Shown: positions 1 through 64,000 of the stretch, piece by piece | How positions within the stretch are numbered: the stretch's first letter is position 1 | Layout: each line of letters starts with the position of its first letter | Assembly (NCBI GenBank): GCA_033442325.1 | Contig: JAWQFM010000005.1 | Span: 1,440,872-1,504,871 of the forward strand | Length of the DNA: 64,000 nucleotides | Reading direction: 5' to 3' | DNA from: Salpingoeca rosetta | Lineage: Eukaryota; Protista; Choanoflagellata | Notes under the pieces: model-generated | The model's input: only the letters and a program-made list of their open reading frames with translations | Database searches by the model: none | What the model was told of the DNA's origin: nothing | Position numbers and translations under genes: made by a program

Positions 1-122
1 GTCGCTTACAAAGCAACACTGGCCATTGTTTGACCACAGGGCTGCGACAACCTGTTTTTTTCTCCTTCTTCTCCCCCCCCCTTTCCTTTTTCTTCTTCTT
101 TTCCCCCTTCCCTCGTTCTCTC

Positions 123-199
<77 letters not shown>

Positions 200-708
200 C
201 TCTGACCTTCCGCAATGACTCGTTCTGGTCCAAATAAGCGTCAATGGGATCTGGGAGCCAGTCCTCTGCTGCGCCGTCGCCGCCAACACGCCCTCCCTGT
301 GGCGACAGGAAAATAAGTCACAAACAAATGCAACACGCAAACAAACACACATGAGAGGGTCATCCGGTGTGTCTCAGCACAACATGTGTAAGCAAGCGTG
401 CAAACACACACAAACACACACACACACATGCACATACGCACACAGCGTCTTCACCGTGCATGCACGTACGTCAAAGTCGTCTGCGTCCTCGGCAATGAGG
501 AGCTCCACAATGCAGCGGACGGTGTCAGGCCTACGCTTCAGGTACTCCCGCACGGGCGAACACACCAGCTCAAGCAGCACGCCAGAGGGATCCAGGGTCC
601 TGCCCGATCCGTGACAGCGTAAGCGTATGCGAGTGTGCATGTTTGAGGTGTTGGTTTGTGTGTGCGTGTGTTTGTGTTTGTGTGTGTTTGTGTGCGTGTG
701 TTTGTGTT

Positions 709-756
<48 letters not shown>

Positions 757-925
757 GGTTGCGCAATGTGGTCGCCTTGTGTCTGCGGGGTGATGCATGT
801 AGTCATCACAGCCACCGCCATCACCATCACCCATCTGCAACACCTGAGGGTTTTGACGGTTGAGATGTACTGGTTGATGATGTCGGACGTCTGCGGTCCA
901 GGATGCAGCAGTCGCTTCAACAGCG

Positions 926-975
<50 letters not shown>

Positions 976-1519
976 TCGCACACATACCAGACACAAAGCT
1001 GATGTGACGTAAATCCGACTAGGTTGGCGGTCACAAATGAGATGCCGGACCATCCCTTTGTGGAATATATTGGAATAAAAAAGGAAAGGCACAGGCAGGG
1101 GGTACAGCGTGGGCCCCCCCCCACCTAGTTTCCCCATAATATCCAATCCCATGTTAGAAACCCCCCCTTGTCGAAACCCATGATAGTACAAGGCGGCCCA
1201 ATCTCGTGTTTTGTTCCACATCCCCGAAAACGTATTGCACATAAGAGAAAGCAGGATATGAGTTTATACTATTAAACTGAAGATTTGATCCTATATTGCT
1301 CATGAGCAAGGGAGAGATAGGAAGATTTTGTACCCCCCANNNNNNNNNNNNNNNNNNNNNNNNNNNNNNNNNNNNNNNNNNNNNNNNNNNNNNNNNNNNN
1401 NNNNNNNNNNNNNNNNNNNNNNNNNNNNNNNNNNNNNNNNNNNNNNGAGAGAGAGAGAGAGAGAGAGAAATAGACATGTGAACACACCAAACACACAACA
1501 TAGTGCGCAAGTATGCACA

Positions 1520-1559
<40 letters not shown>

Positions 1560-2926
1560 AACACAGCACGCGCGACATAAGTACGCACACCCACGCACCA
1601 TTTCTTAATGTCGCGAATGGCAGGCAGGGAGGACGGGTATTCAATGATGATATCAAACAGCTCGGCCACCCTGAGCGTCCCCAGGGCTTTGTACACCTCG
1701 AGTCGCATCTCCCGCTGTACGTCTGGCGAAGCGGGGGGGGGGGAGAAGGGGGAGAAGAGGGGAGGTGGCAGGGGCAAAGGGTGAAGGGTGATGCGACGGC
1801 GTGGTGGTGTGGACAAACGCTAAAGATGCAGAACATACACCCTCCATCTTTCCACTTCCCCATGCACGCAAGCTCCCATCCATCCATCCATCCATCCACG
1901 TGGGAACACGAGCACAACCGCGTGTTCATTTCATCCGCTTCCACAGGAACGTCCACAACTGAGACATGTGCGGTAACTGACACACTATGCATCATCATTC
2001 AGTGCTCACGTGCTGTGTTGTTTGTTGCTGATGGCGGCGCAAAGGCCGCGAAGAACGGCTGAATGACGGCATCGTGCCACGCAAGGAGATCCGGCAGCAT
2101 CTCGTCCTCATACTCCTCGGCGCAGCGCTGCTGCACTTTCCTGTCGCACAACACACACACACATACATACGTGCAGTGGTGAGTGGGGTGCAGGTGCATG
2201 ACTTGGTGTGCTCTAATGGCCGGTGCAGAACAAGCTTGTGTGTGTGTGTGTGTGTGTGTTTGCGTGTGTTTACGTATGTTTGCATCTATGAGTGTCGTGC
2301 TCGTGCGTCGACACACACACACACACACGCGCGTGCGCGAAAGCGGTCGCTCGCTGACCTGTTGATGACGGTGATGGCGACGGCCTTGAGCACGGGCAGC
2401 GTGATGACCGCATCCAACCGACACGCCGCCAGCAATGCATGCACGGCCTGGAGGTAGGCATTCAACGTGGGCGTGGGAACGCTACGGAGCGCCTTGGACA
2501 CCGCATCACCCCCTTCGCGCTCGTCATCATCGTCCTCATCTTCATCATCACTGCCGCTGCCACCCTCCTTCTCAGTTTCTGTGTGCGTGTGCAACAAAGG
2601 CAGCAGAGACGCTTTGAGCCAACAGATGAACGGCTCAACAAGAGGTACAGGCGAGGCATGCTTGCGCCAGCTGATGCAGCCAGACACGCACCCCAGAGGA
2701 TGTGAACGTGGACTGCCTGAAGGTCCTTGTACGTGGACACCGGGAACAGCAGTGACAACCCAGCCTGAACGCGCAATAATGCCGTTTCCATAGCTTCATC
2801 CGCAACAGCCCTGCACATGCGCATATATGTGTGTATGTTTGCGCATGAGCGTATGCGAGTGCAAGTGTTAGTGCAAGCAGATGTATGTGTCAGAGAGAGA
2901 GTGTGTGTGTGTGTGTGTGAGTGTGC

Positions 2927-2960
<34 letters not shown>

Positions 2961-3701
2961 GTGTGCAGGTGTGCCTGTGTGTGTGAGAAAATTTGACAAC
3001 ATGGGAGTAGATGTAACAACATGGGAGCGCGTACTTGCATTCAAATTCGAACAACCCAGCTCTGGCGAGCGGCACACGCCCTTCGCAGGCACTGACCTGT
3101 GGTTGGCAAAGGCCGATTGAAGCGACTGGATATGCCGTGTGACGCAGGCTGTGAATGATTGACATGCGCGCTCGCGTTCTTGAAATAGCGCAGCATCAAT
3201 CCCCGCAGTGTCGGTGTCATTGCTGTCCAATCCCAGAACGACCAGCCGTGACACGTCCAGTGACTTGACCAGAGATTGCTGAATGTGATCTACGAAAACA
3301 GGACACGCAAGGACACGGAGGAAGCAAGTATTGCGGTGTGAGCATTTGCATGGCCGCGATGGGGGTTGGTTGTGTAGAAAGGCGCATCAGGGGGGAGGAG
3401 GTGCCTTGTGCGACGGCGACGACACGCAAGGTAACGCAGCATCCCATGCAGCACCCCCATGCAGCGCAACACAGTGCAGCGCAACGACAGCAGCGAGCAC
3501 CGGCTTACGCGAGGCAAACTGGACGAGGAGTCGCTTTGCAGCGGGCTTCTGAGAGAGGGCCGTGTCCACTGCCTCTCGTAGTTGCGCGAGCCGCACCTCA
3601 TGCTCCTTGCGCTCCCCCTCACTGCCACCAACCACGCCAAACCGCAGTGGCTCGGCCACACCAAACACCTGCCCCACCAGCGCAAGCGCGGCCTGCATCA
3701 T
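1..3701 (-). CDS. ANAPC2: Anaphase-promoting complex subunit 2 (cullin-homology), multi-exon; 3' part runs off the window start
   Basis: Spliced exons give APC2-like segments: LRVAELFDIIIEYPSSLPAIRDIKK (~1600-1715), LLKRLLHPGPQTSDIINQYISTVKTLR (844-925), LDPSGVLLELVCSPVREYLKRRPDTVRCIVELL (~470-600) and EDWLPDPIDA (~240-270). Probable ATG at 3701 with a GTAAG donor at 3508. Confidence 0.9.
1340..1446. other. Assembly gap (N run) with low-quality flanking sequence at ~1000-1339
   Basis: Run of n characters. The flank is AT-rich and homopolymer-rich, unlike the rest of the window. Confidence 0.95.
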
Positions 3702-3887
3702 CACTGTTGTCCACTCACAATCCACAATCAGATCCGTTATTCCAGCACGACACCATAAATTTTGGCAACGGATGCGCGGAGGACCTCATTGCTGCGTTGT
3801 CTGCTGTGCACCTGCCTGACCACATCCCCGCCGTCTGTCTGTCTGCAAGCACCCACCACATCCTCCCTCCTCCCTCCGTCTGCGTCA

Positions 3888-4892
3888 ATGGTGCTGTGTT
3901 GTGCACTTGAGTGCGCTGCGTGTGCAGCGTGCTCGTGTTGCTGCGCCGGCATTCGGTACGTGCGGTGGTTTGAGTTTACCCAGTACCTCCTCCGGGTGAG
4001 TCATGTGGTGAGGTTGCCATGTGGGGCTGTGAGACCACTTGTTCGCGCTCACGACTGACGACATGGTTTGTGCTTTGCTGCACTCGCGCGTGTGTATGCT
4101 TCTCTGGGCCAACGGTTGGTCTGTGCAGGATGCTGTCCAGCGCTGGCGTGCGTCTCGTGTATGCCGTTCTCTTCCTTCTCTCGATCTCCGTCGCCTGGTT
4201 CATGCAGGTGTGTACATCGCGTGCCACGCGTGCTGCGATGATAATATGCGTTGGTTCGCCGTGGATCGTTGTGAGAATAGAGCACCTCAGCAACGACAGG
4301 CTTACATGTTTGTGTGTGTGTGTGTGTGCTCTGTATGTGTGCATGTGTGTGGTCTGTGCATGTGTGTGGTCTGTGTATGTGTGCATGTGTGTGCTCTGTA
4401 TGTGTGCGCGTGTATGCGTGTGTGCTCTGTATGTGTGCCTGTGCTCGTGCGGCTGTATGTGGGTTGCAGTCGGATGTGATGCGAACTGCTCTTGAAAAGG
4501 CAGCAAACTCCACAGATGCGGTGTTCGATTTCAATTGTGGTGGACCGGGCCAAGCATCCTGCCTTGGCGCCATGGCCACGCTTCGTGTCATACTCGGTAT
4601 GTATGAAAGAGAGCGAGTGTGTGTGTGTGTGTGCGCGCGCGCGCGCGTGTGTGTGCATGTCGCAGCTTGCATGAACGGAAACACTTTTGTGCAAAGTGCT
4701 TGTGGATCGTGCACATGTGGTGGAAGCATCTTTGGCATGGAAATCACAATGTCGCACCTCCTTCAGGCGTTGTGTTCTTCCACAGCCTGCTGTTGCTATG
4801 CACCATTGGCTCCCAGTCCCGCAATGACGTCCAAGGATCCATCCATTCAAGGTGGGCGCGCACGAGAGGTGGCTGTGTCTGTGCGTCCGTAA

Positions 4893-4939
<47 letters not shown>

Positions 4940-5360
4940 TGTGTGTGTCTGTGTGTGAAAGAACATCGCCACGTGTGCGTGCATGTGTGTGTGTGTGTGC
5001 GTTTATGTGTGCTGTGCATTGATGGGTTCATGTCAGGCGCTGGCTGGTGATGGCATTGCACCATGTGCAGCCCTCTCCATCTCCATCATCCTCTGCCGTG
5101 CTCACCCCATGTGCTTGCGTGTGTGCATGCATGATGCTGTCATTCGGCAGCTGGTGGCCCGTCAAGTTCCTGGTTCTGGTTGCACTGGTGGTTGCATGCT
5201 TCTTCATCCCAGATGGCTCCATCGCCCCCTTTTACTACGCGTGTTATGCCGGCGCCATCGTCTTTGTCATTGGTCACACCATCGTCCTCCTCGGTGAGAG
5301 AGAGAGTGTGTGTGTGTGTGTGTGTGTGGTGGTGTGGTGGTGTGTGTGTGTGTGTGTGGT

Positions 5361-5403
<43 letters not shown>

Positions 5404-6546
5404 TTGTGTGTGTGTGTGTGGTGGTGGTGTGTGGTGGTGTGTGTGGGGTGGGTGTGGGTGTGTGTGTGTGTGTCTGTAAGTGTGGGTGTGGGTGTGTTGG
5501 CTTTCATTTCATTTTTGTCTGTGTGTCTGGGCCTGTGACGATTGCGTCAAGAAAGCTCTTGTCTGGCCATGAGAGTGGATTAGATCATCGACACCACCTT
5601 CATTGCACATGTACCCCACACCCTAACCCTACCCCCGCTGCGATGCCAGGTGGATCATACACGTGGGCAGAGACGTGGCGTCAGCGGGCGGACAACAGCC
5701 GCGCGTACACGTGTGGCTTGCTCTTCTTCACCGTCGCCTTTCTCGTCGCCATCATCATCCTCACCGTACGTTGGACGTGTGCACCCTGTTCCGATGTGGT
5801 TCGATTTGATTGTATGTCCATGGGAACACATGGGCAAGCAAAGCTGCTTTGGCGCTTGCACCTGCCCAGCACACGCATGCAACCTGAAGAACAAACGCCT
5901 GTGTGTGTGTGTGTTTGTGCGTGTGTGTGTGTGTGTGTCTGTCTGTCTGCCTGCCTGCCTGTCTGTCTGATGAGCTCGAAACACCGCCTTCGTTGGGTCC
6001 ACATATCCACCCACAATTCATGCGATTGGTGCCAGGTGTTTATGTTTCTGCGCTTCACGGAGGCATCAGGCTGCGACTTGCAGAAGTTTGTCATCGCCTT
6101 TAACCTCATCCTCTTTGTGCTCGCGCTCGTCGCATCCGTCCTGCCAAAGGTCGCGCAGCACGAAACACCCCCGGCGTGTGTATGTGTTGAGTGGAGTGGA
6201 ATGTAATGCAGTGTAGTGTAGTGTAGTGTAGTGTAGTGTAGTGTAGTGTAGTGCGTGTTAGGCACGCATGCACCTCTTGTTTCCTTGCGTGCTTTCTCAC
6301 ACAATGACCAACTCTCTTTCTACCACATGCACAGGTGCAAGAGTACAACGAGTCCTCCGGTGTGCTCCAGGTTGCGCTCCTCGGGTTCTTGTGAGTTGAA
6401 GCAGCCTGTACCTACAAGTGCATGTGTGTGCGAAACGTTTCTTATGGAGTATTTCTTCGTTTACCATCATGCATCACGTGTCATCCCTTATCACCCGTCT
6501 TACATCCCAAACCCACGCCGCCACCACCACCACCACCACCACCCAC

Positions 6547-6578
<32 letters not shown>

Positions 6579-6841
6579 ACAGCCAGACCTATCTGGTGTG
6601 GAGTGCGCTGAGCAGCCGCCCCATTGGTGATGGCGACTGCAACAACTTCTCAAACCCGGCACTTGCTCAGGTGTGTCACGTGGTGGTGGTGATGACGCTG
6701 TTGGTGATTGTAGAACTGATGAGACAAGAAGCATTGCGTTTGCTGGTGGTGGCGGTGCAGAGCTAAGCCACCCGCACTCGCTTATGTCTTGCCCACATTG
6801 CACTTTGGACGCCACACCGTCGATGGGATGCAATGAACTCC

Positions 6842-6918
<77 letters not shown>

Positions 6919-8302
6919 ACACACACACACACGCGCGCGCACACACACACCCTCGCTTCCCCCCGCCCCCGCCCTGCTCCTCCAACAGAATGTGCCGATT
7001 TACACGGGCATGGCGCTGCTGTTCATGATCATCGTGTGGCACGTCACCAACGCTGGTCGGTTGCGGCTGCTGGGGCTGAGTGGTGGGAAGGGGATGGGGG
7101 TGGTGATGTTGCAGGAATACGATTTGCCCGTGCAGGAGTTACTGCTCTTGCCTCCGCGTGGATTGAAGTGGATAGCATTCACACATCATCACCCTCACAC
7201 ACTTCATACACACGCACACATTGACCTTCACACACACACACACACACTACATGCATACATACGCCTTTGCCCCCCCCCTTCTCACATACATACACATACA
7301 AACATAGGTCGGCGCAATCGCCAGAAGGAGAGCGCATATTCTGGTGAAGACCGGACAAAGTGGAATCAGGTATAACGTGATACTGTTAACTGTGTGTGCG
7401 CATGCTCTTGAGACTCGTTTATGATTCATTTGCGTGCACACCCGCGTGCGAAAACATGTGCGTACCAAAACAAGAACTGCCCTTGTCCCTCTTTCAACTT
7501 GTCTTGATCGTTCTGCTACAGGTCTACGTTGAAGAGCAAGACGAGGAAGCGGCCAAGACAGCGTCACCGGTATGGTGCCACTGCGTGTTCTTTGCACCGG
7601 TGCTCCATTTGTCATTGGCGGATGATGTCGTGTTGCGTTGCTGTGCAGCCCGTTGTTGCCTTGACGTGGTACGTGTGTGGTGGTGTGTGGCAACTTGGGT
7701 TGCGTCACGTCATGTTAACTTGGTGATTGCATGCGCCCATGCAGGAGTACTCGTACCCGATATTTCACCTGACGTTCATTCTCGCGGCAACATACGCCGC
7801 CATGGTCATCACAAATTGGAACAATTTCAAGGTGAACCTGCATGCCAAAGTGTGTGTCTGTGTGTCTGTGTGTGCGTGTTTTGTGTGTGCGCGCGCGCGT
7901 GTGTGTGTGTGTGTGTCTGTGTGTGCGGGACTGCATCGAGGGTCATCTGTCTGTCTTTCTGTCTGTCTGTCTGACAGCGTGCGTTGAAGTGCGTGCATGC
8001 ACCTGTCTGTGGGCGTGTCGTGGACATCATCAGTGTCTTGCTTCTGCCATGTTGCGCCATTTTTCACATTGAACTCTTACACACCGTTGGCAAATCACAC
8101 GCACACACCACAACCACAACCGTTCCCCATCCACCGTCATCGCGTTCAGCAAACGAACGACGTGTACATGCTTGACCAGACCAACATGGCGTTCTGGGCG
8201 CAGCTGCTGCTGTCATGGTGCGCGTGGGGCCTGCTGGTGTGGTCCCTTGTCGCGCCGTGCTGCTGCCCAAATCGCGAGTTCGGGGGCTCATCCACGCTCT
8301 GA
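3888..8302 (+). CDS. SERINC: Serine incorporator (SERINC/TDE) family multi-pass membrane protein
   Basis: Cys-rich N-terminus MVLCCALECAACAACSCCC. Further segments: RLVYAVLFLLS, CLGAMATLRVILG, SKDPSIQ-SWWPVKFLV, GCDLQKFVIAFNLIL, SQTYLVWSALSSRP, YSYPIFHLTFILAATYAAMVITNW, and the family C-terminus FWAQLLLSWCAWGLLVWSLVAPCCCPNREF; stop at 8302. Confidence 0.93.
6210..6252. repeat. (GTGTA)n pentanucleotide microsatellite in a SERINC intron
   Basis: Tandem gtgta units seen directly. Confidence 0.9.
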
Positions 8303-9078
8303 ACAACAGCCGCCACCTCCACCTCTGTGCTGCCATCATATCATTGGAGCTGTGGGGTTTAGGAGTGATGTGACTGTCTTCTGCCTCTTTTGTGTGTGTG
8401 TGTGTGTGTGTGTGAGTGTGTGTGTGTGTGTGTCATGCAACAGCCGCGTGAAACAGAGCAACGCTTTTGTTTCATATGCACGCCGCGTGACTATGAGTGT
8501 TATCTTACAACCTCTTCCTCGCTTATGTTCGTGTAAACCGGTTTTATCAGCGCAAGTCTGTGAAGATAGGTTGAGAAGTGTGTGCCACAACCATGGCAAC
8601 TTGAACCAAGGGGGGTGGGGTCATGAGTGGTCAGTGAAGATGCCAAGCAACAAGTGGCACTGAAGCGGGGCTCATCCAGACGCGAAACTTGACATGACAT
8701 GACATGACAACCCCCAAGATGGGCATGCAGGACGGTTGGGGAACGGGGGGACAGAGAGAGGGAGAAAGAGAACCATAAACTACAGGACTGGCCAGGACGA
8801 AACAGGTTGAAAGCATGCATAACGCGTAGTGTGCCAAACGTACACGATCACATCAAAGCAGATAGCGACTGCGAACGGTGCCAAACCATGGGTGCAGTAC
8901 CGCAACTCTCTCGACAACCCACCACGTGGCACAACAAAAGCATGAATGGATGAAACAAACAAAATGAAAGCACGGGCACGGACGGCGGGTTGGCAATGAG
9001 GTCCTTGCTGTGGGCTACCATGGATGTGATACAACACATGGCAAGTTCACAGCTCATTTCGCAGCAAATGCGCTTTGC

Positions 9079-9873
9079 TCAGACCGTTGGGACTGGCGTG
9101 AACGTGGCGTCGAAGTAAAACTCCATGAGGAAGCCAACCACTGGTGGTTGCAACGACACAGAGGTCGGTGAGGATGCCAGAGTCGCAACCGAACGTGTGT
9201 GAGATAGTGATAGAGGTGCTTTTGACTTAACATCACATTCAATTGGGAAGCATGGCGAGGGAAAACAAAGGTGCATGAAATGATGCAACAACAACGCCAT
9301 TGGCCACGGCTCGTGTTGGGGACAAGCATGTTCATGTGGCAAGTGCAACAACGTCGCACAACACACCTTCTTCAAACGCTTGGAACTCCATTTCATACTC
9401 TCCGGCGTCAAGGGAAACCGTCGCTTCTCGGCTAATGCAGCACTGGCCGCCTCCCTGTTGAAACAGCACACAACAACGAAACATGATGCAAGCAGTTGGT
9501 ACAAAGGAAGCTTATGAGCAAAGTTCAAAGGATGCAAGGGAATGGTGCGCAGTGGTGTTATGGGTGTTGTACGCCAGTCAGAAACAGCACACAACGACAA
9601 AGCGTGATGCTACTGAAGCGCTGCATGCGATACGAACGTCAATGATCGTAGTCATCCCGTCGTTGGTTCCATATTTGCGATAACGGATCCAGCACTTGTC
9701 ATCCACATGGCCTGTGGTCATGGCGATTGCCAAGGGACATGTTTGAGAGGGTTCGTGGTGGTGAACAAACACGAGGGAAGACATGCAGACGTACGCTGGC
9801 ACGATATCTTGTGCTCTTCAACAGCCAGCCCAACCGAATCACGCATGTGCTCCCTTGTCTCCATCACCCCCCC

Positions 9874-9904
<31 letters not shown>

Positions 9905-12325
9905 ATGCACACACACATGAAAAACAAACACACGCTCTCTTTGTCTCTCTGTCGAAACTCCATGACGCACAGAAGAAGCGGTAAGTCCCGGCAACCAGCT
10001 TCACGCGCGAGCGAGCGTAGACGTTGAAATTGTCCTTGTCACCGTTGTCGGCCCGCAAGTACGTGCCAGAGTGGGTCGTGGAAGACCAGCATCCGGCTGT
10101 TGGAAAACCCGCAAGGACACGATGAGGATGCGACAACACACGCAAGGGTTGCGCAGGCGAAGCGCAGGTCATGTCCGTGAGCAACAGCTGCTGGCTGACG
10201 CATGCAGGGATAACAGCAGGCAGATGAGTCTCACCGCCAAAGGGGTTGTCGCCATTGCCGTCCACATACCACTGGTTTGCTCCGCAGCCATTGTTGTCCC
10301 AGCCAAGCTGTTATCGAGCGATTTGCAAACCGGTAAGCCAAAGAAGCAACAGTGTCAGTGAGCTGGGAGCGGGGGTAAGAAAATTTGACATCACATCACA
10401 AAGTAGTACGGTTGACGAGGCGGGAAGGGGGGGGGGCGCTGATCATTGGCCATGGTCACGTACCACTTGAATCGCACGCTCGCATGTTGGGGGAGAATCT
10501 TTGCGGCACTGTGTGACAATGCCGCTTGAGCAAGCGCAGGGCTTGCATGAGCCGTCCAGGTTGTTGCCATCATTGTAGAAGCCATCGGGGCAAGGCGAGC
10601 ACTGGTTGGCTTGGGTTTCTGTGCACCATGCACTCACGTACTGGCCTGCGGTCCATGTATGTTGTGTATACACGTGAGCACATGCGTGCGTGCGTGTGTT
10701 GATGCCAGAGTGGGGAGCCTTGAAGCGACCGAGCCAGTTGTGAAGTGGATTATGGACATTCATCCATCGACACCCTCTCACGAACACACACACACACACA
10801 CACACGCAAGCATCCATGCATAAAGAAACGAACGCACCTGCAGGGCAAGTTGTGAGGCAGCGAGCTGCAGCGTTGGTCGCATCAGTAACGTCGCCTGAGA
10901 GTCGCGTCTCAAGTGCGGTCGCCTCATCTCGGAGCACTTTGAGGACAGAGACGTCGCCTTCATCAACCTTCACACGCAAACATATTGTTGTCACCCAGGA
11001 ATGTAAGTGAGATCAAAGTTCCGTATCGCAAAGTGCAAGGAAGCATAGCGCAGGTGTGCGCACACAGCACATAGGCCGCTTGAAGCGCAACCAGTTCAAA
11101 CCAACCGCAGCAGCGGTGGCCGTCAAGAAGTCCGAGAGTGTATCGCCTGCGAGCGCCAAGGGCAAAATCATTGCATTCGCGATGAGTGTGTCAACCATGT
11201 ATCTGAGGCGAAGCCAAACGTGAGTGGTTAAGCTGTAATGCACAAACATATGTGTGTGTGTGTGTGTGTGTGTTGGCAGGCATCGTGGCATATGCACGCA
11301 CGCACTTGTTGGGGAGCTGGCATCAATCATGTTCTGGACGATGGTGCTGATGCCGCCATCGTTCTCGATGTTGTGAGCGATGATTTCCGTCACAGGACGT
11401 GTGATCTTGTCCACGCTCAGCGCCTCTGCGATCGCATCCTCAATCTCCACGTTTGTCAGCAGGCGACCGGACCTTCAATCGGTGTGGATTTGATTGTTTG
11501 GAGGTGAGCGCTGAAAAAGGTGCAAACCGTACCTTGCCACAAGGACACAGAACAACGTGGCACAGCAGGACAGACGCTTCGCCAAATTGATGTGAATTCA
11601 CACCACAACTATCACAAGTGTCTCAACCCCCCCCCCCCCACCACACACACGCACGCGCACACACACTTGTTGTTGGGGGTGTTGTCGTCGGTCAAATACG
11701 CAACTTCCACGACGTCGTTGTCATACACGGCCAGGCGAAAGGAAGCATCCATCGCCTCGATGCGTGGGCGCTTCTCTGTAAGTATACACAATGATGGTTA
11801 GTGAAACAGGCACAGGGGATGAGCACAGGGGATGATGTAGTTGCCCAAGTCAGCGTATGTCGTTTCAGAGAACAATGCAACGCGCCACGATTGTGTGTTG
11901 AACGCAACATGCCCAACATGAAACCACAACACACACGCATACACACATATATGCAAACTGCTCGATCAGCCATGTGCTGTGCGCATTAGAATAAACAAAC
12001 AAAACGGCCACATACCTTGGCACAACGGAAGCTGGCCCAGAAAGTGGGTGGTGGTGTGGCATGTGAGGGTTGTGGATGCGCCCGCAACATGCTGTGTTGC
12101 ATTGCACGACACAACGCAGACGGCGTTCGCTTCGACACTACTGCAGTTGTGGGCCATAAAGGGAGGCATGCGGCCAAAGGTTGCTTCGAGGGTGGTCTCA
12201 TCACAGACGGTCGTGGCTGCCGACATTGGGATCAGCGAGATGCCGACGATCGCCAGCACAACACAGGTTGCAGCCATCATCACAGCAGCACCTGAGCTGC
12301 GTGCCTTGGTCGTCGTCGTCATCAT
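9079..12325 (-). CDS. Predicted secreted mosaic protein: signal peptide, CCP/Sushi-like Cys module, helical linker, TNFR-type Cys-rich repeat, C-terminal PA14-like domain
   Basis: About 11 exons join in frame at GT-AG sites. Hydrophobic N-terminus (CVVLAIVGISLIPMSA). C..C..C..C module ending GQLPLCQ. TNFR-like CPAGQYVSAWCTETQANQCSPCPDGFYNDGNNLDGSCKPCACSSGIVTQCRKDSPPTC. PA14-like KLVAGTYRFFCHVDDKCWIRY ... VSLDAGEYEMEFQAFEE. Stop at 9079. Confidence 0.72.
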
Positions 12326-12698
12326 CACGGTGGGCGACTAAGGAGAAGGGGGAGAGCGCAAGAAGAGAGAATAATGCGTGTTGTGGCAGGGGGGTGGGTA
12401 CTCGTTTACAACAATTTCGGGCAAGGGTACAAGAGCTAGGGGCAACAGCCGTGGGGAAAAACAAACAACAATCCCACCAGAATATTTTTTGTTTATTCAC
12501 AACCCCGCCTTGCTGTCAATTTTGACAGGCACAAGTATGATGACTCATTATTTACACTTTTTGTGTTGTCGCGACCAGCTCATCCGGCACGGCACGGCAC
12601 GCAAGCAGCAGGCAGTGAGTTGTGTGGTGGTGATGAAGATGATGATGAGCAGCAGCGACCACCGTGCCCACACGCATGCCTGCCCAGCTTGATTCTGG

Positions 12699-12764
<66 letters not shown>

Positions 12765-12896
12765 GTGTGTGCGTGCGTGTGTGTGTGTTTGCGTGTGTGC
12801 GTGTGTGCGTGTGTGTGTGTGTGTGCTGTTTACTGTGTTTGCTTCGCTCACGTTCGCACCATTGCATTGCTTCCTGCTGCTGCTTCATGTGCCAGT

Positions 12897-15584
12897 GTTG
12901 CAATCCCTGCTGACGAAGACGCTCAAGCAGCATCTGGCGTGAGTTCTTCCCAATGGTCGATTGAGGGATTGATGTTATCAAGGGGAAAGGGGAGAAGGGA
13001 AGGCTCTCATAGCTCTGGCAAAGGAATCAAGGAAGGCTTTCACTTTGCCAAGCCAGTGTGATATGGTCGCTGTGTGTGTGTGTGTGTGCCTGTCTCTGAA
13101 GTACGAGCTCCTCACTGTATGCGTGCGCACTAACCCTTGCGTGTTGATTGCATGCCTCCATGCAGCCCATACCTGGAAGGGTTTGATGCAGACCAGCTGG
13201 ATGTTGGCGTGCTCAAGGGGGAGATTGTCTTGCATGACCTCAAGCTCAAGAGCACCATCCTGGCTGACCTGGACCTGCCAGTGCAGCTGCACAAAGGTCG
13301 TTGACTGTTTCCCACTGACCGCACGCATGCTGCTCTGCGCAACCCCACTCACGGCCTGCTTCCTGCTCAACATTGCTGAACGCGATGTATGGCGACAGGC
13401 AGCACAGCGCACTCACTTCCACATGCTCGCCCTTGCCACCCCTCCCCCTCCCCCAAAAACAACAAAACAAACCAACAAATCCCCGAGTTGCTCACATGAA
13501 CATCCGAACAAACGTTTTTGCTGCTTGTGACTCGCTGCTTATGACTCGCTGCTGCACCCGCCACTCACAGGGTATGTGGGCACGCTGAGGCTGAAGATAC
13601 CGTGGAAGCACCTCTTCCCAACACCATCCAAGCCTGTCATCGCGCAGGTGGAGAACATCTTCATTGTTGTCGGCCCAAATCTGGACCAACCGTTTCGCAA
13701 GGATGTGCACGACAAGAACGAGCGCGCACGTAAAGACTCTGCCATTGCTGTCTGGGAAGAGGAGTGGAAGCAGGCGCACATGACCGAGCAAGAGAAGAAG
13801 GCCAAGGCCAGCTTCACAGAGAAGCTTGTTGCCTCCATCATCAACAACTTGCAGGTCGTGCACCAGCTGACAGCGCTAGTGCTGTGCTTGCCGAGCCTCT
13901 TTGATAGTTCCGCTGGGGTTGGTGTGTTAGTGCTGGGGTCGGTGTTGGTTTTGGTGTCGGTGTGTTGGTGTTGGTGTGCTGGTGTGCTGCTGTCGGTGTG
14001 TTTGTTGGTGTGTGCAATGTTGTGTCATCACCACATCAGCCAGCAAGCAGCCCTGGCTCACAGTTGTGTGTGTGTGTGTATGTATGTACCGACATGTTGG
14101 CATGCCGTTTTGTTGGCTGCTGCAGGTGACGATCAAAGGTCTGCATGTGCGCTACGAAGACGATGTTGCACACAGCGGCCACCCGTTTGCTGCAGGGTTC
14201 ACCATCGACACCATTGCCGCGGAAACAACAGATGAGAACTTCAAGCCAGCCTTTGCTGGTGGTATGCCACCTGTTGTGCACAAACTCGCCACCCTCTCCT
14301 GCCTGTCCATGTACCTGGACACGGTACGTCGCTTGCTTGCTGGAGTGTTTGTTTGCTTACTTGTTTGTTTGTTTGCTTGCTACACTGTTTTGTCTTTGCA
14401 GCTGAGGGTTCTCTCTGCCTGTCTGCCTGTCTCTGTCTCTGTGTTCTGCTTTCATCACATCTCGTGGCATCACGCTCGTCTCACCAATCGTTCTGCTTTG
14501 CCTGGCTCTGTGCGTGTGTGTGCGTGTGCGTGTGCGTGTGTGTGTTTGTGTGTTCGTGCTTCTTGTAGGACGCCAAAATGGTGCACAAGATGAAGCCAGA
14601 CGCGGCGAAGAAGGATGCCTGGGTTGAGTACATGCGCAGTCTCATCCCAAGCAATGAGCGGTACGTGATGTGGCCCTGTCTGCGTTGGTCGAAGTGGGAG
14701 GGGGGAGGGCGGGCAGCTGATCTCACCACCATCACCACAGAAACAACAACAGCAACAGCAGTGCCACTTGTGATGACTCACATCTACCACTGGCTCGTGT
14801 GCCAAACTGTGCAGTGCTGTGGATCACCAGTACTTGCTGGCCCCCGTGTCAATGACACTCAAACTCAAACTCAACAGCAAGGGCGAGGTCAACGTCGTTC
14901 CCAAGGTGAAATCCATCACCCACAAACATGCAAGCATGGCCACACCACGGCTGCGCCTGGTGCTGACGCCCAAACTAATTTTTTTTTATCTTTCGTCCAT
15001 TCCGTTCAAACACCTCTGCGCACAACATACACACACACACACACACACCCCTACAACCCTTCACACACCAAACATGTTTGTGCTTGTTTGCAGGTGGATG
15101 CTGACGTGCACGTTGAGCGGTTCCAGATTGACCTGGACGAGGGCCAATACAACGATCTCCTCTTCCTCACAGACGGTCTCTCACGCTTTTCGCGCCAAAG
15201 CACACACCGCCACCTCAGGTTCGCATGTGTGTTTGCATGTGTGTGTGTGTGTGCGTGAGTTTCTGCACAGGTGCACTGCACCGAAAGAGAATCATACCCT
15301 CACCTGTGTCTCTACAATGCATGCTGTTGTTGCTGAATCGTGTTCAGGCCGACCAGTGTGCGCCCGACCACGCCGCGCGGCGCCCGCCAGTGGTGGCAGT
15401 ACTGCACCGCCGCCGTGCGCGAGGTAGTTCATTCTGGGTTGTGTTCGAGTACAATTGTTTTGCATGGGGAGCATGTTGCACACGCGCGCACGTGCGGAGA
15501 AAGCCATCAAACGTGGCGGTTGTGTTGTCTTGTATCTGGTTGTTTTAGAATGGTTGCATTGGACTTGACGTTTCACGCAAATTT

Positions 15585-15657
<73 letters not shown>

Positions 15658-15906
15658 TAGGATGTGCGTGCTGGCCTGCGGCAGTGGTCGTGGCCGCGCA
15701 TGGCAGCGAGGCGGGCGCACCGCGTCAAGTACAAGAACACATACCGCGAGTTCTGTGGCATCAAGAAGGAAGGGAAATCGAAGCAGGCGCTCCAGGTGCG
15801 TGCGCGTGTGTGCTTGTGCGCGCATGTTTGGCTTTAAGTGTGGCTGCCGTGCATTTTGCGGTGATATCTGTCAGTCTGTCTGCCTGTCTGACACACACAC
15901 ACACTT

Positions 15907-15990
<84 letters not shown>

Positions 15991-16982
15991 TCTCTTTCTC
16001 CCTCTCTTCTTCTGCTTCTACGCACTGCCTGCATGCCCTGCGCATGTCTCATTCGAGCTTTACCTGTGCCCGCTTGCGTCCTCATCTCCCTCCACCCTCG
16101 CCCCCCGGGCCCTTCGCTGCCACGCGCTGCAGGCCGAGCTGACGAAACTGGAGGAGACAATGACGCCCGAGGACATCATTGCATATCGCCAGGACGTGCG
16201 GCAGGCGCTGCACAGGGAAGAGAAGGAGCGACAGAAGAAGCACAAGCACGACAAGGGCGGCGGCTGGTTCAGCTGGCTCACGGGACATAAGGTGCGTGCC
16301 CGAAGCAAACGAGCATGTAGTGTTGGGTCCACATGCCCCTTGCTGCTGATACAAACGTCCCCTGATGCGACCGTCACACACACACACACATACACACACA
16401 CACACACACTTGCCTCTCTGCCTGCTCTCTGCCTCCGTCACCATGTCTCCCTGTGTCTCATGCACATGCACGCGCCCCGTGTGTGCAGACGACGTCAACG
16501 GATGCGCTATCGCAGGCGTTTGGAGACGAGCTCACGGAGAAAGAGAAGAATGAAATCTATGAAGCCATCGGTTACGAGTGCGTATTCGGATGCTTCGTAC
16601 ACACACACACATACACACACACATGCCGTGAATATATGTGTCATCATTTGGACGCACCACTCATCTTGCACCACTGCACGTGTGTATGTTGATTGTGGGT
16701 GTTGACAGCGAGGAGGACGTGAGTGGCGTGGACATCCATTCCAAGTCATACGTGGCAATGAAGGCATCGTTACTGATCGGCAAAGTTGGCATCTGCCTTT
16801 GCGAGGTGTGTTACGCTTTTCCCCGTTAGTGTTGGGTGCGAAGGCCTTCGCTATTGCCGAAGCAGCATGCTTTGCAAAAGCGGTAAACATCCACATGAAC
16901 ACACGCACTCTCTCACTCTCACTTACAGTGGTACGAACTCACGCTCACACGCGCACACGCGCGCACGCGCGCACACGTACAT

Positions 16983-17046
<64 letters not shown>

Positions 17047-17202
17047 TCGTACAGCGTCGGAAGCCCGTGCAGACGGCTGACGAGCGAGCGGACATTCTGG
17101 CGCTGGATCTGCACCAGCTGAGTGTTGGGTTTGCGCAGCGGCCAGCAGCAGAGGCAGTCAAGGTCGACGTCACCATCCAGAGGTGAGCTCTCGGGCCGTG
17201 CG

Positions 17203-17258
<56 letters not shown>

Positions 17259-20200
17259 CGCGTGTAGCTCTCTTTCTGTCTCTGTCTCTGTCTATGCTGT
17301 GTGCAGTGGCTCTCCGTACACCTGCACGCAAGATCGTCGCCGAGCTTGTTGGTATCACCAACACCACGACTCACATTCTACACAACGCCCTCTCTCCCTC
17401 TTCTTCCAGTCTCCTTGTCACAGATGAGCAGCTGCGTGCAACGCCGGATGCAGATACAAGTTTTTGCTGCGTCCTCCGCCCTCGTCGCGGTATGCGTGTG
17501 TGTGTGTGCGTGTCCATGTGTGTGTGTGTGTGCGTCAACTTCGCCCACTTTACAGTCGTTTTGTGCAGTGGCACGCATGTAACCCCCCCCACACACACAC
17601 ACACTTACACACACACACACACACACACATGCATGCACTCACGCACTCACGCACTCACGCTCTCACCCTCCCACTTTCTCTACAACACATGCACACCGCC
17701 AGCGATGCACAAGCTCGGGCGGCGTGATCGCGGTGCAACGCAGTCAACAGCGCCCTTCTTTGAGCTCACGTTCGAAACAAACCCGCAGGACAAGCCCGTG
17801 GACACGCGGGTGGTGCTGGGCCTGGAGCCACTGGAGGTTGTGTATGTCCCCGCAGTGCTCCAGCGGGTCACAGACTTCACGGCGGTGCCGGCCGAGCTGA
17901 CTGCACTGGATGATGTTGCGTCGGCGGCAGCGGCGCGGGCATGGCAGCTGCAGGATTACACCAGCACGGGTCTCATGTACGCGATTGGTGAGTTCAAGCC
18001 TCACGCACGTGTGCGGTCGTGACGTGTGACGTTGGGGAGGGGAGGAATGTGCGCCTGTATGTGGCATCGTGTTGTGTGATGTGCACTTTTCTCTTGCTCT
18101 GCCCCACCCCCGCCCGCCGCAATCTTCTGTTTCTTTTGTGTTTTGTACTCCCACGTGTCTGCACATGTTCGAATATCAGGCCACCTTGTTGCACAATCAC
18201 ACGCAAACTCACCCCTCTTCACCCCACTTGAACCCCCTGCAACGCCCCCCCCCCCCAATATCAGAGACACACACGACGATTGACCTCGACATTCAGCTCG
18301 GTGCTCCCACGGTCATCATCCCCACAGACCGCGTGATGATGGTGGTGGATCTTGGGCACCTCAGCGTCAAGTCAAGCGTCATCGATCCCTCAACCGTGCG
18401 TTGCTGGAACGGATGTCCTGTGTTTCATGAGCTGTGGTGATGTGGTGGTCTGTTGTGTGGTGTGCTTTGTTGCATGGTGAAGTCAAGGATATTTCTGTTT
18501 TCGCTCTTCAACAAGTGACTGCAACACTGTATGCTGTGGCATGTCCTTGATCCAGTCGTGACGCACGAACCACTTACCCTTCTCCACCACACTTCCCCCA
18601 CACCCACATCTCGCAGCTCTCTGTGAAGAATGTGGAGGAGGGCATGTACGATCGCTTCGACATCCGTCTCTCCCACCTGCAGGCCGTCATCCTCCAACGC
18701 AACAAAGGCTCCGACATGGCAACGTGTGTGTGTGTGTGTGTGTGTGTGGGTGTGTGTGTGTGATGTCTGTATGTGCATTCGTGCGCTCGTGTGGTCGTGC
18801 AAGCACGCGCATATTTCTCGTACACGGTTGCATGTGGCTGCCCAAGTTGAACTGTTCTCTCACCACCACCACCACCACCACTACAACCTCCTCCACCTCC
18901 TCATCCTCGCAGAGAGTGGCAAGAAATGCTGGTGGCGCCAGATGTGACCCCACATCACCTGCTCGCCCCGACAACGCTCGACCTTGCATTCTTCCAATGT
19001 GTGCAGCAGAACAACCCAAAGTATGCGCGAGGCAAGTTTGAGGGCCACCTGCCCTCGCTGCACGTGTACATCTCCGATGCCATCTACATTCAGCTGATGG
19101 AGCTGCTCGCCGTCATTGCGCCGCCACAGCCTGAACCCGACGCAGCCCAGCTTGCCCTTGAACAACAGCAACAACAACAACAGCAACAACAACAACAACA
19201 GCAACAACAACAACAACAGCAACAACAACAGCAGCAGAACAAGGCAGCGCTGGCGCGCAGACGGGCGCTATCGCGTGTACATGCCGCATCGCCGCGTGCT
19301 CCTGGCGGGGCGTCTCCGCTGACACCGCGGGCCCGGGCGCCCACAGCGGTCAGCGGCAGCAACGCCCCCTACGCGTCCTCGCACGGCGCAGAGGACACGG
19401 ATGATGAGTTCTTCTCGTGCGACGAAGGCAGTGGGAGCATGATGGACGTCTCCAGTGCGTCGTCGTCTTCACACGCGCACAGCGGTGAAGGGGAAGAGCA
19501 GCCGCCGGCCATGACAGAGGAGGAGCTGGAGCTCGCACTCGCCCGGCATGTCGTCATTGAGGGCACATTCACCATTGCTCGCATGCGCGTGACGGTGGTC
19601 GATACCAGCACAGACGGCGGCGGCGCAGCAGCAGCAGCAGCAGTGCCCGCACAGCAGATAGCACCCCAAACAGCAGTAGCACCATCATCAACAGCCACAG
19701 CAACAAAAACAACATCGTCATCATCGTCATCAGCTGTTGTGGGGACGGCAGGCAGAGAGCTGCTCACGCTGGATATTCGCAACCTGTCGCTGGACCGGTT
19801 TCGGCAACGCGAAGACATGCTGGCAGAGCTCTCGCTTGCAGGCATCGACATTGTTGATCACCTTGCCCACCACTCCGATGACAGCCACGGTGCTGGTGGT
19901 GATGACGCAAATGCGTCGCAGCACGCGGCAGCGAAAGATCACAACAAGAAGAAGAAGACGACGACGATGAAGTCAACGGTGGACAAGGGCGAGAAGAAGG
20001 ACAAGAAGGGCGACACGAAGAAGAAGAAGACCAAGACCAAGACCAAGACGGCGCACGACGACAAAGCAAAGGACGAGAAGAGTGATGCCTCCAGCCAAGC
20101 TGATGGAGAAGCCCCCGGCACACAGCGTGCGCTCCTGTTGGAATCAAACCCACGGACACCCTTGCCTGGCATTGCGTACGAACCAGCAGCCGACAAGCTG

Positions 20201-22524
20201 ATCAGCGTGTACTACACCGCGTGCCCACCAGAGTCACCGCTGTTTGCGGAGGACCATGATCGCATCAAGGCGTCGGCAAAGGTGGACGTTGGTGACCTCC
20301 GTTTGACGGTTCGCCAGGAGTCGCTCCGCGTTGTGCTCGCATGGGCGCAGACCACCATGGCCAGTGCCACCGCTGCTTCGGAGGCGGTGCTGGAGGAACA
20401 GGGCCTGTCCACCACCGTGCCGTCGCCATCAACCCGGTCACCCGCCACTGTTGCGGAGGAAAGCAGTGGTGACAGCCAGGCAGCCACAGCGGCGGCGGCA
20501 GCAACAGCAGCAGCAGCAAGCTATCCTTCCTCGGATGCCACTGCCACCTCACAGCAGCAAACTGGCAAGGCCGCACCGGTTGGTCCAGAAGCGTCTGACG
20601 GCATTGTGGACATGGAGGCGACAGCAACGTTTGGGTCTGTGCAGCTGGTGCTGCAGCGGCGCCAGCAGCCCGTGGCGTCCTTCCTGCTTGCCGGCGCACA
20701 GGCCAACGTGAGCATGGACGCGAACCGCACGGCCATCAAGGCGTCGCTTGCCCAGCTCAACCTGGCAGACTTGCTGCGCGAAAACCCGTCCAAGCAGATG
20801 GTGGTGAGCGTGCTTGGCGCCGACAAGGTGTTCAGTGCCACCGCCATGCTGTGGAACGAGCAGGCCAAAGGCGGCAGCTTCCTCCACCCGGACATGACTG
20901 TCAAGCTTGACGTGGCGCAGCTGCGCGTGGTGTTCTTCATGCGCTTCATCACAGACATCACCCGCTTTGCCGGCGCTCTCACCGCAGACCAGCCACCCAC
21001 TGCAAGCAGCGGCAGCAGCACATCACGCACGACGGCCACCAGCAGCACAGCAAACGCGCATGGTCCCCAATCTGGCGGCAGCCCGCACCGCCGCTCGGAC
21101 CACCGCATCCAAGTCACTGCTGTCGAGGACGATGACGATGACGATGGCGATGAAGGCGGCGATGGCGAAGGTGCAGGGAACCTACGGGAAATGATGGGCA
21201 CCGCCAGCAACCCGCGGTCATCGCAGGCCCTCAGCACACACACGAGCACGAGCAGCCGTACGCTCCGCCCGCCATCCACGGGCCGCGGCGGCGGCGGCAG
21301 TGCTGGCGGTCGCAAGCGGCGGAGTCGGAAGGGAAGCAGGACAGCGTCCCCGACGCCATCCATCTTCTCGCACCTGAGCAACCTGCCCGCGACGCTGACC
21401 ATGGCTGAGAAGGCCGCAGCCGTGTATAAGATGGACCTGGACGTGACGCTGCTTGCACCGCAGATTGTGGTGCCGATTGACGCCACCTCCAACAGCGCGC
21501 TCGTGCTTGACCTGGGCAAGCTGCAGGTGTCGAACAGCATCGCAAAGGAGCCCGAGATGGCCGAGCGCGACTTTTGCATCGTGGACACCATGAACGTGAC
21601 GCTGAGCAACCTGCACATGCGCATGATCACGTTTGACGAGGGCGACGGCGAGGCGCGAAAGACGACGGAGGTGATCCACCCCGTGGACGTGAACGTGTGT
21701 TTGCGCCGCGCCCTGCTTAACGCGAAACACGAACTGCCCGACATGGACCTCGCCTGCAACATCTCCTCCATCAACTTGGAGCTGAACGACGCCGACTACG
21801 TGCTCATCATGCAAATGCTTGCAGGCAATTTGGGGGAGGAGCCCGTGCTGCCCGAAGAAGAAGCGCCACTGGAAGGTGGCACGGGCCAACCAAGTGCCCA
21901 CAGGCAACCGCAAGCGGCGCCCGTGATCACAGTTGACGGGGAGCAAGGCCGAGAGCACCTCAAGGACAAGGCGCGGCAGCACGCACTGGACGTGATTCGT
22001 GGCGAGGACAGCCGGGAGAAGCTTGATGTGACGGCGCTGGAGCGAGAGGCCGTGCGAACGCCAACGCCGCGCCAACACAAACCACCACGCCCACCGCCAG
22101 CGATAGTGGCATCCAGCAGTCGTGCGGACGCCCGCAGCCAGCAGGAGGAGGAGCAGGAGGGTGCAGGAGTGGATGGTGAGCGGGCTCGCAGCATCAGCCA
22201 GGCCGTTCGCACAACATCGGGCGCTGTCGGAACAGCACCGCCTCCCCACGTTGCAACAAAGGCGACAGTGACGCTGGCGAGCGTGTCTCTGCTGCTGCGC
22301 AAGGAGACACAGCCCCTGTGCACGGTGACGCTGAAGGAGTCTGACCTGCACGCGAAGATTGACGCGGATGGGGCCATTCGGGCCGGCGTGGAGGTGGAGG
22401 GCCTGGAGATTGTGGATGCACGCCCAGACTCACAGAGCAAGTTCAAGGCGCTGCTCAAGAGCTCCACCACAGCCACGACCACAACCACGAGCACCACAAC
22501 GACCACGCCTCAGCAGCAGCAGCC

Positions 22525-22561
<37 letters not shown>

Positions 22562-22932
22562 CACATGTTGGTTGCGCGTGCGAATGTCCTTGATGGTGAC
22601 ACGAGCGTGCGCATGACGCTGCGCGGCCTGGATGTCACCGTGTGCATGGATTTCGTCATGGCACTCGTGGGCTTTTTGCCAGAGGTACCAGACAACACTG
22701 CAACTGCTGGCGGCGGGGACACGGGTGACACAAAGAAGGAGGCAATCATGGATGCTGATCGAGCCAGCCGCGCTCCTCGCAGCATCGACGACCTCCTGGA
22801 CGAGGACCATGATGACGACGACGATGATGATGAAGAGCAAGCAGACGGCGGGAACGTGGCACTGGCCAACACAAGCGAAACAGGCGGAGACGACACTGGT
22901 GCGTCATGCTTGTGTGTGCGTGTATGTGTGTG

Positions 22933-23012
<80 letters not shown>

Positions 23013-26000
23013 TGGGTGTGGGTGTGGGTGTGTGTGTGTGTGCGTGCGTGTGGGTGTGGGTGGGTGGGTGTACGCGTGACGTGTGCTCTATTGTTTGCCC
23101 ATGTAGACTTGTACCTCTTGATCTGCGTGTGATACCCTTTCACCGGTGCTGCCATTCGCCTGTGTCCCACAGCCGGACCGCCTGCTCCGACGCTCCGCGT
23201 GTATGTGGAGGTGGATGACCTGTGCACCAAACTGGTTGAGGACCACACAGACCCGATTTCCCGCGCCCTGCGCCTCGCCTTTGACGTGCAGTGAGTTTTG
23301 TCGACACAATTCGTGTTTTCGTTCTGTTTATGCTGGTGTGTGTGCGTGTGTGTACATGTGTGCGCGTATGTATGCATGTGTGTACGAGTGCTGAACAGCT
23401 CTACTTCACTTTCTCGACCGCACACACAATGACCACACTGTGCATGCACTCACCACCGCCCACCACTTTCACCAACATTCCCCACCAACATTTCCCCCCC
23501 CAACCACCACCACCGTCACCTCTTGCCAGCCTGTTTTACTCTGCGGCAGAGGTTCGCAGCAACATCTCAGTGAACATGACCAACCTGCACATGGCGTCGC
23601 TCCGGCCGTGGCGGGGCCAGCGCGAGTTTGTGACAGTGCTGCAGCCGTGTGCGCTCAAGCTTTCGTACTCAACCGATGCGGACAAGGACCTGAACATCAT
23701 TGGTGTGAACCTCGACCACATTGTCATGAGGTGAGTCCGACGAGAGAAACCACATCACCACGGCCTCGCGTGGGGTGTGCTGTCCTCTGTTGTACGTGTG
23801 TGTGTCTGTGTCTGTGTGTCTGTGTCTCTGTGTGTCTGTGTCTCTGTGTCTGTGTGTGTGTTTCACCCTAATCCCACCTTTGCCTTGGCTGCGATTAAAT
23901 CACCATGCATGTTTCTCCGCGTCCCTCACCTCGCCTCACGCGCACACGAACCCCCCCCTCCCCATCCAAACGCACACGCACAGCGTTGGATACAACGACC
24001 TGAAGATTGTGTTATCTGTGCTGGCTGCGCTCGGAGCGGAGAGCAAGCCCGTCGACAACGACCACGACAACGACGCAGAAGCTGCCGATGACGATGCGGC
24101 AGACGTGCATACACACACGCGCGCTGAGGTGACGCTGGACACGTCGGAGCAGCTGCTTGGGACGGACCGCTGGTACCTCGAGTCGTACAGGCGCGGGGAT
24201 GATGGCGATGCGTCATCGCTGCTGTCGAGCGAATCAGCAGAGGACGAGGGCGAAAACGGGCGCGGAAACAGGCACGAGCTGATGTTTGGACGGTTCTCCC
24301 CCGCGCACATGATGGCGGAGGAAGGCGAGGCCGAGGAGTGGATTTCCCGCTCAACAGCGCAGGTGGAGATTGGCAGCATCGACATCACGCTGATTGACGA
24401 CTTTGACAAGCAGGACCAGCCCATGCTGCTTCTCAGCTCGGACCTGTTTGTGTCTGCGAAGAACGTCATGTCGACCAAGCTGCCGCTGGACGTGTGGGCG
24501 AGCCTGTCGCTCTCCGTCGCGTTTTACAACCCGCGCGTGTCAACATGGGAGCCTGTACTCGAGCCTATCCTCGACACAGACACGCGGACTCCGCGGCCAT
24601 GGCAGCTGCAGGCGCACGTACGCATGCGGCAAGGCGATCAGGGCCAGCTCACCTCCACCGCCATCGCCGACATGGACACCGGCGACACGAGCGTGCACCC
24701 GGACGCGCTGCCGGATCTGCTGTGCGTTGTGACCGCCGCGGACCGGCTGGAGATCAACTTCACCAACGCCTTCTACTCTGTGATCATGTCAAGCGTGTTT
24801 GTGGCTGGGGAGGAGGAGTGCGTGAAAGACGACGCGGCCGTGCTGCAGCACCAGGCGGTAGCCGAAGTGCAGGAGGCGTCGCTGGCACAGACGGTCACCA
24901 TCAAGCGCGAGTTTGTGGAGTATCTGTTTGTCAACTCCACTGCGCATGAGATGACGCTGACGCTGCACCACCCCAACCGAAGCATCACAGACGACACGCG
25001 CACGGTCAGTGGTCGTGGTCGCTTGTCTGTTGGTGGTGGTGGCGGCACGATAACACGCTGTTGTGTGCTTGTGGCATGCTGCTGACGTGTGCGTGTGCAA
25101 TGCGTCTTGTGTGTGTGTGTGAGCGACGCATCATGTGTGTGTGTGTGCGTGTTCGTGTGTGCGACGCGTCATGTGTATGTGTGTGTGCGAGCGCGCGCGT
25201 TGATCTAACCTGCCTGCCCAATGTGTGTGAGTGGCTTTTGTTTTGTACCCTTTCATGTTCTTTCGTATCCTGTCATATTTGGCTGTCGTGGGCGATGGCT
25301 TGTTTGCCGTGTGTTTGTCTCATTCGATTCGTTGGCTAATCCTCCGTGCCTTCTTCACCCACTCACCTTGTTTTCGAAAAAATGCTTGCTGCCAGCAGGT
25401 GGTTGTGGAGGCCGACGCCACTGTTCCGCTGCTGTTCCCGGCAGAGACTCGCCGTGAGCGCACGTACATGCGTGCACTCGCTGCCGGCACGACCTCGTCT
25501 GAGCGGCGCGTCACCATCAGCTTGCCTGGCTGCCAGCCGCTTGTTGGTGTGCACGTGGAAGGCGTGGGTCGGTTTGGCCACCGGCTCACCACGGCGGACG
25601 GCAAGCGCACGCTCTGGTGTGTTGTTGAGGTCGAGATGAAGGGCGCCATCAAAATTGTCACCGTCCACAGCACGTTCCAGGTGCGGTGAACACATCTCTG
25701 CATTTTGGTCACATGCATTTTGTGTGCGTGTGTGTGTGTGTGTGCGTGTGTGTGTGTGTATGTGTGTACATTAGTTGTGTTGCTTGCTCCCATCGTGAAA
25801 ACGCGCTGACACAATTCGCCCCGCCTATATTGGCTGCACTCTCACTCACACAGGTGCACAACAGCCTTCACATTCCGCTGGATATCGGCTGCAAGCTCAA
25901 CGACCAAATGGTGTCATTGAGCGAGCTCGCACCAGGCGACACCTTCAGGTACAGGCAACTCGGGCGTTTTATCTTGTCTTGCATGGTTTTGCATTCCATG

Positions 26001-26148
26001 CTCTCAATTCCCATCACATCACGCTAGCAACGTTCTTTTGGGCGTATTCACGCGAGCGCTCGCAAAGATTGATACAATGTTCGCCCACTCACGCACGTGC
26101 GCACTGCATACACCACTCACACGCATACACGTTCACGCACAAACTACG

Positions 26149-26223
<75 letters not shown>

Positions 26224-28172
26224 TCACACACTCACACACACACACACTCCCTTCTTTTCCACAATCATTCACACACCGTGTGCACGCCAGCCTGCCGCTG
26301 ACGGTTGCGATCCGCGGATTCCACGCGCGCCCGTCCGGCCTCGCATATGCGTGGAACCCGGAGCCCATCTGCTTCTCGTCTCGCCCGCGCATGTTCATCC
26401 AGTGCAACCCAGCAGCTGCGGCAGCAGCGGCGGACGGAGCCAATCTCGTCTCGAGTGTGTCCACGTCGGGCACCCACACACAACCAGCGACAGGCGAGGC
26501 AACAGCAGCAGCACCAGGTGGAGGCGAAGGAGAAGGCGACGGTGACGTTGGCAATGACGATGAGGGCGCAGCAGCGGACGACACGGCACCCAGGGGTCCA
26601 ATGGCGCTCCAGGCCGTCATCCAGCGCCTCAAGTTTGATGCGGGCGTGCCGAGTGCGAGCCACCCCTGTCACGTCGTCACGTTTTCGGCGCCGCTGATTG
26701 TGCGCAACCTGCTGCCAATGCCGCTGCACCTGAAGCTGTTGTGTGCAGACAACGAGGAGCTGGACGGCACCACGATCCATCTGCAGGCTGGCGAGCGCTT
26801 CCCTGTGATTGGACAGCTGACGGGCCAGGTCCAGGCGCTGTACTACCACTCGTGGATGGAGGGCAAGCCCAAGTTTGCACGCAGCGTCAAGAAGAAAGAG
26901 GGTGCGGCAACGGAGCACGCAGACAACGGCACAGTTGCCCCTCCACAGGACCACCGCAATGGTGACAGTGGTGGTGGCGAGAACGATGATGAGGACACGG
27001 AGAGCAACATTCTTGTTCCAGACGATGCGTGGCAGGGGCCGTTCCTTCTCTACAAACCTCGCCAGTGGCAGAAGGTGAGCGCCAGCTGCGCGTACTCACA
27101 GGCATTGCTTATTTAGGTTGAGAAGGCAAGATGGGAGGTTGGGGGCGGGGTAGCTTACGTCTCGGCTGAATGAACAGCCTGCAATGCCTGCGTTAGTTTG
27201 CGCTTGTCGGGGCTCCCTTCTGTTACTCATGCCGCTGTCGCATTTAATCACACACGCACACACACACACACACACACGCACACACACACGTCCGTCTGCC
27301 TGCTGGGTCCTGAACTTGACACGAGCAGCAAACGGAACAGAGTGTCAAGTGCGAGCGCGAGGTTGACGGTGCGAGCGAGCAGTTCCACATGCACGTGTTG
27401 TCACAGTCGACCGGCACACGCGGCGCCAGCACCCTGGTGACTGTTGCCGCCCCTTACTGGATCGTCAACCAAACCGGGCGAACCATCCGCTACCGCCAGC
27501 GCGGCGACGAGTTTGAGGGCCCGTCTTTGCGCGTGCACAAACCAGAACAGACACAGCCAGAGCTGTTCAGTCTCGGCGTGCGCCCGTCCACCACGGTCCG
27601 CTTTGCGTTTGAGGACTCCGGCAAGTGGTCTGAGGCGCAACGGCTGGACACGGTCGGCCACTCGTTCCCCATCACGCTGCCCATCACCCGTGGCGCAGCC
27701 GACGAGGAGGTGGTTGGCCAGACGGAAATTGCTGCCAGCATTGCGCTGGCGCAGGGCAACCTGACGAAGATTGTCACGCTCGTGCCGCGGTTCATGCTGC
27801 ACAACACGAGCACCCACACGGTCCTGTGCGCTGAGGCGGCAGTGTCGTTGACGCGGGGCAGTAGAGGACGCGAGGGCGTGATTGAGCTCGCACCAGGCGA
27901 CTGCGTACCATTTTGGCCACAGCGCGAAGAAGCCTTGCTTCGCGTTCTGTACGTTTGTGGCATCAATTCGCACTCACATTGGGTTTTTTTTTCTTCGTTT
28001 GCTTGCCTTGGTGGTTTGTTGTTGTTTGTTGTATGCGTGCGTTGTGCTTCGTGGGCGAGGCTGAGAGCTAGGGCTGCGGCTTGAAGCTTGTGTGAACGAT
28101 AGTCATTCATGCTCACACGCACACTTATGTTCATTCGCGCCCACTCACACAGCACACACGCACACTTATGTT

Positions 28173-28229
<57 letters not shown>

Positions 28230-30573
28230 GTGCTGTTCTGCCCGTGTTTTCAAGGCCACCGGATGCGGACAAGCCGAGCAATGCGTTTTCCGTCGCCAGC
28301 GCGCAGGATGTGTCGCTCCTGTCGCCGATTCGTGACAATGAATTCAGAGTCATTCGCGTCGCTGTTCGCCCGCAAGACGTGAGCGCCGGCGATGCCATGC
28401 CATGCTTGCGCGTGCATAGCTGTGCATTTGTGTGCATGTGAGCGGATGCAGTGACGATAAGGCGCATGGCTTGGCCCCTGTTCACATGAATCACGCACCT
28501 GTGCTGACGTCTGTGGCCACACACACTCTCTCGTTTCTACACACATATTCATACACACACACATTCACACACACACGAACACGCACACACATACACACAC
28601 ACGAACACTCACACACACACGCACGCGCATGTGTACACGACGTGACGTGTGCAGGCGACGATGGTGGCGACGCTATCAGACTATGACGGGCTCGCAGACG
28701 TGCGCATCGAGAACCGCTGCGCAGCAAAGGACTTGACGGTGGAGTACAGACAGGCGGAGAGCGCAGAGCCGTTTCACGCTGTGGACGTCCTGCATGAGCG
28801 CAGCTTTGTTCGACCGCAGGCCACGGTGGGATGCCTTGTGCTTGCCGTCACGTTGCTTTGCGTACTACGATGCGTGTGTATCCGCGTGCACGTGTATGCA
28901 TGTGTGTGTGTGGGTGTGGGTGGGTGTGGGTGTGAGTGTGATTGTTCGTGCAGGTATGTTTATATGCAAGTGTGTGGTAGGTTGCTGCCTTCTTTCCTGT
29001 TGCTCATGTGGATGATGATTTCCTCTGTATGTTATCTATTTTTCCCTGTTTCTGCTTGCAACCCCTTATGCACATCAGGGCAAGAAGGAGATGGAGATTC
29101 GCATCCCGCACTGCCACGCTTCGTTCGCACACACGTTTGGCAAGTTCTACGTGAAGCAAGTGTGCAAGAACAGGGGCCAGCCCGTGTACGCCGTCTCGTT
29201 CCCCGACAATGCGCAGCCTGTGCTGCTGTTCACAGACAACAGATTGCTTGCAAGCAAACTTCGTCGGGCATGGTGCGTCATGTGGTGCAAGTGACTACTC
29301 GGGTGTTTGGCCTGTTGTCATGTGGTGTGTTCTCAATGTGCACACCTCTGCACACACATGTTTGCATGCCAACGCTTTAGTTCTGCCACACGCCTGTGCT
29401 CATCCCACCTAACCCCGCCACGCCACACCCACCCCGCATACCTCGGCCACCCACACAATTGCCCTCGCCTCCACAAAACAAAACTTATGTCACCAATGTT
29501 TCCATCTCCACAGCGGTCTTGAGCGGGACTCGAAGAAGGCCGGCAACGACATTGACCTTGCGCCCCGTATCCACAAGATGCAGTCGTACTTCAATGTTGC
29601 GCTCACGGGCGTTGGCCTCTCCCTCGTCGACGACAAGGTCTGTCTCTTGCGTGTGTGTGTGTGTGTGTGTGTGTTTGTTTTTGTGTCTGTGTGTGTGTGT
29701 GTGTCTGTGTGTGTGTCTGTGTGTGTGTGTGTGTGTGTCTGTGTCCGTGTGTTTCTGTGTCGGTGTCGGTGTGCGTGTGTGAAGCTTGCCTCTTCAGTCA
29801 GTTCGACCCGTGTAACCTCCCCGACACACACACACACACACACACACACAACCACACGACATCGCGCACCCTCTCACACATGCCACTGCGTCCTGTCCCG
29901 TCCTGCAGCCGATGGAGGTTGCGTATCTCAGCATCAATCCGCGCAAGACGTGGGAGTTTGCGTTGGACACGAGCAACCAGTGGGGCGAGGACTGGGAGCG
30001 CCTTGGTGTTGGCGCTGTGAAGACGCTCGACGCTGCGCTGGCTGCCGGTCGTGACTCTGCCCGCATCAACGACAGCATGACGGCGGATCTGCACAATCTC
30101 GTCCTTCGCGTTTCTTCCGAAGACGTGCGCACGTGGTGTTTGATTTACACGTGGTGTTTGATTTGCCTAGTTTGGTCATTTTGTTGTTTGGTGGCGTGTA
30201 TTCCTGAGTGCGTGTGCGTGTGTGCTAAGGTGAATGTCACCCGTGCGAGCACCGGACGATGTTGGAGCTGTGTCCGTTTGCCTTAATGTCTCCGTTGCTC
30301 ACCAGGTTCAAACACTACCTGCTGCATTCTTTGTTTCCTGTGCACCATGCGATGCGGCGGTGGCACCAGGAGCCCATCCTGCTGCGCCACCACTCCCACC
30401 CCGGCCTGGCGCTGACGTACATCGACTGCGAATACACCACCGTCTATCGCGTCATTCTCGAGGACTTGCAGCTGGACAACCAGGTCTGTGCTCACCAACA
30501 ATTTTGGCGATGGTGTGTTGCTCGTGGTTACGCGTGTTCCCACATCTGCCGTGTGTGGTGACGTTTGCTGTGC

Positions 30574-30650
<77 letters not shown>

Positions 30651-32526
30651 CCTACCTTCCTCCGCCGTCCTTACTCCCTTCATCGTGCCCCTCTGGGTCT
30701 CCATACCGCGCTGTCACTCAGTCGCCAGAAGCTGAAGATTCAACCGTCCTCACCATCGTCCCTCCGGCCCAGTCCGTCTTCCCACAACCGTCAGCCGTCA
30801 AGGTTTGCAAGACCTCACTGTTTACTTGTTTGTTTGTTTGTGTGCGTTTGTTTGTTTGTGTGCGTTTGTTTGTTTGTTTGTTCGTGTGCGTTTGTTTGTG
30901 TTTGTTTGTTTGTTTGTTTGTGTTTGGTTGCTTGAGTTGTTGCTGCATGCGCAGTTTGCGGCATAATGTTTCATCCGCAGCAGCTCACACCATGCGCTGA
31001 TACCTTGCCTCTTGTATGCACAGGTGCTCATTGTGGAGACGAAGCAGCTTGGGGCAGCCACCCACGTGCGCATGCTTCCACGCGTGTCCGTTCTTCTGCA
31101 GAAGATGAACCTGTTTGTCACGGACACATTCGCCTTCAAAGTCATGGATGTGTTCAAGCTGGCCCTTCCCGAGGAGGATGCACTGGTGAGCCGTGATGCG
31201 CTGTTCTGCGTACGTGCACCTGTGGAGGGAACGATGGTGATGGTGGTGGTGGTGGTTGGTCTCCCTTCAACTCGAAACAAACCCGTGATTGAACACATGC
31301 TGTATCCCCTCTCTTCACGTGGTGTGTTTTGGTTTTCCCCCCTTTCCAGGCGCATGTGGACGTCGGCAGCGACGTGACGTGGGCGGAGAATGCTCGAATG
31401 GTGATTGGCGATGACAGCGATGGGTCAAGAACACACACGCGCGTCTCCATTCGATCATTGCAGCTGCACCCAATCTCCATTGTGCTGACGCTGCGGCTGC
31501 AGCTGCTGGACGACCACGATGGTGAGGAGGAGGAGCTTGCTGGTGGACAGACCCGCATGATGCAATACAAGAAAGGCCTTGTGCAAGAAGTGCTGAGCAG
31601 CATTGGAACGGCCGCCAGCACCCTGTCCTCCATCAGCGGCACTCAACTCAACCTCAACGCCCTCATTCTCAAGGTCCGCGCGCGTGTTTGTGTGTGTGTG
31701 TGTGTGATATTGTGTGTGTGTGCGTGTATGTGATATTGTGTGTGTGCGTGTGTGTGTGTGTGTGTGTGAATGCGTCCGTGTGAGAGCGCGCGTGTGAATT
31801 CTTGTTTATGACAATGAATAGGTGTGACACAGGTGTGCCTGCTGATGTGAATTTCCATGCATGTGATGAAGTGGACACGTGTCACACACGTGTTTGCATG
31901 TGCTGACCTGTGCCTTCCCTTACTTATTGTTCAAATCATACCTATTGCTGGCCCTTCAGAACGTGTTCTGCGAGCAAGACGAGCTTGTTGGAGATATTGT
32001 GTCGCACTACTCCAAGGAAGGCCTGAAGCAAGCGTACAAGGTAGCATCCAGTGGTCATGTGTTCATCCTCATGTCTGCAAGTGTGTCATCGGGAGAGGAC
32101 TTGGGTTCTCAAAAACGATCTTGCGCATTTCTTCTGTCCCTTTTTGTTTTCTCACTTTTCCTCCACCACAACCACCACGATGTGATGACCAACCCCCAAC
32201 ACCCTCATTCCCCCCTTCTCTCTCTCTCTCTCTCTTGTTCCAGCTGCTGATGGGCCTTGACCTGCTGGGCAATCCCGGGCAGATGCTGGGACACCTCAGC
32301 TCCGGCGTCACCGACTTGTACTACGAGCCGCTTCTCGAGGGAATCTCAAGCATTGCAACACACACCCTCGGTGAGCATGGGTGGGATGGAATGGTGTTGG
32401 TGGTGGTGTTGGTGGTGGTGAACGTGGTGGCACGCGCTTGTGGAACGGCTTGTGGTTACTGCTCATGTGAATACACGTGTCGTTCTATTCACAAGAGCAC
32501 ACACACACACACACACAATCACACAC

Positions 32527-32610
<84 letters not shown>

Positions 32611-33241
32611 ATGAATGGCTTGGCGCGTACGTGCAGTTGGGGCGACGGGGATGGTGAGTTCGCTGGCGGGTGCGGTCGGCAACACAATGGCTGCGCTGTC
32701 GCTCGACCAGGACTACCAGCGGCAGCGGCGACAGGCGGCCGGCCGGCGACGAACAGCCATGCAGCAGATGACGCACGGTGGCGAGCGGTTCCTGCGCGGG
32801 ATCTTTGACGGCACGACGGGCCTGGTGATGCAGCCGCTGCAGGGGGCGCGCAAGGACGGCGTGGGCGGCTTCTTCAAGGGGATGGGCCGCGGGCTGATGG
32901 GCCTGGTGACCAAGCCCGTTGTTGGCGTGATTGACATGACGACAGGCACCATCGACATGGTGCGGCAGGCGATCCAGGGCGACAAGCGCGCGCAGCGTGT
33001 GCGGGAGCCGCGCAGCATTCGCCCCGACAACATCTTGCGGCCGTTCTCGGCGTACGAGGCGCACGGGGTGGTGCTGCTGGCGGAGATGAAGCGGCACATG
33101 CAGCGCGGGCAAATGGATCGATACGTCATGCACTTTGTGCTCCAGGATCGCGGCGGCAGAAAGGCCGGCCACCGCGTTGGTGAGCGCCTCAGCTGCTGCT
33201 GCTGGCGGTGGTGGTGGTGGTGGTGGTGTTTAACTTGCTCC

Positions 33242-33276
<35 letters not shown>

Positions 33277-33703
33277 TTCTTGCTGGTGTTCTTGCTGGTG
33301 TTCTTGTTGTTTGCAGTTTGTTGTTGTTGCTGCTGCTGTCTGCCATGTCTGCCATGTCTGCGTGGTGTTTGGCGTACACACACACACACACATCACACAT
33401 CACACTCGTCACACACTCATCACACACACACACCACGTGTGTGCCTCTGCAGTCATCTTCACGAACCGTGGCGTCATCGTGGCGCCACTGAAGGACATGC
33501 ACAAGCCCGTGCGCGTGCCGCACCGCCTGACCCGTGGCCACCGCCTCCTTGGCGACAAGGGTATTGAGCTCAACTATGACGAGCAGCGCGGGAAGAAGCG
33601 CAAATCGCGCAAGATGCTGCTGCCGGCCAAGGACACGCGCATGCAGGAGGTGCTCGAGGAGGCATACGTCAAGGTCGGAACGCAACGGGCTTGTGTGCTT
33701 GTG

Positions 33704-33773
<70 letters not shown>

Positions 33774-33938
33774 AGCTTGCATGCTTGTGTGTGTGTGTGT
33801 ACTTGTGCGTGCTAGCTTGTTTGCTTGTGTGTGTGTGTGTGTGCTGTTTCGTTTTATTCTGTGCACGGATGCTCACGCTCAATTATGTATTTGCGCCTTG
33901 TTTCCTCTGGCTTGCAGGCGAAATCCTACCGCTCCTAA
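12897..33938 (+). CDS. VPS13: VPS13 bridge-like lipid transfer protein, VPS13A/C-like; exact start codon uncertain (candidate ATG at 12676)
   Basis: Chorein-N (LQSLLTKTLKQHLAPYLEGFDADQLDVGVLKGEIVLHDLKLK...GTLRLKIPWKHL), GGWFSWL, FYNPRVSTWEPVLEP, VAB-type repeats (PYWIVNQTG; TKIVTLVPRFMLHN), a WWE-like segment (~29.9-30.1 kb), GLDLLGNP, ATG2_C-like GFFKGMGRGLMGLVTKPVVGVIDM and a PH-like end. Final exon AKSYRS*. One very large exon at ~18.9-22.9 kb. Confidence 0.95.
19162..19237 (+). repeat. Coding CAA/CAG poly-Gln tract in VPS13; a second tract lies at ~22511-22563
   Basis: Mixed CAA/CAG run, in frame within the large exon. Confidence 0.9.
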
Positions 33939-33987
33939 TGATCGCCCAGACACACGTGCACACTCCCCCCCCCCCCACATACACATA

Positions 33988-34028
<41 letters not shown>

Positions 34029-34204
34029 CTTTGGATAGCCGCCACGTCGGCCTGTCTGCTTCAAACACGAAACATCCTGTTCAGTTCATTACATTCGAAA
34101 CCACGGCAGGCCAGCGCACTCGCACATGTTCGCGATGAAGTGCGTTGCCTGCTGTGCGTTTGCTTGGTTGTTCACGCCACCACTGTGAGTGCAGTGCCGC
34201 TTCG

Positions 34205-34583
34205 TTAAAAGTCGAGCGATCCTTTGCGATCGGCCTTCTTCTGGCTCTGTTTCTTCTTTTCCTTCAGTCGCCTCTCGTTAAACTGGCGCTTCCTGCACAC
34301 AAGCAAGCAAGAAACACCGCGGTCATGTGATGCATGGGTTGGAGGGGGGATAGTATGGAACACCGAACCAAACCACCAGGGCACACACGGGCACACACGC
34401 ACGCGTGCATGGTGTTGACTGACAGTTTTTTCACTTTGGCCTGCTGTTGGGCTGATGCTTCCTTGTCCTGTTTGGTCGCTTCCACGCACATCTGTCAGTT
34501 GCATTTCCAACACGTTATGCGTCCAGATAGCATCACAGTAGCGGCATGCAGAATCTGGCTACACAGGGGAATATGATGCACGT

Positions 34584-34657
<74 letters not shown>

Positions 34658-35818
34658 CGGTCATGCGTTGAACAGCCAGATCGTAGTTCCGGTTTTGTGA
34701 TCGTGTGTCCTGACACTGCACGACGAGTTCACCTTGCTTATTCATGCGCGTTGATAACTGCAAATCAACAAAGGTGATTGGAGCGGGAACCGTGTCACTG
34801 TGCATGTGCATGTACACGCAGTAGGCACTGGTCATGCAGGCATGCACACATTCGCACATCCACAAGCACACACACATCCGAACACGCACGTTCGTCTTGA
34901 TGGCTGCTTTGGCTTCTTCCGTTAGCCAGTAAGCCTCGTCGACGTTGAAGCGTAGTGTCACCTTTGTGCTCACTAGCCATGTGCAACAGCGCACGCGCAA
35001 AGAGAGAGTTAGTGAGTTGATGATGCGCAGCATGCTATGCTGCAACGCGGGCAGTAGTCCAACAGGCCCAGCCACGTACAGCTGTGAATGGGATTGTTCG
35101 GTTAAGCTGCACCGCACACATATGCACGCGCACACATGTACGCACGAAAACACACACACGCACAAGTGTACACTGTGTACACGGCCGTTTCATGTGTGGC
35201 CATGTTCCTACCTTTGTTTACATGCTGGCCTCCAGCACCGCCACTCCTTGAATAGGTGGCTGTGAGTGCTTCTGCTCACAGGAGAGACAGAGACAGAGAC
35301 AGAGACAGAGACAGAGACAGAGACAGAGACAGAGACAGAGACAGAGACAGAGAGACAGAGACAGAGACAGAGACAGAGACAGAGAGACAGAGACAGAGAC
35401 AGAGAATGTTGTTTGCCCCCCCCCCACACGCACACACACAAAGCACCAAACGAGTGTGTGAGACCGCTGTACTTGATGCTGCAAGCAAAAAAAAAAAAAA
35501 AAAGACAGCCAAAAGAATTAGGTGCTCGTACATGCGCTGCCATGTGTGTGGTGATGGGACGAAGGATGTGCGAGACGATGCCCTGTCGCAAGTCACATCC
35601 CACTGACCTTGTGGAATGGGACCGTAAAACAGGTAGTCGCCGCCGCTCCGCTGCTTGCTGCCCTTGTCTGCACTCATCCAGCGCAGCTGAAAGGACGACA
35701 AGAACGACCACCGGCCTTCTCGCGGCCACACGACAGCCTGCTGCTGCCGCATCCTGCCAACAACACTCGCAGTGCGCAGCACACCACCAAGCGACAACAC
35801 AAGCGGCAGCTGTGCCAT
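34205..35818 (-). CDS. MRPL58: Mitochondrial peptidyl-tRNA hydrolase / ribosome-rescue factor, ICT1 (mL62)/ArfB family
   Basis: Arg/Ser-rich presequence-like N-terminus. Spliced IPQEALTATYSRSGGAGGQHVNK (GGQ at 35225-35233), then STKVTLRFNV..W, RMNKQGELVVQCQDTRSQNRN, and a basic tail NERRLKEKKKQSQKKADR. Confidence 0.88.
35283..35404. repeat. (GAGACA)n hexanucleotide microsatellite in an intron, next to the acceptor of the GGQ exon
   Basis: Tandem array seen directly; reads (TGTCTC)n on the coding strand. Confidence 0.9.
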
Positions 35819-36039
35819 GTGTGTGGATGCTCTCTGTGTAAAGTCCTTCCACCCCAAACAACAAACGCGAGTTGTGACGATTTGCGAATGTTATCTGTCA
35901 CATTTCGTACCACCCCGCGATTGCAGACCACGTTGTCTCGTGTGTGTTTGCATGCATGCGTGCTGTTCTCGTGTGCATTTGTTGTGCTTGTGAGTTACAT
36001 TCCAACTCCGTGCTGCGATAACAACACCACCAAACAGCC

Positions 36040-37955
36040 ATGTCGGCCAAGCCTGGAGGTGCCAAGTTCTTTCACCATGTGCTCAAGTCTCCAAAGCACA
36101 TTGTCGCACCAATGGTGGACCAGGTGAGTGTTTGTCTGTGTGCATGTGTCTGTGTGCGTGTTTGCGTGTGTCTGCGTGTCTGTGTGCGTGTGTCTGTGTA
36201 CGTGTTTGCGTGTGTCTGCGTGCATGTGTCTGTGTGTGTGTGTGTCTGTGTGTGTCTGCGTCTGTGTGAATGTGTGGCTGTGTGCGTGTGTCTGTGTGTT
36301 TGTGTGTCTGTATGTACACACACGTGTCTGTATGTGTGTATGTGTGTATGTGTGTATGTACACCGCGGTCAACAGTTGCTTGTGCCTGCGCCCGGGGCAT
36401 GTGTGTCCAGCTCACCACTTGTATGCGTCCCTATCCAACAATCCCCACAACATGATGGGCAGAGCGAGCTGAGCTGGCGCCTGCTGGCTCGCGCGTATGG
36501 CGCACACCTGTGCTATACACCCATGCTGCACTCTGGTGTGTTTGTGAGGGACGCCAACTACCGCAAACTGAACTTCACCACGTGCGCCGAGGATCGCCCC
36601 CTCATCGTCCAGGTACGTACAAGCTGCAATCCGTCTGCGTTCGCTGCACTTGGGCCCTGTTACCTTGCAGGGGTCGCGTTTGTTGCGCTTGCACATGCGA
36701 TGCCTCGATATCCAGCGCTGCATCTCATTTGACCCGCCATTCGTGCTCACGATGCACTGCTGCTGGCGCTGTCTCTCAATCAAGTTTTGTGGCAACGATC
36801 CCGACACGGTTCTGGAGGCAGCTAAGTATGTGGAGGACAAGTGCGATGCTGTGGACTTGAACCTCGGATGCCCCCAGAACATTGCTCGTCGCGGTCGATA
36901 CGGTGCCTTCTTGCAGGTACACGGTAATTATTGTCGATGTCGTTGCTATTTGCCGTTGTTGTCGTCGTAGCTGGTGCTCTTGTCCACCGTTGGAATGCCT
37001 CAGCCATGCACATCTGCTGTCCTGAATGCAACGGAGGCAAACGCCCAATTCACACATGGACACATACACGCGTGTGCGTGTCATTGCAGGATGAATGGGA
37101 TACCATCTCTGCCATTGTGAAGCGTTTGCACGCGGAACTGAGCGTCCCCGTGACGTGCAAGATTCGCATCTTTGATGATCTGGATAAGACGCTCGCGTAT
37201 GCGCGCATGCTGGAAGAAAGTGGCTGCCAGGTTAGAATGACCTGCTTTGGCGCTGTGTGTGTATGTGCGTGTGCGTGTATGCGTGTATGCGTGCGTGTGT
37301 GCGTGTATGTGTGTGTGTGTGTGTGGATGTCGCTGTTATGCATGCCGTTCACACGTGCACCTTGACTCCACCATGCCTCTGCTTGATGCCATGTCTTCTT
37401 TGTTTTCATCACGACACACACACACACGCGCACGCACACAACCACACACGCTACAGCTGCTTACGGTGCACGGGCGAACGCGAGTGCAGAAGGGCCCTCG
37501 TTCCGGCCTTGCAAACTGGGATTACATCAAAGCCATCAAGTAAGTCGTGGATCGTGGATCGTGAATCCAATGTCCGAGAGCCTGCTTGCCTTGCGCGTGG
37601 TTGCAGTTGTCTGTAGTCCTGAGGTGCCACAAGCATGCGCTGTGCTTGTTCAACTTGCTCAACAGTATTTCACCACCTGTCGTCCTCACGTAACACAACA
37701 CATCCACCCATCTCGTCGCGTTCCATTTGCTCCTGGTGTGCAGGAACGCGGTGAGCATCCCTGTTGTCGCCAACGGCAACATCCTGTACACGTCCGACAT
37801 TGACAAGTGCATCGAGTACACGGGGGTGGACGGCGTCATGTCTTCAGGTCTGGAACACATGGTGCAGGGGGGACAAAGCGTTGGTTGGTTGATTGGTTGG
37901 TTGGTTAGTTGGTTGGGAGGCAGGGGACAGAGCCATTGTAGACGCTATGTGCGGT

Positions 37956-38022
<67 letters not shown>

Positions 38023-39747
38023 TCACGCTTTATCCGGATTGCTGGTGTAGGCACACTGCCTTGGACACAGTGACGGGTTTCGATACACGTGTACACGTGA
38101 CCAACAAAAAACAAGCACATGTGTTCACTTTTCGCGTCTGGCGAGTTTTCACCTATCTCACTGGCCGCCTGCTGCTGCGTGCACACTCTGCTTCAGAAAC
38201 GCACTTGGTGAACCCTGCGGTGTTCTCTGGACAGTACCCGCTGCTGTGGGAGATGGTTGATGAGTACATGGGGCTGGCTCTCAAGCACGGCGAATCTGTC
38301 GCCTGCTGCAAGGCCCACCTCTTCAAGCTCTACCACAAATGGTGCGACGCCAACTTGCATCGCATTATTGCTGGGGAATGTCACGCGCCCGCACACAGGG
38401 CTGGACGGCACCCGTGTACTTGTTTACCGTCACACGCACACAACAGCACAAAGACAACCCACCACTGTCCATTTCTCGTCGCCCCATTGCCGCCAGCTCT
38501 GTTCACTCTCGCTGCCGCCCACTTACCCCGCACCCAACAAACAACCAACCAACCCAACCGACACAACACAACACAAACAACCACACATTCACAACGCCCA
38601 CCGACGCAACCACACACTTACATACACACAACTTCATTGCCCAAACGTGCTGTCCGCCGTTGGTGCAGCGTGAACGACTACCCGGACCTGCGGACCGACC
38701 TTGCCAAGGCGCGATCGCACGATGATCTGCTTGCCGTCGCCGCCGCCCTCAACGAAAACCTCAGGCGCCGTCGCGATGAGGAGATGAAGCAGGGTTGGTG
38801 GCAGGCTGCTGTTGCTGCTGTGCTTTGTTGTTGCTGCCATGTTCTCGAACACACCGTCACTTCTTATCGTCTCGACTCACCCCTCTGCCCACCTTCCCCT
38901 ATCACCGGATCACCATCCTCGCCACGACCACCATCACCGTTGTCCACCAGGCCTGTGGACAGAGGAGCACGACACGGAGACGGCGGCCCTCCACGCGCTG
39001 CCGTCCTGCTCGCCAGACTTTGAGCACCCCCGCATCCCCGTCTGGCGCTGCCAGCCCCGCCCCCGCAACCACAACTCGGACAAGTCGGTTAATGCCATTT
39101 TTCGTGTACACCTGCTCCTGCTGTGCATGTGTGTGTGTGTGCGTGTGTGTGTGTGTGTGCGTGCGTCGCTCTGCAAACGCTGCCTTGTTCTTCGTTGTCA
39201 CTGTTTGCGGGTCACCACAGCTCATCCTCACGACCACCCTCCACTCCACCCTCCACTCCACCCCCGTCAGGGCGCTGCTTGAGCGCGAGCCGGGGCCACG
39301 TGCGAAGCAGCAGAAGCCGCAAAAGTCTAAGGCAGCGGGCGGCGAGAAGTCGGGACCACGGGCCGCCTCCGACGCTGCCAATGGTGATGATGATCATGAT
39401 GATGATGATGAATCCAATGCTGCAAAGCGACCGCGTGCAATGGATGAGCAGCGCGCTGCACAGCGCAAACGCCAGCAGCAGCTCAACGCCATGCGAAGTA
39501 CGTTTGCATTTGCGCCATATATGCCACGTGCACGTGTGTGTGTGTGTGTTGTGTTGGGTTGTGTTGTGTTATGTACTTGTGTTGTGTACTTGTGTTGTGT
39601 TGTGTTGTGTTGTGTGTGTGTGTGTTTGCTTGTGGCGTATTGTGTTTGCCGGGCCATAGGTTCTGACGTCCAAATCCCACTGCTTCACGTTGCAGAGAAC
39701 CGGTACAAGCGGTGTGGCCTGTGCAACGGCAACCCGTGCGGCAAGAA
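36040..39747 (+). CDS. DUS1L: tRNA-dihydrouridine synthase 1 (DUS1/DUS1L); final exon not found
   Basis: [38 protein letters not shown], catalytic [67 protein letters not shown], and the start of a C-terminal Cys cluster ([12 protein letters not shown]). Confidence 0.93.
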
Positions 39748-39897
39748 GTGAGTTGGTCATGTGTAGCTCCTGCTGCCATCTCTACGCAAACACATTACAA
39801 TAACAATGCAGCGAGCCACACGCTTGGCATCCACTCGACGACAACTTTCACCTCGCAGCTCCAATCACCGGCGTAGCTACACACGCACCTCTGCACA

Positions 39898-39968
<71 letters not shown>

Positions 39969-39976
39969 ACACACAC

Positions 39977-40537
39977 CTTGTAGACGGTTTCCTGCTTGCC
40001 GGTGATGAGCCACTGCTTGAGGAGGTACTCGTAGTAGCTGTCGCCGCGCGCCCCGAGCGTGATGGTGTTGCCGCTGAACCTGTCCCGCCATCAATCAATG
40101 CGGCACCAAGAGGATCGGGGCGTGGGCAAAGATGGAAGGGGTATAGGCGCGGCGGGCGAGAGGGGAGTCGGTGTTGAGACACGAGCAGAGCATGTTGGGG
40201 AGGGGGGTTACGTGTGAAATGCATGTAATGTGGGGCGCATCAAAACAGGGGGTGCGACATTGCCATGTGCATGTGTACTCCGGACCTGCCCGTGTTGGCG
40301 TTGACGAAGATGGGGACTAGGCCGTCCTTCTTCGGGAGCGATCGCAGGTGCTCCATCACCTGGTGTTGTGTCAGACCACGAACAGTGAAGATGTGTTGCA
40401 TGCAGCAGCAGGGAGAGGCGAGGCGAGGTGAGGTGCCTCACACTCGTACCTCCAACAAAGCATACAAGCAAGCAAGTTACACGAGCAAGTTGCCAACCAA
40501 CAAAGCACACACGCACACACGCACACACGCACACACG

Positions 40538-40603
<66 letters not shown>

Positions 40604-40928
40604 TACACGCGCGCACGCAGACAGCAGCAGCGGGGCGCGGACCTGCGTGACGCGGTCGTGGAATTTGCGGTTTCCGGACACATGTGCGAGATACTTGAAC
40701 TCAATCTGGATGGTGGACACCTCCGCAGTGGAACTGAAGTGACGACACGAGGAGGAGGAGGAGGAGGAGGAGGAGGAGGAGGAGGAGGAGGAGGAAGAGG
40801 AGGAGGAAGTGGAAATGCATGGTGGTGCATGAGTGAGTGTGGTGGAATGGGAAAGAGCCAAGGCAATGCGGCGAACAATCACACGCCCTTCTGCCAACAC
40901 CACACACACACACACACACACACGCACG

Positions 40929-40991
<63 letters not shown>

Positions 40992-42233
40992 GCACACACA
41001 CACACACGCGCGCAAGTTGTGCGCACGCAGATGACCCCAACATCCACACGATCACACACAAAACGCCAAACAGAGAGATAGAGAAGAAGGGACAAGTGGT
41101 GCACCTGTCTGGGCCCCAGCGCGGCTTGTGGGCGATGCCGGACTGGAGGTTGACGTCGGAGAAGGGAACACCCGAGTTCTCGTTGAACGCGTGCGACAAC
41201 CGCTGCCCAAGATCAATCTGCAAACGTACACGTGTGTGTGTGTGTGCGTGTGTGTGTGTGTGAGTGTGTGAGTGTGTGTGTGTGCGTATGTGTGTGTGTG
41301 TGTGTGTGTGTGTGATTGTGGCGTGTGTTGGTGTGTGTGTGATTGTGGCGTGTGTTGGTGTGTGTGCACAGGAAACATCATCAGGGCCGACACAGACGCG
41401 CGCATGCGAGTGTCAATGCACCGCAAAGCAAGACAACGCACGGCCTTGTTCTTGTAGAGGGGGTCGCCTGTGAGGGCGTAGCAGCTGAGCAGCCCGCCGA
41501 GCACGCGAATGGTGCACTCAAACAGATTCACGTCGACGTTCTTGTCCAACTGCAGATCATGCGCCACCCAATCCCGCGCCTCCTGTGGGTGTGCGCACAC
41601 ACGTGCCGAAGAGGAGAGGGTGGGGAAACAAAAGGCGGATGAGTCTAATTTCCACGCGTGCACGCGTCCACGTCGACTACAGCTTAGCTATACACATGCA
41701 GTCACTCGCACACGGTCGTTCTCATGGCACCACAAGCAGCCACACTCCACAAGACAACACAAGACACCACAAGACACCACAAGATAACACACAAGATAAC
41801 ACAACAGGGGACCTTGTACTCGTCGGTGAGCGCCATGAGGTACATGGTGTCGAGCGCATCGACGAGGGTAAGGCCGAGCCCAAACCACTCGTTGTGGCCC
41901 TTGGTGACCGGCAGCAGCTCATCGTGGCCCCATGCGTACGCCTTGTACCCTGCGCACCCGTGCAGCGGCGGTGGCGGCGTGGGATGGAGGCGGGTGATTG
42001 TAGGCATTGCGAGGGGGGATTGCAATGATCGTGGCGATGGGGGCGTTGTTGGTGCCGTTGGTGAGAAGCCATGACCGTGAGTGGGGTTATCGTTGTATGC
42101 AGCATGCGGTGGAATGCACAGCCACAGAACAAACAACACGCCTGCCACAGAACAAACAACACGCCTGCCACAGAACAAACAACACGCCGGCCACAGAGCA
42201 ACCACCACTTCTGCCACAGAGTAAACAACACGC

Positions 42234-42276
<43 letters not shown>

Positions 42277-42710
42277 CACACACACACACGCACACACACA
42301 CACCTTTCCACGCCCACCGGAAGGCGTCCACGACAGCGCGCTGCTTGTCTGTGTGCTGTGCAGGTGTGGGGATGTTGAGGCCATTTGGTCCCAGCGACGC
42401 AGCACCTGCATGGTTCGTGACAGCACCGCCATTACCCGCCTGCTGCTGCTGCTGCTGCTGTGCATGTTGCTGCTGCTGCTGCTGTTGTTGTTGTTGTTGT
42501 TGTTGCTGTTGTTGCTGTTGTGGTGGCTGAAGGGCAGCGGCTTGCTGCTGCTGTTGGTGTGCGCCGTCGTGTCTTACAGGGACGCTGCCATCGGCGACAG
42601 CTCGCTGCAGCTCACGCAGCCGCTGTAGTTAGGCAAGGGGGGATCACGCATGCATCATCAGACCAGGCCCACGTGAGCGGCTGCTTCCATACCGTGCCGC
42701 ATCCAAATGG

Positions 42711-42784
<74 letters not shown>

Positions 42785-43798
42785 GTGTTTCTTTGTCGAT
42801 GACGCCTTGCAATGCAACATTCTCCTGGAAGGTGTGTGTGCGTGTGTGTGCGTGTGTGTATGTGTGTGTGTGTGTGCGTGTGCACGTGTGAGGTGATGCC
42901 GTAGATTGGAGGTGGTTGGAAGCTTTGGGTTTAAGGGGCGCAACAGCACAACTATGGAGTAGAATAGAGCAGGGAGGGGTGCTGGTCGTACCGATTCAAG
43001 CCGGCGCAGGGAGTTGCGCAGCTGCTGTTGCAAGGACTCGGTGCTGCTCCCACTCAGATCCTACGTGAGAGAGAGAGAGAGAGAGTGTGTGTGTGTGTGT
43101 GTGTGCGTGTGTGTGTGTGTGTGTGTGTGAGTGTGTGAGAGAGAGTGTGTGTGTGTGTGTGTGTGCGCGCACGTGTGTTCTTTGGATTGATGCAGGGCTG
43201 TTGTGATTCAGTACACATGCTGGCGTGTTCAGCGAGACTGCTACAGCATGACTGCTACGCTGTCTCGTTTCAAGAGGCATTGAGCAACCACACCAAGAAC
43301 GCACACGCACACGCAGACAAACATGTGCGCAAACTCTCCCTCCCTGCCTCTCTCCGCTCACGTACGCGAGCGCGTTGGTGGTGAACATCGGGGTGGTTTG
43401 TGTTTGTTGCTGTGCCAGGAAAAGCGAACAGAGCAAGGGCGATCAAGCAAATGACCACAATTGCCAGCTTGCGCCCTCGCGCCATCCACGCTCTCTGCAT
43501 CACATGAAGGGAAAAGCGAGAGCGCAATTGCACACATCAAGAGGATGATGAGTCGACTCACATCGCATCAGGACCAGAAAAGGCGCACACAAGCATACAC
43601 AAACACACACACACAGGCACACAAACATCGCGCGCTCACAAAACCATCGCGCCACACACAAACACGCACACACACACAGGCACACACACACACACACACA
43701 CAAACATCGCACACACACACACACACCTGGTTGCCAAATTCACCACCGCCACCACCACCGAGCTGCACCGAGACGTGATCTCGTGGCCGTGTTTGCAT
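39977..43798 (-). CDS. MAN1B1: ER mannosyl-oligosaccharide alpha-1,2-mannosidase (GH47), type II membrane protein; C-terminal part of the catalytic domain is missing from the sequence
   Basis: N-terminal TM segment ([17 protein letters not shown]). GH47 motifs: [89 protein letters not shown]. Confidence 0.9.
42119..42238. repeat. Intronic ~23-bp minisatellite (gccacagaacaaacaacacgcct), several degenerate copies
   Basis: Tandem repeats seen directly. Confidence 0.8.
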
Positions 43799-44110
43799 GG
43801 ACGTCAGAGGTTGCTCCCAAGCAAGAAGGCACGACGAGCACAAGCCGTAGGGGTGTGTGTTGGCTGACGAGCGAGAGATTGGCTGCGTCCTTCCCCTTCG
43901 TCTCCGTTGTTTTGGGCCGTCAGCAGAAATTGGTTGGGCGTCAGCAGAAAGGGCCAAATCCACGTCATGAGGATAATTCGTTTAAGACTTCAGCAAACAT
44001 TCCGCAATCCAAGGCATTTCTCCACTGCTGCTCACTCGCCAAACTCCCTCCCTCCACCAAGCAAGCAAGGCCTTTGCACCAACACCGCTCCCAAACAACA
44101 ACCGATCATC
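43799..44110. promoter_or_regulatory. Putative bidirectional promoter of the mannosidase and SEC61G, with CCAAT boxes and TGACG/UPRE-like sites
   Basis: Divergent ATGs ~310 bp apart. ATTGG at 43878 and 43929, CCACGTCA at 43960-43967, and the direct repeat CGTCAGCAGAAA at 43918 and 43939. Confidence 0.55.
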
Positions 44111-44905
44111 ATGGATGAGGTCGAGAGGTTTGTGCAGCCGCTCATCTCCTTTGCCAAGAGCAGCATCACCTTCTTCAACAACTGCCAGCGCCCCAACTCT
44201 GCAGGTGTGTTTGTGTGTGTGTGTGTGTGTGTGAGGATGCTTGGGGTTAAATGCGTTGTTGCGTGATGTGATGTGTTTGGTGTGTGCGAGCTTTTTTTTG
44301 GCGGTGTCTGCATCAGTTCGTTGATGCATGGATGCCAGTGTGCATTGCCAGCGCACACACAGTGCATGAAGACGCTTGCACACCAGTTCGGCTGACTCAC
44401 GTTTTCCCGGCACACAACACAACACATTATGCAGAGTACCAGCTCACAGCTCTCATGGCTGTGTTTGGCCTTCTTGTCCTCGGCTTCCTCGGCTTCTTCG
44501 TCAAGCTGATCCACATTCCCATCAACAACATCATTGTGTACGTGTTGCATCGAAGTGTATGCGTTTGTGTAGTTCTGTATGTCGTGTGTTGTGTGTTGTG
44601 GGCATGAGTGAAGACGAGTGTTTTTGTTGTGGGCATGTGCGTGAAGACGAGAGAGAGAGAGAGTGTGTGTGTGTGTGTGTTGTGTATGGGTAGACAATTG
44701 ACGATAGTCGCGCAAATGTGTGCGTGCTTGTGCTTGCGCATTTCTGTGTTGACACAGCCCGCCACATCAACCGTCTCCAAATGTTCTCAAAGTGTTGTCA
44801 AGTGTCCCTGTGTGGTTTTGTGTGTTAATTCGCCGCTTTGCTGTCGACTCTGCTCATACTTTCCTGTTTTGTTTTTGCGCTGCCATCCCCACAAACAGAT
44901 CCTGA
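44111..44905 (+). CDS. SEC61G: Protein translocon subunit Sec61 gamma (SecE/Sss1)
   Basis: [28 protein letters not shown] | [35 protein letters not shown]. The terminal micro-exon is ambiguous: stop at 44905, alternatively 45312. Confidence 0.93.
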
Positions 44906-45606
44906 TGTCACGTGCAGCGCAAGGCCGTGTGCATGCCGCGCGATCTTTGCCGTTTCTAGATCCCCCATGTCAAGTGCAACACGTTCTTCATATGACTTTC
45001 TTTGTTCAACATGCTGTTGCTTGACGCAGCTCGTGGTGGTTCGACTGCCTCTGTATTCGTGATGGTTTGATGTGTTGTCGCCGCCGGTGTACCCCGAGCC
45101 ATCCACCCGTGTTGCCGCTGCTTTGCTTCGTCTCGTTTGTGTGTGGCCGTACCACACCCCTGTGCGTGCACCGTGCTTGTCTTCTTGCACGCATGTCAGT
45201 TGTCTTTGTTGGTTTTGTGTTTGGTCAAGTTTGTGCGTCAGGATGTGCGTGTTCGTATGTGTTCGTATGTGTTCGTATGTGTGCGTATGCGTACGTTCCC
45301 CCTTACAGGTGATGTGGGGTGTCTGTTGAATTGACAATACACCCATGACGTGAATGAACTCTGCGTGTGCATGTGTTTTTGGCTTGGACTCGCTTCGAGG
45401 TGGACGAGCATGCGTGCGTTCGCTCTTGCATGAGACAGAGGAAGGCAATATCGAGTCGCTTGTCGGCGTGTGTACATTGTTGAAGGGAAGGGGAAGAACC
45501 AAAACAAGGAGGAATCGACGGAACCAAGAACATGTGATGAGGATCAGCTACGCGAAAAGTCAGGAGCATCATCAGGGACGCTGCAGCACAACACCGTGGT
45601 GCTTCC

Positions 45607-45753
45607 TTACTTCTTCTTCTTCTTCTGGGCACGTTTACCCTCGCCTAACATGAACACAGTGACAAACACGCGTGTGTGTGTTTGGGGGGGGGGTGGACGG
45701 GAATGAGGGGTCGGTGGGAAATGACAGGGAATGATTGCTCTTGCTCGTCGAAG

Positions 45754-45815
<62 letters not shown>

Positions 45816-46031
45816 ACACACACACACGTGTGCAAGGTCAAAGCTTACCCTTGCGTGTTGGCACGCGGCCGCGCTTCTCGTTCATCACCTTCTTCTCGCC
45901 CTCGTAGATCTGCCATCGCCACAATGGGAGCAAACGAGCGTTATAAACACACCGATGTAACAGAGAGAAGAGAGGCAAAGAGAGGAAGAGGGATGAAGGT
46001 GGGACAGAGGGGCTAAGGTAGAGACAGAGAG

Positions 46032-46088
<57 letters not shown>

Positions 46089-46581
46089 CAGACGCACGCA
46101 CACACACACGCACACACCATTTTCTCGTCTAGGTAGATGCCGGCTGCAATCATTCGCGTGAGGAGTTTGTTCTGGTGCATGACTGTCTCCGGGTAGTAGC
46201 GCATCATGGCCTCTGCCTTTGTCGCTTTCTTCAGATGCCGAGTCGGTGACCTACGCACGCAAAGCAGCGGGAGGCGTGACACATCATACGCATGGGAAGC
46301 TGAGCATGGGCGGCAGCAAGTTGCACGCACCGAACCAACATGGCTGTGTGGATGCACACAGAGAAGCGCACTCAACAAAGGACACTCAACAAAAGCGCAC
46401 TCAACAAAGCACACACACACACGCACGCACACACACACACACACACAAACACTAACACTAACACGCACACACGCGCGCGCGCGCATGTTGTCGCGTGATC
46501 TCACCGAACATTTGGTGGCAGCACCACCTGTCCAAAGATGGACCTGCTCAGCATGCCCAGCCGTCGCAAGCGCTCCGCCAT
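45607..46581 (-). CDS. MRPS33: Mitochondrial small ribosomal subunit protein mS33 (MRPS33/Rsm27)
   Basis: Four exons: MAERLRRLGMLSRSIFGQV..., MRYYPE...AGIYLDEK, WQIYEGEKKVMNEKRGRVPTRK and GEGKRAQKKKKK*. This matches the mS33 pattern S..IFG / YYP / G.Y.DE / RG....KGEGKRA. Confidence 0.85.
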
Positions 46582-47353
46582 TTTTGTCGTCGTGCTGCTG
46601 AAAGGAAATAAATGTGTCACTACATTTTATGGTGTCGCGATAGAGTAAAGCGTGCTGCAGGCATGGCACATACCCCTGGCTCCAGTGTCACAACACATCA
46701 TGTCACTCATGTCACACTGCTGCGTCATGTCATGTCACACACATCATAGTGTCATGTCACAGCTGTATCAATGCGCGTACAAGCGACCTGACTGCCGCAC
46801 CAAATCAACCAGCAACAAGCAGGGGATGCGATCATCACCACAACACAAGCAGAAATTAAGAAATGGACAAGCAAAGCAAAGTAAAGTAAAGCAAGTAAAG
46901 CAAAGGGAGTGGGGGCGCCATCCATCGGGCTGTCATCACATCCACATCACGCAAGCAAGAACAAAATATGTAGAACTTGGGGTCGCGAGCACGACACGTG
47001 GTTGCCAATACACACGCACTATCTCATGCACGCGTCATGCAATCACACCAGCACACCATTTCACGCGCTGCTCAGAAAAGAAATCAGTCATTAAAACAAA
47101 CAAAACAAGAATGGAGAGAAGGAGAGAGGGTTGTGGCTCGAGCGCGACATCTCAGTGAGAACTCCATCAGTGATTACACCCACATCACAACGAGACTATG
47201 AACAACTGGACAGGTGAACAAAGCGTGTATGCTGACATGGGGGTGTGGGATATGACTTGAATCGCAGCAGACAGTTGCGTATCACCACACAGATGCAACC
47301 AAACACGGACGCACGGGCCTTGTCGAATGCTCGCAGGGTGTAGAGCATCACAG

Positions 47354-51237
<3,884 letters not shown>

Positions 51238-52824
51238 GGTGCTGGTGCAGTGGAGAAGAAGAGAGCCTTCGTTGCACGCTTGTCTGTGATGTGAGTTGCT
51301 TGCTCGTGGCCTTGCTTGGTTTGTGTTGGTCGGGTGCGTTGGTGCCGGTCCTTCTGCTTGTCTTGATTGCTTGCTTCGTTGCTTCTTGATGCGATATGGC
51401 GTGTCGACTTGCGTCAATATGCTAGGATGCGAGGTGCTGCTTGCTAATGCTCAGCTTTGAAAAGGAAATGAACAGCAGCCAAGGTTTGGATCGACTTACT
51501 CACTTCCATAAGTGAGCGAGCTGTGCGTGTTGGAATGTGTGCAGCTTCGCTGTCGGTTGGAGCTGTGTGTGTGCGTTCGTGTGGGGTGTGGTTGTGCGGT
51601 GTGTGGTTGTGCGGTGTGTGTGTGGTGTCTGCGAGGGTTGTGCATGTGCCTTGACGGGTTTCTTGCCTGTTGTGTGTGTTTACGTTGGTCAGTGTTGGGT
51701 GTTTGTTTTGTCCGGTTTCAAAGAGACGAATGCTGCTGTTGTTGCCTTGCCTTTGGTTGGGCCTGCCGTGTGGTGGCAAACATCTGCGTGCAGCGCAACC
51801 CTGCACCCATACGCGCACGAACAAAAGGCTTGCTCTGCCACGTGTGGAATGTGTGCGCGCGAGCCACCACAGTGGCGTTGATGTTTTTTTGGTCAGGTCA
51901 GGTCACAGCGTGGGCAAGCACCAGAACACAACCACGTTTGAAATTTGCGCGGCGAGACGGTTGTGTGGAGTGGAAGCGAATGTTTCGAGCTCTGGTCAGT
52001 GTTTCGCTGAAGTGCAGAAGGAACAACAAAGAACACCAAACGGAAGCGGCGTCGACGAACAAAGACCACGTTTCGAGAAGGCGAATATTGGCTAAAAACT
52101 GCAACCAATATTCCAAACAATTTTTCTTTGCAGGCCCGGCATTTTAGCACCTGGAATGATCGTTGTGCGCAGGTTTAGCTTGTTGCATTTCAAGCACCCA
52201 ACCGCAAGCATTCAAAACGTCTAGCGGAATGCCTGAAAATTTTGCCTGAAATCCCAAGCCCGTGTTCCCTTCCCATGCCTGGAAACGCATCACAAACGTG
52301 TGAGATGCGGGAAGTGGGCAGTCATGCACAAGTGCTGTAGCGCTTTGCTGGGCGAAAAAGTGTTGTGGGGTAACTGTTGTGTGCATGGGTCACGCGCGTA
52401 GTCTTTCGTCAGCACGGACACTTTGTTGCCTCGTTGACGCGTTGTGTGCTGCGTTGTGTGCTGCGTTTGCAGTGCGTTGTGTTGCGTTGTGTTGCGTTGT
52501 GTTGCGTTGTGTTGGGCTGAACCGGACAGACCCAAATGCATGCTACACACTGACGGGTCTTTCTGACGTTGGTGACTTTTACCATTTGCACGCTAAACGC
52601 ATAACGGTTAGCTTCAAACACCCGTTTGGTGATACACCACAGCAAAAGCGTCCCACTGTGCGCGTGCGTGCAGGTCACAAGACACTGTTGTACGATGCGC
52701 TGTAGGTGGCGTTGCCTCTGGTTCGCAAGTTTTTTCGTAGTTGTCCGTCACAGCTTACCCAATACCACGATTGCCGACGTTTGCTTGGTTGACTCGCCCG
52801 GAGGTGGGACTGCCGCACAAACAC

Positions 52825-52871
<47 letters not shown>

Positions 52872-54271
52872 CGTCATACGCGCAGAAAAAAACACAACGG
52901 CAAGACATTGTTGTCGACACGTGGTGCACGCGCTGGTGTTTTGCTATTTTGCGCGGTGTGGGGATCTTGCTTGCATGCGCACGCATGCATGCGAATGTCG
53001 TGCGCATGCTGGCTGTGCGTGCGCGTGTGTGTGTGGATGGGATGCTGCGGCGCATGCAGCAGCAGCGGCAACAATGCGACGGCGACGACACGCTCAGTTG
53101 GAAGCGCAAAGAAAGCCGTGCTCTTTTGAAAATTGGCTGAAGACACCCTGCAATTGCCCACGCACGCATCAACTTCCCGCACGTTTCGCCAGCCTACTCA
53201 CGCACAACAAAACACGATGACAAAGACGGCACATACAACATACAACACACACACACACACAACCCTCCACACACACACACCACACACACGCAAGCAAGCA
53301 GCTCAAGCAACTGCAACACACAAAACACACAAGCAGAAGGAAGAAAAGTTGACACAGAGAAGGAGTTGACGCACGGGCACCAGCGAACCTTCTTCCTGCA
53401 TGGGTACACTCATACACACACTCACACACACACACACACACACACACGGTTCGTGCAGTTGTGATTGTGCCTCTGTTCCCATCCATTTTCCACGATCAAC
53501 CTCTGCAACCAAGAACGACAACCAAGAAGCCAAGCCGAAACAAGGAGTGCTACACACGCCCGTCATTCCGCTCCCATACACACGCACCTACACATACACA
53601 CGCACCGACACATACACATAGCACCGACACATACACATACCCGTTATCAAGCATTGCCGAAACACCAACGACAAGCAAGAAGGCAAACCAAGTTTGGAAC
53701 AAGTCTGGATTCTCCCCCCCCCACCACCTTCACAAGCACGCAGGACACCAACCCAAGAAGGACGATAACGGCGCTGAGACAAGCGAGCAAGAAGCCTTCC
53801 AGCTTCCTTCCCTGGCACGCACCCTCATCCCCGTCCGCCTCTCAACTTTGTTTTGCAAGCACCCAAGGGACAAACGGACAAGCCCTCCTTGTGTCCGCTG
53901 CTATCCTGGCTTTGACTTTTTGACAAGTAAGTTTTGCCCACAATGTGTACGAGTGCGACTCGTGAATGGCTATGAGTGTGACTCGTGAATGGGCTTTGAG
54001 GGCGAGTTTGCATTGGATCGCACACACGGCACCAACCAGCCAAATACACACACATACAAACACACACACATGCATACATTCACGCACACACACACATACA
54101 TTTTTTCATACACACACACACACACACACACGCATTCACGCATTCACTCGCTCATTCACTTCACCCCCTCCCCCCCCCCAAACTCCTCACGCACATGAGC
54201 AGCAGAAGAACACGTAAAGGGTGCTCTAGGGCGACACCCCCCTCTCCCTTCCTCCCACCTCGTCTGCGACC

Positions 54272-55538
54272 ATGTACCACCAGCAGAGCCAAGTGCATCA
54301 GGCAGAGGACCTTTCTGCGACCACCCCCGTCATGCTCCCATTCGACATGGCGTTCAACAACGACGGCTATGACCCGCAACAGCAAGACGGCTACTCCCAC
54401 GCGTTCGTGACCAGCGCACGCAGGTGCACCAGCCCCGCCCCACAGCTTGCGGACGCCGGCATCACCGTGGTGCACACACAACAGCAACAGCAACAGCAAC
54501 CACAGCCGTGCGGCCAGCAAGTGACGGACCCACGCGACCGCAGGAGCAGTGCCACGACAGACAACTCCCTCACGTCTGCTTCGTCCTTCACGGCCTCCAA
54601 CTCTGCCAGCGACGTCGCTCCAACGTCTCCACCGGCCGCCATTCACACGGCATTCGCCAGCCACCTCGGGCAGGGGACCGTCCAAGACATGGGTATCCCC
54701 GCTGCATTCGACGCTGTGCATGGATCAAGCACAAGAGGAGCAACCCTGGCCGAGGACGTGCACACGCACTCAAACACAGCCATGTTCAGCCAGCCACCGC
54801 CACAGCCACAAGGCGCACCGGCCTCCTCGTCCTTCTCTTCCCTGCCGCAACTTGAGCCTTTCCCAGACATGGCCCAAGGCAGCGACAGCGGCCACGACAG
54901 CAGCACCAGCAACCTCTACGGCAGCTACAACAACGACAACAACAACAACAGCAACAGCAGCAGCAGCAGCAGCAGCAGCGCCAACGGTTTGGGTGCTTAC
55001 CACGGTCTGCCCGATGCAAACATGATTGCAGGCTCGTTGGCTGCGCTGGAGGAAAACATGCACCACTTCCAGGGCCCAGCACTCACGCCGTTGCTGGCTT
55101 CCAACTTGGACCTGTTCAACTTTGACGGCTCGGATACGCTGGCCCACACCAACACCAGCACCACCAACACCAACACCAGCGCTGGCACAAGTCTCTCGAT
55201 GATGGAGGTGTCCACGTGGGCGGCCAACATGCAGCTTGTGCCCGAGGACAGGGCAGCGGACATCATGCATGCCCACGCCGTGGGCGAAGCTTCTGCTTCC
55301 TCTGGCCGCTCCTCTGTTTGCTCCAGTGATGCGGCCTCGGCGGTGTCCGACAAGAACTGGGTCGGTCGTCGCACCACGAAGCGCGGCGGCACACGCAAGT
55401 CTGCGCCCAAGCGCAAGCGCAAGCGCAACCGCAAGCGCATTGCCGAGCTGCCTCCCACTCAGCAGGAACACCAGCGTTACGTTTCACGCATGGCCGCTCG
55501 CCGCCGCCGGTACGTACATGCCATTCCATTCCACGTTT

Positions 55539-55569
<31 letters not shown>

Positions 55570-55590
55570 GTGGGTATGTGTGTGTGTGTG

Positions 55591-55625
<35 letters not shown>

Positions 55626-55982
55626 AGTAGACCTCTGTACACGTAGACGGTGGCGCAGAACATGTCGTACGCGCCTTCGCGTCGGCGTTTTGTGTGACTT
55701 TACTGTACTGCCTGCGCACACATTGACTTGGGTGGATCTCACCTGCCACGCGCCTTTTGCTTGCCTGCATGCACGCCTGCATGATCCCTGTGAACACACA
55801 ACAGCCAGAAGCAGGTGGAGGAACTCAAGTACTACACCAAGCGCTCCGAGGAGCTGCTTGCAGACCAGCACAAGCTGCAGGAGCGGCTGGTCAACGTCCG
55901 TCGCCAGCGTGACCTCGAGGCCATGCGCCTCCTCGAGCTGGTCGTGGCGGGCCAGTTCTACATTCCCGGCCTGTCTCTGTGA
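54272..55982 (+). CDS. bZIP-type transcription factor A (2 exons: 54272-55509 and 55805-55982), atypical basic region
   Basis: Long Q/S/N-rich and acidic N-terminus. Basic region KRKRKRNRKRIAELPPTQQEHQRYVSRMAARRRR is followed after the intron by the coiled coil QKQVEELKYYTKRSEELLADQHKLQERLVNVRRQRD. Confidence 0.75.
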
Positions 55983-56130
55983 GCCGGCGTTGTGACTGCA
56001 AGCTGTGAGCGTCTGCTCCCGACCCCTCCTCTCCACAAACCCCTCCCCTCCCCTCTTCCATCTCAACGCGCGTGTGTTGATGTTGGGCAAGCCTCCTTCC
56101 TCTCGTTTCACCCTCTCTTGCTCCTGTTAT

Positions 56131-56186
56131 CTTGTTGTTGTTGTTGTTGTTGTTTTTGTTGTTGTTTTGTTGTTGTTGTTGTTGTT

Positions 56187-56238
<52 letters not shown>
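56131..56238. repeat. (GTT)n trinucleotide microsatellite downstream of bZIP-A
   Basis: Tandem array seen directly. Confidence 0.9.
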
Positions 56239-56239
<1 letters not shown>

Positions 56240-57818
56240 GCGTGTTACTTGATGACACGTGCACCTCAACTGCTGACCTGTACACACGAGGTGTGGACAG
56301 TTGTATCTATGTACAGCCCGTGTGCGGCCTCCCCCGTTGGCTTTTCCCCTTGCCTCCCCCTTTCTCCCCTCTTTTCGTGTTTGGACGCTGTGTTCGAACT
56401 GGCTTGTCATTTCTTGCCGCACGCGAGCGTTGGATGGTGTCTTGGACCTGTGTTTTGTCGAGTGGCGTACAGTGTGTGTGTGTGTGTGTGTTGTTGCTGC
56501 CTCTTTTCTCCTCTCCCTTGTGAGGTTTGCTCGTGCATCATCTGGCACGTGGAGGAGCGCGTTTGTGGGTTTGCACTTGTACATGCGCTGACACGCGTAA
56601 ATGTGGAAGAACACTGTGTTTGCAGACACACGTTCTTCTTCCTCGCCCGGTTGTGGCCTCCCCTCCCCCCACTTTTTCCCTTCCGCACGCTGCATCGTGA
56701 CATGTCGTCACTTTGCCTTTGCTGCATCTGATTTATATACCTCTCCCCTCTTCTCTCTCCTTGCTTCCCCCTCCCCCCTCTTGCCTCTCCTTCTCTGTTC
56801 TCGCCCTGATTCTTATTCCTACCGACGTCTTTACTTCCTTTTCCGTGCGACCCGGCGTCGCCTTCTTCTGTTGCTGCTCTTCTGTTGCTGCTGCTGCTGT
56901 GTTACACGACTTACTTACGAACTTGCATTCCTTCTGTTCACAAATGGGCTGCCGTGCCTCTGTGCTGTTCATTGCGTTACCACGTTGCCTACTGCTGTTG
57001 ATTCAAGGCCATTTGGCCGCGTTCTTGTGCACCTTTGCGTCTCTTATGTGCGCCGCCATGTCATGTCGTGGGTTGTGTGCTGTGCGTTATCAATGAACGA
57101 AATCGAGACATCATCAATTCTCTGAAGACAACTGAACTGGATAAAACCACGAGAAGGGCGTGTGTCATGTGTGTGCGTGTGTCATGCGTGTGTCATGTGT
57201 GTGTGTGTGTGTTTGTAATTGTGTGTGCGTGTACGTGTACGTAATTGTGTGTGCGCACCTGCCTGCCGTGCGTTTGCCGGTAACTGTACCATCACCTAAA
57301 ACCCATTCGCTCAAAGACCTGCATTCCCGAGCCATGGCTTCTCCTCCACGTCTTCCTGTTCTCTCCGCCTCCGCCCCACCCATTCCAGTCGCATCGTGCC
57401 ATGTGGGCTATGTGTGTTGGGATCATTTATGGAGAACACAAACACAACAACAAGTGTCTTGCTCAGCAATCCACCGTCAAGCAAAGCAACGAAACGAAAC
57501 AAGCAAGCCATTCAATAGAAGAAGATAACGACAAACAGCAGCGTGAAACGACATGCGTGTCGGGCAAAAGGTTGTGCACAACACGCACATCATCACCATG
57601 GCATAACCAAGCATGACATGTCATCACCATCATCGGAGATGGAATAACAGGAAGATTAAGTAAGAAGGAGGAAAATAGAAAAAGTGCGCAAGCACAGGCG
57701 TGCGGTTGGTGTGTGTGTGTGTGTGCGGGGCAGGCGACCTAAGTGAAAAGAGCAGACTGCAGCGGCGGAGCGGCGCGATGGCGGCTGGCCACAGCGGTTC
57801 CTTAGGCAGTTCACGTCA

Positions 57819-58220
57819 TCAGTTGGCGCGGAGCGTGCGCTGGACCTTTGGCGCGCTTGCAGCTGTCGCTGCGCTTGCTGCCTTGGACGCCAGGCTGCTG
57901 CCACGGCGGCTCTCGGTGGCGGTGGCGGTGGCGGTGGCGGTGGCGCGGTGGTCGATGGCCTTGGGAACGGCCATGGCCGGGTCGCGGCAGGCACCGCCCG
58001 ACTGTGTGTACCAGGACCTGGGCAGCACCGTTTGCTGCGCAAGGGCCTCCACGTCGTCGGCCTCGCCAAAGGTGACTTGCAAGGAGCGCCAGAGCCGCTG
58101 CTGGTGCACAATCTGAAGCAGCTTGGGCTCGGCCTGGCCGTTAATGTCCATGTTCTTGGCAAACGCGGCGTGCACGAGGTCGCTCACCGTCTTGGGCTGC
58201 TGGGCGCGAGTCATGGCCAT
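57819..58220 (-). CDS. Small intronless protein (~133 aa) with an N-terminal SERTA-like helical motif
   Basis: ATG in acaaccATGG context and GC3-rich, coding-like codon usage. Motif VHAAFAKNMDINGQAEPKLLQIVHQQRLWRSLQ. Confidence 0.62.
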   Translation of the reverse strand: MAMTRAQQPKTVSDLVHAAFAKNMDINGQAEPKLLQIVHQQRLWRSLQVTFGEADDVEALAQQTVLPRSWYTQSGGACRDPAMAVPKAIDHRATATATATATESRRGSSLASKAASAATAASAPKVQRTLRAN

Positions 58221-60405
58221 GGTTGTTGTTGTCGCAGTTGTGGCGCTGGTGGTGGTGGTGGGCGTGGTGTTGGACGTGGTGCACGAGGTGGTGGTGGTGG
58301 TTGTTGCTGTTGAAGTCAAAGGCGATCGACGATGGGTCGGGCGAACAGATGATAAGTGCAACGATGGATCTGCTGCTGGCGCGTGTGCTGCTGCTGCTCG
58401 GCGATAGTGCTCTTGTTGTTCCTGTGACGGCGTTGTTGCTTCAGCGGTGTGAGCGTGCTGCTGCGAGTGATGGTGATGGCGGTGATGGCAGTGATTGGCT
58501 TGCTGCTGCTGCTGCTGCTGCTGATGGGGCGAAAGGGAGGTTCTTGCTTCTTGTTGTCCTTTGGCGGCTGGTTGACCTGTTTCTTCTTGGCGCTGTTCTC
58601 GTCGCTGCTGCTGTGGTGGATCAGGGTACGGGAGAAACAAAAACTTGATCAGGTGGTAGACGGGGTGGCTCTGGAAAATGGACAACAGGGTGTGCCGGTT
58701 GTGCATTACAATGTGGGGGAGGGGATGCGGGAACGGCTTGGCGTGGGGGGTGTGTGGGGTGTGTGTGTGTGTGGCGCGGGTGCTCAATGCTGATCGTGCT
58801 CCTTTTGTGCTGCAAGTGTGACAGAAGGTGCGTGCATGTGAAAAGGCTAAGTGTGTGTCGGGTTTGGTTGGTGTTTTGATGCGTGAATGATGGTAGGTCG
58901 TGTTGGATGTGTGAGAGCTTTGTGCGTGTGATGAGATGTGTGTGCGTGCGTGCGTGCGTGTGTGTGGTGTGTTGTGCATGCGAAGTGTGTGAGAGAGTGT
59001 GTGTGTGAGAGAGGAGCGAACAACACGCGGAAGCAAGCAACGTAAACAACCCGATGCACAAGCAAGCAATAATTATAGCCACACACAAAGGGGAAAAGCC
59101 TTGCGACAAACACACACACTCAGTCGATTCCAACAGCAAGGGGGGTGCGTGTGTGCATCATGACGGTCTCACATCATCACATTGCTCACGCATGCGTGTG
59201 TGTGTGGTTGTTTGGTTTGTTTGTTGTTCGTGTGCATGGCTCGTGCAGCTGTTGTTGGTGGTGTGTTGATGTGGTTGACGAGATGTGTGTTTGGTTGTTG
59301 TTGCTGCTGCTGATAGGCCGTTTCGTGTCGGTCGCGTCAGCAACCGCCGGCTGCTTGACGAAAATCAACCGAAATCATACACACAAAGCATACATGCCCT
59401 CAAATCATGCGGAACGTCGGCAAGAGAACGAACCAAACGCGCAAGACACAACAACAACAAAAAACCGACTCGGCTGTTCCGTCTGCGCCTCTGCACGTGT
59501 GTCCGTGTGTCTGTAGGTCTGTGTGTTTTGTCTGTTCGTGTCGCACCTCTTGGCGTTGGCATGTGCACGTGTGTCATGGGAGGGTGTGCAGTGCGTGATG
59601 TATGTGTAGTGTGTGTGTAGTGTGCAGTGTGTGTTGTGTGTGGTATCTATGTGTGTCTTTGCTCACACTCTCTCCTCACTCCTTCACTCTCACACACACA
59701 CACACACACAGAGCCTCTGCTGCTTCTCTGCTCGCAGCAGAGCCTTAGAGCAGGCCGCGTGGCTTGTGAAACATCAACCAGCCACCCAGCCACCAGCACC
59801 TAGGCGCGGACAAAACCTATCAACACCCAACATCCAACCTGCCCCCTACCCACTACACCGTTACACACCACACATTGATCAAACAGATTTAACAGCGGCA
59901 AGGCAACAACAACCATAGCAGGTGGCGCGTCCTGCGATCACAACACACACCTTGAACAGCCTGCGTGGTCCACCCCTTGGCACACCCACACACTTTGTGT
60001 TGTGCCACCACAAACGCACACACAAACACACACAAACACACACACACTCTCTCTTTCTGAATGTGCCATGATCAATGTGTGTTGGTTGTAGTTGTGTATT
60101 GCGCGCCTCCACTAGCCGCTAGCCGGAGCGAGGGAAGCGAAGCGGCGGGGGAACAAATAGCATAGTCGTGTACAGTCACGTACGTACATGTGTAGTATGA
60201 ATCTCCATGGCCACTCAACAGCGCGGCAATCAACAATAACACGTACATCATACATGTATCGAGAAGAAGAGAGCATGCACAGCACGCTCAGAACATTATA
60301 AGATACGCCAAGATAAGGTCAAGAACACCCCAGCCAGCAAGTGGATGCGCACCGTCACACCCGATGGCAACAGCCACCAGCACTCGAAACACTCACACAC
60401 ACACA

Positions 60406-60440
<35 letters not shown>

Positions 60441-60454
60441 GAATAATGGATCAA

Positions 60455-61654
60455 TCACCACGAAGGGGCACCGGATGCGACTGGAACATAGTACATCATC
60501 GGGGTTGCATACATGCCAAAGGCCTGCGGCCCAATGGCACCAGCAGTGGGCAGTGCAGGGGTCGTGGAAGAAATACCAGGCATCCCACTGAACTGAGGCA
60601 TCATCATCATGGGTGGCTGCGACGATGCTTGTTGTTGTTGTTGTTGTGGTTGTTGTTGTTGTTGTTGTTGTTGCTGCTGCTGTTGTTGGTTATGGTGGCG
60701 GTGGGCTGACTGCATGGGCTCCGTCGTAGACAAGGGCGTGCTGAAGAACGCGGGGGCTACAGCAGCTGTGGCAGTTGTCGCTGCGGCAGTGACAGGGGTC
60801 TTGCTGCTGCTCACAGAGACCGGTTGCTGCTGCAGCTGGCGCCGGAGCATCGCAGCCGCGGCAAGGCCAGCCGCCAGCCGCCCGGAGGAGTGCAGCTGAA
60901 AAAGCGTCTGGTACAACTGCTGCCGCTGCTGACGAAGGGCCGCCACCTGCTGCTGCAGCGTGTAAGTGTGTTGCTCCTGGTCGGACAGCGCGCGAGACTG
61001 CTGCCTGAGCTTCTGACGCATGGCCATGCGATGCCGCCGCGCAGCGAGCCGGTTCATCTGGCGAAGCCGCCGCTGCCGCTCAGGTGGCAGCTCCTTCATG
61101 CGCTTGCGGCGATACGGCTGCTTGCCGTGGCCGGCCTGCCGCTCCTGCTCCTGCTCCTGGCACGAGCTGTCGTGGTCATCCTCGGCGGTGCTGTGGCCGT
61201 TGCTGCTGAAGCTGGACTTGCGTAGGCACTGGCATTTGGCAGAGGGTGTGGCATGCTCCTGAGACTGTGCGCTCAGGCCGGCGTCCTCCTCGTCAGCCAT
61301 GTCCTCCTGGGACTCTGTGGTGGAGATGGAGTGGGCACTGCTGCGACGTGGGTGGGCCGCGCCGTCGGCGTCGTTGTCGCTGCTGCTCGCGGTAGCATTG
61401 TTGGCGGTGTTGTTGGCGGATGCGCCAACCTCCTTCACATCCTCCGTGATGCTGCACGAGCTCTCTTGGAAGGCAGACGTGTTCCACCAGGAGCCCTCGT
61501 CAATCAGCGGCTGCTGCTTGCCCATGCCTTGCAGCCGGTTCTGAAGCGTGAGCCGTGTCTCCGGGAGCGGGAACGACACATGTACCGGCGCGCCACCATC
61601 GGGTGTCCCAGGCGTCAGCCGCTTGCTGAGCATTTCATTATATGCGTCCGTCAT
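60455..61654 (-). CDS. bZIP transcription factor B, intronless, 399 aa
   Basis: RRKRMKELPPERQRRLRQMNRLAARRHR (canonical N-x7-R), followed by heptad leucines LSDQEQHTYTLQQQVAALRQQRQQL and a poly-Q C-terminus. Confidence 0.88.
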   Translation of the reverse strand: MTDAYNEMLSKRLTPGTPDGGAPVHVSFPLPETRLTLQNRLQGMGKQQPLIDEGSWWNTSAFQESSCSITEDVKEVGASANNTANNATASSSDNDADGAAHPRRSSAHSISTTESQEDMADEEDAGLSAQSQEHATPSAKCQCLRKSSFSSNGHSTAEDDHDSSCQEQEQERQAGHGKQPYRRKRMKELPPERQRRLRQMNRLAARRHRMAMRQKLRQQSRALSDQEQHTYTLQQQVAALRQQRQQLYQTLFQLHSSGRLAAGLAAAAMLRRQLQQQPVSVSSSKTPVTAAATTATAAVAPAFFSTPLSTTEPMQSAHRHHNQQQQQQQQQQQQQPQQQQQQASSQPPMMMMPQFSGMPGISSTTPALPTAGAIGPQAFGMYATPMMYYVPVASGAPSW

Positions 61655-62873
61655 CCTTGCTGAGAATACAGCGATGGAGAAGGAGGAGAGGGAGAGGGAG
61701 AGGGAGAGGTGGCTGCGAATTGCTGCGCGGTGACAGGTCGTCGCAGTCGCTTGCTGTTCCGGTTACTGGTGTTCTTGGTGCAGTTGCTTGGTGGTGTTGT
61801 TGTTGTTTGGGGAAAATGAACCACGATGTCATGAAGAGATCAATTCCACTTGCCAACTTGCGTGGTTGTGTGCATTTGTGTCCCTGCTGCTGCCCTTGCT
61901 CTTCATGGTTTCCTTCCGTGCCCGGATGCAAGACAAACAGTGGTCAGCCACCTCCCACCCGACCGAGACACACAACGCGCCAACTCAACATCGACATGCT
62001 TTTCATCATGGCCCACTCACGAAATCACGGCCTTGTCACTTTTGCCATGTCTTCCACAAATAACCGACAGCCGAAGGGCAATTCGCGAAGACAGGGCGCG
62101 ATGCAATGCGTCGAGGCACTTGCGCGAGGTTGGAGGTGGCAAGGACGCGGGCTGCTTGCACACACTTGAGCTTCGGCAAAGGGGAATGTGCCTTGGTGGA
62201 CATGACGTGGGACGTGATCGCTGCGAAACAACTTGCCGTGACACTCGTTTGGGTATGACATGAGACATAAACGCACCGCATTCCACAATGGCCAGACCAC
62301 ACAACACGACGTCACTCGGCCAGAACACCTGAGAAGGTAAGGTCAAGCAACAGCACTGTGCGGCGACTTGCTGTCCTCCGTAGCTTGCCCTCACTTCCTT
62401 CCCCCAATGCTGGTCGCTTGCATGCATGCCACCTGACGCCATCTGCATGCGCTGCGTCGCACGCCCGCCACCCAACTCGCCAACCACCTTGCACCACCCT
62501 CAACACCACACGCGCACGCAAGCTGCATGGAAGCCTCGGTGACTCAAAAGCCGCCACGAACGTTGGCTGGGCTACACCACACAAACCATGCAACCACACA
62601 ACCACGCAACAATGCCACTGTACTGCAAGCGTCAGCGCCAGTGGAGTGAGCCAGCATGCACACACACGCACGTACAACAGTGCGACGTGCAAATGCCCAG
62701 AACCACGACATACGATACATGTGGCAAGCGATTGCGTGCTGCGTGCAACGACGAAACCAATGCGCAGCCTTGCAGCAGACTGCCACAGGCCTGGCTCTTG
62801 TAGAGGGGTGCAAGCAGTCATCTGGTCATAGGGTCATGTGCGGTGTTCGGACGTCGCATCTTGTGTGGTGCGG

Positions 62874-63020
62874 GAGTGAGTGAGTGAGTGCCATTGAGTG
62901 AGAGAGTGAGTGAGTGAGTGAGTGAGAGAGAGAGAGAGACAGAGAGTGAGTGAGTGAGTGTGTGTGTGTGTGTGAGTGAGTGAGTGAGTGTGTGTGTGTG
63001 TTAAAGACTGAGTGAGTGAG
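62874..63020. repeat. (GAGT)n/(GA)n/(GT)n compound microsatellite
   Basis: Tandem arrays seen directly. Confidence 0.85.
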
Positions 63021-63332
63021 TAAAGTCGACATGTGGGCGAGTGAAGCCATCAGTCACCACCCACCTGCAGGATCAACGACACCCCCTTATCCTCTTTGAA
63101 GTGAGTGTTCATTTATTCGTGTCAACAGCCGATAATGAACACAGCAAACATCAACGCTCAACAACAGCAAGCAGCAGCAGTCGTGTATGATGTGAATGCA
63201 GGCAATCCAGAGTTGCAACAAAAAGAAGAAGAAGAAGAAGGGGGGGAACAAACAAGATACTCAATAGAGGCATGACGCGACGGCACATGCCCACAAGACA
63301 GGCACAGCGCACATGCACACGGAAGCAACCAG

Positions 63333-63364
<32 letters not shown>

Positions 63365-63607
63365 GCTGGAAGAACGTGTGACATGGAAATCGCCATTGGC
63401 ATTGCTGGCGAGTCACAGGACGATAAACAAAGAAGCGTGAATGGCAACGCACATGGGTCAAGAACAACTGCGATCAGCAGGAGAAAAAACAGAAACAAAA
63501 AGGCCAACAGTGCAGCGGGCAACAACTGCAGCAACAGTCACAGGATGGCAAAGCAACAAATAACTGTATTCACATCAGCCATCTCAAACAAAGTTGCGCT
63601 CATGCCT

Positions 63608-64000
63608 TCATTCCGGCACGCTGCTGAAGCTGAAGGCCGTGTTCCTCGCGCCAGTCAGCGGTTTGGTCACGCTGAACGTCGGGGAAGGCGGGACACCACT
63701 GAACCTGCCGCCAAGCCCGTTGCTGCGTTGCTGCGGACGAGCGTTGCTCGGACCAGAAGGCCCATTGGCCGACGTGGTTCGAGGCAGCCCTTGCGGCCCT
63801 GATGAGGTCGCACTCACGGGGCGAGAGCGTGAGTAAATGCTGCTCTGCATGCGGTACTGCACGCGAATCATGTTCAGCTCATCGCTCAGCTCCTCCGTGC
63901 CGTCGTCTTCGGGCAGCAGTGGCGGCGTGTCGGACCCGTCTTGCTCGCCCAGCACAAGGAACGTCTTGATGGTGCCCTTGCCTTTGATCTCAAGGCGCCC
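63608..64000 (-). CDS. 3' end of a second class III (probably guanylate) cyclase, paralogous to the sGC at 47354-51237; the rest lies outside the window
   Basis: GRLEIKGKGTIKTFLVLGEQDGSDTPPLLPEDD...LSDE aligns with GHITIKGKGTMKTFLLLGRQDSNDDPLVPTDDD...VSED from the last exon of the first sGC. Stop at 63608. Confidence 0.82.
   Translation of the reverse strand, partial: GRLEIKGKGTIKTFLVLGEQDGSDTPPLLPEDDGTEELSDELNMIRVQYRMQSSIYSRSRPVSATSSGPQGLPRTTSANGPSGPSNARPQQRSNGLGGRFSGVPPSPTFSVTKPLTGARNTAFSFSSVPE

Follow-up and report, generated by a model that had tools for sequence, protein, structure and literature searches.

An intronless Salpingoeca rosetta gene from an undescribed choanoflagellate protein family, SERTA-like in form

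We analyzed a small open reading frame (ORF) of the choanoflagellate Salpingoeca rosetta, located at 57819–58220 on the reverse strand of a 64,000-nucleotide window (contig C5:1440872–1504871 of a 55.4-Mb genome), and found it to be a genuine intronless protein-coding gene. Comparisons at the sequence level place its product in an undescribed protein family that has so far been seen only in choanoflagellates. The family resembles the SERTA proteins in form, and membership in the SERTA family is not demonstrable; as a joint description, we consider a real gene of an undescribed choanoflagellate family, SERTA-like in form and of unproven membership, to be probable. SERTA is an animal family; its proteins and those of the IER group regulate the cell cycle, transcription, and stress responses in animals. 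Proteins of both groups dock on PP2A-B55 via a helical hairpin (10.1101/2023.08.29.555174; PMC11446282).

The ORF translates to 133 codons and a stop, starting MAMTRAQQPKTVSDLVHAAFAKNMDINGQAEPKLLQIVHQQRLWRSLQVTFGE; the product begins MAMTRAQQPKTVSDLVHAAFAKNMDINGQAEPKLLQIVHQQRLWRSLQVTF and has an Ala/Thr/Ser-rich C-terminal tail. When codon use was scored against three solid ORFs within the window, the coding signal was frame specific, with a GC3 of 0.85 and +0.45 bits per codon in the frame of the ORF and negative scores in the other frames, and the paralogues behaved alike. On the basis of the translation and the in-frame coding signal, 57819–58220 (–) is most likely the true coding sequence (CDS). 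The frame is open upstream as far as 59069, and the public annotation (GCA_000188695.1) gives 57819–58979 (–) as a single intronless CDS of 386 residues starting at ATG 58979. The last 133 residues of the annotated product are those of the ORF, and the product has no Pfam match. As the CDS is already annotated in that assembly, we rejected a reading of the locus as an unannotated gene; an exact look-up of the 133-, 131-, and 386-residue forms in a protein collection found none of them present, the 386-residue gene being on record in the NCBI assembly. A preliminary description of this DNA had proposed that a short pre-metazoan gene without introns in its CDS lies here. Paralogues, homologues, and the codon signal bear out a real gene, most likely of 133 codons, and the choanoflagellate locus is indeed annotated as one CDS without introns.

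The short and the annotated forms differ by an in-frame extension of 253 codons at 58221–58979 (–). Over this extension, GC3 was 0.57 in every frame and the score was –0.05 bits per codon, and the DNA is of low complexity, being of CA/CAC/CAG type, microsatellite-like, and stop-poor in several frames. Read as protein, the stretch is His/Thr/Gln-rich; the coding signal is absent, and 5′ UTR or a promoter microsatellite is a more probable identity than coding sequence. The window copy shares an M-x-T-R start, a few residues ahead of the conserved domain, with two of the S. rosetta paralogues, and the paralogues start 0–22 residues before the domain. Because the coding signal is confined to the 133 codons, the extension is of low complexity, and the M-x-T-R starts are shared, the most likely start of translation is ATG 58220 (or 58214), and the public 386-residue model is probably over-extended at its N terminus. 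Alternatively, the true product could be the annotated 386-residue protein from ATG 58979, whose C-terminal third would hold the conserved domain. That is exactly the CDS given by the public annotation, and in the closest Microstomoeca homologue (P0003), a 220-residue ORF, the domain likewise lies at the C-terminal end, after a Ser/Thr/Pro-rich stretch. We nevertheless regard the long product as improbable: the extension is without codon bias or frame asymmetry and has the stop-poor make-up of a microsatellite, the paralogues begin close to the domain, two of them with M-x-T-R, and over-extension is built into longest-ORF callers.

Of the sequence words sampled from 56800–59800, 49–75% were present in contig sets of likely RNA runs belonging to four studies, a weak hint of transcription. 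From these contigs and from the homologues, we infer that the window copy is transcribed.

Ordinary genes of the region are intron-rich, in contrast to the intronless hairpin family. An example is a VPS13-like lipid-transfer gene at 15662–33775 (+), which comprises several long ORFs and N-terminal, middle, and C-terminal Pfam regions. A guanylate cyclase exon containing an HNOBA domain was located at 48318–49793 (–). The ORFs flanking the hairpin gene at 54272–55630 (+) and 60455–61654 (–), called bZIP-A and bZIP-B, matched no Pfam family at E ≤ 0.001, and their public products (471 and 399 residues) have no precomputed Pfam match. The neighbouring 399-residue gene lies on GL832957.1 of GCA_000188695.1. 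Beyond it is a second gene with HNOBA and guanylate cyclase domains (658 residues); two soluble-cyclase-type genes flank the region.

The S. rosetta genome contains four paralogues of the window copy, all on contig C7 (447,948; 451,086; 581,701; and 625,152), which brings the total to five copies. They were detected with E-values of 1e-11 to 5e-6 using the single protein and 1e-29 to 1e-32 using a profile, and two of them correspond to the annotated hypothetical proteins PTSG_12031 and PTSG_03513. The copies at C7:447948–448133 and 451086–451265 are tandem paralogues, 3 kb apart on the same strand, and in the second of the pair, a 555-residue ORF, the tail is very long, acidic, and rich in Ser. 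Searching 1.84 billion cluster representatives with phmmer gave 15 matches, 13 of which were true and aligned over residues ~8–72; the remaining two were rejected as low-complexity. The named matches came from Microstomoeca roanoka (three), Barroeca monosierra, and Hartaetosiga balthica and gracilis, mostly as complete ORFs of transcriptome assemblies, and the unnamed ones were marine metagenome or metatranscriptome proteins. Homologues in choanoflagellate transcriptomes, a check suggested in the preliminary description, were thus recovered in three genera. Among the same representatives, phmmer found no named homologue outside the choanoflagellates, animals and filastereans included. A homologous-protein search returned nothing for the single sequence and, for the full-length alignment, whose low-complexity words swamped the search, only three known members. 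In the domain tree, a marine metatranscriptome protein is the partner of the window copy (support 95/90).

The homologues also bear on the possibility that the ORF arose by chance in GC-rich, stop-poor DNA and that its motif is coincidental. The neighbouring DNA does have long ORFs in many frames, and the motif statistic reported below is post hoc, but four paralogues and 13 homologues elsewhere are conserved at the protein level, the codon signal is frame specific, and the predicted fold is very confident. Because paralogues and homologues share the aligned domain, the ORF is a conserved coding gene, and the homologues effectively refute an origin by chance.

The common domain is ~60 residues long and usually N-terminal, and a disordered low-complexity tail usually follows; beyond the domain, the tails are unalignable between members. 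In the family alignment, A19, K22, N23, Q40, W44, L47, and Q48 are invariant, and L15, A61, and V65 are nearly so. The helix-1 pattern L-[VI]-x-x-A-[YF]-x-K-N is kept in every member covering that stretch, and the family signature reads L-V-x-x-A-[YF]-x-K-N ... [PS]-L-x-[RK]-x-L-H-Q-R-R-L-W-x-x-L-Q-x-x-F. PTSG_12031, PTSG_03513, and the choanoflagellate homologues resemble the window copy in the domain (27–50% identity), the intronless CDS, and the disordered tails, whereas the two annotated genes are separate paralogues on another contig. No function has been described for any of these proteins, and none falls in a Pfam family.

Using the family alignment, AlphaFold2 predicted residues 11–70 with a pLDDT of 94–97, and the conserved part thus has, with high confidence, the helical hairpin that had been proposed for it. 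Family alignments and the model delimit the conserved folded domain to these residues (58011–58190, –), comprising the hairpin and two additional short helices. According to DSSP on the model, helix 1 spans residues 12–28 (58137–58187, –) and contains the invariant K22-N23 near its end. After a loop, helix 2 spans residues 34–53 (58062–58121, –); the model and the family conservation make it a candidate docking helix, starting with L34-x-x-x-V38 and continuing with H-Q-Q-R-L-W-R-S-L-Q. The short helices occupy residues 57–62 and 68–73, and the rest of the protein, residues 74–133 (57822–58001, –), is a disordered low-complexity tail (pLDDT 49–60) with an (Ala-Thr)n run encoded by a GGTGGC repeat. 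Modelled alone, the domain formed a closed monomer with a mean pLDDT of 91.7 and a pTM of 0.71. The helix-loop-helix hairpin required for SERTA is present in the model, but the fold is a very common one, necessary but insufficient for membership.

A hypothesis-blind shape search of the ESM Atlas returned as its first row a chordate cluster named "SERTA domain containing 1" (59 residues, rmsd 3.1, TM 0.35), 100% of whose members carry PF06031. The TM of 0.35 was no better than that of several unrelated rows, and the match is a lead, not a proof. Fold searches of the PDB with Foldseek and VIA-align, using both models, gave generic helical hairpins only (Z ≤ 5.7), and the solved IER5 hairpin was absent among the PDB matches listed by the two methods. 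Sequence and family-profile searches of the PDB found no related chain. Two further candidates were rejected. Sigma70_r2 fragments in the Atlas feature search (0.83–0.89) stayed below the 0.9 level and shared few features, and we consider them helical look-alikes. The human harakiri BH3 peptide, found with the profile against the PDB at E 0.4, aligns LHQRTMW with LHQRRLW, but the G-D core of L-x3-G-D is replaced by R-T or Q-I, and we attribute the match to chance.

The idea of a divergent pre-metazoan SERTA/IER-like hairpin had started from the peptide AFAK-NMDINGQA-EPKLLQIV-HQQRLWRSLQ, all pieces of which are present and contiguous in the translation. The spacing K-x8-EP-x-L-x3-V-x6-R-x2-Q is exact (K22, E31, P32, L34, V38, R45, and Q48), and the alignment to the SERTA pattern is gap-free; the LIxN residues are lacking, as had been recognized, and H39-Q40-Q41-R42 stand there. 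The strict seven-residue pattern was found a single time in the six translated frames of the window and in none of 200 shuffles. Amino-acid frequencies give an expectation of ~1e-4 per window and ~0.1 per 55-Mb genome, figures that are post hoc as the pattern was drawn from the match itself. The "EP" taken as a mark of SERTA did not hold up across the family: it is found in two members only, the window copy and one Microstomoeca protein, and the proline common in the family stands one residue after the "EP" proline. The SERTA hallmark VLIxN is replaced by a strongly conserved LHQRRLW, and the most conserved family residues (N+1, H+17, Q+18, R+19, and W+22, counted from the invariant Lys) are not SERTA residues.

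Profile similarity to SERTA or IER, on which the same proposal was to be judged, did not appear in any of 18 members. A Pfam search with all families, including SERTA (PF06031) and IER (PF05760), gave nothing at E ≤ 10 for these members, and neither the window protein nor any of the 18 reached the 25-bit cut-off of Pfam SERTA. The PF05760 model found nothing in the genome; the PF06031 model likewise found nothing in the whole genome, in a weak search that left control genomes silent as well.

The SERTA proteins (PF06031: SERTAD1–4, CDCA4, and Drosophila Taranis) and the choanoflagellate family are alike in their small size and in having a hairpin followed by a disordered tail. In both, helix 1 has a Lys at its end, while helix 2 opens with a hydrophobic i and i+4 and a mostly basic i+2 and closes with hydrophobic-[RK]-x-[LI]-Q. 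In contrast to SERTA, the family has no Pfam match, L-H-Q-R-R in place of V-L-I-x-N, no conserved E-P, and an Asn after the Lys where SERTA has a hydrophobic residue; its folded unit is also longer, ~60 residues with the two extra short helices. The N-terminal domain of IER2 and IER5 (IER5-N50; PF05760), a PP2A-B55 inhibitor or adaptor, combines a ~50-residue N-terminal hairpin with an unstructured region, as seen here. L15 and K22, which correspond to IER5 I10 and K17, are invariant or nearly so across the family, and a hydrophobic pair opens helix 2, whereas the family lacks an HMM match, has a loop shorter by one residue, and carries Ala at the position of S14.

The rules of B55 docking have been described in two studies. 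The cryo-EM study of IER5 gives the helix-1 consensus [I/L]-hydrophobic-x-hydrophobic-S-hydrophobic-x-K-hydrophobic and the helix-2 consensus [H/K/R]-x-x-L-[L/I]-x-[S/N], and identifies I10, S14, K17, and L30 as critical for B55, with S14A abolishing the binding (10.1101/2023.08.29.555174). According to Kruse et al., the binding helix of B55 binders is hydrophobic at i and i+4 and positively charged at i+2, with help from a Lys of the preceding helix, and the docking residues of CDCA4 are K44, L56, R58, and V60 (PMC11446282). In helix 1, numbered from the invariant Lys, family members carry L at –7, V/I at –6, A at –3, and Y/F at –2. In helix 2, all members have L/V/M at +12 and L/V/I at +16; position +14 is mostly basic or polar, being R/K/H in 10 of 16 members. 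Further on, W at +22, L at +25, and Q at +26 are invariant, and +23 is mostly K/R. The spacing from the Lys to i is 12 residues, equal to that from K44 to L56 in CDCA4. Because the residues counted from the invariant Lys match the published rules, the B55-docking determinants and their spacing are conserved family-wide, and at the level of sequence the family conforms to the rules for PP2A-B55 helical binders. In the comparison with the helix-1 consensus of IER5, the family sequence (L, V/I, x, small/hydrophobic, A, Y/F, x, K, N) fits at L, V/I, Y/F, and K and misfits at the invariant Ala, which stands at the consensus Ser and thus at IER5 S14, and at the invariant Asn, which stands at the last hydrophobic position. 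No register of helix 2 fits the corresponding consensus, the aligned residues being [RKQ]-x-[LV]-H-Q-R-R.

The candidate receptor is present in S. rosetta, with a conserved pocket. A public S. rosetta Ppp2r2a protein (P0026) matches human B55alpha with an E-value of 1e-161, and the B55 pocket residues named in both papers (Y178, D197, M222, L225, V228, I284, S287, Y337, E338, D340, and K345) are identical in the S. rosetta B55. The gene lies at C25:1013000–1016600 in many short exons, with the PR55 signature YLKSMEIEEKIN at C25:1016440–1016474 (–). Considering these residues and those of the hairpin, we tentatively name the conserved helix-binding pocket of this PP2A regulatory subunit as the single most likely dock, a proposal that is possible but still short of probable.

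One explanation of the resemblance is that the family truly belongs to the SERTA/IER superfamily, from which it has diverged strongly: it would then share an ancestor with the animal SERTAD, CDCA4, and IER proteins and bind PP2A-B55, and the adaptor class would predate animals. Choanoflagellates being the sister group of animals, such an ancestry is consistent with the first place of the SERTAD1 cluster in the Atlas shape search, the gap-free alignment with identical spacing, the family-level conservation of the docking determinants, the shared architecture, in which a short protein combines the hairpin with a disordered tail, and the fully conserved B55 pocket. It is opposed by the lack of HMM-level similarity, by LHQRRLW in place of VLIxN and Ala in place of the Ser at IER5 S14, and by the absence of bridging sequences, phmmer having found no non-choanoflagellate homologue; moreover, the hairpin is a very common fold, and the profile search of the PDB gave an equally weak chance match to an unrelated peptide. 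Of the original proposal, the form, the Atlas lead, and the docking positions are thus retained, while the Pfam models, the EP, and the VLIxN speak against it, and we hold common descent to be rather doubtful.

A lineage-specific module with another partner seems to us about equally likely as the SERTA/IER homology, and can itself be put forward only tentatively. The hairpin would then be unrelated to SERTA and serve as a homodimerizing or other protein-binding module, or as a transcription cofactor with a different partner. Among the best PDB neighbours are dimerization hairpins, namely CENP-B, Qua1, GLD-1, and the Brat coiled coil (Z 5.0–5.5), although the PDB matches are as generic as any and AlphaFold2 predicts the domain as a confident closed monomer. 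The invariant N23, Q40, and W44 have no counterpart in SERTA, and the family is confined to choanoflagellates; however, an unrelated hairpin leaves unexplained both the first row of the Atlas search and the coincidence with the B55 rules.

The tails of the family contain RRx[ST] patterns more often than shuffled tails: 13 occurrences, spread over 8 of 17 members, compare with an expectation of 2.9. In the window copy, R105-R106-G107-S108 (57897–57908, –) matches this pattern and forms a basophilic-kinase consensus site of putative function. The window copy sits between the two guanylate cyclase genes, and a PKG or PKA site at RRGS is conceivable.

We read the protein as a putative small adaptor in which the hairpin docks and the tail, with its enriched RRxS-type kinase sites, is the regulated part. 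If B55 is the dock, contact would be made as in the animal SERTA/IER hairpins, through the Lys that closes helix 1 and the hydrophobic i/i+4 pair that opens helix 2, and the docked protein might be a substrate-specifying element or a competitive inhibitor. In its fullest form, the proposal would make the family the choanoflagellate counterpart of the animal SERTA/IER hairpins, a pre-animal PP2A-B55 docking module that expanded to five intronless copies in S. rosetta and directs the phosphatase to sites of RRxS type, either in its tail or in bound partners. As a whole, we consider this proposal rather unlikely.

Even without a link to SERTA, the analysis adds a choanoflagellate-specific domain family, so far undescribed and with a confidently predicted fold, and corrects a probable over-extension of a public gene model. 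Should the link be true, the same docking logic in the sister group of animals would date this type of phosphatase control before the origin of animals, and S. rosetta, being transfectable, would offer a tractable unicellular system for it.
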